Shown here: positions 1-64,000 of the stretch, piece after piece
Numbering within the stretch: the stretch's first letter is position 1
Layout of the letters: the number at the start of each line of letters is the position of its first letter
From: Macrostomum lignano
Lineage: Eukaryota
Direction of reading: 5' to 3'
Assembly (NCBI GenBank): GCA_002269645.1
Contig: NIVC01001550.1
Coordinates: 62,001 to 126,000 of the forward strand
DNA: 64,000 nt
Program-made: the position numbers and the translations under genes
The notes under the pieces: generated by a model
What the model saw: the letters and a program-made list of their open reading frames with translations, nothing else
Databases searched by the model: none
What the model was told of the DNA's origin: nothing

Positions 1-716
1 TGATTCATGGCGATTCTCATTGATGATTCACGGGCGATTCTTATTGATGATTCACGGCGATTCTCATCGATGATTCACGGCGATTCTCACTGATGATTCA
101 CGGCGATTCTCACTGATGATTCACGGGCGATTCTCACTGATGATTCACGGGCGATTCTCATTGATGATTCACGGGCGATTCTCATTGATGATTCACGGGC
201 GATTCTCATTGATGATTCATGGCGATTCTCATTGATGATTCACGGGCGATTCTTATTGATGATTCACGGCGATTCTCATCGATGATTCACGGCGATTCTC
301 ACTGATGATTCACGGGCGATTCTTATTGATGATTCACGGCGATTCTCATCGATGATTCACGGCGATTCTCACTGATGATTCACGGCGATTCTCACTGATG
401 ATTCACGGGCGATTCTTATTGATGATTCACGGCGATTCTCATTGATGATTCACGGGCGATTCTCATTGATGATTCACGGGCGATTCTCATTGATGATTCA
501 CGGTGATTCTCATTGGTGATTCACGGGCGATTCTCATCGATGATTCACGGCGATTCTCACTGATGATTCACGGCGATTCTCACTGATGATTCACGGGCGA
601 TTCTTATTGATGATTCACGGCGATTCTCATTGATGATTCACGGGCGATTCTCATTGATGATTCACGGTGATTCTCATTGGTGATTCACGGGCGATTCTCA
701 TTGATGATTCACGGGC
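1..716 (+). repeat. 21-22 bp minisatellite (runs off the window start)
   Basis: GATTCTCATTGATGATTCAC(G)GGC in tandem. Confidence 0.97.
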
Positions 717-1185
717 ACTTTGCACTTTAAAGTGACGACTCCATTTCAAAGCAGCAAAGCTCATCTCAGTAGAAGTGTCTCAAAGTCGTCTCTTTCGTCA
801 CAGGAAAAAACGCCTCAGAAAAATCACCCCAGGCAGTACAAACGTACTTTTCTGAGCGTAATGATTAATTCCGAATGCCAGGACAAACAAGATTAAAAGC
901 GACACAGGGAATTAAAATCGGATAGAGCAGTCCTTAGACTCTCTGTGACCGGGGTTGGGCCAGTGAGACTGTCTGTTTGTTGCAGAAGGAATCTCCCGCT
1001 TGGCTGACTCCTGCCTGTCAGACTGAAATTGAGCTGCCCTGCCCCGCTACTCAAAGCTTTTTGACAGAAAGCCAACAGGAAGGAGTTGATGGAAGGTTAT
1101 GCAAAAATAGCCAGCATCATTCAATTGATGCTGAAGCAGAGTCAAATATGTGCATACCTTTATTCGTTATAAATTTGTAAACTCA

Positions 1186-1600
1186 GTACTATCTGTTAGA
1201 CACAGGTGCTTTCTGTTAGACACAGGTGCTTTCTGTTAGACACAGGTACTATCTGTTAGACACAGGTGCTTTCTGTTAGACACAGGTGCTTTCTGTTAGA
1301 CACAGGTGCTTTCTGTTAGACACAGGTGCTAGCTGTTAGACACAGGTGCTAGCTAGCTGTTAGACACAGATGCTAGCTAGCTGTTAGACACAGTTGCTAG
1401 CTGTTAGACAAAGGTGCTAGCTAGCTGTTAGACACAGGTGCTAGCTGTTAGACTAAGGTGCTAGCTAGCTGTTAGACACAGGTGCTAGCTGTTAGACAAA
1501 GGTGCTAGCTAGCTGTTAGACACAGGTGCTAGCTGTTAGACTAAGGTGCTAGCTAGCTGTTAGACACAGATGTCATCTGCTAGACTTGTTAGACACAAAC
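1186..1600 (+). repeat. 20-24 bp minisatellite
   Basis: CTGTTAGACACAGGTGCT(TT/AG) in tandem. Confidence 0.95.
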
Positions 1601-1619
1601 AGATGGCTGTTAGACTTTG

Positions 1620-1795
1620 GTTTACCACACATTTCAATAAACGGGATGTTTACCGCACATTTTAATAAACGGGATGTTTACCGCACATTTCAATAAACGG
1701 GATGTTTACCGCACATTTTAATAAACGGGATGTTTACCGCACATTTTAATAAACGGGATGTTTACCGCACATTTCAATAAACAGGATGTTTACCT
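1620..1795 (+). repeat. 28 bp minisatellite
   Basis: TTTACCGCACATTTCAATAAACGGGATG, about 6 copies. Confidence 0.95.
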
Positions 1796-2339
1796 TCTGT
1801 ATCGGCCCTTAATCTTCACGTATTTCTGAAGAATTCCAATATGCCATTATGAGCTAAGACTGTCGAAAAGAAGCATTAATCCCAAGATGCTGATGATAAC
1901 AGATCAGAGAGATTAAGCGGCAAAGCAAAAAAATACAATTAAAATGAGCCCCGAGCCACTTCAAAGACAGATGCATTCATTGATCCAGCAATATGCAGAA
2001 ATATGGGGCTATTATTTTACGCCTTCAAACGGGATCAGAGATTCGAAAATCCCTCCCAGAAAGCCCCTCCCCCCCAGGCATTCGATCCGCGGCTCCACGG
2101 GGGCGAGGGGACACAAAGAAAATTCTGCTAACATAAATCCTCGCATAAAGATGCCAGACTGCCTCATATCAGTCTGGCAAAAGCAGGGCTCATATTGGCC
2201 GAAGGTATTATCAAAAACAATTTATGAATGGCTTCTCACAGTTGGCAGTAGGCAGCATCATTTCGATGATTTTTATTGATGATTAGGTTGGAATACAGCG
2301 AGGTTAATGAGCTGCAGATACAGACAGTTTGACATTTGG

Positions 2340-2845
2340 GAGACTTACATGCAGACAGGATCAGGGATTTTAGACACGCTTACATACCAACAATCTGGAA
2401 TAAAGGACAAGCTTACATGCCAACAATCTGGAATGAAGGACAGGCTTACATGCCAACAATCTGGAATGAAGGACAGGCTAACATGCCAACAATCTGGAAT
2501 GAAGGACAGGTTAACATGCCAACAATCTGGAATGAAGGACAGGCTTACATGCCAACAATCTGGAATGATCGAAGGACAGGCTTACATGCCAACAATCTGG
2601 AATAAAGGACAGGCTTACATGCCAACAATCTGGAATAAAGGACAGGCTTACATGCCAACAATCTGAAATGAAGGAAAAGCTTACATGCCAACAATCTGGA
2701 ATGAAGGACAGGCTTACATGCCAACAATCTGGAATAAAGGACAGGCTTACATGCCAACAATGTGGAATGATCGAGGGACTGGCTTACATGCCAACAATCT
2801 GGAATGAAGGACAGGCTTACATGCCAACAATCTGGAATGAAGGAA
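2340..2845 (+). repeat. 33 bp minisatellite
   Basis: CTTACATGCCAACAATCTGGAATGAAGGACAGG. Confidence 0.95.
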
Positions 2846-3402
2846 GTCTTACACACAGATAGACACGAAAAGCAACGCAATCCACAAAGTGCAAGCAGGA
2901 TGACGAGGATTTTATCTCAAAACTGTAGCCAAATCCCAAGGCAGATCACTAAAAATCATCTAAACTTGTTGCATTTCGTCCCAAATGCTTTTAAGCTCTG
3001 CTAATTGATGTCGCCCCGAGAGTTGCTACAAATGATGGTCATACAGCTGAACCTTCGCTGATTGAATCGCGAAAGCTTATTGCGCTACTATAAGTAGTAA
3101 TCATCTGATTTATAAACTGTCGTTAATTTCCACTTGCTGCTTTTCTACTCGACGCGATCAAAGAAAAAATGACGAAGCAAAACCTCAAGCCGGCGATATT
3201 TCTTACAATTAAGTAAAGACTCGAAAAACTAAAAGATGACAAAGTGTATTTTATTATCTTCAGAAAAAACTGTTTTTAATAATTTAGAGTAGCCGTAGAA
3301 CATGTACTTGAACATTAGACAGTATGATGACTTTCAACTTTTAAATCGTAATAAAACCGACAAAAATATTAATATCTATTGTGAATTGAAAATTGCTTAA
3401 TT

Positions 3403-3785
3403 GTCTAATTAGAGGGGAATCTTTCCAACAGGTGATACCAGTGCTAATTACAGGGGAATCTTTCCAACAGGTGATACCAGTGTCTAATTAGAGGGGAATC
3501 TTTCCAACAGGTGATACCAGTGTCTAATTAGAGGGGAATCTTTCCAACAGGTGATACCAGTGTCTAATTAGAGGGGAATCTTTTCAACAGGTAACACCAG
3601 TGCTTAATTAGAGGGGAATCTTTCCAACAGGTGATACCAGTGTCTAATTAGAGGGGAATCTTTCCAACAGGTGATACCAGTGTCTAATTAGAGGGGAATC
3701 TTTCCAACAGGTGATACCAGTGTCTAATTAAAGGGGAATCTTTTCAACAGGTGATACCACTTTTAAACTTTCTAATTAGAGGGGA
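3403..3785 (+). repeat. 40 bp minisatellite
   Basis: CTAATTAGAGGGGAATCTTTCCAACAGGTGATACCAGTGT. Confidence 0.95.
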
Positions 3786-4349
3786 AGAACAACCAGATTA
3801 CCGATAATCCATTCGAAAATCATGTAATTAAAACATGTTAATATTCAGTGGATCGTTGAAAGAAAATAATTTATAAACAGATATTATCATACATATATCG
3901 AGCGAAATTACGACTACTCCTAAATGATTTGGCTTGGGTAAAATAACAATCATTATTTAGCACACGCTGAAGAAAACGAAAAATGAGCAAATTAATAATT
4001 TAATAATTAATTCGCTTGAAGGACAATTTAAGCTGGGGCGAACACCAAAATCAAAACAACAACAAAAAGTAACTTTTTTTGGGAGGTTGTTTATGAAAGG
4101 CATTTTGAACGGCAAAATATACGGAGGCTATAGCAATGTACTTTTGTACACACACAGACACACACAAGCTCGTGCAAGCACAGACCAAATATGACAATAA
4201 TTATTAATACACTGTATGGCGCAATATCTTTGAATGAATACCTGACTGAACAAGCAGAGCTTGCAATGGCAAATGACTTTGTATTTAATAAATAATTAAT
4301 CAAAATATACCTAATTCTTATTGTATGGCTATTTACCGCAATCATTAGC

Positions 4350-5260
4350 TCAGATCACTCATCTGTGACCTCAGCTGACCTCTGTCACATTCACTCATCT
4401 GTGACCTCAGCTGACCTCTGTCACATTCACTCATCTGTGACCTCAGCTGACCCCTGTCACATTCACTCATCTGTGACCTCAGCTGACCCCTGTCACATTC
4501 ACTCATCTGTGGCCTCAGCTGACCTGTCACATTCACTCATCTGTGGCCTCAGCTGACCTGTCACATTCACTCATCTGTGGCCTCAGCTGACCTGTCACAT
4601 TCACTCATCTGTGGCCTCAGCTGACCCCTGTCACATTCACTCATCTGTGACCTCAGCTGACCTCTGTCACATTCACTCATCTGTGACCTCAGCTGACCTC
4701 TGTAACATTCACTCATCTGTGACCTCAGCTGACCTCTGTCACATTCACTCATCTGTGGCCTCAGCTGACCTGTCACATTCACTCATCTGTGACCTCAGCT
4801 GACCCCTGTCACATTCACTCAGGTGACCTCTGTCACATTCACTTATGTGACCTCAGCTGACCCCTGTCACATTCACTCATCTGTGACCTCAGCTGACCCC
4901 TGTCACATTCACTCAGGTGACCTCTGTCACATTCACTCATCTGTGGCCTCAGCTGACCTGTCACATTCACTCATCTGTGACCTCAGCTGACCCCTGTCAT
5001 ATTCACTCAGGTGACCTGTCACATTCACTCATCTGTGACCTCAGCTGACCCCTGTCACATTCACTCAGGTGACCTCTGTCACATTCACTCATCTGTGACT
5101 TCAGCTGACCACTGTCACATTCACTCATCTGTGACCTCAGCTGACCTTTGTCACATTCACTCATCTGTGACCTCAGCTGATCTCTGTCACATTCACTCAT
5201 CTGTGACCTCAGCTGACCTCTGTCACATTCACTCATCTGTGACCTCAGCTGACCCTGACC
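4350..5260 (+). repeat. 34-36 bp minisatellite
   Basis: TCACATTCACTCATCTGTGACCTCAGCTGACCTCTG. Confidence 0.95.
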
Positions 5261-5808
5261 CCTTGGAGTGACCATGCTATAGACAACAAGAATGGATGAA
5301 TAGCTAAAACGGCAAATACTGCATCGAATAAAATTTCACCAAAGCACACACGACAGCCAATAGTGGCAATTTCTTCTCCAAAAATATTTACAATTAACAA
5401 ATAAAATAATTAGTTAATTATCTTTAAGTCCGTTCATTCGCGAACCGACACGACTGGCAAAAGATAGAATCAGTGACAGTTAATTAGCAAATGTTAATTA
5501 GATTAGCTCATTATAAAGACTGAAAGCAGAAACTTGTCTGCAAATCGCATTACTAAAGCAGGACAACTGGCTGAACAAAAGCAAGGGAAACGCAACAACC
5601 AAGTTTTTTTAAAGTATGCATTATTTATATAGATTTTTTGGATGACTATATCTTTTTTTCAAGAAAAAACATACGCAAATAAAATGTACAAGCTATTATC
5701 AGTTGAAATTTGTTGCTGTCAATCAATCAATAAATCAAAGCAAAGCAGAAAATGATTAATCAAAAACCAGAAGCCAGATTTGCAATCAGAATCAGGCAAA
5801 CAGACACC

Positions 5809-8800
5809 TCAGCCCGTCGGGGCGCTAGTGGCATAATTGGCCAGCGGGGGGTTGCTGGCGCCCGCCTTGGCTGGGGCGGCGGCGGCGGCGGCGGCTGGCG
5901 ACGCGCCGGCAGCGACGGCACCTTCTGATTCGCTCAGACAGCGAGAGTTGCTGCTCCGCTTGCGCACAAAGAATCCATGCGGAGGGACGAACTGCAGAGG
6001 ATCAGGGTAGGGTGGGGTGTACAGCGACCCTGACTCGTTAATCGTCAGACCAATTTTGGTGCACAAGACCCAAATTTACACGGCTTAGCACGGAATCAAA
6101 CCAGGGGGTGGTGGCGCGAGAGCCAGACACGTTCACCGCTGAGCTGCTCCGCCCCCGCATGCAAAGGCAGGAAATTACACAGGGCATTGGGATAGCAGGG
6201 GATAACACAGATAGTCGGAGGATTGTGACACATGATTATGGTAGGGATTAGCACACAGATGATTAGGAATCAATTGATTGGGATGGATTAGCACACAAGG
6301 AACTCAGAAGAGGATTAACGAACAAGTGTTTAGGAAAGTAAATTTAGCGCAAAGATGATTAGGAACGGATTAGCACACAACGGTTAAGGAAGGGGATTAG
6401 CACACAACGGATTAGGAAGGGGGATTAGCACACAACGGATTAGGGAGTGGGATTAGCACACAACGGATTAGGGAGTGGGATTAGCACACAACGGATTAGG
6501 AAGGGGGATTAGCACACAACGGATTAGGGAGTGGGATTAGCACACAACGGTTAAGGAAGGGGGATTAGCACACAACGGATTAGGGAGTGGGATTAGCACA
6601 CAACGGATAGGGAGTGGGATTAGCACACAACGGATTAGGAAGGAGGATTAGCACACAACGGATTAGGGAGTGGGATTAGCACACAACGGATAGGGAGTGG
6701 GATTAGCACACAACGGATAGGGAGTGGGATTAGCACACAACGGATTAGGAAGGAGGATTAGCACACAACGGATTAGGGAGTGGGATTAGCACACAACGGA
6801 TAGGGAGTGGGATTAGCACACAACGGATAGGGAGTGGGATTAGCACACAACGGATTAGGGAGGGGGATTAGCACACAACGGATAGGGAGTGGGATTAGCA
6901 CACAACGGATAGGGAGTGGGATTAGCACACAACGGATTAGGGAGCTAGGGAATTAGCACACAATGGATTAGGAAGGGGATTAGCACACAATGGATTAGGG
7001 AGCTAGGGAATTAGCACACAACGGATTAGGGAGTGGGATTAGCACACAACGGATTAGGGAGCTAGGGAATTAGCACACAATGGATTAGGAAGGGGATTAG
7101 CACACAATGGATTAGGGAGCTAGGGAATTAGCACACAACGGATTAGGAAGGGGGATTAGCACACAATGGATTAGGGAGTGGGATTAGCACACAATGGATT
7201 AGGGAGCTAGGGAATTAGCACACAACGGATTAGGGAGGGGATTAGCACAGATGATTTGGGTGCAGAACAGTAAGTATAGTACAGAAACGCAGCAGAGCAG
7301 ACTCACATTTTCGCTGCGAAAGTCCTCAACCCGGGTGTACTTGGTGAGCGCCTCGCGCAGCACAGGATGAATGTCTAGCCCGGCTGGGTCAATGGTAGAA
7401 TAGCGGAACAGGGCCCAGAATTTCTCAAGGCCGTACAGATTTCCAGCCCGATAATCGGCCTGGGTGACCTCGTTGAAGTCGCGGAACAGGTCCTTGCGGA
7501 AGCGGCGCTCCAGTCCGTAGCTGTAGAAGCGGAACAGGCACTCGAGTCCGTAGCGATGCCCGTGCTCAGAGTCCTCCAGCGCTAGCCGTTTAAACTCGTT
7601 GTACATTTTCCAATTGAAATTGTCGCGCAGAAAGAACGACCAGAAACGGAATAGAGTGTTCATCTCCTGGGACTGGCCGGGGCCTTCGCGCTCGCGGTCT
7701 GCGATTGAGCGATAGCGTTGCGTTCTCATTTTGCTTGGGACTATGGACATCAGGTTCACTGGACTCGAATCACAGATTATGGTGCTAAACTTCAGATTAT
7801 GGACCTCAGAGCCTCAGGAGCTGAACCTTCAGATTATGAACTTCAAAGCCTCAGGAGCTGAACCATTAGATTATGGACTTCAGGGTCTCAGGAGCTGAAT
7901 CTTCAGGTCATGGACTTCAGGGTCTCAGGAGATGAACGTTCAGGTCATGGACTTCAGGGTCTCAGGAGATGAATGCTCAGGTCATGGACTTCAGGGTCTC
8001 AGGAGCTGAATCTTCAGGTCATGGACTTTAGGGTCTCAGGAGCTGAACCTTCAGATTATAGACTTCAGGGTCTCAGGAGCTGAACCTTCAGGTCATGGAA
8101 TTCAGAACCTCAGGAGCTGAACCTTCACATTATGGACTTGAGGGGCTCAGGAGGCGAACTTCAGAATATGGACATTTAGATTCATGGGGGCAGCCTACTA
8201 TAGTCAAGCACTTAATTAAGGAAATGAAAATTATCGTACCCTGCAAGCACCGCCTGTGGTAATGATTGTAGTCGACAAAATTGAATCCATGCTCTTGCAG
8301 CAGAGACTGCGACGGATGCGAAAATGCCATGCCAGATTGATGAGGCAGAGAGCCTGGCATGTTGCTGGGCAGGCTGGATGACAGCGAGTACTCGCTGCGG
8401 GTTAAAGTTGACAGCTTTTAGCGATTGAAATTTATGGGTAGTTTGGCGATTTCTCTGGGGCAGTTCAGGTGTGAATCTGTGGCCAGTTCAGGTGTGAATC
8501 TGTGGCCAGTTCAGGTGTGAATCTGTGGCCAGTTCAGGTGTGAATCTGTGGCCAGTTCAGGTGTGAATCTGTGGCCAGTTCAGGTGTGAATCTGTGGCCA
8601 GTTCAGGTGTGAATCTGTGGCCAGTTCAGGTGTGATTCTGGAGGCAGTTTAGAGATGATTCTAGGGGCAGTTCAGGGTGATTCTGGTGACAGTTCAGGAG
8701 TGATTCTGGAAACAGTTCAGGAGTGATTCTGGAAACAGTTCAGGAGTGATTCTGGAGGCAGTTTAGAGATGATTCTAGGGGCAGTTCAGGAGTGATTATG

Positions 8801-11800
8801 GAAACAGTTCAGGGGTGATTCTGGAAACAGTTCAGGAGTGATTCTGGAAACAGTTCAGGGGTGATTCTGGGGACAGTTCAGGGGTGATTCTGGAAACAGT
8901 TAAGGGGTGATTCTGAGGACAGTTTAGGGGTGATTCTGAGGGCAGTTCAGGGGTGATTCTGGGGACAGTTCAGGGGTGATTCTGGTGACAGTTCAGGGGT
9001 GATTCTGAGGGCAGTTCAGGGGTGATTCTGGGGACAGTTCAGGGATGATTCTGAGGGCAGTTCAGGGGTGATTCTGGTGACAGTTCAGGGGTGATTCTGA
9101 GGGCAGTTCAGGGTGATTCTGGTGACAGTTCAGGGGCAATTCTGAGAGCACGATCCTCACCCCAGAAACTCACGATTCTCACCCCAGAATCTCACGATTC
9201 TCACCCCAGAAACTCACGATTCTCACTCCAGAATCTCACGATTCTCACCCCAGAAACTCACGATTCTTACCCCTAGAATCTCACGATTCTCACTCCAGAA
9301 TCTCACGATTCTCACCCCAGAAACTCACGATTCTTACCCCCAGAATCTCACGATTCTTACCCCCAGAATCTCACGATTCTTACCCCCAGAATCTCACGAT
9401 TCTTACCCCCAGAATCTCACGATTCTCACCCCAGAACAAAAAGTCGCTGATAATTGCTGAAAAGAACAAAAAATCGCTCAGTTATTTAAAATCGCCCAGC
9501 GATTAAAATTCGCTGGGGTGACAACACTGAATCTGAGGGCAGTTCAGGGGCAATTCTGTGAACAGTTCAGGGGCGGTTCTGAGGGCAGCTCAGGGTCTAT
9601 ATCGGGGAAGTTCGATGGCGATAATCAGGGTAACTCAGGGGTACCACTGAAGTGGTAGTTCAGGTGATTCTACTGGTAACCATAGAAAGTACAAGGAATG
9701 ACTTTAAAAGCTTCATCAGCTACCTAAAGCTGCTACTAGTTGACGAAGTCCTGGACCGGGCGCGGTGCTCGCGAATGTCGAATAGATAACCGACACTCTG
9801 CTCAGCCAGTTGCTGCTGTTGCTGCTGCTGCTGATACCGACCGCCGCCTCCGCCTCCATAGGCGGGGTAAAACCTGCCGTACGGCGCCGCGCCGCCTTCG
9901 CCTCCGCCGCCGTCCTCGACACCGGCTGGCATCCCAGACGATGGCGCCGACTCCTCGGGCACCAGCCGGAGCCGCCTGCTATCACCGCCGCCACAGCCGT
10001 GACGCAGAATGGCCGCCTGATAGTCGGCGATGCCGTCACCAAGCCGCCTGGCCAGCTCGCGGGTCATCCGGCCGCCGCCGCCGCCTCCTCGCTGGTGCGG
10101 CGGACCCCGGCCCCGGCGGGACCCGGAGGCGGGCGCCACCACCAGCAGCCGGTTGATGTCGGCTTCGGACACCTCGTCCTCTGTAGTGGAGATCGCCCGC
10201 ACTCGGCTCCTGACTGGCTGCTGTTGCGCGGGCGCCGCCGGCTGCTGCGAATCGACAGGCTGGTCGGAGTCGAACTGGAAGTCGAAATCGTCCTGCTGAC
10301 TGGGCCGCCTGACGGACTGGCCGTCTTCTGTGATATTTTTATCGATTAGTTCGATTTATTCTCCACCAGTGTGTCTACGCGTGACTACTCTTATAACAGT
10401 AGTAGAATTTGCATATGCAAAGATAAAAGCGCGTAAATTTCGCAAAATTTATACTACTAACGTCTGGTCGCAAACAGTAGTGCAAGAATATATTTTCAGG
10501 GGGGTCAATGGGGGTCAGTTGACCCTACCCAACTATTTGAGGCTGATGACCCATTTTTCAATGCCTCATTCATTAAATTTTCAATCTGTTCGAAGTCAGC
10601 TTAGCCAAATATGAGCCGCAAGAATTTTTACAACGGCAGCTCAAAGCTAGATTAACCAACTTCTAAATAAGTTTTACTATTCGATGCCATGGAATGTGCA
10701 GTTAGTACTATTGGATTTTTTAACTAGCGACTGCACAATGGAAGCATCGTATTTAACATTAACTTGACTATGTATTAAACTGTAGGAGCAAGTCAAGCAA
10801 AAAACAGTTGAGTCGCTGTTTTTTTTAAGTGAACAGCGGCTTTTTTAAACTCCCAAGCAGCACTGTCCGATGCCATGGAATGTGCGGTCAGTATTATCAC
10901 AAGTGTTACTGGCGACCGCACAATGGAAGCATCGACCACACCCCAGGCCCTTTCAGTGACCTGTCCCTACCCTCCATCAGATTCTTCAGCGGCCTGCCGC
11001 TACCCTCTATCAGATCCTTCAGCGGCCTGCCCTACTCTCCATCAGATTCTTCAGCGGCCTGCCCTACCCTCTATCAGATCCTTCAGCGGCCTGCCCCTAT
11101 CCTCCAACAGATACTTCAGCGGCCTGCCGCTACCCTCCATCAGATCCTTCAGCGGCCTGCCCCTATCCTCCAACAGATCCTTCAGCGGCCTGCCCTACCC
11201 TCCAACAGGTACTTCAGCGGCCTGCCCCTATCTTCTCTTCTTAGAGATTCTTCAGCAGCTTTCTATACGCGTAGAACTTTATTCAAACGCAAAAGCAGCA
11301 ATAATCAGCAGTTTTATAGATAGGGCCTGTGTGCACCCTGGCGCACTTTAAGCGACATTGTCACACTACCGGAGGGAGGAATTACTGCCCATTCCGCCGA
11401 CTCCTCTGAGCAGGCACACAAGCGCGCGGATACGTACGCAGTCAAACGCACAGGCACACACTCACACAGGAGTGTACAGCGGCCTATACTTTTTTATCGC
11501 TAGGCATGTACACTTCACTGTGCCTTGGGGGGTTGGTCCTCAAGGCCGTTAATTGCACAAGCAGAGCCAAGCCGAGATTCCAATTTATGTGATTGCACTG
11601 TGGAATCGAGCCTGGGCCACTGGCACATCTGAGCGCCGTGCCAGACCACTGGGCTACGGCACCCCAGCAATGAGCAAAAGCAACATACTCACTAGAAGCA
11701 GCCGCTGGCTCGGCAGTTGGCACAAACTCCGGCGCGTCAATATTTAGCTGAGCATCGTCATCCTGCTGAGCCTTGACTTTGGCCGCGTCGATTGGCCAAC

Positions 11801-14086
11801 GCTTCGGATCGTCTCGCCGACGGACCCGATCCCTCTCGGGGCTGAGCTCCAGACTGTCGCTTTTCTCAACGGCGACTGCGACATCCTCAGGATTGCCGTT
11901 GCATAAAAAATTAACCCGATTGAAGCCGGCCAGAGTCTGCACGCCTACGTAGCCTTCGCTGTCCATGATGCTGCGCAGGAACAGGTCGTGATTAAGATTC
12001 TCGTCCGAGAAATAGAACTCAATTTGATGCCGGATCTGCTCCAATACGGCGTCGCACACGGCGTCGCTGTCGAAGTTCTCGGGAAAATAGTGCAGGCCGT
12101 TCACTATGACAGAGCGAGTGCCAGTGACCGGGTCTACGGCTTCTGACATTGGCGCCGTGTCTGGCGTTGGACCGCCGCTGGCGTACATCAGCGCCAGGCC
12201 CTCTGCAGTCAGGGATGGGGGCTAGTCTTGGAGTCTGAATAGGGGATAATCTGAGTCTGAATAGGGGATAATCTGAGTCTGAATAGGGCATCATCTGAGT
12301 CTGAATAGGGGATCATCTGAGTCTGAATAGGGGATCATCTGAGTCTGAATAGGGGATCATCTGAGTCTGCATAGGAGATCATCTTAGAATATCAATAGGG
12401 GATCATCTTACGAGAATATCAATAGGAATCGTCTTAGAATCTGGGGTCTAATCCTAGAATCCTGGGGTCTAATCTTAGAATCCTGGGGTCTAATCTTAGA
12501 ATCCTGAAGTCTAATCCTAGAATCCTGGAGTCTAATCCTAGAATCCTGGAGTCTAATCCTAGAATCCTGGAGTCTAATCCTAGAATCCTGGAGTCTAATC
12601 CTAGAATCCTGGAGTCTAATCTTAGAATCCTGGGGTCTAATCTTAGAATCCTGGGGTCTAATCTTAGAATCCTGAAGTCTAATCCTAGAATCCTGGAGTC
12701 TAATCCTAGAATCCTGGGGTCTAATCCTAGAATCCTGGAGTCTAATCTTAGAATCCTGGGGTCTAATCTTAGAATCCTGGGGTCTAATCTTAGAATTCTG
12801 GGGTCTAATCTTAGAATCCTGGGATCTAATCTTAGAATCCTGAAGTCTAATCTTAAAACTACACGCGGGTGATGCCCCAGGCCTCACCTGGCAATCTCGG
12901 ATCAACAGCAGTAGAAGCCGGATTAAAACCGGGCGCAGCAGGAGTCCCGCCGGCTACAGCTGCCGCAGGCGGCACACCAACAGGAAACGGTGGTGGAGGC
13001 GGAATTGATGGATTGTCGTAATACGGCTGGTGGTAGAACCCACCGCCCGGCCCTCCAGCTGCTGGCAGGGCGGCGCCTGGAGTAGAGAATATGGCAAATA
13101 AAAACTTGGAGCGTGAGCAATTTTTTCAAATTGATTAATCCAGGCATCATTTCTCATATCGTAAGGTATCTTTTCTTATATTAAAATCCAAGATAAAATT
13201 CAGTAAGAAGCCATTTCTAATTTATCAACATGCCATTTTCCGTTCAGTAAGGTGCCATTTCCGTTCAGTAAGAAGCCATTTCCTATTCAATAAGGTGCCA
13301 TTTTCCGTTCAGTAAGGTGCCATTTCCCATTCAGCAAGATGCCATTTCCGTTCAATAAGGTGCCATTTCCGTTCAGTAAGAAGCCATTTCCTATTCAACA
13401 AGGTGCCATTTTCCGTTCAGTAAGGTGCCATTTCCTATTCAATAAGGTGCCATTTTCCGTTCAGTAAGGTGCCATTTCCTATTCAATAAGGTGCCATTTT
13501 CCGTTCAGTAAGGTGCCATTTCCTATTCAATAAGGTGCCATTTTCCGTTCAGTAAGGTGCCATTTCCTATTCAATAAGGTGCCATTTTCCGTTCAGTAAG
13601 GTGCCATTTCCTATTCAATAAGGTGCCATTTTCCGTTCAGTGAGGTGCCATTTCCTATTCAATAAGGTGCCATTTTCCGTTCAGTAAGGTGCCATTTCCC
13701 ATTCAGCAAGATGCCATTTTCCGTTCAGTAAGGTGCCATTTCCCATTCAGTAAGGTGCCATTTCCCATTCAGCAAGGTGTCATATGAAAAAAATGAGCCA
13801 CAGTCCTTGCATCTGATTGCTGTCACTAATTAATAGAATCCCCAAAATTGGCCAATTAGCACACACAGCACTATTACTCACCCATCTCTGTGGGCCAGTT
13901 TGGCTGCATAAGGCCACCTCCCGGCTCCATAATTGGCTGCTGTGGCATCAGCCGGCCCCCGCCGCGGGGAAATCGTTGAAAAGGCCTGGTTCGACCTGCG
14001 CCGCCTCCGCCACGCTTGCTAGAGGTATTATTGGCTGGCTCAGGACCGCGCTGCACTGGACCATCAATGCCTTGGTGCTGCTCCAT
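5809..14086 (-). CDS. LARP1: La-related protein 1 (La motif, PAM2-like motif, DM15 repeats); 7 coding exons, 745 aa
   Basis: Exons (minus strand): 14086-13882, 13076-12888, 12202-11693, 10327-9724, 8394-8240, 7698-7307, 5991-5809. All junctions are GT-AG with matching phases; total 2238 nt. La motif [17 protein letters not shown], motif [12 protein letters not shown]15 region [18 protein letters not shown]...[15 protein letters not shown]...YGLEKFW. An in-frame TAA lies just upstream of ATG 14086. Confidence 0.95.
6190..7250 (+). repeat. About 29 bp G-rich minisatellite in the last LARP1 intron
   Basis: GGATTAGCACACAACGGATTAGGGAGTG. Confidence 0.95.
7780..8180 (+). repeat. 37 bp minisatellite in a LARP1 intron
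   Basis: GGACTTCAGGGTCTCAGGAGCTGAACCTTCAGGTCAT. Confidence 0.92.
8460..9435. repeat. Two abutting 21-23 bp arrays in a LARP1 intron
   Basis: CAGTTCAGG(G)GTGATTCTGG type at 8460-9150, then GATTCTCACCCCAGAATCTCAC type at 9160-9435. Confidence 0.92.
10584..10750 (-). ncRNA. Putative box H/ACA snoRNA B, in the same LARP1 intron
   Basis: Hairpin 1 is homologous to that of snoRNA A with the identical pocket. A perfect H box AUAGUA (10680-10675) sits 14 nt after the upper stem. Hairpin 2 has GAAGUUGGUU/AGCUGACUUC and GAGCUGC/GCGGCUC stems, then ACA (10589-10587) plus 3 nt. Confidence 0.8.
10778..10936 (-). ncRNA. Putative box H/ACA snoRNA A, in LARP1 intron 10328-11692, same sense as host
   Basis: Hairpin 1 is UCGAUGC-[UUCCAU]-UGUGCGGUC...ACCGCACA-[UUCCAUG]-GCAUCGG. 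It is followed 14 nt after the upper stem by ACAGUG (10866-10861), a variant H box or an ACA box. A second hairpin (GGGAG/CUCCU lower stem) ends at ACA 10783-10781. Confidence 0.7.
10950..11250 (+). repeat. 33 bp minisatellite in a LARP1 intron
   Basis: CAGATCCTTCAGCGGCCTGCCCTACCCTC... units. Confidence 0.9.
12230..12860 (+). repeat. 21-22 bp minisatellites in a LARP1 intron
   Basis: CTGAGTCTGAATAGGGGATCAT units, then AGAATCCTGGAGTCTAATCCT units. Confidence 0.95.
13205..13780 (+). repeat. 21-22 bp minisatellite in a LARP1 intron
   Basis: GGTGCCATTTTCCGTTCAGTAA alternating with GGTGCCATTTCCTATTCAATAA. Confidence 0.95.
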
Positions 14087-15378
14087 GCACTTTTAGGCAA
14101 TAAGTCTGCAGCCAATTATTTCTCCAGTTATTACAAGTCCAATTATTACTTAGATAAAGTAAACTCTTAGATAATCATGCAAATTGCTTTTAATGCATTG
14201 GAAATTATAATGTTGAGAAGAATACTCTCAGCTGGGTTTAAAAGGTGCCGCTGGTGCTATAATAAAAATTTTTGATGCAATTTTATATTTGCAATACCCT
14301 ATTAGTATAAAATACATTTGAGAAATACTTAACAACAAAACAACAATATCTTGCATGAGAAAGGGCATTGACAAGACAACTTGCCTCCTAGAATATTGAT
14401 CAATATTCAAAAGATCTAGCCAATTGAATGTCTTCTAAAATTTAATAACCTAAACTGTAATACTAAAAGTATATATTGATAAATTATAAGGACTTAAAAA
14501 TTCAAATAGTCTAAATTTCAATGTTGCATAAATAATATAAAATAAAAAAAATTATTTTCTTAGACAGGTTTAAAAAATCATAGCTTGTTCATTAATTATT
14601 GTAATTCAGACATACAAGCAATTTTTTAATAACTATTCACTATTGCAATATTTAATTTTGTGTTATTGTTTTATATTACTAAATGCATATTATTTTCTTA
14701 TCTTCATCATCTAGAGCATAAGAGCTTATTTTACAAACTAATGAAGATTTTAACTCTAAGCATTGTGCTATATGCAAGAAGGCTCAAGTAGCCTTTTGTA
14801 AGTAGATATAAATATGCACTAGCTCTTTTGACTCTTGAATATACAATATGCTGTTTTAGAAAAAACTAATTCTATAACATAACTCTAATGGTAATGCTAT
14901 TGCAAAAGAAATAAAAATGGATTATTTTTTCTTATTGTTAGTTTTATCTATCTATTAGACATTTGTTTGTTGCTTATGCTATTGTAAATATATTTTAAAC
15001 TGCTATATTATATTGTTTGCATATGACAAGTTGTCTTGCTATACCATTGATCTTTAGCATATATAGAAATAGTTTTATATTATATAAAAGAGTAAAAAAG
15101 ACAAAAATATACATTTACTACCATATTTTTTATTTTAAAGATAATTTACATATGTTTAAACTATAAGATTCAACTCTTTAGTTTAAGTTAAAAAACAAAG
15201 CATTGTCATTTATTCAAAAGCTTCAAATTAATGTTTATTATCCCACTATTGAGCTTTGGAAGTTTAGCTTAGATATCATATAGATTGATACACTTTATTG
15301 TTTGTATAGGTTACTAATCAAAAAATTGAAAATATTTCTTCAGTTTTTCATCTTCAGCTTTATAAAGTTTAAGAAATA

Positions 15379-16375
15379 CAAGGGGTGTCCCAAAAGTCGG
15401 TGCACTTTCTTCACTACAGCCTTTTCTGACTGATCAGAAATATTAAGTCTGTTGCAGTTGAAAAGAGAATTATCTGCCCATTAAAATGACTTTCTGTTTA
15501 TTTCTGTATCTGCTGGCATTCTTGAGATATGAGCACTTTTCTGCCCTACCCCCTGTGCTACTTTTACAAATTCTCATAGACCAAAGCTTTGTACCTGATG
15601 CACGAAACAATGAAACATTCAATGAATCAACAAAACATCCACAACATGAAAGCTGAGGAAAGAACAGTTAAAAGTTAATCAACATTGTCCTGAGGCTTCT
15701 CCACATAGTCACCACTGGGTGCGCTGCACACTTCTGCCATCGGCTGTGCATGTCATCAATGTTGTCAATCAACAAAATCTGAGCGTGGCATCTCATGAAG
15801 GAGAATTTGGCGAGTCAATGCTTCTAGGCTCCCACGACAAGCAAAGATTTGTCCATGCAGCAGCTTCTTCCTCTTTGGAAAAAAGGCAAAGTCAGCTGTT
15901 GACAAATCCGGAAAGTAGAGTGGCAGTGAGGGCAGCACAAAATTTGCCTGCTCGATTGTCTCCTCCATTTTCTTGGCCATGTGGGATGTGCATTGTCAAC
16001 ATGCACAGCCAATTACAGAAGTGTGCAGCGCACCCAGTGGTGACTATATGGAGAAGCCTCAGGACAAATGGTGATTAACTTTTAACTGTTCTTTCCTCAG
16101 CTTTCATGTTGCGGATGTTTTGTTGATTTGTTGAATGTTTTGTTGTTTCGTGCATCAGGTACAAAGCTTTAGTCTATGGCAATTTGTAAAAGTAGCACAG
16201 GGGGTGGGGCAGAAAAATGTTCATATCTTAAGAATGCCAGAAGATACAGAAATAAGCAGAAAGTCATTTTAACGGGCAGATAATTCTTTTTTTCAACTGC
16301 AATAGACTTAATATTTCTGATCGGTCAGAAAAGGCTATAGTGAAGAAAGTGCACCGATTTTTGGGACACCCCTTG
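15379..16375 (-). mobile_element. Internally deleted mariner/Tc1 element with about 360-bp inverted arms and TA target duplication
   Basis: TA|CAAGGGGTGTCCC...GGGACACCCCTTG|TA. Arms are 15379-15736 and 16016-16375. The minus-strand core encodes HVDNAHP (HDNARPH-like) and LYFPDLSTADFAFFPKRK (YSPDLAPSDF-like). Confidence 0.88.
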
Positions 16376-16879
16376 TAGTCAAATAGCTTTTTTATAATTA
16401 TAATTGTATATTTATTTGATTATTACACAATTCAGAAAGTTGATAATCTAAATACTAGTTGAATGTTAATGTTAATCATAAATGTTAATCATACATGTGC
16501 AACAGTTGGCCAACCAAGGAAGTTGCAAAAATTCCCACCCAAAAAACACCAAAGTAGTAGTACTAAGTAGCTGATGAGACATTTTTGCTTAATAAGACAG
16601 TCATAGTTACTCCTGCCATTTACCCAAAGTTGCGTTAATTTTGCTTTAGGGTTTTTTTTACATGTAAGTCGCATTTTTGGCCAAAAACTACATTGCATTT
16701 TTGTTAAAACTAAGTTGCACGGCCAACTGAATTTTGGAGGTTGCATATATATGTACCAAATAGTCTTGATTAAGGATAAAGATTTGGAACTAATATTGTA
16801 TAAAGATAGTTGAATAATATATTTATGTTGTGGCTCATAAATAAAATAAAAGAATTAGGAAATTAGGGAATAAGAAGTT

Positions 16880-17470
16880 GGCATCTACTAAAATGCAGAA
16901 GCGGATGCAGAAGTAGATACAGAATATTTGCTAAAATGTAAAAGATGGAATATTTTCCTGAATTATAGAAATGGATATGAATGTTAATCTGAATTGCACA
17001 GATGGCTGTTAGATAAGCTTACAAGCAATGATTTATGATCCCAAAAGTAGCAAAAACCATGTCTATATTATTATGACTACAGTTATGGCAAAATCATATA
17101 GCTATAAGTATGAATTCTAAATTCCAAAAATATTAATTTTGAACTTATTAGCCTACTAATAGTAAGCTATGGCCATGGGCATTTTTCTCTTTTTTTATGT
17201 AATTTTTTTAGAAGTCATACCAGTAGGATTTTTGTAGCTATATGATTTTGACACACTTATAATCATAATAATATAGGCGTGGTTTTTGCTATTTTTAGGA
17301 TCACAAAGCATTGCATATAAGCTTGTCTAATACTCTAATAGCCATCTACACAATTTAGATTAATATCCATATTTGCTTCCATAATTTAAGAAGATTTTAT
17401 CTTTTGCATTTTAGCAAATATTCTATATCTACTTCTGCACTGCATCTGCTTCTGCATTTTAGTACATGCC
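16880..17470. mobile_element. Degenerate MITE with about 250-bp inverted arms
   Basis: GGCATCTACTAAAATGCAGAAGC at the left matches the reverse complement of GCTTCTGCATTTTAGTACATGCC at the right. No clear TSD. Confidence 0.75.
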
Positions 17471-18989
17471 TAAATAGAATAATAAAGAATAGATTGGCAT
17501 AAACACTGAAAAATATTAAAGTTCTTATATTTCCAAGTAGGCCTAATTAGTTTCAAATCTTTTAGGCCCTATTGTATCAATATTTATATATATAATGAGG
17601 CCGACTCTTCCGCTGGAGGAGAAAGGAAGAAACTCCCATCATCAGAATTCCATTCCCTGAAATCTATCAGCTGAATTGCACCATCCAATTCCTCTCCGCA
17701 AAACTGAACACTATCAAAATCCTCTCCATAGAACAGAAATCCTTTCTGTGAAACTGGACTCAATTGAAATTTTCTCCGTCAAATAGAACTCAACTCTCAG
17801 AATTCAATAGCTAGGGTTAGGGTTAGAGCTGTACAGAGCTGCATGCTGAAAGGCGCCAATAATAAATAATTAAACCAATTTATTGTGCAATCGATTTCTT
17901 AGTCAGCCAGTATCAGTCTCAGGTAAAGTCAACAAAATGATTGCACATCTAAATCAACCCTCCAATGGCTCCAATACACAGCGGTAGTACGAAGTTGAAT
18001 CCTCCCCGCAACTTTATCAATTACATCTTGAGAAACTGAGTGCATTTTTTGCAAAAAGTTAAAAGTATGGAAATCATTTTTTGAATACAGTGCTTTTCCT
18101 TTTCACATTTAAAGCAAACAACTTACATCCCCAAACTCAGTGTTGAAAGATCTTTCTAGCAATATAAGTCTTTTTTCTCAAAGTTCAAAACTCAAGGAAC
18201 AGTTTATGTTTAAAATTTCCCAGTTTAAAGCATTGAATTTTTTAGTGTACATTAAATGCCTGCTACAGTAAGAGGCACACAAGTTTATGCATTGAATTTC
18301 ACTATCCGCCAATTAGCAAGGGTCTAAGTATACACACGCAACCACTTAGAATGCCCCATCCCCCTACTGGAGAAAATACACTGCCAAGATAGAAAAAAGT
18401 TGTGGCGCAATCACTTAGAATTGATGCAAATTTTTAGTTCAGAATAGAAAAAAGTGGCCAAAGAAGGTTAAGAAAACAGTTTTCTGCTTTTTTTAACAGA
18501 CTTAATTTTGAAAATTTCAACATTAAAATAGCCTATTTGTTGTGTAGGAAAATTCTACATTGATATATATAAGTCCCGCATTTGAGTTGCCAGCCATTTA
18601 GGAAGTACATGTTAAACCTGGCCAGTTGATTGATTGATTGGTCTACTAAGCTTTAGATATAAGATTAATTAAATAGGCCTATAGTAATATAATAATAGCT
18701 ATTATATGTTACTAACTAGTAAAGAAAATAGATAATAGAGATTTAATGTTGTGGCTATCTTGGTGGCGCATGACCAAGATGGCCACACACCAAGATAGCC
18801 ACACACCAAGATGGCCATAGCTCTAAGTGTCTAAATAGATAATAATAAGCCCAGGTCTATATATTTCACTTATTTCCTATTGGTAATAATTAGAGAAATA
18901 GATGCTAAAAAGATGCTATATTGGAATTGTATTATATTAGGCCCCTATATTATATTTATAGTCATTCCTTTGGCTTTAGCTTTTACTAG

Positions 18990-20030
18990 CAATCAGCGCC
19001 CCCCGTTGGGGAGCCAAAAAAATGCAATACAAGTTTTTTTAATAAACTACATGTAAGCGTCTCTTTGCATTATACCTTGTAAGCCTTGACATGTCAGAAA
19101 ATCCCCCCACAAGCCTTAGCATATCAACCCCCTTGACATCTTAGCAATGCCCCATAAGCCTTGCAATCTTAAAAAATCTGTCAACCTTCTAACCCTAACC
19201 CTAACCCTAAAGCATTGACATTTCAGTAATTCTCTCCAACAGTCATTATAGCACTATAGCATTATAGCGATTCCCTGCAAGCCTCGACATCGTAGGGATT
19301 CCCAAATGAATCTCTTAACTTCGACATGAAGCTTCTTTTATTTTTTACATTACACTTTTTCTATCAGCAATCCCTCCCGTGAGGAGCCAACAAATAATGA
19401 AAAAAAGTTTTCAATAGAATACATGTAGCTTCTGACTTTAGCCTTGACATCTCATTTATTCCCCCATGAGCCTTGACATCTCAGCTATTCCCCTGTAAGC
19501 CTTGACATGTCAGCAATGCCCCGCATAAACCTTGATATCTGAAAAATCCCCTGTTAACCTTGAAACCCGCTAAAATCTAACCCTCAACCCAAACCTGACC
19601 TAAACCTAACTTTAACCCAACCTATAAAAGCCTTGAAATCTCAGCAATTCTTCTCCCCTAAGCCTTGACAATTTAGTGATTCTTTCTTCAAGAATCACAG
19701 CACTATAGCAATTCCCTCCAAGCCTTGACATTGTGGCAATTCCCAAATGAATCTTTTAACTTCGACATGACTCTTCTTTTATGTATACATAGTGCTTCTT
19801 TTCTTTTTTACATGACTCTTCTTCTATCAGCGCCCCCCCCCCGTGGCGAGCCAACAAAGAATGTTATAAAAAAATTGAGTAAAGTACATGTACTTTGAAG
19901 TAGCTTCTGACTTTTGCTTTGACATCTCAGAAACCCCCCCCGTAATCTCAGTTATTCTCTGAGAGCCTTGACATCTTAGTAATTCTCCCCAGCACAGCAC
20001 GATGGCTTCATTTAATTTTTACATGACACT
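18990..20030 (+). repeat. Three degenerate 0.35-0.45 kb composite repeat units
   Basis: ATCAGCGCCCCCC...GAGCCAA heads at about 18992, 19363 and 19826; internal AGCCTTGACAT subrepeats; CCCTAA runs. Confidence 0.7.
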
Positions 20031-23000
20031 TCTTTCATGTCTGACATTTTTTATTGTCACTTGATTTTTTATGTCAGTATGATTTTTTTACATGACGCTT
20101 TCATGATTGTTTACATGACGCTTCTATGATTTTTTATATGACGCTTCTATGATTTTTTACATGACGCTTCTATGACTTTTTCATGACGCTTCTATGATTT
20201 TTTACATGACGCTTCTTTGATTTTTTACATGACGCTCCTATGATTTTTTCATGACGCTTCTATGATTGTTTACATGACGCTTATATGATTTTTTATATGA
20301 CGCTTATATGATTTTTTACATGGCGCTTCTATGATTTTTTAACTGACGCTTTGATGATTTTTTACATGACGCTTCTATGATTGTTTACATGACGCTTCTA
20401 TGATTTTTTACATGGCGCTTCTATGATTTTTTACATGGCGCTTCTATGATTTTTTACATGACGCTTCTATGCTTTTTTACATGGCGCTTCTATGATTTTT
20501 TACATGACGCTTCTTTGATTGTTTACATGACGCTTCTATGATTGTTTACATGACGCTTCTTTGATTTTTTACATGACGCTTCTATGATTTTTTACATGAC
20601 GCTTCTATGATTTTTTACATGATGCTTCTATGATTTTTTACATGACGCTTCTATGATTGTTTACACAACGCTTCTATGATTTTTTACATGACGCTTCTAT
20701 GATTTTTTCATGACGCTTCTATGATTTTTTACATGACGCTTCTATGATTTTTTCATGACGCTTCTATGATTGTTTACATGACGCTTCTATGATTTTTTAA
20801 ATGACGCTTCTAAGATTTTTTACATGACGCTTCTATGATTGTTTACATGACGCTTCTATGATTGTTTACATGACGCTTCTATGATTTTTTACATGACGCT
20901 TCTATGATTTTTTACATGACGCTTCTGCGATTGTTTACATGACGCTTCTATAATTGTTTACATGACGCTTCTATGATTTTTTACATGACGCTTCTATGAT
21001 TTCTCAAATGACGCTTGCATTAGTTTTTATATAAGGCTTCTATGATTTTTTACATGACGCTTCTATGATTGTTTACATGACGCTTCTATGATTGTTAGAT
21101 GACGCTTCTATGATTGTTTACATGATGTTTTTATGATTGTTTACTTGACGCTTCTATGATTGTTTACATGATGTTTTTATGATTGTTTACTTGACGCTTC
21201 TATGATTGTTTACATGACGCTTCTATGATTTTTTATATGACGCTTATATGATTTTTTACATGCCGCTTTTATGATTTTTTAACTGACGCTTCGATGATTT
21301 TTTACATGACGCTTTCATGATTGTTTACATGACGCTTCTATGATTTTTTTATATGACGCTTTCATGATTGTTTACATGATGCTTCTATTATTTTTTACAT
21401 GACGCTTCTATGACTTTTCATGGCGCTTCTATGATTTTTTACATGACGCTTCTATAATTGTTTACATGACGCTTCTATGCTTTTTTACATGACGCTTATA
21501 TGATTGTTTACATGACGCTTCTATGATTGTTTATATGACGCTTCTATGCTTTTTTACATGACGCTTCTATGCTTTTGTACATGACGCTTATATGATTGTT
21601 TACATGACGCTTCTATGATTGTTTACATGACGCTTCTTTGATTTTTTACATGACGCTTCTATGATTTTTTCATGACGCTTCTATGATTTTTTACATGACG
21701 CTTCTTTGATTGTTTACATGATGCTTCTATGATTTTTTCATGACGCTTCTATGATTTTTTACATGACGCTTCTATGATTTTTTACATGACGCTTCTATGA
21801 TTCTCTACATTACGCTTCTATGATTGTTTACACGACGCTTCTATGATTTTTTCATGACACTTTTATGATTGTTTACATGACGCTTCTATGATTTTTTACA
21901 TGATGCTTCTATGATTTTTTACATGACGCTTCTATGATTGTTTACACAACGCTTCTATGATTTTTTACATGACGCTTCTATGATTTTTTCATGACGCTTC
22001 TATGATTTTTTACATGACGCTTCTATGATTTTTTCATGACGCTTCTATGATTGTTTACATGACGCTTCTATGATTTTTTAAATGACGCTTCTAAGATTTT
22101 TTACATGACGCTTCTATGATTGTTTACATGACACTTCTATGATTGTTTATATGACGCTTCTATGATTTTTTACATGACGCTTCTATGATTTTTTACATGA
22201 CACTTCTGCGATTGTTTACATGACGCTTCTATAATTGTTTACATGACGCTTCTATGATTTTTTACATGACGCTTCTATGATTTCTCAAATGACGCTTCCA
22301 TTAGTTTTTATATAAGGCTTCTATGATTTTTTACATGACGCTTCTATGATTGTTTACATGACGCTTCTATGATTGTTAGATGACGCTTCTATGATTGTTT
22401 ACATGATGTTTTTATGATTGTTTACTTGACGCTTCTATGATTGTTTACATGATGTTTTTATGATTGTTTACTTGACGCTTCTATGATTGTTTACATGACG
22501 CTTCTATGATTTTTTATATGATGCTTATATGATTTTTTACATGCCGCTTTTATGATTTTTTAACTGATGCTTCGATGATTTTTTACATGACGCTTTCATG
22601 ATTGTTTACATGACGCTTCTATGATTTTTTTATATGACGCTTTCATGATTGTTTACATGATGCTTCTATTATTTTTTACATGACGCTTCTATGACTTTTC
22701 ATGGCGCTTCTATGATTTTTTACATGACGCTTCTATAATTGTTTACATGACGCTTCTATGCTTTTTTACATGACGCTCATATGATTGTTTACATGACGCT
22801 TCTATGATTGTTTATATGACGCTTCTATGCTTTTTTACATGACGCTTCTATGCTTTTGTACATGACGCTTATATGATTGTTTACATGACGCTTCTATGAT
22901 TGTTTACATGACGCTTCTTTGATTTTTTACATGACGCTTCTATGATTTTTTCATGACGCTTCTATGATTTTTTACATGACGCTTCTTTGATTGTTTACAT

Positions 23001-24380
23001 GATGCTTCTATGATTTTTTCATGACGCTTCTATGATTTTTTACATGACGCTTCTATGATTTTTTACATGACGCTTCTATGATTCTCTACATTACGCTTCT
23101 ATGATTGTTTACACGACGCTTCTATGATTTTTTCATGACACTTTTATGATTGTTTACATGACGCTTCTATTATTTTTTACATGACGCTTCTATGACTTTT
23201 TCATGGCGCTTCTATGATTTTTTACATGACGCTTCTATAATTATTTACATGACGCTTCTATGCTTTTTTACATGACGCTTATATGATTGTTTACATGACG
23301 CTTCTATGCTTTTTTACATGACGCTTATATGATTGTTTACATGACACTTCTATGATTGTTTACATGACGCTTCTATGCTTTTTTACATGACGCTTCTATG
23401 CTTTTGTACATGACGCTTATATGATTGTTTACATAACGCTTCTATGATTGTTTACATGACGCTTCTATGATTTTTTACATGACGCTTCTTTGATTTTTTA
23501 CATGACGCTTCTATGATTTTTTCATGACACTTCTATGATTGTTTACATGACGCTTCTATGATTTTTTACATGACGCTTCTATGATTTTTTACATGACGCT
23601 TCTTTGATTGTTTACATGACGCTCCTATGATTTTTTACATGACGCTTCTATGATTCTCTACATGAGGCTTCTATGATTTTTTACATGACGCTTCTATGAT
23701 TTTTTACATGACGCTTCTATGATTTTTTACATGACGCTTCTATGATTTTTTCATGACACTTCTATGATTGTTTACATGACGCTTCTATGATTTTTTACAT
23801 GACGCTTCTATGATTTTTTACATGACGCTTCTTTGATTGTTTACATGACGCTTCTATGATTGTTTACATGATGCTTCTATGATTTTTTACATGACGCTTC
23901 TTTGATTTTTTATATGACGTTTCTATGATTTTTTCATGACACTTCTATGATTGTTTACATGACGCTTCTTTGATTGTTTACATGACGCTCCTATGATTTT
24001 TTACATGACGCTTCTATGATTCTCTACATGAGGCTTCTATGATTTTTTACATGACGCTTCTATGATTCTCTACATTATGCTTCTATGATTGTTTACACGA
24101 CGCTTCTATGATTTTTTCATGACGCTTTCATGATTGTTTACATGACGCTTCTATGATTTTTTACATGACGCTTCTATGATTTTTTTACATGACGCTTCTA
24201 TGATTTTTTCATGACGCTTTCATGATTTTTTACATGACGCTTCTATGATTGTTTACATGACGCTTCTATGATTTTTACATGACGCTTCTATGATTGTTTA
24301 CATGACACTTTTATGATTTTTTACATGACGCTTCTATGATTTTTTACATGACACTTCTATGATTGTTTACATGACGCTCT
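20030..24380 (+). repeat. 4.3-kb satellite of a 22-23 bp monomer with a 1281-bp higher-order duplication
   Basis: Monomer ATGACGCTTCTATGATT(T/G)TTTAC. Rare variants recur 1281 bp apart: 20664/21945, 20811/22092, 20925/22206, 21803/23084. Confidence 0.97.
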
Positions 24381-24427
24381 TGTCCTTTATTTGTCCTTTA
24401 ATAAAAGCTTTTAATAAAAAAACTTTT

Positions 24428-24495
24428 CACTACCAAGATTCGAACCCAGGTCGCTGCATTTGCAGTCTAGTCTGTTCACATCTAGGCTAGCTCTT
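24428..24495 (-). pseudogene. tRNA-derived relic (Cys-like anticodon loop), possibly a SINE head
   Basis: The minus strand reads TAGCCTAGATG (A-box-like), GACTGCAAAT (GCA anticodon loop) and GGGTTCGAATC (B box). No convincing acceptor stem. Confidence 0.55.
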
Positions 24496-27400
24496 ATCGT
24501 ATTTATAAATGAAATTGTAGCACTTATATTATTCAACACTCACTCACGAAGCAGTTATGACATAATCAATTTCCCAGGCAAGTCAGTATCAGTCTCAATT
24601 AAAGTTGACAATATGGTTACCCAATCTAAATCACGTCTGGTGCTACGCTTCCACACTGCATTTTCAATACTGTGACACAATTCAAGTCAGAGTTACAATT
24701 CATTTATGATGCAATCTATTTCAGAATCAGAATTCAACCAGTCAGTTTTCTCTAGCATTCTTACAATGCATTTCAAGTCGAAAAGTTTGCTTGACCTTTG
24801 CAAAAAAGCATGTTTTTCGAATATTTAATCGCTTTAACATGGAGCAATTTCTTAGCCAAGATGCATGTACCATAACGGGAAAATTTCTGATCGAACAGTG
24901 CAAGTCTCAATGAAAATCGGTTAAGCCATTTTTTCTCTAATCGATTACAAGCAAGCAAGATTTTCATTTTTAGTATATTGGATTATAGCTTGACCTATAT
25001 AAATATATTTATTTATTATTTATTCACTATACCAAGCAAGTAGCCTAACACAAAATAAATACCTTGCCTTGTTGTATATTCATCTTAATTTTTGTATAGC
25101 ATTACTAGTAGCAATGGTTTCCTAATAAACAGATAGCGATAGATTTGATAGATGTAATGATAGGGAATAAATGGGCATAAACACTGAAAAAGATTAAAGT
25201 TTTTGTATTATAGGTAATTAGTTTCAAATCTATTAGGCCTATTGTATCAATATTTATGAATATGATTGATTAAACATAATAACTAATATAAAATAGCTAC
25301 TATGTTGCTAATTAATGATAAAAAGAGAGCACAGACAAAGAGATTCAATGGTGTGGCCATATTGGTGTGTGGCCATCTTGGTCTTATACCATCTTGGTGT
25401 ACCCATGGCCATGGGCCATGGCCATCTTGGTCTTATACTTTAACTGACAACAAAGTATGGCATAGATTTTTTTTAGACTTAGACCTAGGTATAAGCTAGG
25501 CCTAAAGGTAAGCCTATAAAATTATGTTAGGCCCAATAGGCCTAGCTAGATCCTAAATTAAATTTAAAAACTAGGCATAGGCCTATTACAAAAACAAAAA
25601 CCTATTGCCATTACTGCCTTATGGCTTAGCCTTAGGCCTAGCCTAGTTTAGGTCTATTTTTGCTATTTAGTATTAGCCTTCTAGCTTATTTAACTAAATA
25701 TTAAAATAATTAATAAAATAATAAGCTAGGCCTAATCAAGCCTAGGCCCCTACTAACCCTAGCAATTAGCCTTAGACTAGGCATAGTCAGTAAATAACAA
25801 TTTGGCTAATAAAATTTTTTGGCACACACTAGATGCCCCTAAGGACTAGGCTAGGCTAAAAATAGCCTACGCTAGGCTAATAGAGTTTTTATAGGGCCTA
25901 GCTTTATTTCCATTTTGTAAGGCTCTTCTGGCTTCTTTAGGCCTATGGATATTTTAAAGATTTAATTTAAAAAATCAATTTAAATTGCACGCACGACTAG
26001 AAACACACCCCCAAGTTCCATACCATCGAGAAGCCTGCTTAAAAAATGCGATTGTCTCTTCCTAGTTAAATCACCCTACTTCTTCCAAGTGTGAAGTCGT
26101 GCTCCAGCTCACATCACATGACAGTGCAATTTTTATTTGAATATTTTTAACTCAAACTAACGAAACTGACCTAATAAAAAGTATTGGCTATGGTAAGTAA
26201 ACGTTATTAAGTAAAAATAGCGCAAAAATTATGATTTGTTTTGAAAAAAAGGACACTGAAATCGAATTATTTCAATAAATATTTCGTAACGTTCTTCTTC
26301 ATCAACGTAACGCTATAATGTTTGCTCGCGCCTCGCTGCATGATGGCAGCAGGTAGCAGCTAGTAATCATAGTGAAAATAGGCAACTTGGCCCTAGTATT
26401 AAATTTAACATTATAATTTAACAGTCCGATTTTCTTTCTCTATAATTTTTAATTTCGAATTAAAAAATTAGCTTTTATTCTATAATCTAGATATTGTTGC
26501 TTTGCAAAGTTATAAATTAGGCCTAACAAAAAACTACTTTTTTTCAAATTTTCTTTCTTCAAGTTCATGCACACACAGCACAGTTAGGTATCTCACTAGG
26601 CCTAGGCCTAAAATCTCTGGCTTATTTGACAAAATAAAATAAATTTAACAATTGACACTGTCATTAATGCCATTGGCATTGAAATCAAAAAATGATTTAG
26701 TAGACCTAGGCTTTGTCAATATTTTGCCTGAGCCCTGTATAAACACTTAATTTATTTTGACAGCAGTACTAAGGCTTAGAAAATTAGGCTGGGATTAGGT
26801 ATAATATGAAAGTTATTTAAAAACTGGGCAATTCAAAAGATTTGTCTTTATATATTGTATAATATTATTTGTTTTAAACTAAAAAATGCAAAAATTAGGC
26901 TTACCGCCTTGCCTTAGGCCTAGTCTAAATTATTGTTGAAAAAAACACATTAAAAATAAAAATTTTAATGGGATGATAATATATTCAATAAAAGCAACAG
27001 AATAAAATGAATAAAAAAGCCTAAAAAGAAAAGAAAATAATAAAAATAGGCCCTATAGCTATACTCTATTTTCATAAACAGGATAAGCCTATTAGACTAG
27101 AGCCTAAATGGCATCAATTGAAAAGTTTAAAATTAGGAATTAGAGATAATTATATTTTGAAATAGAGAATACTTAGCATAATAATTTACTATGTTGTATT
27201 CAAGTTTGAGAAGGCTTTAGGTTCAAAAGGAATAGAAGACTAAAGAGTTTGAATTTGAAGAGTTGAAAATATTAGGTTTTATAGGTTTATGGCTTAAAAA
27301 TAAAAAGAAGCAATTAAAGATAAGATAACATATAGTATATTTTTAGAAAGGGCAAAGGATGGTTAAATAGTTACAAGTATGTTGTGCTTAGATTTAAAGC

Positions 27401-27610
27401 TTTATGAGACACAGAAAATTTAGAATTAAGTTTATAGATATATTTATAGATAGGCCTACTGATTTTTATCAACTCAAAAAGATAGGATTGGCATATGTTT
27501 TAGTTCTAGACTTCTAAGTATATTTTATTGGACAAGAAATAAAGATGCAAGCCTATTGATTAAAGGCTGCTATAAGAGAATAGAGCTAGATATTAAATAG
27601 GGGGGGGGGG

Positions 27611-27970
27611 CTGGGTTTTTTTCGCCAGAGACAAGGTGCGAAATCGCACCTTGTGCCAAATTTCAAGGTGCGATTTTAAGGCTCAGAGTGCAATTTCTCT
27701 TGAGTCTTGTTTCAGACAACTGGGAATATATATTTTAATATCTTACATAAGGCTATAGCCATAGGCTATATCGCCTATATGACTTAATAGGATTTAAAGA
27801 GTTATTTTGTTTTATATTTTTAGGTACTGCATAAAAAATAGCTTAAGCATAGTTAAGCCTTTAAAGAAAAATGGTTATAAGACTGCACCTAAACCGCACC
27901 TACTTTTTTAATTTCAGGGTGCGATTTTAAAATTTAGGGTGCATATGCACACTGTACACAAAAAACCCTG
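27611..27970. mobile_element. hAT-like MITE inserted in a poly-G tract
   Basis: C(T/A)GGGTTTTTT terminal repeats with G runs on both sides and GGTGCG/CGCACC subterminal motifs. It interrupts a repeat whose unbroken homolog lies near 29160. Confidence 0.65.
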
Positions 27971-29658
27971 GGGGGGGCTAGCATATGTTTCTAACAATTA
28001 GTAAAAATAAATAATTTTAATTTTATTGCAATTCATGGCTTTACCAAAATTTTTACCGATATAATAGTAAGTCTATAATTATAATTGCATTAATAGCAAT
28101 TTATAGGCCCTATATAATGAATTCATTCAAATAATCAATTAACACTATTGGAAAATAACTAGGCCTAATAAATAGTAAGATAGGCATAATATTGATATAG
28201 GACTACTTAGTATTATTGGTATTTTAATTGGTTTTTTCAAATTTGAATTGGTTGTTTTTTTCATGTGTCAAAACAATTCATTGCTCATTCATGTTCATTG
28301 CTATTTGTCACTTGTTTTATAGTTATACTTAATAAACTTAACTATCAAATGTCTTAAAAACTCTTAAAATACAAAAAACTAGGCCTAATTTCAAATTTTA
28401 GAAATATATTTTTTTGTTTGCATTCAAACAAAAAATGGTTTCAATTTGACATTGATGGTTTTTCTTTCTATTCTAGTTTTTGATAATTTGATTTGTTAGA
28501 GGTTTGGTAAGTTGACATTAATCTTAGAATTAACAAGGTATCAATTTGGAATTAGGGATCTAAATCTAAGATGTCATGATATAGAGATAGAACAAATATT
28601 TGGAATCTTTAAAATGAAATTAAATCAACTGAATATGTGGTTCAAATCAGAATTAGAAAGTTGATAATCCAAATACTAAATAGTTGCTTTGATATGGGGC
28701 AAAGCTTTGGAATAAGTCAAGAGTTGAATATTGGTGTTGTGGCTCATAAGTAAAGGGAAAGGATAAAGGACAGATAAAAATTAGGGAATTAATAGACTAA
28801 GAAGTTTGTGTTTGAAAAGATAAGAATATTAAGGATTGTGGACTTGTAGCTAAAAAATGAGAGAATTACAGATTACATAATATACAGCATGTCTTGAGAA
28901 AAGATGGGTGCTTAAGCAGTTGCTAGCACTTTGTGCTCAGATTGAGTACTTAGGCTTTAGGAGGCTTTGAAGTTTGAGGCTTTAGGTTGTTTAAGAAAAG
29001 TGGAACATTAAGAATCAAGTTTACATATGCTTGTAACATGGATCAAGAATACTGATTCCTATAAACTTGGAGGGGTGGGGTTGGAATTTGGTCTGGGCAC
29101 ATTTCATTGGACAAGAAGATGCATGCCTATTGGTTTAAGGCTGCTAAAAGGAAAATGACTAGATATTAAATACCATGTGCTTCCAACAGTGAGTATAGCT
29201 AGACATTCCACATAGTTTAATCATAAATTTATCTAGAATAAACTCATTTAACCATCAATTAGCACTACTGACAATTGACTAATAAGTAGTGAAGTGGTTT
29301 GTCTAGACCATGAAATATTCAAATACTCTTAAAATTAATGGTTCTATATTTTCTGTAGTTCATATTTCATTTGAGTTAAGAAATATAATTATTTGGATGC
29401 TCAGGATTTTAAGACTTCTGCAACTTTTGTGGGTCAGAGAGGCTCAGTCATTATAAAATGTAAGCTAGAGATGTTGGATATTTCACTTGACTTTAAGAAA
29501 CTGTAATAAGAAAAAAGTACAATATATTCGTCAACAGAAAGCTAAGAACTAGCTGGGACTTGAACTACTAATAGTAGCATTTGACATTTCAAATGATTTT
29601 GAAATTCATGCAACTTTCAACCGCTACAGCAACAAGCGCACACTAAACGGCGAGCACT

Positions 29659-32512
29659 ATGGCTGACAACTTAGCAGTCCAAGATATAGAGAAATTGGAT
29701 GTGAGCAAGCTCACCCCGCTAACTCCCGAGGTGATTAGCCGTCAGGCCACAATCAATATCGGCACCATTGGTCACGTGGCCCACGGCAAGACCACAGTGG
29801 TGAAGGCCATCTCCGGCGTGCACACAATCCGGCACAAGAACGAACTGGTCCGCAACATCACCATTAAGCTGGGCTACGCTAATGCAAAAATCTACCGCTG
29901 CGACAATCAGCTGTGCCCTAAGCCCGGCTGCTATCGGAGCAAAGGCTCCGCACATCCGGACGACTTTCCCTGCGACCGGCCCGGCTGTTCCGGCCGGTTC
30001 CGGGTGCAACGCCACGTCTCCTTTGTTGACTGTCCCGGCCACGACATCCTCATGGCTACCATGCTGAACGGAGCCGCCGTTATGGACGCCGCTTTGCTGC
30101 TAATCGCTGGCAACGAGGCCTGTCCGCAGCCTCAGACCTCCGAGCACCTGGCCGCCGTTGAAATTATGCGACTGCGTCATCTGCTGATTTTGCAAAATAA
30201 AATCGATCTGATTAAAGAGCAGGAGGCCCAGAATCAGTATGAGGCTATTTTGGACTTCATCAAGGGCACCGTGGCTGACGGCAGCCCCGTGGTGCCGATC
30301 TCCGCCCAGCTTGGCTACAACATCGACGTGGTGTGCGAGTACATCTGCCGCCACGTGCCCGTGCCGCTGCGCGATTTCACTAGCGACCCCAGGCTTATCG
30401 TTATTCGCAGTTTCGATGTTAATAAGCCAGGTTGGTTAGTTTCTTATCTGATTGCTGATTCTTTCACAGCCTCCCAGATCCTCAGTTGCTGGGCCACCCT
30501 CTCAGATCCTCAGTTGCTGGGCCAGCCTCCCAGATCCTCAGTTGCTGGGCCACCCTCTCAGATCCTCAGTTGCTGGGCCAGCCTCCCAGATCCTCAGTTG
30601 CTTGGCCAGCCTCCCAAATCCTCAGTTGCTTGGCCAGCCTCCCAGATCCTCAGTTGCTTGGCCAGACTCCCAGATCCTCAGTTGCTGAGCCAGCCTCCCA
30701 GATCCTCAGTTGCTGAGCCAGCCTCCCAGATCCTCAGTTGCTGGGCCAGCCTCTCAGATCCTCAGTTGCTGAACCAGACTTCCAGATCCTCAGTTGCTGA
30801 ACCAGACTTCCAGATCCTCAGTTGCTGAACCAGACTTCCAGATCCTCAGTTGCTGGGCCAGACTCCCAGACTCACGAGATCCCTCCACATCTTGGGGAAT
30901 ACTTTTACATTAGCTATCAGTTTTTAATTTTTTATGCTTTAAAATAATTAGAAATGTTCATCATATCCTTCCCGGACTGAGTAGTTAGCCAAGCGCATGC
31001 TAATATAAAATCATTTACGTCAATCCAGGCTCGGAAGTTGACGATTTAAAAGGTGGCGTAGCCGGCGGCTCCGTCCTTCGCGGCGTCCTTCGCGTTGGCC
31101 AGGAGATCGAAGTCCGGCCGGGCATCATCTCCAAGGGCGCCGAGGGCCGCATGACCTGCCGGCCGATCCTGTCCCGAATCGTGTCGCTGTACACCGAGCG
31201 CAACGATTTGCAGTTCGCCGTTCCCGGCGGCCTGATCGGAGTTGGCACCATGGTTGATCCCACTCTGTGCCGGGCCGATCGCATGATTGGCATGGTTCTA
31301 GGCGCTGTTGGCACTTTGCCAAGCATCTACATCGAACTGGAGATCAGCTTCTTTCTGTTGCGCCGGCTGCTTGGCGTTCGAACCGAGGGTGACAAGAAAG
31401 GCGCCAAGGTTTGTTGGGGTGGTCTGTGACAGGGTTGCCAACAACAGGTTGATTTGCCTGAACCCAGGATTGTTTAGGTTTATTTAGCTTTGTTTACCAG
31501 CACCTGGATTTTTAGGTTTATTTAGTTTGGGCTACCAGCACCTAGATTTTTAGGTTTATTTAGTTTGGGTAACCAGTACCTATATTTTTAGGTTTATTTA
31601 GTTTGGGTAACCAGTACCTATATTTTTAGGTTTATTTAGTTTGGGCTTCCAGCACCTGGATTTTTAGGTTGATTTAGTTTGGGTAACCAGTACCTAGATT
31701 TTTAGGTTTCTTTTGGGTTACCAGCACTTAGATTTTTTAGGTTTATTTAGTTTGGGTTACCATCACCCATTTTCAAAGTTTTACTTAGGTTGGCTTACCA
31801 GTAATCAGTTTGTTTAGGTTTATTTAGGTTGTATTGCCAGTGACCAATATTTTTAGGTTTATTTAGGTTGTATTGCCAGTGACCAATATTTTTAGGTTTA
31901 TTTTGGTTGTATTGCCAGTGACCAATATTTTTAGGTTTATTTTGGTTGTATTGCCAGTGACCAATATTTTTAGGTTTATTTAGGTTGTATTGCCAGTGAC
32001 CAATATTTTAGGTTTATTTTGGTTGTATTGCCAGTGACCAATATTTTTAGGTTTATTTAGGTTGTATTGCCAGTGACCAATATTTTTAGGTTTATTTAGG
32101 TTGTATTGCTAGTGACGAATATTTTTAGGTTTTGTTACCAGAACTCAGATTTTTTAGGTTTATTTAGGTTAGGTTACTAGCACCTAGAGAGTTTAGATTT
32201 AGTTAGGTTTTTTGACTTAGGTGTCCATGTCCATCCACTGTGATTTTTAACGCTTATCTGCCCCCCCCTAAAAAATGAATCGCAGGTGCAAAAGCTGGCC
32301 AAGGCGGAGCTGCTGATGGTGAACATTGGCTCCCTGTCCACCGTTGCCGGGTGATTGCAGTTAAAAACGACCTGGCCCGCATCGCGCTCAACCAGCCAGT
32401 GTGCACTGAGATTGGCGAGAAGATCGCCCTGTCGCGCCGCGTTGACAAGCACTGGAGGCTGATCGGCTGGGGTCAGATTAGAAAGGGCTCGCCTATTAAA
32501 GTTGTGGAATGA
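29659..32512 (+). CDS. EIF2S3: Translation initiation factor 2 subunit gamma; about 459 aa if one missing base in exon 3 is restored
   Basis: Exons 29659-30430, 31029-31408, 32286-32512. Motifs: [62 protein letters not shown]. The reading frame shifts at about 32343. Confidence 0.96.
30470..30870 (+). repeat. 28 bp minisatellite in eIF2-gamma intron 1
   Basis: CAGATCCTCAGTTGCTGGGCCAGCCTCC. Confidence 0.95.
31480..32175 (+). repeat. About 37-39 bp T-rich minisatellite in eIF2-gamma intron 2
   Basis: TTTTTAGGTTTATTTAGGTTGTATTGCCAGTGACCAATA and relatives. Confidence 0.93.
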
Positions 32513-32654
32513 ATTACCTGACTGACCCTGTGTGTTGTGTTTCCATTTGTGGGCTGGGAGTCCGGGGTAGGCATTCAGCTTAATGGAGTGAGCGCCTTGG
32601 CACACCGCTGCTGCTGCTCTGTCTCCCAATTTTTTTGCAGTCATTAACGGTTTT

Positions 32655-32926
32655 GCCTTTTCGGGGTCTACCCTCTCTCTCTCCCTCTCTCCCTCTCTCT
32701 CCCTCTCCCTCTCTCCCTGTGTATCTCTCTCCTCTCTCTCCGTCTTTCTTTCTCCCTTTCCCTCTCCCTTTCCCTCTCCCTCTCTTCATCTTTCTCCCCC
32801 CGTCTCCCTCTCTCTCTCTCTCCTCTCCTCTCTCCCTCTCTTCCTCTCTCTCTCTCGTCTCTCTCTCTCTCTCTCTCTCCCTCTCCCTCTCTCCCTCTCT
32901 TCCTCTCTCCTCTCTCTCTCCTCTCT

Positions 32927-33023
<97 letters not shown>

Positions 33024-33045
33024 CATCTCTCTCTCTCTCTCCGTC

Positions 33046-33080
<35 letters not shown>

Positions 33081-33125
33081 ATCTTCCTCTTCTCTCCGTT
33101 TCTCTCTCTCTCTCTCTCTCTCTCC

Positions 33126-33161
<36 letters not shown>

Positions 33162-33205
33162 CTCTCTCCCTCTCTCTCTCCCTCTCCCTGTCTCTGTCTC
33201 TCTTG
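32655..33205 (+). repeat. (CT)n-rich polypyrimidine tract
   Basis: About 550 nt almost entirely C/T. Confidence 0.97.
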
Positions 33206-33834
33206 TCTTTAACATCCTAGCTATGATTTTCCAACCAGACATATGTAATCATCTTGAAAGCAATTATTTAAAGCAAGACTTATTTGAAAGCTGATTCTCT
33301 TTAGGAGCAACGCCGGCTTGCAAATCGTCGATTTGTTGTTGTTATTCTCTTTAACCCAGGCAGTCTGTCTTCTTGGTTCAAATTGATAAATTAAATCCAC
33401 TGTTTCCCTCTCGAGATTCACACTCGGTGTTTGACAAAACTGGAAAATGATGTTTAAATAAAGAAGCTGTTCTGACGCAGAGCGAGAGAGGATGGGTGAA
33501 AGAGGCGGCTCTGTCTCTATCTCCCTTCCTGATGTCTGAGAGCTGTTTAAAGAATAAACAACAATTTATTTCGTGTTCGTTGCTGCGTTCTTTGTCGCCA
33601 AATTTCTTTTAAGTCAACTTCAAAGATAATCGGACTCTGGCTAATGCTGCTGCGCTTGGCTAGCGAGCAATTAAGTTCAATTAGATGCTGTTTATGCAGC
33701 TGTCGCAGTCGTTTCGAAATCTGTATTGCAAATTATTTTTTACTTTCTAATTGCTCCCAGACCAATTTACAAGATTGCCAGTAAAAAATTTTTTATGAAA
33801 CGATAATTGCCCTTCTGTTTCTTGTGCTATTTAA

Positions 33835-34670
33835 CAGCTGTCTATCTGACAGCACAGTCTGTCTATCTGAGCACAGCCTGTCTATCTGACAGCACAGTCT
33901 GTCTAACTGACAGCACAGTCTGTCTAACTGACAGCACAGTCTGTCTAACTGACAGCACAGTCTGTCTAACTGACAGCACAGTCTGTCTATCTGACAGCAC
34001 AGTCTTCTCTAACTGACAGCACAGCCTGTCTAACTGACAGCACAGCCTGTCTAACTGACAGCACAGTATGTCTACTGACAGCACAGTCTGTCTAACTGAC
34101 AGCACAGTCTGTCTAACTGACAGCACAGTCTGTCTATCTGACAGCACCAGTCTCTCTAACTGGACAGCACAGTCTGTCTAACTGCAGCACAGCCTGTAAA
34201 CTGACAGCACAGCCTTTCTAACTGACAGCACAGTATGTCTAACTGACAGCACAGTCTGTCTAACTGACAGCACAGTCTGTCTAACTGACAGCACAGTCTG
34301 TCTATCTGACAGTACAGTCTGTCTAACTGACTGCACAGTATGTCTAACTGACAGCACAGTCTGTCTATCTGACAGCACAGTCTGTCTAACTGACAGCACA
34401 GTATGTCTAACTGACAGCACAGTCTGTCTAACTGACAGCACAGTATGTCTAACTGACAGCACAGTCTGTCTAAACTGACAGCACAGTCTGTCTAACTGAC
34501 AGCATAGCTGTCTAACTGACAGCACAGTCTGTCTAACTGACAGCACAGCCTGTCTAACTGACAGCACAGTCTGTCTAAACTGACAGCACAGCCTGTCTAA
34601 CTGACAGCACAGCCTGTCTAACTGACAGCACAGTCTGTCTAACTGACAGTACAGTCTGTCTATCTGACAG
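33835..34670 (+). repeat. 21 bp minisatellite
   Basis: CTGACAGCACAGTCTGTCTAA. Confidence 0.96.
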
Positions 34671-34678
34671 GCATAAAT

Positions 34679-34785
34679 GCGCAACCTTGGGAATCACCCG
34701 GCCGTTTTCTAATGGCAACACACACATGTAAGTCGCTATTGACTGAGAGCAGTCACGTGACTACTTTCCGTCAATAGCGACTTAC

Positions 34786-34827
<42 letters not shown>

Positions 34828-34864
34828 GCCAATAGAAACGGCCGGGTGAATCCCTAGGTTGCGC
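34679..34864. mobile_element. Near-perfect fold-back element with a (CA)n/(TG)n stem
   Basis: Arms GCGCAACC...CACCCGGCCGTTT...TGTAAGTCGCTATTGAC are mirrored around AGTCACGTGACT (34751-34762). Confidence 0.75.
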
Positions 34865-35449
34865 CCAAGCATGCTGACAGCACAGTCTGTAACTGACAGA
34901 ACAGCCTGTAAACTTACAGCACAAACTCCAGGTCGTAAATCCTGTAGACATTTTTAAACTAATTTTGCGTCACACCCCGTGTCGAGAGCGAGGCCCATAT
35001 TGTTTTGAGTCTCCCTCCATCAACAGGTTTTTGTTGCCAAATCTAAAAATAGGACGACAAATTGAGTTAAACAAAGAAGGAAAAGAATTGAGAAGAATGG
35101 GTGGGTTGGGCTGGGCGACATTTTAATCAGTTTTTGTCTCGAGCTATCAATAAAGAGAAGCTGGCGAAGCGGAACAAGTGCCAGGGGAAACCTTTTCAGG
35201 CTGATTGAACCTAAACTCGGGACCCTGGATTCTCGGTGTGTTTAACACGGCTTTTTGAAAGCTAACTGCAACTGTTTTTTTAGATTGACAGTTCAACCTC
35301 TCCTCATCGTTTTTATGCCCGAGCTGCGTTCTCTACCAAATCCCAATTGTGTCATGGCCAAGAGGAGGCCAGTACTGGCCTTCACTTTGTTTTTTCGGCT
35401 ATTGAAAATGGCAAAAATATCTACGTCTACATTGCTGCCTTTGCCACTG

Positions 35450-35720
35450 AATACACAACTGTGAATAGACAAATGTGTGAATAGACAACTGTGTGAATAG
35501 CAACTGTGAATACACAACTGTGTGAATACACAACTGTGTGAATACACAACTGTGTGAATAGCAACTCTGAATACACAACTGTGTGAATAGCAACTCTGAA
35601 TACACAACTGTGTGAATAGCAAAAGTGGGAATAGCATAAGCAACTATGTAAACAGATAAACTGTGTGCGAAGAAAATTGCATAAAAATGTTAAACTTCGT
35701 GAATTCACAACTGTGAATCT
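35450..35720 (+). repeat. 17-19 bp minisatellite
   Basis: ACACAACTGTGTGAATA units. Confidence 0.9.
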
Positions 35721-36223
35721 TCCAATGCACAGCAGCCGTGATTATTCGAAATTGTCGGTGCGCTAAAAATCAGCTTCGACTGTATTTTCTGTGTTTGCCG
35801 CCTTGTCTTTAACTCGCTTCCAATTAGCCGCTCTCCCACCTGTGCCGCTGCTACGATGGAGTCTCTCAAAATCGCTTTTCTTTCTTTTTCAATTTAAACA
35901 AAATCTTGCTCACCTGAACAGGCAATTATTGACAATTAGCGAGAAATTTCCAGCAAATTCTTCAAAGCGGCAAAAACAGAAGAGAACCACGGCCAAATTC
36001 GCGGGACCAGGTGAAAATTTAATAGAATAATTTTTTCCCAATTATAGCAATTCGCGCGTCCCAATTAGGACTTGAAAGTAAACCGATTTGAGGACTTTAT
36101 TCCCAGAAATTCTTGCGCACTCGGCTGCGAAGAATCTCATAGCGCACCTGTTGCTACCCTGCTGGTGCATCTCAAAGGAGGAATAAGGATATGGAAAAAA
36201 AGCATCGCTCCTGCTCTTTATTC

Positions 36224-36649
36224 GGGAGCATGAGATTTGCCCGCCGAGATTTTTCCCGCCGAGGTTTGCCCGCAATGTTTATTCCTGCAGCGCATTTGGC
36301 CACGGCAGCTAGATTCTGTCTGCATTGCCCCCCATGCTTAGTACCGCGTAAGTCTTAATAAAGAGATTTGGGGACATGGCATTTGCATGAATTAATAGCT
36401 CACCGATGTACTCGTACCCCTGCATGTGTATAGAACACCTACAAGAAAATATGAATTTTATATGCAGCTACTATCAAAACGTTTTGATCGGCTGTAAATC
36501 TCTTTATTGAGACTTACTAAGCATTGGGGAGGCAATGCAGACAGAATCTGCCGCGTGGCTGAATGCACTGCAGGAAAAAAGCATTGCGGGCAAACCTCGG
36601 TGGGAAAAACTCGGCGGGCAATTCGTCTGCGGGCAATTCTCATGGACCC
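36224..36649. mobile_element. MITE with 8-bp TSD CTTTATTC
   Basis: TSD at 36216-36223 and 36650-36657. TIRs GGG(A/T)(G/C)CATGAGA.TTGCCCGC with about 60 bp of inverted similarity. Confidence 0.82.
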
Positions 36650-36679
36650 CTTTATTCTGCGTTTTCCTGACTAAGTTCC

Positions 36680-37370
36680 TTTCTCTCTCTATCTCTCTCC
36701 CTTCTCTCTCTATCTCTCCCCTCCCTTCTCTCTCTATCTCTCTCCCTTCTCTCTCTATCTCTCTCCCTTCTCTCTCTATCTCTCCCCTCCCTTCTCTCTC
36801 TATCTCTCTCCCTTCTCTCTCTATCTCTCCCCTCCCTTCTCTCTCTATCTCTCTCCCTTCTCTCTCTATCTCTCCCCTCCCTTCTCTCTCTATCTCTCCC
36901 CTCCCTTCTCTCTCTATCTCTCTCCTCCCTTCTCTCTCTATCTCTCTCCTCCCTTCTCTCTCATCTCTCCCCTCCCTTCTCACTCTTCCCTTCTCTCTCC
37001 TCCCTTCTCTCTCCTCCCTTCTCTCTCCTCCCTTCTCTCTCTTCCCTTCTCTCTCTTCCCTTCTCTCTCTATCTCTCTCCTCCCTTGTCTCTCCTCCCTT
37101 CTCTCTCCTCCCTTCTCTCTCCCTTGTCTCTCCTCCCTTCTCTCTCCTCCCTTGTCTCTCCTCCCTTCTCTCTCCTCCCTTGTCTCTCCTCCCTTCTCTC
37201 ACTATTTTCTCCCCATCTCTCCTTTCTCGGTCTCTCCTTTCTTCTCTCTACGTCTCTCCCTTCTCTCCCTTCTCTTTCATTCTCTTTCCCATATTTCTCG
37301 CTTCTTTACTGTTTGCCCTCACATTGTATCCTTTTCCCTCTTCATCTCACCGCTCTCCCGTCTACCTGGT
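36680..37370 (+). repeat. C/T-rich low-complexity tract
   Basis: CTCTCTATCTCTCTCCCTT-type units. Confidence 0.95.
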
Positions 37371-37829
37371 TCCCGCGGACGCGAGAGCACATGCTGGCAC
37401 GCACGTGGCCTATTTATCCTCATCGGATTCGCACCGACCAGCTGCAAATTTGCTTCCACACGGTGCCGCTAGGCCTATAAGCTGTACGAGTATTCCGATT
37501 CCCTTTCATCACCATCCGACTTTCTAGTATAGAAAAATTCATGTGCCCACGGAGCCGTGACGAACTGCGGGGCAACTCACTATTAATCTATAATCCCGCC
37601 CCCATCCAATGTACTCTATAATTATAAGAAGGCTAAAAATACTGAAGTATAAGTTAGAAAGATCACATGCACCATTGAACACTTGCATTAGGCTGTCTCG
37701 TGTGAGCGTAGGCGTTGTATATTTGTCATAACAGAATCTTTCTTAAAATTAAATTTAGTAGACGCTTCTTTAGGATAGACGGCTGGGCAGAAACATTGTC
37801 AAGAAGGAATTTCTTCCCAAAATTTAATG

Positions 37830-38700
37830 GGTTGAGAAACGGTCAGTGGGGAATTTCTTCCCCCCGGGTTTAAATATGGTTGGAGAAACGGTCAGTGGGG
37901 AATTTCTTCCCCGGGTTTAAATATGGTTGGAGAAACGGTCAGTGGGGAATTTCTTCCCCGGGTTTAAATATGGTTGGAGAAACGGTCAGTGGGGAATTTC
38001 TTACCCGGTTTTAAATATGGTTGGAGAAACGGTCAGTGGGGAATTTCTTACCCGGTTTTAAATATGGTTGAAGAAACGGTCAGTGGGGAATTTCTCTCCA
38101 GGGTTTAAATATGGGTGGAGAAACGGTCAGTGGGGAATTTCTTCCCCGGGTTTAAATATGGCTGGAGAAACGGTCAGTGGGGAATTTCTTCCCCGGGTTT
38201 AAATATGGCTGGAGAAACGGTCAGTGGGGAATTTCTTCCCGGGTTTAAATATGGCTTGAGAAACGGTCAGTGGGGAATTTTTCTCCCGGGTTTAAATATT
38301 GATTGAGAAACGGTCAGTGGGGAATTTCTCTCTCGGGTTTAAATATGGTTGGAGAAACGGTCAGTGGGGAATTTCTTCCCCGGGTTTAAATATGGCTGGA
38401 GAAACGGTCAGTGGGGAATTTCTTCCCCGGGTTTAAATATTGATTGAGAAACGGTCAGTGGGGAATTTCTCTCCCGGGTTTAAATATTGATTGAGAAACG
38501 GTCAGTGGGGAATTTCTCTCCCGGGTTTAAATATTGATTGAGAAACGGTCAGTGGGGAATTTCTTACCCGGGTTTAAATATGGTTGGAGAAACGGTCAGT
38601 GGGAATTTCTTCCCCGGGTTTAAATATGGCTGGAGAAACGGTCACTGGGGAATTTCTTCCCGGGGTTTAAATATGGGTTGAGAAACGGTCAGTGGGGAAT
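37830..38700 (+). repeat. About 47 bp minisatellite
   Basis: GAGAAACGGTCAGTGGGGAATTTCTTCCCCGGGTTTAAATATGGTTG. Confidence 0.95.
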
Positions 38701-39197
38701 GAGTCTGGGGATAAATATAGGTGAAGAAATACTCAGTGGAGGGAATTTATTCCCCGATTAAGAACTCTACGTGAGAAACTCGACCAGTTTGTTTTCCAGT
38801 TTCCAGGAAAGACTGTCCCTCTTCATTTTTAAAACGCTCCCTGGCTAAAGCGCGTGCAGTGCCCTTGTTTCAATTCTTCGCTCAAGGCTTGCCCGGTTGC
38901 AGCTGGTTTTTCCTGGAATCGAGCCGCGGATCCTCCTCTAGATCAGCCTCTTGAGATTCCGTCGAACCCTCTTTACTAGCAAATTTGCCCATGTCATGAT
39001 GAACTCTTCAGCCCACGCCCAGCCTCTGCTGGTGGAGCGCGTCCCCCACCCGGGCAGGGTCCGACGCAGGCGAGCGGAAGTAATTTGTATCTGCATGTTC
39101 CAATTCGAAAGTAATAGGAAAAATTTATTGTTATTACTCGTAGTCTGTTTGACCGACACACCCTTCTTACTGATCTGAATCAGGGTTCATGATTCAT

Positions 39198-39487
39198 CCC
39201 AAACTGCACCCCAAACTGCACGCCAAATTGCACCCCAAACTGCACCCCAAACTGCACCCCAAACTGCACCCCAAACTGCACCCCAAACTGCACCTCAAAG
39301 AGCACGCCAAACTGCACGCCAAACTGCACCCCGAACTGCACCCCAAACTGCACCCCAAACTGCACCCCAAACTGCACCCCAAACTGCACTCCAAACTGCA
39401 CCCCAAACTGCACCCCAAACTGCACCCCAAACTGCACCCCAAACTGCACTCCAAACTGCACCCCAAACTGCACGCCAAACTGCACCC
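39198..39487 (+). repeat. 12 bp minisatellite
   Basis: CCAAACTGCACC. Confidence 0.96.
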
Positions 39488-40249
39488 AGTTGACTAATGC
39501 CATAATTATATTTTGCGATTAAAACTGTTGTGAAACCCCTATTGCAGCCGTCTCTGCATTTTGCCTGAAATTTTCCCAACTCTAGCGATTAAAACTCCGC
39601 TCTAATCGCTGTTTATCGGCACTTGTCTTTTGAGGTAAATTCCGGAAATTGCTGGGGATGCGTCTTCAAAGAGCAGAAAAGCGAAGTTTAAAAAGTGTTG
39701 AAGAAAAATTGCTCCCGGCGGCAGCTGCGCTAACGGCAAAGCCTGGCTGCTCAAAAAAGCAGGAAAACCTGTTTGACCAACCAGACAAGCCAACCCCAAG
39801 ACTCCAACTGCTCCGGCCTCTGTCCGCCGATGCACCGTAAGGATGTGGCGGATAAACAAGCCAATTAAATGGGCGGCCGGGGGGCTGCAGCGCACCGAAG
39901 TCAGCTGCTGTAGCTGGCAGACCAAGCCAAGACGCGGTGCAGCCGTCACCGCCAGCTATGATAGTCATAAATCATGCCCATGCAAGAGTGCGAAGCACTT
40001 CATCGGATGCATGACTAGCATTGTTGCAGCTATATTTTCAATCGCTGCTGTATGGGGGGGCTTATGCAGGTAAACCAACACTGCTAATTTAAAAAAGACT
40101 GATTGAACTGCGTGAAGAGTGGTGTCCCTGATACAAGCACAAAATTAAAGTGGCATCAGTGGCGTCCTGACGCGGACAATAAAAAAGTGACGCCGAAAAA
40201 CAAGGAACCACCGACACAGATAAATAAATGGCACTACTATCACCGAAAC

Positions 40250-41030
40250 ACAAAATAGTGGCACTCCTGACACCAAAGCAAAATAATGGCACTCCTGAAA
40301 CCAAAGCAAAATAATGGCACTCCTGAAACCAAAGCAAAATAATGGCACTCCTGAAACCAAAGCAAAATAATGGCACTCCTGAAACCAAAGCAAAATAATG
40401 GCACTCCTGACACCAAAACAAAATGGTGGCACTCCTGACACCAAAACAAAATAATGGCACTCCTGACACCAAAACAAAATGGTGGCACTCCTGACACCAA
40501 AGCAAAATAATGGCACTCCTGACACCAAAACAAAATGGTGGCACTCCTGAAACCAAAACAAAATAATGGCACTCCTGACACCAAAACAAAATGGTGGCAC
40601 TCCTGACACCAAAGCAAAATAGTGGCACTCCTGACACCAAAACAAAATAGTGGCACTCCTGACACCAAAACAAAATAGTGGCACTCCTGACACCAAAACA
40701 AAATAGTGGCACTCCTGACACCAAAACAAAATAATGGCACTCCTGACACCAAAACTAAATAGTGGCACTCCTGACACCAAAACTAAATAGTGGCACTCCT
40801 GACACCAAAACAAAATAATGGCACTCCTGACACCAAAACTAAACAGTGGCACTCCTGATACCAAAACTAAATAATGGCACTCCTGACGCTGATACAAAAG
40901 TGGCACTCCTGCCATTGAAAAGTGACACCAAATTTCGACACAGACACAGTGGCACTCCTGACGATGACACAGTGGCGCTCCTGGCGATGACACAAAAGTG
41001 GCACTCCTGACACAGACAAAAGATGACACC
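40250..41030 (+). repeat. 28 bp minisatellite
   Basis: GTGGCACTCCTGACACCAAAACAAAATA. Confidence 0.95.
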
Positions 41031-41246
41031 CCTGACGCCGACTAAGGCGCGTCTGCGACGCGCTGTCAGCCATGCACCCACCTCGTGATCTGCCATCTGC
41101 CGCTCTGTAAAGAGCTGACAAAGAGCCGCTCCGCGCGCCAATCACTGCGGCCGCTTTTGGAGTGGCCAGCAAAACCTGGCAGATCTGTGCAGCAAATCGC
41201 CGAACGCACCTGCCCTCCCCCCCCTGTCCCACCCCAAAATCCAGTC

Positions 41247-41252
41247 TATAAA
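41247..41252 (+). promoter_or_regulatory. Candidate TATA box of the insulin-like gene
   Basis: TATAAA lies in CpG-rich unique sequence about 140 nt upstream of the start codon. Confidence 0.4.
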
Positions 41253-41387
41253 TTCGGCAACAGACTGCGGCCCAAACGGCAGCTCTCTCAGCTCGATCCT
41301 CCAGCTTCTCCTGCCCGACACACTGCCAGATCTCAGCCAAATCGCTTCCCTATAATTGATTCAATAGGAAATCACCTGCTAAGCAAA

Positions 41388-42167
41388 ATGTAAGTCAATG
41401 ATTTTCGAATCACATTTTTCAAAAAAGCACCAAACAGTTTGTCCAATACAATCTAATCGTCACCTGCCCCCCCCCTCACCGCCGCAGGAGTTCGACACTT
41501 GTGACTGCCGTTTGCACAGGAAAAAGCTGCAGTCTCGGTGGCGGTCGGCTGCCACTGCTGCTGCTGCTGCTCGCCCTGTCAGCTGGGGCGGCCATGGCCG
41601 AGGACGCCCGCAGGGTCAGCCGGGCCGTTGGTCCGTTCGACAGCTACGAAGAGGTCAGTCGTGAGAGCAGCTCGCAGCCCCATGCGCCGCATACAATTTT
41701 ATCCGATGCCGCATCGCTAAAAGACCCGCATGACTTTTTTTTCCAGATTAGCTTGTCGCCAAACTCAAAGATTTACAAGGCGTGCGGTTTGCCGCTGATG
41801 ATCCTGATGACTCGCGCCTGCAGGCGTCACGGCGGACTCTACGTGCCGGCTAAGGACCCGGTGCTGGAGGAGTTCGGCAGTCTGTCCAAGAGTGAGTTGC
41901 TCTGCTCAGCCCCCCTGAAAAACTCCCTAATGCATCGTAATTTGAGAATCGAAAATTTCCATTGCAGTCACGAAAATGCCCCCCGTCGGAGCCGGAGGCG
42001 TCAGGAACCCCTGCAACAGACCCGACATCGGGCAGCGCGACCCGTTCCTCCAGTGCTGCTGCAACTACTGCTCGGAGAGGACACTGCGCGGCTTTTGCTC
42101 TGACGACGCGCGCCACGCCTCCCAGCAGCTTTTCCTGATGGCCCGGTCGGGCAAGAGGTCCAATTAA
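41388..42167 (+). CDS. Insulin/relaxin-family peptide precursor, 170 aa
   Basis: Exons 41388-41389 (AT), 41488-41653, 41747-41891, 41968-42167, with matching phases. Hydrophobic signal segment LPLLLLLLALSAGAAMA; B chain CGLPLMILMTRAC (C-x11-C); A chain CCCNYCSERTLRGFC (CC-x3-C-x8-C). Confidence 0.88.
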
Positions 42168-43518
42168 CAAACTCAATAACACCTGGCAACTGTGAATTTT
42201 GAGTAATTCATTAATTATCTAGTAAGTCTTCGACAGGCTGTGTCGAACCCCGCCGAGTGCGTCCGGATAATGTTTTGTCCCTGCTCCGACGCGCCAATCC
42301 TGTAGAGTTTCTGTAGAAGTCCGGCCGCACCGCCCCACCATATGTGTTTTCAAGCCGCAAAAATACACGGAACTCGCCTTCTCTCCCGCTTTTCAACTCA
42401 AAGAACCCTTATTGAAACAGCAATAGCAATGCAATTTTTGTAACGAAGTGTCTTATGATATTCTTAGTAATTTTGGCGCGCGCCCACTGCAGCACGCGAT
42501 AGCTCAGACAGGAATATTGATACAAGTCGCCTTTGGGAGCTGACGGCTACTTTTTAAATTCAATTTTGAAGCAAAATTTCAAATTCGTGCACAAGCCCCA
42601 AACGGATCAAGCCCACTGCAGGGGGTTGTGGCGCAAGAGTCAGACGAGTACTTCAAATTTATAATAATTTGCTTTAGCGAACGGCAATACAATTAATTTC
42701 TATTTGTTTTCCACGAGAGATCACGTGACTGACTTCATAAAGCTAGTGATTAAAGTGTTTTCTCTGCTATTTACAGAAAACCAATTATAAAATCGCAAAA
42801 AATGCTGCGAGGTCGCGCTGTAATTTAGGACAGTTTTGTTTCAATTTAGACCGCATACATTTATCGCGGATGTCAGGACGCAAGTTTGTCAATTCGCTGT
42901 TGGACACATTTTTAAGCCAGAGCTGAAGCATTTTGGAGAATTTTTCTATTTTTAACTTTGATTTATGACATAAAAATCAAGTTCTTTTGCGCTCAGCCAC
43001 TCGAGCCAAGACCATTATTGTCCATAAGACACAGCCTGGCGTAATGGCAAACTCAAATGGCCATTATTTCAGCTTTAGCAGGCGTTTTAACCATGGACGA
43101 TTCGCCACTCGTGATTGCGGTCATTATCTATATCAAATACATACCGAATAATATACCAATATTGATGGGCTGCAGACGGCAGAAACGAGCTATAACGCTG
43201 AGGCGCGTAGCGCCGAGGAGTGTTAGCTCGTTTCTGCCCGATGCGGCCCATCCATATTAGTGTTATAGTTAGAGGGCGTGAAACCGCGTTTCACGGGCCG
43301 CTGAGACTGTCTATGGTAAAATCGCATTTACTCCAATGCATTCAGTCGGTTTCACGGCCCGCTGAAAATGTCTATGGCAAAGTCAGAAGAAAGCGGGGTC
43401 AAGGGGGCACACCAGCACACAAGACAAAGAAAGAAATAATGAAATCCAAAAAATTTTCTATGTCCAAAACTCCTTATTTTGCGAATTGAAAAAATGGTAA
43501 CTGATACTAAAAATTGTA

Positions 43519-44090
43519 TCTCGCTAGTGCGTGTGTTAAATGACTTGTTACTGTGTAAGAAACGCAGTTGTCTAAATGGTTTGAACACATTAAACGAAGC
43601 GCGGGCAGCGTGAACAAAACGCAGGTCAGCGTGTAAGAAACGCAGTGTCTGGACCATAGACAACTGCGTTGATTACACGCTGACCAAAATCAATGAAAGT
43701 ACAGTACGATGTCCATGTATTTTTTTTTCAAGACGCAAGTAACTGATATATAAACAGAGCTTGTCCCTAACCACGAAACACACAGTTGTAGAGCTGTCCG
43801 TGGAAATTGAACACAATAGGTCGATTGCCATTGGTAGACAGATCCATGGTAACAGTGTGGCAGCCGGTACATGTATTGACTGACTGACCATTGTCACTGA
43901 CTCGATGGTTGAAACAACCGCGCCTTCTTGCCTGGCAGCTGTTGGCATAGTTGCCAACATCCGCTCCAGACACAGGAACATGGGATTACCCGCTTCCTTG
44001 ATTCGGCTGATACTAGATCCTTGCCATCAGAATGCAGCGACATATCATGTCATGTCATTTAAAAGTCATATAAAACACGCACTAGCGAGA
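43519..44090. mobile_element. MITE flanked by TA
   Basis: TA|TCTCGCTAGTGCGTG(T)GTT...AACACGCACTAGCGAGA|TA. Confidence 0.7.
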
Positions 44091-46416
44091 TAAAATGTGC
44101 CACACACTTACAGATTAAATGCATTTTTCACAACGATGAAAATTTCCAAGCTTTTGAAATTTTGATATGAATAACAATAATTGTAGGAGGATTGTGAGCA
44201 CCCTGTTGCTATGCCTTCGACAACATTGTCCCACAACTGCAGCGCTGACGGCAGCGCTCATACACACGCTCACACAGGGTGTACAACGGATCTGATTTTC
44301 TATCGTGTACAAGCAGAATGTGTCTGCGCACCACCGAATCGAAGCACTAATCTTTGTCCTTCAGCAGCTCTTCGCCCGCCTAATTTCTGCAGTACTGCTC
44401 CATGCAGACTGCTCTAATAGTACGTGATACGAGCGCTATATACTCTCTCTAGCTGACACAGCAATTTATCCCGATCCTCGGTTTGCATCCCTCAGCTCAT
44501 ATTCCGCGCGCGTTTCTCTGTGCTCTTGACGGCTCCGCCTACGCCAAAGCCGGCCGACTTGATTTAATTAATTCGAGAACCCGTCTCAGATACAGGTATA
44601 GGCGCAACACCGGTGTAATTGCCGGAAATATTTTTGGCGCTTAAAACCGAATAGAATTGGATATTTTCGTTTAAAAAAACTCACGGAAATGGTACAGGTT
44701 GGCGGTGGCGTCATTTAGTCTTTATCAAGATTGTCTTGCTATGTACATGTACGAGATCTTTAGACTCGCTTGATTTTCCACCCTGCGCAATGAGGAAATT
44801 TTAATATTAATCTTAGGCCCATAATGTCCTGTCGTTCACTGCGCTCGCAAATTAAATTATTTAATTTTTTGAAGGCTATCTTTGAAAAAAATCTATTTTA
44901 TTGACGTCGTAAAGAAGGCTGTTTTCGCCAAGGATATCCCGAGAATTGATCCCTCCTTCAAGAAAAATATATGACAAGCTAATGACTAATTATGCAAAAT
45001 TTTAAAAATATGAATTGGCATACGGAAACAAAAAATCTATTGATATAGCTTATAATGTATTTCGATATTGTCTGTAAATCAATGAGATCAATACAATGTA
45101 AAGGACGACTTAAGAAGAAAACAATTAATTAAAAAGCTATTAGGACCATTATACAGAGATTTTGAACCAAATAATGGCAGCTAGACGACAAAAAATAATA
45201 ACTGTCAAAAACTATTGGGAGAACAAAGTTGATCGAATCACTTTCTTAAACTCTTTTGACTTTTGGCGCCAAAATTGACAATTTACATGCCGCCGGTGAA
45301 CGAAAATCAAAACTGGCCCGGACAGGTTGACTCAGTAAAAGATACTTAAAAATACATTACTGTATATTGCCCTAAACAAGAACCAGAAAAAACAAAGAAG
45401 AAGAAATCCTTAGCTAGCCCACAAAAAATAAGAGAGAAGGGGAGATGGGAACTCGGGTGCGATTCCAAGATCACAATCATAACAGAAAAGAAGCGATGTA
45501 CTTGGTAGTACATGCAATAAGGTTCAACTCTATTGAGACGATTAACTCTTAACCCCCCCCCTGTTCTCCGGTTCCGTCGCCAAGCTGCCAGTAAGCGTAC
45601 AAGGACGACGTAAGTCCTGCAGTCTGCAGTGAGATCTGCAGTTAATAGGTTAAATTTTGTCAAACGAGAGTTTTTGTTGCAATTAGCACAGCATTGCTGC
45701 GAAACTGATATAGATAATGGTAGTAGTGAATTCTAAAAACTTTTTTGCTCCCTAATTTTTTCTAATTCAACCCGTCGTTATTGTTTGTTCTACAAAACTG
45801 ATACATTGATACCATAATTGAAGGCCTATCGCCATCGTTCACTCTGTGTGAGATTTCAACATCGTAAGTAACAAAGTTCAACGGATTTTTTCTAAGAAAA
45901 CACATTATATTTAACTGCTTTCTAGACGAAGCGTATTAACCTTTCTTGTTACTTTTTATGTTTCAAACATTCAGTCTGTGCATTTTATAGTGTCACCACT
46001 TTAAGGCTTAAGTGATTAGTAATTATGATGACGAAAAATTAGCCTTATTTCATTATATGTTCATTATGTTCAATGTGTTCATTATATAAAGAGTGGAGTA
46101 AAATGACTTATATTGTATATAGTAGGCTATTGCTATTGTACCAAATACCAACCAACCCAATATTGCAATAAAAACAAATTACAAATTTTACATTTCATGC
46201 TTCATGCTGTTGTAAATTGTGCAGGCCTACTGATATCTATATAAATAATGTATGTATATTATATTTTTTATATTCCATCTATATTATAATGGCACTGCCG
46301 GATCGCGGATCCATAGGCCTAGCCATTAGAAAATGGGTTCTAGTGCTGGAACTCTAGCCATTGCCTAAAAAAAGTGCTCACAATGTTAAAATGAATGCCT
46401 ATGCCTAGATATTCTA

Positions 46417-46937
46417 TAGTCTAGATCATAATAGGTGCATGCTTAAACAAAAATTAAACAATTACAATTGCATGCCAAAAAATTAAGTGCATTGTGCATG
46501 CCCATTCTCACAACTATGCCAGTGTTGCAACAATAAATGACCTTTTCTTATGTTGTTACAATAAGTAACCTTTTTTGAATTGCATAATGGACCCTTTTTG
46601 ACATATAATTTTAGGTTGATTTTTCTACTTTTTTAGCAATATTCTTTATTATAGCAGAAAATTAGGCCTAATAGTAATACATGCAAAGATTAGTTTAAAT
46701 GCTTTATTGCAATTGCAAGCTTAAAAACCTAGAAAACTTGAAATTTATGCTTAAAAATGAACTTTTTTCATCTTTTTTTCTACTTTACAATAACTATTTT
46801 GCATTATTCTATAAAGTGCACATTAGGTATGCATGCACATTATTTTCTTAGGAGTGATACATGCCAACTGTGTACTTTTGGCATAAAAGGCCAATGCATG
46901 CCCAAATTTTCTTGTGTGTATTATATGATCCAGAGTA
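46417..46937. mobile_element. Possible decayed TA-flanked MITE
   Basis: TAGTCTAGATCATA at the left versus the reverse complement TACTCTGGATCATA at the right. Confidence 0.4.
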
Positions 46938-46964
46938 TAGCCTACAATACAATCATATGTCTAA

Positions 46965-47762
46965 TAATGATGGACCAAATGTAGATTTTTGCAAGTTTCC
47001 AAAACTGAATCTAAATATACAAAAAAATTCTAAATCCAAATATCCAAATGTGTTTCCGAATATAGACAAAAGTAGAAAGTATATAGTGGGAGTAACTACA
47101 ATACCTTTCAGTGACAATTGACAAAAATGCCTCATCATCTAATTTGTAATCATATTAGTGCTATACAATAATTTACTGACAAGATTAAATCTAATCTTGG
47201 GCTTATACTATATCTATCTAGTATCTGAATTGAATTAAACTTAGAATTGAACTCAATTCTTATATATCTAATCTAACTAATTCTAATTACTAATACTAAC
47301 TGACATTACATTTGTGCAATTTAATAACTTTACCTTATATAATACACATAAAGTCTGTTGCATTTGCATTTTGAAAAAAGAGATGATTACACTTAAACAA
47401 TGGTTACTGCGATTAAATGTTTTTGTAACTTTAGGTTGAATGCCTCAAAGGTCCTGAAGTTAATTAACTTTACTTATTCACACCTTTTAAAAACATTACT
47501 GCAAAAACAGACAATTGTATAAAAACAAACAATATTATGTTAAATTTTGCATTCTTGTTTTTTAATTTACTTTCTTTTTTCAAAAGTTGTATTTCTTTTA
47601 TGTTTGTTTAATTTTGTTTTGGTTTTTTGATTTTTTCATATTTGGAAGCACATTTGGAAATTCAGAAAATAAAATTTCCAAATCCAAAGCATTTGGATTT
47701 CTAAAAAAGTGAGACATTTTTTGGATTTGGATTCCAAATCCAAATATTCAGATCTATCACTA
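46965..47762. mobile_element. Decayed hAT-like MITE
   Basis: TAATGATGG at the left and TAGTGATAG (reverse complement) at the right. Flanks ATGTCTAA and ATGCCCAA match 6/8 as a TSD. Subterminal TCCAAA/TTTGGA motifs. Confidence 0.55.
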
Positions 47763-48311
47763 ATGCCCAACCTTAAAATTTCACCTATCCGGTGCAACTT
47801 AGTTTTGTCTAGATTAGTGACTTAGTTTCTCCCAATCACGACTTAGTTCCTCTCAATTGCAACTAGTTAGTTCCTAGTTCCCCCAATTACAACTTAATTT
47901 TCACTTTGTATAAGACTTTTTTATTGCCTTTTTCTCTTTTCTTCTCTTTCTCTTTCCTCTTTCCCTCCTCTCTCTTTTTTCCCTCCCTTCTTTTTCTTTT
48001 TTCTTCTCCTTCCTTTCTTCCCCCAATTTTTCGTTTTTTGCATTTTTAAATTTGCAAATTACATTGGCCAGCAGCCATTTCACTCGTCTAGTTTGGATGG
48101 GTCAGATGAGTGTTGCGCATGTATGAAAACAATGCCAAAATGAGTGTATCTATAAAGCCTTTTTGAAACATTTTACCTTATTAAAATGTTTTTTTTCTAT
48201 TTTGGTTTCTTTGTTTTTTTATTATTTATGTAAGTTTTTCCCTTTTCTTTATTTTTTTCCATGTTTAATCTGTCTATAATTTTTATTGCTTTTGTCTTAT
48301 GTACCTATTAT

Positions 48312-48955
48312 TAGTGTTCTGCCGTAAGGAAGGTCCATGTACCATAGCTGTAGCTGTAAGCAAAACTAAAGCCTTTTCCAATTCTCTGTATTCTGTAGCC
48401 ATAGAGACCCCAATATTACCATATTCCCATAATTGCTGTAGCCTTAGTTTTAACAAAAAAGTCTAGAAAACAAAATATTTTGAATCAAGAAGATAACCTA
48501 GTGCTTAAACAACTGCAAATAAAGTTAGAAAATAAAAGAAACACTTGATTACCTTTGTAAGATTATCTTTTGTCTTTTTTTCAGAGCAACAATACTTAAT
48601 TGTTACTGAAAGTACTAATGCTGAACTTTTTCACATTAATAAAAATTATAGTTTGCTAGTGTTTAATTGTACTTTATTAGGTATGTTTTAAAAGTTTCTA
48701 AGTTGATAATACATACAGTTTACTAAAAGTATCTTTGTTTTACTCTACCTGTTTCTAATATTTTTTCAATTTTTTAACATTAATAACTACAGCTACAGGA
48801 ATCTACGGAATGTGACAACAACTACCATATTTCCGTAATCATAGCCGTAAGAGCAGCTAGCTTCCATAGGCGTATCTGTAGCTGCTGTAGGCACCTATTT
48901 TACCATATTTGCCATAGGATCCCATAGCTGTAGCTATGGCTATGGCGGAACACTA
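48312..48955. mobile_element. hAT-like MITE
   Basis: TIR TAGTGTTC(T/C)GCC(G/A)TA. Flanks CCTATTAT and CCTATTTT match 7/8 as a TSD. Subterminal CCATAG/CCGTAG motifs. Confidence 0.75.
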
Positions 48956-49469
48956 CCTATTTTAACCTTTGGGGCTTGTTTGATCTCGAACGGTTTTGTA
49001 ACATACCTACTTTGGCCTCCTTGTTACTTAGATTGGCTTGGTGATCCAGACTAGATATTATATTTAAAGCCTTTAAGTTACTAGATAATTAACAAAGCTA
49101 GCTAAAACTAAAGCCACCTTTATTATTTCTGTCTGTTATCTATAGACTATAAGGTTAGATTCTTTTTTAGGGAATTTATGCTACTAAGCAAATTATATTA
49201 TATTATATTTAATAAAAAGTGTATAATGTCTTTCTGTATCTGAGCAATGCATTATGTTGTCTTTAGTGGAAGTAGAATCTGCTTTCAAAGGCTCTACTCT
49301 AATGCTATATTAAGGTAAGCATTTTGCTAATAAATATTCATATATATAGTTTCAACTTTCAATATGTTAAATTGAAATGAATATTCACTTAGAAGAAAGT
49401 TGCTTTCTAGTTATGGTATAATAGTTTTTTATTGTTTTAATGTAGTAAGTATTTTATTAAATAACTGAT

Positions 49470-50820
49470 CACTAGCACCTGGCTACACACTGGAGCACTG
49501 GCACCTAGATACACACACTGAGCATTGGTACCTAGATACACACACTGGTCACTGGCACCTGGATATACACACGGATCACTGGCACCTGGATACACACACG
49601 GATCACTGGCACCTGGATACACACACGGATCACTGGCACCTGGATACACACACGGATCACTGGCACCTGGATACACACACGGATCACTGGCACCTGGATA
49701 CACACACGGATCACTGGCACCTGGATACACACACTGGTCACTGGCACCTGGATACACACACGGATCACTGGCACCTGGATACACACACGGATCACTGGCA
49801 CCTGGATACACACACGGATCACTGGCACCTGGATATACACACGGATCACTGGCACCTGGATATACACACGGATCACTGGCACCTGGATACACACACGGAT
49901 CACTGGCACCTGGATACACACACGGATCACTGGCACCTGGATACACACACGGATCACTGGCACCTGGATACACACACTGGTCACTGGCACCTGGATACAC
50001 ACACGGATCACTGGCACCTGGATACACACACGGATCACTGGCACCTGGATACACACACGGATCACTGGCACCTGGATATACACACGGATCACTGGCACCT
50101 GGATATACACACGGATCACTGGCACCTGGATACACACACGGATCACTGGCACCTGGATACACACACGGATCACTGGCACCTGGATACACACACGGATCAC
50201 TGGCACCTGGATACACACACGGATCACTGGCACCTGGATATACACACGGATCACTGGCACCTGGATATACACACGGATCACTGGCACCTGGATACACACA
50301 CGGATCACTGGCACCTGGATACACACACGGATCACTGGCACCTGGATACACACACGGATCACTGGCACCTGGATATACACACGGATCACTGGCACCTGGA
50401 TATACACACGGATCACTGGCACCTGGATACACACACGGATCACTGGCACCTGGATACACACACGGATCACTGGCACCTGGATACACACACGGATCACTGG
50501 CACCTGGATACACACACGGATCACTGGCACCTGGATATACACACGGATCACTGGCACCTGGATATACACACGGATCACTGGCACCTGGATACACACACGG
50601 ATCACTGGCACCTGGATACACACACGGATCACTGGCACCTGGATACACACACGGATCACTGGCACCTGGATACACACACGGATCACTGGCACCTGGATAC
50701 ACACACGGATCACTGGCACCTGGATACACACACGGATCACTGGCACCTGGATACACACTTTAAGCATTGGTACCTGAATACACACACTAAGCACTGGCAC
50801 CTGGATGGATACACACACTG
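49470..50820 (+). repeat. Highly homogeneous 24 bp minisatellite, probably in LETM1 intron 1
   Basis: GGATACACACACGGATCACTGGCACCT-type 24-nt period, more than 50 copies. Confidence 0.98.
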
Positions 50821-50899
50821 AGTACCGACCCCTCTAGTTCGTTATTAATATTAATCGCGAGTTTATTAAGAGTTGGCATATTCATCCTGCCCCACCGAA

Positions 50900-53800
50900 A
50901 GCCGGCAGGCTGCCTGCATCAGCCAGGCGGCGTCATCAGAGCGCTGGCAATGGCACCAGCAGCAGCGGCTCCGGCATCAGCAACCATTGCTGTTGAATCG
51001 CGCGCAGCATCCAATACAGTCGCAGCTGGCATCTGTACTGCTGATCCGCGGCCTGCACTCGAGCTGCTGTCATCGCACTGGCGATGAGATCAAAAACAAG
51101 CCGCCGCCGCCGCCGCCGGCTTCGCCGCCAGCAAAGACGCAGTCGCAGCCGCCGACGGCTCGGCCGTCACTGCCTGCCCGAATCTGGCACGAGATTCTGC
51201 ACTATTGGAACGGCTTCCGCCTGCTAGCCTTGGAGACTCGGATCGCCCTGCGAATCAGCTTGAAGTACATGCGCGGCGCCACCATCTCTAGGCGGGAGCG
51301 GCGCCACCTGGTTCGCACAGTGGCCGACTTGTTCAGAATGGTGCCCTTCTTGTTCTTCATTGTAATCCCGTTCATGGAGTTCCTGCTGCCATTCTATATT
51401 AAATTCATGCCATTCATGCTGCCGAGCACGTTCAAGGAGAAGGACAAGGAGGCTGAGAAGTTGCGCATTAAGCTCAAGGCCAAGCTGGAGACGGCCAAGT
51501 TTCTGCAGGAGACTCTTTATGAAGGCTTTCAAGCGAAGACTACGGTAAAGCGAGCAGGGCTTGCCACTCTTATAGATTGTCCGCAACCCCATCGTCACTC
51601 ATACTCTTGGTCACAGCCCCCAATCACAGTCACCTGTCACAACCCCCAGTCAGTCCCACAATCACAGTCCCCAGTCACAGGCCCCTATCACAGTCCCCAG
51701 TCACAGGCCCCTATCACAGTCCCCAATCACAGCCCCCAATCACAGTCACCTATCACAGTCCCCAGTCGCAGTCTTCAGTCCCAGTTTACAGTCAACAGTC
51801 ACACCTTCCGTCACAGTCCTTAGTTCCAGTAATAGTCCCAGTAATGATTCTCAGTGACCGTCCATCACAGCCCCAGTCACAGTCCTAGTCCTCAGTCACT
51901 GTCTGTCACAGTCCTAGTCCTCAGTCACAACCAGTACAACCCCAACTGTCGCCCAACCAGGACAAGTCCAATCGCGAAGCCCTGGCCGATTTTCGCCGCT
52001 TCATGCAAAAGTGCACAACGGCGAGTCGCTATGCAACTACAGACGAGCTGCTGCGCTTCTCCGCCCTATTTGCCGACGAGTTGACGCTCGACAATCTCGA
52101 ACGGCCACAGCTGATGGCCATCTGCAAACTGTTGGACATGGCCGCCGTCGGGTCCAAAGCCATGATCCTGCTCCAGCTGGAGCTGCGGCTCCGTCAGCTG
52201 CACACTGACGATTTGATGATTCGCGACGAGGGCGTCGACCGGCTGAACGTGACGGAGTTGCAGGCCGCCTGTCGGGCCCGCGGCATGCCGGCTCTGGGCG
52301 TGTCCGAGGATCGGCTGAGGGAGCAGCTGAGCCAGTGGCTTGATCTGCACCTGGTGCACAGCGTGCCGGTCTCCCTGCTGCTGCTGTCCAGGCTGCTGCA
52401 CTTCCCCGACAGTGTCGATGCAGAGGAGAGGCTGCGCAAGGTGATTGGCAGCCTGCCAGAGCAGGCGATTCGCTCCGCCGAGGCGTCCAGCTCCGAGGCC
52501 GACAGCCGCACCCGATTGGAGGCTTTGAAGAGCCGTGACCGGGCAATCCGCTCCGAGGAGGCCGAGATTAAGAAGACGCAGAAGCAGAAGAAAAAGCATC
52601 AACAGGAAGAGGTGGCGGATGTGCTCACGACTGCTGACTCTGCCGAGAGGCTGCGCGATCCGGCCGAGGCGGCTGGAGCGACCACTGGCCGGTCAGCGAC
52701 AGCCGCCGGCGACGCCGCGTCTGACGGAGCCGACATTGACGTCGGCGCCGCGGATCTACAAGCGCTAGAGTCGGCCATCGACGAGGTGTCGGCAAAAGCG
52801 CTGGACGAGGAGGAGATTCGCGAACTGAAAGAGGAGCTGAGCGAGTACTTCAGCGGCCTGGCCGACGCCCCCATCGTCGGCGATGTCAGAAGGGAGCGAA
52901 GCAAGGAAGAGAAACGGGTGGGTGATGCTTTTGGGCTCTGGAGTGACCTTTTGTGCTCTGCGTTGACCCGGAGTGACCTTTTAGGCTCTGGATTGACCCA
53001 GAGTGACCTTTTAGGCTCTGGATTGACCCGGAGTGGCCTTTTAGGCTCTGGATTGACCCGGAGTGGCCTTTTAGGCTCTGGATTGACCCGGAGTGGCCTT
53101 TTAGGCTCTGGATTGACCCGGAGTGATCTTTTAGGCTCTAGATTGACCGGGGGTGATCTTTTAGGCTCTGGATTGACCGGGGTGATCTTTTAGGCTCTGG
53201 ATTGACCGGGGTGATCTTTTAGGCTCTGGATTGACCGGGGTGATCTTTTAGGCTCTGGATTGACCGGGTGATCTTTTAGGCTCTGGATTGACCGGGGTGA
53301 TCTTTTAGGCTCTGGATTGAGCCGAATGACCTTTTGTGCTCTGGAGTGACCTGGAATGACCTTTTCGGCTCTAAATTGACCTGAAATGACCTTTCTATGC
53401 TCTGGATTGACTCGAAGTGACCTTTTAGGCTCTGGATTCACCCAGAGTGACCTTTTGCGCTCTATATTGACCCAGAGTGACCTTTTAGGCATTAGATTGA
53501 CCCGAGGTGACCTTTTGGGCTCTGTATTAACCAGAGTGACCTTTTAGGCTCTTGATTGACCCAGAGTGACCTTGATTGAGCCAGAGTGACCTTCTAGGCT
53601 ATTTATTGACTTGGAGTGACATTTTGGGCGCTGGATTGACCCGAAGTGCCCTTTTCGGCTCTTAGTTGACCCAGAGTGACCTTTTGGGCTCTATATTGAC
53701 CCAGAGTGACCTTTTAGGCATTAGATTGACCCGAGGTGACCTTTTGGGCTCTGTATTAACCAGAGTGACCTTTTAGGCTCTTGATTGACCCAGAGTGACC

Positions 53801-55412
53801 TTGATTGAGCCAGAGTGACCTTCTAGGCTATTTATTGACTTGGAGTGACATTTTGGGCGCTGGATTGACCCGAAGTGCCCTTTTCGGCTCTTAGTTGACC
53901 CAGAGTGACCTTTTACGCACTCATGCAAACGCTCACTCAGGGTCAGGCGTGTATACACTGTACATTGGGGGTTGGCCCTCATGCGTGTGAATTTAGTGTA
54001 GCTTCTGCTTTGCTCGATCCAAAGTTGTGCCTTTAATCTCTGCTGCACCGCACAGGCCGCTAAGCTGCTGTCAGCCAAGGTGGACAGGCTTCTGCATGAG
54101 ATGGACGGCATGTTTGACAAGGTCTACTCAGAGAAGGAGGCCCTTGAGCGGCGGCTGCACAAGGCCGAGCGAGACCAGGCGGAGCTCAGCAACGACGCCG
54201 CCGAATCCTCGGTCGACGTCGCCACGGACATGGAGCGGCAGCTAGCGAAGCAGATCGCCAAGCACCGCGAGCAGGTGCTGTCAATGAACGACATTTTATT
54301 AGCCCTGCGCCGGCTGCAGAAAATGCCTGACGACGACAAATGGGAGCGAATACTGCAGGTGCTCGACGAGGACAAGGATGGCAAAATCGAGGTGCAACAC
54401 GTTGTCAAGGTGAGGCCCGAAGCTCTGACTGAAGGTCGAGTTACTTTAACTAAAAAATTCAGTTCGAGGTACAAGTTTGAAACCAAAGTGCCAGTTTGAA
54501 ACCAAAGTGCCATTTTGAAACCAAAGTGCCAGTTTGAAACCAAAGTGCCATTTTGAAACCAAAGTGCCATTTTGAAACCAAAATGCCAGTTTGAAACCAA
54601 AGTGCCAGTTTGAAACCAAAGTGCCAGTTTGAAACCAAATTTCCAGTTTGAAACCAAAGTGCGAGTTTGAAACCAAAGTGCCATTTTGAAACCAAAGTGC
54701 CAGTTTGAAACCAAAGTGCCAGTTTGAAACCAAATTGCCAGTTTGAAACCAAATTGCCAGTTTGAAACCAAAGTGCCAGTTTGAAACCAAAGTGCCAGTT
54801 TGGTCAAGTGCCATTTTAAAACCAAAGTGCCAGTTTGAAACCAAATTTCCAGTTTAAAACCGAAGTGCCAGTTTGAAACCAAAGTGCCAGTTTGAAACCA
54901 AAGTGCCAGTTTGAAACCAAATTTCCAGTTTGAAACCAAATTGCCAGTTTGAAACCAAAGTGCCAGTTTGAAACCAAAGTGCCAGTTTGGTCAAGTGCCA
55001 TTTTAAAACCAAAGTGCCAGTTTGAAACCAAAATGCCAGTTTAAAACCAAAGTGCCAGTTTGAAACCAAAGTGCCAGTTTGAAACCAAAGTGCCAGTTTG
55101 AAACCAAAGTGCCAGTTTAAAACCAAAGTGCCAGTTTGAAACCAAAGTGCCAGTTTGATACCAAAGTGCCAGTTTGAAACCAAAGTGCCATTTTGAAACC
55201 AAAGTGCTGGACCCAACAGGGTCAAACTGTTTCCCTATGCTCCAGCTTGTACTTTCTCATTCCAACAGGTGATCGAACTGCTGGGCTCTGAGAATCTTCG
55301 ATTGAGCTCGCGAGACCTCACGAAACTGCTGGAAACCCTGGACAAGGAGAAGCTGCTGTCCCTCAAGGGCAAGGATAAGGACAAGGACCCCGGTCGGAAG
55401 CTGTTGGATTAG
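50900..55412 (+). CDS. LETM1: LETM1 mitochondrial inner-membrane EF-hand protein (5' exon not located)
   Basis: Exons about 50900-51544, 51961-52917, 54056-54409, 55269-55412. HYWNGFRLL...RRERRHLVRTVADLFRMVPF...LPSTF, TM segment with prolines, LETM1 RBD (LDNLERPQL...ELQAACRARGM), EF-hand DEDKDGKIE. Confidence 0.93.
51590..51940 (+). repeat. Degenerate CACAGTCCC-type array in a LETM1 intron
   Basis: Recurrent CACAGTCC/CAGTCAC motifs. Confidence 0.8.
52940..53915 (+). repeat. 30 bp minisatellite in a LETM1 intron
   Basis: GAGTGACCTTTTAGGCTCTGGATTGACCCG. Confidence 0.95.
54475..55205 (+). repeat. 19 bp minisatellite in the last LETM1 intron
   Basis: TTTGAAACCAAAGTGCCAG. Confidence 0.96.
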
Positions 55413-55899
55413 ATGGCTCAGTTCTGCTGTAGCAATTTAACCTAATTAATGCCTATTTATAAACCTTCATTTACTTTTCTAAGCCTGGTTTCTTTTTGAA
55501 TGGCGAATTTATCCGATCGGTAGGTCTGCCTGTTCCTGATATCATGATTTTTTAATTAGTATTTTCTATCAACTATCTTGAATTGAAATTGAATGATTTC
55601 ACTGAAACATCTTGTAGGAGCACTGCCTCCTATACCTACTACATACCTGTTGATGAAGGCTGCCTAGTTTAGTCTAGAGAATCTCTTCTCATCCTCTACT
55701 TCTTGTTACTAATAGTAGTAAGATATAGTTCGACTTATACTTTAATGTAGACATTGATTTTTAGTCGATTTGCCCACCTCACCATCGTGGTATTTTATGT
55801 TGACTTTTTTAAAAGCTTTCTTTTACGTGCAGTGTAGGGGGGTTGCTGTGTCCAAAATTTAAATTTATTGTTGAACAGTAGTTTATTGGGATATTCTCT

Positions 55900-56695
55900 T
55901 CTCTCGTATTCGGGTCCTGTCCATAGTTGGTATGTACTATTCGTATTCGGGTCCTGTCCATAGTTGGTATCTACTATTAGTATTCGGGTCCTGTCCATAG
56001 TTGGTATCTACTATTAGTATTCGGGTCCTGTCCATAGTTGGTATCTACTATTAGTATTCGGGTCCTGTCCATAGTTGGTATGTACTATTAGTATTCGGGT
56101 CCTGTCCATAGTTGGTATGTACTATTCGTATTCGGGTCCTGTCCATAGTTGATATGTACCATTCGTATTCGGGTCCTGTCCATAGTTGATATGTACCATT
56201 CGTATTCGGGTCCTGTCCATAGTTGGTATGTACTATTCGTATTCGGGTCCTGTCCATAGTTGATATGTACCATTCGTATTCGGGTCCTGTCCATAGTTGG
56301 TATCTACTATTAGTATTCGGGTCCTGTCCATAGTTGGTATGTACTATTCGTATTCGGGTCCTGTCCATAGTTGGTATGTACTATTCGTATTCGGGTCCTG
56401 TCCATAGTTGGTATGTACTATTCGTATTCGGGTCCTGTCCATAGTTGATATGTACTATTCGTATTCGGGTCCGAGGTCCTGTCCATAGTTGATATGTACT
56501 ATTAGTATTCGGGTCCTGTCCATAGTTGGTATGTACTATTAGTATTCGGGTCCTGTCCATAGTTGGTATGTACCATTCGTCTTCGGGTCCTGTCCATAGT
56601 TGGTATGTACTATTCGTATTCGGGTCCTGTCCATAGTTGGTATGTACCATTCGTATTCGGGTCCTGTCCATAGTTGGTATGTACCATTCGTATTT
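55900..56695 (+). repeat. 37 bp minisatellite between the convergent LETM1 and DEG/ENaC genes
   Basis: TATTCGGGTCCTGTCCATAGTTGGTATGTACTATTCG. Confidence 0.96.
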
Positions 56696-57643
56696 GAACA
56701 TTAAATTAATACTTTAAAGCTTAATTATGCGACCGTTTCTTACCTAGCTTTTGCTAGCTAATTTTTTTAACAAACATCTCTTTGTAATTGTTAACCTGTT
56801 CGTCCTATGCGAAATGGTCTCAGGGTTTAGGTTATAAAAAATCAATTTTAGGTTCATCGGACGATTGAACTGCTAAAAAATGAAACTGGCTCTTTCGAAT
56901 CTAGTATCCTTTTGACTGGCAGGTCTTACAGTATCTCAAGAGGTGAGCATTCGTTTTGAGTCCCTGTCTCTTGGGCATATCTAGAGAGTTAAAACTTCCT
57001 TTTCCAGCTACCTTGTACCTGCAGACTCGATATTGTCTAACCTGTGCTGTATGGCCAGCATATCTGCGGGTCTCAAGCTGAACTGAGATCTGTCGTTAAT
57101 GCTTTTTTAGCTCCGTTTGACTTCCTTTCTAAGAGTTGAATAAAATTGTACATGTATCGCGTACACACAGAACCTATCGTAGCCGACAATTATTACTGTA
57201 AGTAGTACTCTTCAATTTGTGCTCGTAATTGGCCACTATAATTTCTGAATTGTTTTCCAAATACACAAATGCGAGACTGATTGATGGTTGAATTTGTGTT
57301 ATCGAATGTCCGAACAAGGGGAGAGGGCGTGCTTTAAAATTTTCAAATAAAAGTAGAGGTTTGCAAAAGTAAAACAAACGCAGTAAAACAATCGTCTTTT
57401 GTTATTATTTAATTTTTGAACTTAGGTTTTTTGTTAGATTATTTCCAAGTAATTTCGTTAAGAAAACGCTTCGCACCCAGTGCTGATAAAGAAGTGCTTT
57501 GTAATAAGGTTTAATTTACGTGTAAGATTTTTGTGTGCAATATATAATGTGCTCCTGCCAAACCCGTGTTCAGTAGTATGTTTAATGTTTGCTGTCAATT
57601 GTCATCTTGTCATCTCTTGTCATCTTGTCAGCAGCAGACAGGC

Positions 57644-60010
57644 CTACAGCTCCACTTTTGGCTCGGGCATCTGCTGATCCGTCTCCAACTCCGAATGGTT
57701 GTATCCGGGCGGTTTCTCCTCCTGTTGCTGCTCATGCGGCTTAATCACAATTACCTGGTTCCGCTTGCGGTCGGCTAGCTTCTTGTGCACCAGCAGCGCG
57801 CCGTACATTGCCAGTTCCAGGATCTCAACTAGCGTCACGATTGATGCACCGATCCATAGGCCTGAGAGAATTGATTGCTAATTGTTTTATATTCAATTTG
57901 TGGAATTGGCGCTCAGTGGCTTCTGTCTAGCTGTAATTATAACCTCCAAATAGTAACAATATCAATCTTGAAAGGTGCGCAACAAAAAGTTTTCTCCAGT
58001 ATTCTTAAACTTTAAACTACTTGAAGGTATTTTATAATGAAGGAGAAAGGCGTTTTGGTGTTTTTTCATTACCTAAAATTCCACCCAAATCCGAAAAGAA
58101 ATTTCTCAGCGGATAGGCCCAACTCTCGATGCTCATTTGCACGATCAGGTCCCTTGGGTACAGATCTAGAACTCCGGCGTAATATTTGACGCGACTTTCG
58201 TAGTTGCTGACCAGATCTTTGAGTCCCCGCACGTCCAAGCCCCTCGCCTTGGCCTCGTTCAGCGCTTCCGTGGCCAGATTGGACACCGCCTTGCCAGAAT
58301 ATTTCACGCTGTTCGGCCAATGGTAGTAGCGAGGCATCACTTCGTGCGATTTGACCCGGCACAGCACCGGGCAGCCGTGGGTGTCCACTCCCTCTCTGTT
58401 CTGCCTGTCCAGCACTCGCTGATAGCAGTCCAGGCGGGCGATGGTGCCGTTGTACATGTCGTAGTTGGTGGCGACATAATCCATCAGAGGGTATTTGTAC
58501 CAGCTGTCGTTGCGGATAGTGTAGTAGGTGTAGCTCGACGTTGGCCTTCTGTAAAAGATGTCCCGAAACAAGACGTGCTCGTTGATGTCGTGACAGACGC
58601 CTGGCTGCGCCATGTAGTACAGATCGGCCGGCTTGGGCAGGTGAGTGGCCAGGCAGCCGCAGGTGTCCAAGTACTCTTGCTGCATGATGCGCACGCGGCA
58701 GTCTTCGGTGCTGCCACGGAAGGTTTCATTCTCTGGCCCAGTCAGCTGGCTGTAGTCGGTGATGTAGGTTGCGTTGGGCAGGCTCTCCAGGCATCGATAG
58801 CTGCTCCGGTCGACTTTTTCCTGTATGGAAGTGTCAATCACCGCCTCGGTTTTGTACTTGAGCGGCGACATCACGTGCGGTCCGTTCATGTTTGGCTTCA
58901 CGCCTGTTGTAAATTTGGGGTGAGGTGGTTAGATTATCCGGTTGGTTTTGTGTAGAGAAACCGGCTTGCAAACCAGCATGCCTTACGCACCTCTTGGATG
59001 CAGCACCACCTTCATTCCTGGTATATCGTCGATCTCCTCTTCGTCAGTAAAGAATGACGAACTGTATGTGTACATGAGCAGATAAAGTCCGTTGCCGGGC
59101 CCGGCCCTGACCACCGTATTGTTAAGCGGCGCGAACGTCATGCACTTAAACAGCTCGTCGTCCTTGTAGATGGTGAAATTCAAATAACTGCAGGGAATCG
59201 AGTTGAATCGGCAGAGCAGGACAATCTCGTACGGGTCGGGTAGTTGTTTTGACCTTAAATTTTTAATAAAACAGCGATCTAAAGACTAAGTAAGTGATTA
59301 CGCATTAATGGGCACCATGTAAAGGTGTTTCTTTACAATGTAAGTGCAGTTTTAACGGTCTTCAACGGTAATCTTAATTCATTTTGACATCCGGTTTCTA
59401 AGACGTACAAAAATTATTGTCCAACTGTCACTAGATTTTGGTGAGCCAGCGACCATGCATCCACGCATAGCGGCCTGACTCTGGCTCACCTGTATGCGAT
59501 TTTGTTTAGAGCCAGTTTACCGTGCCGATAGCTGCTGTATGGATTCACCGGCACGCTAGCGTTCATGTCCGTTTGGTTGAGCAGGTGAAAGAACCGGGAC
59601 ACGTCGTAGATCATGTCCACCAGACCGCGCGCTCGACCAGGCACTGCCACGGGGCTTGGCACCGGGTCATAGCCGTAGGTGACGCTCAGATAGTTCGTCG
59701 AACAGATGGTCACGTCGGGAAATTCGAAGAAGTCCGTGCGAGCCTCCAACTCTGTGCTAACCGGATAGGAGGTGTACTGCTGCACCAGCATGCTGAGATG
59801 CAGAATGAAGCCTACGCACACTCCGACGACCACCAGGGCCCAGAGGACGCGCTGGACTCCGGAGCCCTGGCTCAGTCGGAAGATGCCGTGGCTGCTGGCC
59901 AGCTGCTGCTGCTGCTTCGTCGGCTGCTGATCCTCGATGCTGTCCTCGTTCCCGAAAGCCGCTTGCGCTGTGCGAACATCAGGCCTCGAGTTTATCGCCG
60001 AGCGTAGCAT
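57644..60010 (-). CDS. DEG/ENaC/ASIC-family ion channel subunit, 610 aa
   Basis: Exons 60010-59490, 59253-58991, 58903-58073, 57861-57644, total 1833 nt with matching phases. N-terminal SSHG, TM1, FPDVTIC, GPGNGL, Cys-rich thumb, TM2 SDLGGILGLWIGAS, C-terminal PPGY. The first in-frame ATG was taken as the start. Confidence 0.92.
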
Positions 60011-61178
60011 AGTTACGCAATTCAGAGACTGTTGCGCACTTAGCCTGTGATGGGTTAACCCGCTGGAATCCAATGGGGCAATCTGGGACCATTTGATCTC
60101 GGCCTACCAGCTAAATACTTTCTCAAATGTTTGCCGGTGTTGCCAAGACGACCAGCTCCAATCTAAACGATAGCTGAATGCAACAACAACTTGTCAATCA
60201 AAAAGCTGTTCGCAAAGAAATTTGAAGTTTCGTTTGACACCTGATCTCTATGAATTACGATTTTAGAGGTTTTATATCCAACCGAAGAGCCAAACTTTAT
60301 GAATCAGTTTCAGTGGCTGTTCTTTAGCTCTGCTTTGAACAGAATCTATTCACCACAGGTTCTTTGAACTGTCGCTGGCATTCGATCTTTAGTCAAAGTT
60401 TGCCACCTCTTTGAAATCAAAGACTGATCTATCTGACTTTGTGCTAGCAGTTCTTTTATTATACAAAGGACTTCATGGCGCATCTCAAGACAATAATGCT
60501 CTGATTATTGAATCAGCTTGATGAAAATCAAAAAAATAGATTTTTTTTTAATTTTACGACTGGAGGGGTGTTTCAAAAGTACTGAGAATTTCTTCATAAC
60601 TCTTGAATTGAACTTTTTAACTTGAAATGGGAAAAGTTGCCAATTCTTAACAAAATTGCTTATAAGTTTTATGACAATAGAAATATGTCAATATAATCTG
60701 CGATTAAAGACTATGGAAGGACCGAAAAACCGTAACAATTTTTAATCTGGACTGTCATGTAAAGATATCACAGCAATACATGCGGCTGATTGAAGTTGAA
60801 ACTGAAGCTATAGTTGATAAGTTCACCTATTCAGCTAGAGGTTGTGCCAAAATTGTCGTAACTTCAATCAACCCTCGTAGTTTGATAGGCGTGTAGAAGA
60901 AATCTTATAATCGAAATAGAATTTAAATGATGTAGCTGTTATAAGTCTGAATCACTTTCTGCAGAACTACAGACTTATTTATTTATTTATGTATTTATTT
61001 CAAAAAATAGACATGACTCTTACTGTGTAACAGAATCCATATGATTCCGACAGGGTTTTGTTTAAATAATCGCAGGGTGTATATAAATAAAACAAAGCAC
61101 TCGCCGCCACCACCACAAGCATTGGATAATTATTTGCTTTCCCTATTATATGGTTTCGATCCCATGACCATCATGCAG

Positions 61179-61653
61179 TCAGCCCTTGTGCAGGGTGCAC
61201 AGCTTCGGCATCGGGCAGGGCGGACTGCTGCACTCCGACTTGCTGATGCAGTTGCCGCACCGGTGCGTGCGCACGTAGCTTTTGCGCGTCTCCTTGACCT
61301 TGCCGTCTGGCAGCTTCTGCCGCGTGATCTTCGGCTGCATGCACGAATTGCAGGCGTAGCACTTTCTGGTGCACACGGTGCTTCCGCCGGATGTTGTACA
61401 GTTGGGCTTCAGCTCGCAGCTGGACTGGTTGTAGCACTTCCACCTGAGGGGTTGTGGAATACGGCGCTTTGTTTAAACTCCGGACTGAATGATTGATTGT
61501 ACCGGCATTGGAATTTGCAAATTTCTATGGACTTCACTCACGGCATGAGGACGATCTGCATTCCCTTGCTCGGCAGATTCAACACTTTTTTCTTGCGGAC
61601 AGGTGTCATGATGTTCTTCTTCTTCTGCTCTTGCGGCTGGTCCACGCGGTCAG
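61179..61653 (-). CDS. Unknown Lys/Cys-rich small protein, last two exons
   Basis: Exons 61653-61542 and 61443-61179 have good splice sites (ttcag|, |gtgagt, ctcag|) and a matching phase 2 junction. The last exon encodes 12 Cys. The upstream exon is not located (behind the array or outside the window). Confidence 0.65.
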
Positions 61654-61679
61654 CTGAAATATCAGCCAGGGCATGAGCT

Positions 61680-64000
61680 ATGGTAGATAGCATTGGATTG
61701 CTAATCTATCCATGGTAAATAGCATTGGATTGCTAATCTATCCATGGTAGATAGCATTGGATTGCTAATCTATCCATGGTAAATAGCACTGGATTGCTAA
61801 TCTAGCCAACATCGTGGAGGTAGGCATGCACTGGATTGCTAATCTAGCCAACATCGTGGAGTACGAAATGGATTGGATTGCTAATATATCCAACATAATG
61901 GAGTACGAAATGGATTATTGGATTGCTAATCTAGCCAACATCGTGGAGGACAAAATGGATTAGATTGCTAATCTAGCCAACATCGTGGAGGACGAAATGG
62001 ATTGGATTGCTAATCTATCCATGGTAAATAGCATTGGATTGCTAATCTATCCATGGTAAATAGCATTGGATTGCTAATCTATCCATGGTAAATAGCATTG
62101 GATTGCTAATCTATCCATGGTAGATAGCATTGGATTGCTAATCTATCCATGGTAAATAGCACTGGATTGCTAATCTAGCCAACATCGTGGAGGTAGGCAT
62201 GCACTGGATTGCTAATCTAGCCAACATCGTGGAGTACGAAATGGATTGGATTGCTAATCTATCCATGGTAAATAGCATTGGATTGCTAATCTATCCATGG
62301 TAAATAGCACTGTATTGCTAATCTATCCAACATAATGGAGTACGAAATGGATTATTGGATTGCTAATCTATCCAACATAATGGAGTACGAAATGGATTGG
62401 ATTGCTAATCTATCCATGGTAAATAGCATTGGATTGCTAATCTATCCAACATCGTGGAGTACGAAATGGATTATTGGATTGCTAATCTATCCAACATAAT
62501 GGAGTACGAAATGGATTGGATTGCTAATCTATCCAACATAATGGAGTACGAAATGGATTATTGGATTGCTAATCTATCCAACATCGTGGAGTACGAAATG
62601 GATTATTGGATTGCTAATCTATCCAACATAATGGAGTACGAAATGGATTGGATTGCTAATCTATCCAACATAATGGAGTACGAAATGGATTGGATTGCTA
62701 ATCTATCCAACATAATGGAGTACGAAATGGATTGGATTGCTAATCTATCCAACATAATGGAGTACGAAATGGATTATTGGATTGCTAATCTAGCCAACAT
62801 AATGGAGTACGAAATGGATTGGATTGCTAATCTATTCAACATCGTGGAGGACGAATGGATTGGATTGCTAATCTATCCAACATAATGGAGTACGAAATGG
62901 ATTGGATTGCTAATCTATTCAACATCGTGGAGGACGAATGGATTGGATTGCTAATCTATCCAACATAATGGAGTACGAAATTGATTATTGGATTGCTAAT
63001 CTAGCCAACATAATGGAGTACGAAATGGATTATTGGATTGCTAATCTATCCAAAATAATGGAGTACGAAATGGATTATTGGATTGCTAATCTAGCCAACA
63101 TCGTGGAGTACGAAATGGATTGGATTGCTAATCTATCCAACATCGTGGAGTACGAAATGGATTGGATTGCTAATCTATCCAACATAATGGAGTACGAAAT
63201 GGATTATTGGATTGCTAATCTAGCCAATATAATGGAGTACGAAATGGATTATTGGATTGCTAATCTATCCAACATAATGGAGTACGAAATGGATTATTGG
63301 ATTGCTAATCTAGCCAACATCGTGGAGTACGAAATGGATTGGATTGCTAATCTATCCAACATAATGGAGTACGAAATGGATTATTGGATTGCTAATCTAG
63401 CCAACATCGTGGAGTACGAAATGGATTGGATTGCTAATCTATCCAACATAATGGAGTACGAAATGGATTGGATTGCTAATCTATCCAACATAATGGAGTA
63501 CGAAATGGATTGGATTGCTAATCTATCCAACATAATGGAGTACGAAATGGATTGGATTGCTAATCTATCCAACATAATGGAGTACGAAATGGATTATTGG
63601 ATTGCTAATCTAGCCAACATAATGGAGTACGAAATGGATTGGATTGCTAATCTATTCAACATCGTGGAGGACGAATGGATTGGATTGCTAATCTATCCAA
63701 CATAATGGAGTACGAAATGGATTGGATTGCTAATCTATTCAACATCGTGGAGGACGAATGGATTGGATTGCTAATCTATCCAACATCGTGGAGTACGAAA
63801 TGGATTGGATTGCTAATCTATCCAACATCGTGGAGTAGGAAATGGATTGGATTGCTAATCTAGCCAACATAATGGAGTACAAAATGGATTATTGGATTGC
63901 TAATCTATCCAACATAATGGAGTACGAAATGGATTGGATTGCTAATCTATCTAACATATTGGAGTACGAAATGGATTGGATTGCTAATCTATCCAACATA
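61680..64000 (+). repeat. 42/45 bp minisatellite with shorter 31 bp variants (runs off the window end)
   Basis: GGATTGGATTGCTAATCTATCCAACATAATGGAGTACGAAAT, with or without a TAT insert. Confidence 0.97.

What the first reader, a model, noticed from the sequence alone, without database searches (positions are those of the whole stretch)
10584..10936. Tandem pair of H/ACA snoRNA-like genes in a LARP1 intron, predicted to guide 18S rRNA pseudouridylation
Seen: a ~68-nt hairpin occurs twice on the LARP1 sense strand. Both copies keep an identical internal loop (5' UUCCAU, 3' UUCCAUG), their stems still pair despite substitutions, and their apical loops are fully diverged. Each pocket is exactly 14 nt from a box: AUAGUA (perfect ANANNA) in copy B and ACAGUG in copy A. 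Each is followed by a second hairpin and a terminal ACA, giving 160-167 nt RNAs. Established: H/ACA guides leave the target U and the next base unpaired 14-16 nt from the box. Inference: the pocket reads a target CAUGGAA-U-N-AUGGAA with 7+6 bp, matching the conserved animal 18S motif GCAUGGAAUAAUGGAAUAGG. That motif is recalled from memory; as I recall, the human counterpart carries Psi863. The host, LARP1, regulates TOP/ribosomal-protein mRNAs, which would link ribosome modification to its regulator.
Basis: partly seen in the sequence, partly recalled or inferred. Interest (0 to 1): 0.9.

Follow-up and report, generated by a model that had tools for sequence, protein, structure and literature searches.

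The report
Two intronic H/ACA snoRNA genes in LARP1
An intron of an animal LARP1 gene carries two neighbouring copies of an ordinary pseudouridylation guide RNA (box H/ACA snoRNA), both aimed at the 18S rRNA uridine that is pseudouridine 863 in humans. This is a credible but routine unannotated gene pair.

Summary
On the minus strand, 10936-10778 (copy A) and 10750-10584 (copy B) each fold as hairpin, hinge, hairpin, ACA tail.

- **Position:** both lie in the sense orientation in a 1365-nt GT-AG intron (11692-10328) of a LARP1 orthologue.
- **Conservation:** the 35 nt that form the lower stem, both pocket strands and the base of the upper stem are identical in A and B. The apical region is 64% identical and the 3' half about 42-53%.
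- **Target:** each pocket gives 7+6 Watson-Crick pairs with CAUGGAA-UA-AUGGAA. The pocket top lies 14 nt from the hinge box, which is AUAGUA in B and the imperfect ACAGUG in A.
- **Specificity:** a scan of the whole 64-kb window against every uridine of a eukaryotic rDNA unit returned only these two hairpins. Shuffled sequence returned about none.
- **Target motif:** it sits in eukaryotic 18S at the position of human U863, a known pseudouridine guided by SNORA24.

Limits: no Rfam family matches, the second hairpins have no convincing target, and there is no U609 pocket. It is therefore a functional analogue of SNORA24, not a demonstrable member. The species' own 18S, RNA accumulation and cross-species conservation could not be tested. 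The proposed LARP1-ribosome link is speculation. Verdict: new member of a known kind, modest interest.

The parts
10778..10936 (-). Copy A: predicted box H/ACA snoRNA, about 159 nt, made of 5' guide hairpin, hinge, 3' hairpin and ACA tail
   Evidence: Sequence; folds; target scan
10868..10934 (-). Copy A 5' guide hairpin. Lower stem 10934-10929 / 10873-10868. Pocket UUCCAU 10928-10923 and UUCCAUG 10880-10874. Upper stem 10922-10914 / 10889-10881 (9 bp).
10861..10866 (-). Copy A hinge box ACAGUG, an imperfect H box (ANANNG), 14 nt after the upper stem
10781..10783 (-). Copy A ACA box, directly after the 3' hairpin (about 10855-10784). The predicted 3' end is 10778.
10584..10750 (-). Copy B: predicted box H/ACA snoRNA, about 167 nt, with a canonical H box and ACA box
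10682..10749 (-). Copy B 5' guide hairpin. Lower stem 10749-10744 / 10687-10682. Pocket UUCCAU 10743-10738 and UUCCAUG 10694-10688. Upper stem 10737-10730 / 10702-10695 (8 bp).
10675..10680 (-). Copy B H box AUAGUA (perfect ANANNA), 14 nt after the upper stem
10587..10589 (-). Copy B ACA box, 2 nt after the 3' hairpin (10663-10592). The predicted 3' end is 10584.
10328..11692 (-). Host intron of the LARP1 orthologue (1365 nt). Donor GT at 11692-11691 (GTGAGT), acceptor AG at 10329-10328. The join is phase 1 and in frame. An in-frame stop at 10358-10356 prevents the downstream exon from extending further 5'.
   Evidence: read directly from the sequence
11693..12188 (-). Upstream LARP1 exon, containing at least this stretch: La domain and a PAM2-like motif
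   Evidence: Pfam La 7.1e-18; PAM2 0.0022, weak
7199..7759 (-). Downstream LARP1 exon encoding the DM15 / LARP1 HEAT region. It fixes the host gene's identity and strand.
   Evidence: Pfam PF21071 4.5e-57; human LARP1 PDB chains 3.8e-53

Best explanation
These are two tandem paralogous box H/ACA snoRNA genes, 185 nt apart start to start and separated by a 27-nt spacer. They lie in the sense orientation inside one intron of a LARP1 orthologue.

Inferred from the established H/ACA pathway:
- The RNAs are transcribed as part of the LARP1 pre-mRNA.
- They are bound co-transcriptionally by the dyskerin/Cbf5-Nop10-Nhp2 core, with Gar1 joining later.
- They are released from the spliced intron by trimming up to the protected RNP ends.

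Shown in sequence:
- In each copy the internal loop of the 5' hairpin pairs with 18S rRNA. The 3' pocket strand UUCCAUG pairs with CAUGGAA. The 5' pocket strand UUCCAU pairs with AUGGAA.
- This leaves a U and the following A unpaired at the base of the upper stem, 14-15 nt from the hinge box. That is the geometry in which the synthase converts the U to pseudouridine.
- The targeted U is the equivalent of human 18S U863.

Copy B has all canonical elements. Copy A has an off-consensus H box (ACAGUG) and may be less efficient. The 3' hairpins probably serve only as the second structural and protein-binding half. No credible target was found for them.
For: 1. Architecture: both copies fold as hairpin-hinge-hairpin-ACA, more stably than shuffles.
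2. Guide: 13/13 Watson-Crick pairs to cauggaaUAauggaa in two independent eukaryotic 18S sequences, at a box distance of 14 nt.
3. Specificity: 607 bipartite 6+6 matches to any rRNA uridine exist in the 64-kb window on both strands. Only these two hairpins have the flanking stems, and both have an ANA-type box at 14 nt. Shuffles gave 0.4 and 0. Looser pairings of 5+5, 4+6, 6+4 and 4+7 again returned only these two, and 7+4 returned none.
4. Selection pattern between paralogues: 35/35 identical in stems plus pocket, 21/33 in the apical part, 48/114 in the rest and 4/16 in the 5' flank. Fisher test of 0/35 against 12/33 differences gives p = 5e-5. One G-C to A-U compensatory pair is present.
5. 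Target: it is real 18S. The motif occurs in at least 120 metagenome contigs. Two of them were verified as eukaryotic SSU rRNA. The Rfam consensus reads GCAUGGaAUaAuagaau.
6. Known modification: the same U is pseudouridine 863 in human 18S, guided by SNORA24 (PMC6776443). The SCARLET splint in that paper starts at U followed by AAUGGAAUAGGACC. PMC5733568 agrees, and the numbering was cross-checked.
7. Context: sense strand of an intron of a translation-related host gene.
Against: - No Rfam family matches at gathering score anywhere in the window. None matches on the minus strand of this region even at E <= 10.
- Copy A's H box is ACAGUG, not ANANNA.
- In copy A's minimum-energy fold the ACA is partly paired, and the fold changes with the flanks chosen.
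- Two sequences give almost no covariation power: one compensated pair and one broken pair.
- Neither 3' hairpin has a canonical pocket 14-16 nt from the ACA.
- Two H/ACA units 27 nt apart in one intron need a cut between them, or else yield a joint RNA.
- There is no expression data, no orthologous locus and no 18S from the same species.
Confidence: 0.8

Rival explanations
1. Only copy B is a working snoRNA. Copy A is a decaying tandem duplicate whose H box has mutated (A to G at position 6), so it assembles poorly with the H/ACA proteins and does not accumulate.
For: The H box of A is ACAGUG against AUAGUA in B. A's 3' hairpin fold is unstable to the choice of flanks, and its ACA abuts or enters the stem. 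A's 3' half is heavily rearranged relative to B.
Against: A keeps all 35 guide and stem positions identical to B, while the surrounding sequence has diverged to about 42-64% identity. A also has the better upper stem, 9 bp against 8 bp plus a mismatch. That is hard to explain without continuing selection on A's guide.
Confidence: 0.2
2. The two units are not separated. They accumulate as one RNA of about 353 nt with four hairpins. This would be a composite double H/ACA RNA, or a very short snoRNA-ended sno-lncRNA, because exonucleases stop at the outer RNP ends.
For: Both units lie in the same intron with only a 27-nt AU-rich spacer. The review PMC11028025 states that two snoRNAs in one intron can yield snoRNA-ended RNAs such as SLERT. 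From memory, not checked here: tandem H/ACA composite RNAs such as U93/SCARNA13 exist.
Against: Intronic snoRNA clusters that give separate snoRNAs are also a recognised arrangement (PMC11028025). Each unit has its own ACA box. No CAB box (UGAG) is visible in the terminal loops (inspection). Nothing in the sequence distinguishes the two outcomes.
Confidence: 0.1
3. This is a non-functional tandem duplication or transposon-derived hairpin (MITE-like) in an intron rich in repeats. Its match to 18S would be coincidental.
For: The window is full of minisatellites, and a 33-nt array (10952-11230) ends 16 nt upstream of copy A. There is no Rfam match and no cross-species evidence.
Against: - Only two copies exist in 64 kb, both sense and adjacent. 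A covariance model with filters off finds no third copy.
- No terminal inverted repeats bracket the units.
- A perfect 13-bp bipartite match to one of about 1400 rRNA uridines has a rough chance of 2e-5 per pocket (my estimate). Here it also comes with correct stems, a 14-nt box distance, a second hairpin and an ACA, in both copies.
- The conservation is concentrated exactly on the guide.
Confidence: 0.05

Closest known systems
Human SNORA24 (ACA24; Rfam SNORA24)
   Same: It is a box H/ACA snoRNA that guides pseudouridylation of the same 18S uridine, U863, in the GGAA-U-AAUGGAA motif at the base of ES6 (PMC6776443, PMC5733568). It is also intron-encoded.
   Different: - No sequence or structure match to the Rfam model, even at E <= 10.
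- SNORA24's second pocket guides U609, and no U609 pocket exists here.
- The pocket here reads CAUGGAA, the general eukaryotic consensus, not the human CUAGGAA (oligonucleotides in PMC6776443).
- The host is LARP1. From memory, the human host is the non-coding SNHG8.
- The gene is tandemly duplicated here.
Intronic snoRNA clusters of animals (several snoRNAs in one intron)
   Same: Two guide RNAs sit in the sense orientation within a single host intron. The organisation is described in the review PMC11028025.
   Different: Vertebrate snoRNAs are mostly one per intron. Here the two are paralogues with the same guide, only 27 nt apart.
snoRNA-ended RNAs (sno-lncRNAs, e.g. SLERT) and composite double H/ACA RNAs (e.g. 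U93/SCARNA13, from memory)
   Same: Two H/ACA units in one intron can protect both ends of a joint RNA (PMC11028025).
   Different: The spacer here is only 27 nt. No CAB box is seen. There is no evidence that a joint RNA accumulates.
SNORA28 and SNORD98, the guides for the neighbouring human 18S sites pseudouridine 866 and Gm867
   Same: They act on the same heavily modified single-stranded 18S segment (PMC5733568).
   Different: They target other nucleotides. The pocket here fits only the U863 register.

Membership tests
Box H/ACA snoRNA (class) | Hairpin-hinge-hairpin-tail secondary structure | tested here: met
   Both copies fold this way, with z = -2.7 and -3.6. Copy A's fold is sensitive to the flanks chosen.
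Box H/ACA snoRNA (class) | H box ANANNA in the single-stranded hinge | tested here: inconclusive
   Copy B has AUAGUA, which meets the consensus. Copy A has ACAGUG, which fails at position 6.
Box H/ACA snoRNA (class) | ACA box directly after the 3' hairpin, 3 nt from the mature 3' end | tested here: inconclusive
   An ACA is present right after each 3' hairpin (10783-10781 and 10589-10587). The mature 3' end cannot be read from DNA.
Box H/ACA snoRNA (class) | Internal-loop pocket with bipartite complementarity to a target, leaving U-N unpaired 14-16 nt upstream of the H or ACA box | tested here: met
   7+6 Watson-Crick pairs to 18S and a box 14 nt after the upper stem, in both copies. These were the only such hairpins in the window.
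Box H/ACA snoRNA (class) | Accumulates as a stable RNA bound by dyskerin, Nop10, Nhp2 and Gar1 | not testable with these tools
   No expression or RIP data are available.
Box H/ACA snoRNA (class) | Conservation, with covariation, in related species | not testable with these tools
   - No close relative is in the protein collection (the best DM15 hit is 71% identical).
- Exact look-ups of window ORFs failed.
- The contigs fetched for the best LARP1 hits looked transcript-like or held only the DM15 end.
- A metagenome scan for the hairpin found 0 matches.
- Only the paralogue comparison is available.
SNORA24 family (Rfam) | Match to the family covariance model | tested here: not met
   No hit at gathering score. 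No minus-strand hit at E <= 10.
SNORA24 family (Rfam) | Guide pocket for the 18S U863 equivalent | tested here: met
   with the target position confirmed from PMC6776443.
SNORA24 family (Rfam) | Second guide pocket for the 18S U609 equivalent (530 loop) | tested here: not met
   The target scan of both 3' hairpins lists no hit at GGGCAAG-U-C-UGGUGCC.
MITE / dispersed hairpin repeat | Many dispersed copies in both orientations, with terminal inverted repeats and target-site duplications | tested here: not met
   Only two adjacent sense copies in 64 kb and no bracketing inverted repeats. The genome-wide copy number could not be tested.

The most novel reading that the evidence does not exclude
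The pair is not just a duplicated guide. One possibility is that it matures as a single four-hairpin double H/ACA RNA of about 350 nt. Another is that its residence in LARP1 makes the level of this 18S pseudouridine track LARP1 transcription. That would be a physical coupling between the regulator of TOP/ribosomal-protein mRNAs and a site-specific ribosome modification. Neither possibility is excluded by the sequence, and neither has any direct support.
Probability: 0.1. Interest if true: 0.5.

Novelty: new member of a known kind. Interest (0 to 1): 0.3.

Why it matters
If confirmed, it adds an unannotated guide RNA pair to this animal's snoRNA set. It implies that pseudouridylation of the U863-equivalent site at the base of 18S ES6 is not confined to vertebrates, even though the guide shows no detectable similarity to vertebrate SNORA24. 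This illustrates how a target site can be conserved while the guide gene and its host turn over.

It also names LARP1 as a snoRNA host. I found no paper in the held library that describes this, but that search is not exhaustive. It fits the known bias of snoRNA hosts towards TOP and translation-related genes (PMC8266598 and the Smith & Steitz 1998 paper it cites).

It does not open a long-standing question. It is good annotation rather than a surprise.

Tried and rejected
- **Rfam:** the whole window at gathering score gave 0 hits. The region at E <= 10 gave only plus-strand chance hits to bacterial sRNA families.
- **Metagenome scan for the hairpin** (TGCTTCCATTG-N30-60-CATTCCATGGCA): 0 hits.
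- **Orthologous LARP1 introns:**
  - The La-exon protein search found nothing.
  - The DM15 search found 895 LARP1 fragments, none closer than 71% identity.
  - Three contigs were fetched. Two looked like transcripts without introns, and one held only the DM15 end.
  - Exact look-ups of two window ORFs found no record.
- **Targets for the 3' hairpins:**
  - The best hit was an 11-bp match (one G.U) of B's 3' hairpin to the 18S U34 equivalent. From memory, that is a pseudouridine site in human 18S.
  - It needs a 4-bp upper stem with two G.U pairs and contradicts the stable 8-bp stem of the fold.
  - With the stable stem, the pocket-to-ACA distance is 22 nt.
  - I judged this hit to be noise level.
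- **Box C/D guides in the window:** one 11-nt chance hit inside an eIF2-gamma exon.
- **Third diverged copy:** a covariance model with filters off found none.
- **MITE features:** no bracketing inverted repeats.
- **tRNA-like stretch in the same intron:** no ARAGORN or Rfam hit.
- **Drosophila snoRNA names in the literature:** uninformative.
Full report
**What is in the sequence**

Read on the minus strand, the region holds two units 185 nt apart.

Copy A starts with this hairpin:
- lower stem CGAUGC (10934-10929);
- pocket strand UUCCAU (10928-10923);
- upper stem UGUGCGGUC (10922-10914);
- apical part;
- upper stem return GACCGCACA (10889-10881);
- pocket strand UUCCAUG (10880-10874);
- lower stem return GCAUCG (10873-10868);
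- G, then ACAGUG (10866-10861).

Copy B has the same layout:
- lower stem 10749-10744 and 10687-10682;
- pocket strands 10743-10738 and 10694-10688;
- upper stem UGUGCAGU / ACUGCACA;
- A, then AUAGUA (10680-10675).

In both copies exactly 14 nt separate the last upper-stem base from the hinge box.

Each hairpin is followed by a second hairpin (A about 10855-10784, B 10663-10592) and an ACA (A 10783-10781, B 10589-10587). The predicted RNAs are about 159 nt (10936-10778) and 167 nt (10750-10584), with a 27-nt AU-rich spacer between them.

ViennaRNA returns hairpin-hinge-hairpin-tail for both, with z = -2.7 and -3.6 against dinucleotide shuffles. Copy A's fold changes with the flanks given, and it can pair part of its ACA.

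**Is it more than chance?**

- The two 17- and 18-nt blocks flanking the pocket each occur exactly twice in the 64 kb, against 0.18 and 0.05 expected.
- The bipartite pocket pattern also occurs only twice, against 0.15 expected.
- A covariance model of the 5' hairpin, run with filters off, finds no third copy. Apart from the two copies, the only low-E hits are the reverse strands of those copies, and the rest score 14 bits or less.

I wrote a small snoGPS-like scan. It tests every uridine of a complete eukaryotic rDNA unit (18S, 5.8S and 28S of locus L060) against both strands of the whole window.
- 607 places have a 6+6 bipartite match 20-70 nt apart.
- Only two of them have an upper stem of at least 5 bp and a lower stem of at least 4 bp. 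They are copies A and B.
- Both have an A-N-A box at 14 nt.
- Shuffled windows gave 0.4 and 0.
- Loosening the pairing to 5+5, 4+6, 6+4 or 4+7 again returned only these two, and 7+4 returned none.

**Evidence of selection from the paralogue comparison**

| Segment | Identical positions |
|---|---|
| 5' flank | 4/16 |
| First block (lower stem, pocket, base of upper stem) | 17/17 |
| Apical part | 21/33 |
| Second block | 18/18 |
| Hinge, 3' hairpin and tail | 48/114 (53% in an optimal pairwise alignment) |

- The alignment of the 3' half scores better than 288 of 300 shuffles, so the whole unit was duplicated and then diverged.
- Zero differences in 35 guide and stem positions against 12 in 33 apical positions gives Fisher p = 5e-5.
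- The two conserved blocks are separated by a diverged stretch. This argues for purifying selection on the guide in both copies rather than one gene-conversion tract.
- Covariation proper is minimal with two sequences.

**The target**

In H/ACA guides the 3' pocket strand pairs with target sequence 5' of the uridine, and the 5' pocket strand pairs 3' of U-N. This is established knowledge of the family.

UUCCAUG and UUCCAU therefore specify CAUGGAA-U-A-AUGGAA, which is 13 Watson-Crick pairs. My scan recovered exactly this site in two independent 18S sequences (positions 829 and 871) as the top consistent hit for both copies.

- GCATGGAATAATGGAATAGGAC occurs in at least 120 metagenome contigs.
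- Two of these carry Rfam-verified eukaryotic SSU rRNA with the motif inside it.
- The Rfam eukaryotic SSU consensus there reads GCAUGGaAUaAuagaauAggac.
- The 5' half of the target is therefore nearly universal. The G in AUGGAA is lineage-variable, with A in the consensus.

For the human equivalent I used two sources.
- PMC6776443 shows experimentally that SNORA24 guides pseudouridines 609 and 863 of human 18S.
- The SCARLET splint in that paper begins at the U followed by AAUGGAAUAGGACC, and its chimera oligonucleotide gives the upstream context GCAGCUAGGAA.
- U863 is therefore exactly the U this pocket leaves unpaired.
- PMC5733568 independently assigns pseudouridine 863 to SNORA24, pseudouridine 866 to SNORA28 and Gm867 to SNORD98.

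I also wrote out a human 18S sequence from memory. It had the right length (1869 nt) and the right base at 15 known modified positions, and it placed U863 in cuaggaaUaauggaa. That check is memory-based and is offered only as a cross-check.

**Host gene and intron**

- The minus strand encodes a LARP1 orthologue. It has a La domain and a weak PAM2 motif in the ORF 11484-12188, and the LARP1 HEAT/DM15 region in 7199-7759. The DM15 region matches human LARP1 structures at 3.8e-53.
- The La exon ends at 11693, before GTGAGT.
- The next exon starts at 10327, after CACAG.
- The split codon A|AA keeps the frame into ...[23 protein letters not shown]...[10 protein letters not shown].
- An in-frame stop at 10358-10356 prevents that exon from reaching further upstream (read by hand).
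- Both units are therefore intronic and in the sense orientation, 256 nt upstream of the acceptor.

**What it is not shown to be**

- No Rfam family, SNORA24 included, matches.
- Neither 3' hairpin has a pocket for the U609 equivalent, or any convincing pocket 14-16 nt from the ACA.
- I therefore file the pair as box H/ACA snoRNAs that work like the U863 pocket of SNORA24, and not as members of the SNORA24 family.
- Copy A's hinge box ACAGUG misses the last A of ANANNA. A may be weaker or decaying, although its perfectly kept guide argues against a dead copy.

**Processing**

Two snoRNAs in one intron is a recognised arrangement. It can also give snoRNA-ended joint RNAs (PMC11028025). With a 27-nt spacer, a composite RNA of about 350 nt cannot be excluded from sequence alone.

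**The LARP1 angle**

LARP1 binds TOP mRNAs, including many snoRNA host transcripts (PMC8266598), and snoRNA hosts are typically TOP or translation-related genes. A snoRNA inside LARP1 fits that pattern. It is not evidence for a regulatory loop. I found no paper describing LARP1 as a snoRNA host, but that search is limited to the held library.

**What could not be done**

- The species is not in the protein collection.
- No orthologous intron could be fetched.
- The hairpin is absent from the metagenome collection.
- The species' own 18S, cross-species covariation, genome-wide copy number and expression are therefore untested.

**Verdict**

It is a new member of a known kind.

Noticed in passing
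window 10952-11230: A 33-nt minisatellite (8.5 copies, 87% matches; also read as a 65-nt period) ends 16 nt upstream of copy A, inside the same LARP1 intron.
   Followed up: partly
window 11600-11665 (minus strand): A tRNA-like stretch (..GUAGCCCAGUGGUCUGGCACGGCGCUCAGAUGUGCCAGUGGCCCAGGCUCGAUUCC..) lies near the 5' end of the host intron. It may be the head of a tRNA-derived SINE. ARAGORN and Rfam (E <= 1) do not call it, and it is single-copy in the window.
   Followed up: partly
window 10592-10663 (minus strand): The 3' hairpin of copy B has an 11-bp bipartite match (one G.U), 14 nt from the ACA, to GCUUG-U-C-UCAAAG at the 5' end of 18S. This is the human U34 equivalent, which from memory is a known pseudouridine. 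The match needs a weak 4-bp upper stem that conflicts with the stable fold, so I judged it noise level.
   Followed up: partly
window 29659-30828 (+), 50873-54499 (+), 58032-60073 (-): Neighbouring genes. The first is an eIF2-gamma-like GTPase exon: Pfam calls only the GTP_EFTU domain, and the eIF2-gamma name is my reading of the sequence. The others are LETM1 (LETM1_RBD in two exons) and a DEG/ENaC (amiloride-sensitive) sodium channel. No snoRNA-like hairpin or box C/D guide was found in them.
   Followed up: partly
window 2300-2900, 4345-5275, 12408-12905, 32580-33294, 36504-37527, 39180-39503, 40089-41029, 49437-50818, 54124-55225, 56051-56701, 62454-63705: The window is unusually rich in long minisatellite and microsatellite arrays. 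They appear as long repetitive pseudo-ORFs in several frames on both strands. G+C content swings between about 30% and 56% over 2-kb windows.
   Followed up: no
window 11484-12188 (minus strand), residues 147-158 of the ORF: A PAM2-like (PABP-binding) motif follows the La module in the LARP1 exon. The Pfam E-value is 0.0022, below the curated cut-off.
   Followed up: no
loci L029 1855-1898, L087 89-132, L088 817-871: Three of the rDNA-bearing metagenome contigs also contain TTCCAT-N-TTCCATG on the strand opposite the 18S motif. This is about what chance allows for roughly 500 kb. I did not inspect them.
   Followed up: no

Follow-up and report, generated by a model that had tools for sequence, protein, structure and literature searches.

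Among the described insulin-like peptides (ILPs), the closest counterparts of the locus examined here come from flatworms. The planarian prohormone Smed-ILP-1 (sequence from the supplement to Collins et al. 2010, PMC2953531; UniProt E3CTK9) has a two-cysteine B domain (FCQHRLLKAITTLC) that is followed by a long connecting region, by a cysteine within ...SPESINCNAYKK and, ten residues on, by ECCCKSCTMLNLFKYC and then PSDDEARSLKFIK. Expression of planarian ilp-1 is found in the CNS and in the testes, and insulin signaling is needed for the control of planarian size and stem cells (Miller & Newmark 2012). For the schistosome peptides SjILP, SmILP and ShILP, Du et al. 2017 (PMC5391603) give the A-chain signature as CCCX(2)CX(8)C. 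SjILP binds both SjIR1 and SjIR2, and when adult worms are exposed to recombinant SjILP in vitro, an anti-phospho-Erk antibody detects a band of 44 kDa. Cestode ILP-1 is expressed mainly in ovarian tissue.

Outside the flatworms, the β-type insulins of Caenorhabditis elegans place their extra cysteine pair at a residue after the second B-chain cysteine and at a residue beside the last A-chain cysteine. In vertebrate insulin-like growth factors (IGFs), the C domain is short, at 8 to 12 residues. Molluscan four-disulfide ILPs follow the signature C(1X)CC(3X)C(8X)C, in which the extra A-chain cysteine bonds an extra cysteine near the B-chain N terminus (PMC9221753).

The DNA analyzed here is a 64-kb stretch from the free-living flatworm Macrostomum lignano, referred to in its entirety as the window. 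The locus at positions 41388 to 42167 of its + strand is very probably, as judged from its sequence, the gene for a secreted flatworm-type ILP, of the structural class to which Smed-ILP-1 and the ILPs of schistosomes also belong.

Gene model and predicted precursor

Reading of the sequence and translation of the spliced exons predict a four-exon gene at 41388–42167 that encodes a secreted precursor of 170 amino acids; all features described for it lie on the + strand. A TATAAAT box, the putative promoter element, is found at 41247–41253, 135 nt 5′ of the start codon, and no ATG occurs between this box and position 41388. Exon 1 ends with the first two bases of a split start codon ('AT', 41388–41389, read as AT/gtaagt), the remainder of the exon being 5′ UTR. 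Intron 1 (41390–41487, 98 nt, GTAAGT...CAG) closes with the acceptor ...ccgcag at 41487, after which the G of the start codon comes from exon 2 (41488–41653), an exon that also encodes the signal peptide and the N-terminal extension EDARRVSRAVGPFDSYEE with its RR and RVSR. Intron 2 (41654–41746, 93 nt, GTCAGT...TTTTTTTTCCAG) is in frame and free of stop codons. Exon 3 (41747–41891) supplies the remainder of the extension, the B domain KACGLPLMILMTRAC and the start of the connecting region, followed by intron 3 (41892–41967, 76 nt, GTGAGT...TTGCAG). Exon 4 (41968–42167) encodes the remainder of the connecting region with C120, the A domain, the tail, G-K-R and S-N, and ends with the stop codon TAA (42165–42167). 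All three introns obey the GT–AG rule and have pyrimidine-rich acceptors. Intron 3 lies in phase 1 within the connecting (C) region, splitting codon 105 after its first base at a point 24 residues past C81; insulin-superfamily genes typically carry an intron of this phase in the C region. No AATAAA occurs within ∼580 nt of the stop codon; the closest ATTAAA lies at 42749.

The split start codon is needed because the signal-peptide frame contains no upstream in-frame ATG in the contiguous genomic sequence, where the mechanical open reading frame begins with GTG at 41501, and because the first internal ATG (M36) comes only after the hydrophobic core. That the start codon is split and that intron 2 is spliced out are both predicted by the gene model. 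The M. lignano spliced leader ends in ATG, and trans-splicing of this leader at 41487 was considered as another source of the start codon; it is unlikely, as the leader ATG would be out of the signal-peptide frame if joined to 41488. The cis-spliced AT/G start is preferred over a start codon provided by the spliced leader.

The predicted product has the layout MSSTLVTAVCTGKSCSLGGGRLPLLLLLLALSAGAAMA / EDARRVSRAVGPFDSYEEISLSPNSKIYKA-C-GLPLMILMTRA-C-RRHGGLYVPAKDPVLEEFGSLSKITKMPPVGAGGVRNP-C-NRPDIGQRDPFLQ-CCC-NY-C-SERTLRGF-C-SDDARHASQQLFLMARS-G-KR-SN. Residues 1 to 38 form a putative signal peptide with the h-region LPLLLLLLALSAGAAMA and a predicted cut at AMA/ED, which fits the −3/−1 rule as judged by eye. 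Its hydrophobic core spans residues 22 to 37 (LPLLLLLLALSAGAAM), with a Kyte–Doolittle 11-residue mean of up to 2.7 and a hydropathy peak at residues 19 to 28; the n-region holds two further cysteines (residues 10 and 15). Past the signal peptide the precursor contains eight cysteines (C69, C81, C120, C134, C135, C136, C139 and C148), with spacings of 11/38/13/0/0/2/8. The first two delimit the B domain, C69-G-LPLMILMTRA-C81 (C-G-x10-C), which is encoded in exon 3 with C69 at 41783–41785 and C81 at 41819–41821. The connecting region from C81 to C134 comprises 52 residues and includes the extra cysteine C120 within RNPCNR (42012–42014, exon 4). The A domain, QCCCNYCSERTLRGFC (42054–42098), conforms to CC-x3-C-x8-C, the first x being a cysteine. 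It is followed in exon 4 by the tail SDDARHASQQLFLMARS (42099–42149) and by G-K-R (42150–42158), then S-N and the stop codon, such that 22 residues lie past C148 and end in G-K-R-S-N. Dibasic sites occur only at R42R43 in the N-terminal extension, at R82R83 right after C81 and at K167R168, with RVSR at residues 43 to 46; the stretch from R83 to the A domain has neither a dibasic nor an RxxR site. The insulin-like peptide precursor put forward in an earlier, sequence-only reading of this DNA is borne out by the eight-cysteine framework, the signal peptide and the B and A domains. The particulars given by that reading also hold at the positions listed above: six canonical cysteines plus two more (in RNPCNR and CCC), both on the C/A side, an N-terminal extension with RR, the lack of a dibasic site ahead of the A domain and a tail followed by G-KR.

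The sole strong match to this product among 5.8 billion clustered proteins was M. lignano A0A1I8HS64 (E 3.5e-73). This entry and its cluster mate A0A1I8HI28 are both named 'IlGF domain-containing protein' by UniProt's own annotation. With the translated intron taken out, A0A1I8HI28 departs from the gene model at 3 of 169 positions (A8V, I105T and S165P), which fits an origin of the window in M. lignano or a near-identical source. Each of the two UniProt models carries a 31-residue insert, VSRESS...FFFQ, that is the exact translation of intron 2, and each lacks the initiator methionine. The retained intron and missing methionine are probably gene-model errors, or possibly reflect an intron-retention isoform. 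Both the copy in the window and A0A1I8HI28 (ARPGKRSN) have the G-KR; a frameshift removes it from the model A0A1I8HS64, the tail of which (…ARRARGPINKLNNTWQL) corresponds to the other reading frame of window positions 42140–42167 after a 1-bp indel near GCCCGGTCGGGC. This frameshift could be a real paralogue difference that removes G-KR, or an assembly error. Automatic annotation already places the M. lignano ILP gene in the insulin family, and the gene is uncharacterized; a literature search found no published description of an M. lignano ILP. The present analysis provides a corrected gene model with an intron-split start codon and with the 93-nt in-frame intron 2 removed, whereas the public protein models appear without the split start and with intron 2 retained. 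As M. lignano is a transgenic, RNAi-tractable model of stem cells and regeneration, a defined ILP gene is a useful reagent.

The eight-cysteine layout among flatworm and other insulins

All eight cysteines of the M. lignano ILP align with those of Smed-ILP-1 in a MAFFT alignment, and the cysteine spacings of the two precursors (11/47/10/0/0/2/8 in Smed-ILP-1 and 11/38/13/0/0/2/8 in M. lignano) are the same apart from loop lengths. Both precursors contain a signal peptide, an N-terminal extension ahead of the B domain and a two-cysteine B domain of the form C-x11-C, followed by a long connecting region with one extra cysteine shortly upstream of an A domain of the form CCC-x2-C-x8-C. An acidic SDD(E)AR motif stands straight after the last cysteine in both. 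Pairwise BLASTP aligned 20 A-domain residues, including the trailing SDD, at 45% identity (E 0.003 for a single comparison) and detected no significant similarity outside the A domain region; identity in the global MAFFT alignment is ∼25%. The two proteins also differ in several respects. The extra cysteine is separated from CCC by 10 residues in Smed-ILP-1 and by 13 in the M. lignano ILP, and a KK present between the extra cysteine and the A domain in Smed-ILP-1 has no equivalent site in M. lignano. The B domain begins with C-Q in the planarian and with C-G in M. lignano. The Smed-ILP-1 tail is short and ends in ...SDDEARSLKFIK, with K as the last residue and without G-KR, in contrast to the G-KR of the M. 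lignano tail.

The schistosome ILPs, together with the cestode and trematode ILPs of Wang et al. 2014, resemble the M. lignano ILP in their CCC signature, secreted B-C-A precursor and IlGF annotation. For the schistosome peptides this likeness is drawn from the published A-chain signature, and the upstream cysteine was compared with Smed-ILP-1 only. Gene structure differs: schistosome ILP genes have two exons and a very large intron (8–12 kb), whereas the M. lignano gene has four exons and introns of 76 to 98 nt.

The arrangement of cysteines had been regarded in the sequence-only reading as unusual or undescribed, with a match to an already described ILP class set beforehand as the outcome that would tell against novelty. 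Such a match was found, in that Smed-ILP-1 has the same eight-cysteine layout and the schistosome ILPs have CCCX(2)CX(8)C, and the claim of novelty fails because of it. The layout does differ, as that reading had maintained, from the mollusc type of four-disulfide insulin and also from the nematode type, the extra cysteines being both on the C/A side. The C. elegans β-type insulins (for example INS-6 and DAF-28) have four disulfides, the number predicted for the M. lignano ILP, and some members are without an excised C peptide, but the positions of their extra pair are different from those in M. lignano. Vertebrate IGF-I and IGF-II resemble the M. lignano ILP in lacking a dibasic site from the B to the A domain and in having a D/E-like extension past the A domain, with a basic cleavage site close to the end of the extension. 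However, the IGFs have six cysteines and not eight, and their C domain is short as compared to the connecting region of 52 residues in M. lignano. A specific sequence relationship to the vertebrate IGFs is not detectable, with IGF-I appearing as a weak match in a PDB profile search only. Molluscan MIPs resemble the M. lignano ILP in having eight cysteines, four predicted disulfides, the insulin framework and a lophotrochozoan origin. The mollusc-type extra cysteine is absent from the M. lignano ILP, in which L132-Q133 precede CC and no cysteine occurs between the signal peptide and C69; its B domain is without an extra cysteine, unlike that of the MIPs. In a cuttlefish ILP (PMC9221753), KR sites flank the C peptide, whereas the M. 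lignano precursor has no dibasic site in the corresponding stretch from R83 to the A domain.

With the M. lignano gene, the CCC-type eight-cysteine layout of flatworm ILPs now extends to the Macrostomorpha, an early-branching flatworm lineage. This reach suggests that the layout is ancestral for the phylum and not a peculiarity of planarians or parasites. The current understanding of insulin-family hormones is unchanged by the gene.

Predicted folding, processing and signaling

After loss of the signal peptide, the propeptide would, by analogy, fold with the canonical bonds C69–C135, C81–C148 and C134–C139. A fourth bond, C120–C136, is proposed by elimination and by alignment to CC-x3-C, and would anchor the final part of the connecting segment to the first helix of the A domain. 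The positions of this further pair, C120 and one cysteine of CCC, align with those of Smed-ILP-1; the C120–C136 bond is inferred, pairing inside the CCC triplet being not assignable from sequence. With no dibasic site separating the B domain from the A domain, the ILP of M. lignano may stay single-chain, in an IGF-like manner, or be cut at single arginine or lysine residues. The C-terminal G-K-R is a classic signal for cleavage and amidation; trimming of ...ARS-G-KR-SN could yield the amidated end ...ARS-NH2. The G-KR is at most a lineage-specific feature.

Cutting of the product into a two-chain or three-piece hormone, at the single basic residues K104, K107, R117 and R128 of the connecting region, is a plausible course though not the favored one. 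At 52 residues, the connecting region is much longer than an IGF C domain and is close in length to excised C-peptides, which would be consistent with its removal. Likewise, Smed-ILP-1 has KK between the extra cysteine and CCC, and cleavage there was predicted by Collins et al. 2010 (PMC2953531), who also list mass matches to the fragments YSPESINCNAY and FCQHRL, bearing an unexplained superscript mark in the table. In the M. lignano precursor, however, the stretch from R83 to the A domain is devoid of dibasic and RxxR sites, and R122 is followed by proline.

A wider scheme, which appears unlikely, is that a flatworm-specific fourth disulfide, from the upstream cysteine to the third one of CCC, tethers the connecting peptide by its end to the A domain, with the planarian KK giving rise to a three-piece hormone and Macrostomum having a single chain with gained C-terminal amidation or a released amidated tail. 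If true, this scheme would represent a variety of processing not documented for insulin-family hormones.

Quite unlikely is the release of the tail as a separate product, in which cuts after R153 and at K167R168 would free the amidated peptide HASQQLFLMARS-NH2 as a second bioactive peptide, as the sequence-only reading had suggested. In its favor, the G-K-R signal is present in both the window copy and A0A1I8HI28, and the tail is predicted to be helical in both low-confidence AlphaFold2 models. However, the end of Smed-ILP-1 (...SDDEARSLKFIK) is without a Gly-dibasic signal, and a 1-bp frameshift destroys GKR in the A0A1I8HS64 model. Release would also require a monobasic cut at AR/H without a supporting upstream basic pattern, and amidation with the tail still attached to the A domain fits the sequence equally.

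On the preferred reading of the locus as encoding a secreted flatworm-type ILP, the mature hormone would be expected, by analogy, to bind insulin-receptor-type tyrosine kinases and to signal through PI3K/Akt and Erk. As is reported for planarian and schistosome ILPs, such signaling would make growth, the proliferation of stem cells and the function of the gonads responsive to nutrition.

Superfamily membership and genomic surroundings

Membership in the insulin/IGF/relaxin superfamily is regarded as secure, with little doubt attached, because several features point to it together: a signal peptide, a full set of framework cysteines, the order of the domains, the intron position and the PDB profile matches. 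In a six-frame scan of the 64-kb window, the A motif (CC-x3-C-x8-C) and the B motif CG-x10-C each occurred once, both in the ILP gene and in the correct order. Simulated windows (n = 200, first-order Markov) contained the A motif at 0.165 per window, and in none of the 200 was the A motif accompanied by a same-strand B motif within 700 nt upstream.

Sequence matches beyond M. lignano were all marginal, and weak sequence statistics are usual for short, fast-evolving ILPs. A Pfam-A scan of the 170-residue product returned no family at E ≤ 10, and a single-sequence phmmer search of the PDB returned insulin as a weak match (E 0.27 and 0.43). When a profile of the M. lignano and Smed-ILP-1 sequences was used against the PDB, 11 of 12 matches belonged to the insulin family, again weakly (DILP2 A chain, E 0.024; DILP5, E 0.07; IGF-I, E 0.14). 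The same two-member profile returned just the two input families from 5.8 billion proteins, and phmmer with A0A1I8HS64 against 1.84 billion representatives returned nothing beyond the query itself. AlphaFold2 models had mean pLDDT values of 49.6 (single sequence) and 44.6 (two-row alignment), both of low confidence; they show helices in the B domain and at two places in the A domain, as in insulin topology, at a confidence too low to count. Foldseek comparison of the first model to the PDB gave one meaningless match (E 4.1).

It is highly improbable that the cysteine pattern arose by chance or belongs to a pseudogene, with no functional hormone being made: the missing Pfam match and the extreme richness of the surrounding genome in tandem repeats would fit such an origin, but the reading frame is intact, splice sites are canonical throughout, a signal peptide is present, the A and B motifs never co-occurred in the simulations, all cysteines are kept in two further M. 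lignano copies with just three substitutions and the eight-cysteine layout is common to a cloned, expressed planarian gene. A second ILP gene in the 64-kb window was ruled out, none being found by tblastn or motif scan.

Several other coding regions were recognized in the window. A GTP_EFTU-domain open reading frame of the translational GTPase family lies at 29659–30828 (+ strand; E 3.7e-25), a La-domain open reading frame at 11484–12188 (− strand; E 7e-18) and a fragment of an amiloride-sensitive sodium channel (DEG/ENaC) at 58032–58901 (− strand; E 5e-8). A LETM1-like gene occupies 50873–53193 (+ strand), where two open reading frame pieces match positions 1–99 and 98–227 of LETM1_RBD; an intron is therefore implied near 51823–52003. 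No functional link to the ILP gene was seen for the GTP_EFTU, La-domain, LETM1 or DEG/ENaC neighbors.

The window is crowded with minisatellite arrays, ∼30 in number and with units of 12 to 47 bp; examples are at 20078–24378, 49467–50806, 61790–64000, 37830–38700 and 40229–40911. One array consists of 188 copies of a 23-bp unit (4.3 kb). Three arrays lie directly 5′ of the ILP gene (47 bp × 19, 12 bp × 24 and 28 bp × 24), and a 30-bp tandem array (52940–53915) overlaps the 3′ part of the LETM1-like gene. Arrays with a period that is a multiple of three, such as the 27 bp × 50 array at 49467–50806, make long spurious open reading frames on both strands. A Pfam 'Podoplanin' match at 49467–50806 contained no domain above threshold and is probably a repeat artifact. 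The interval 16000–28000 is AT-rich, with a GC content of 31–35% as compared to 42% for the whole window, and consists largely of 23-bp satellite.
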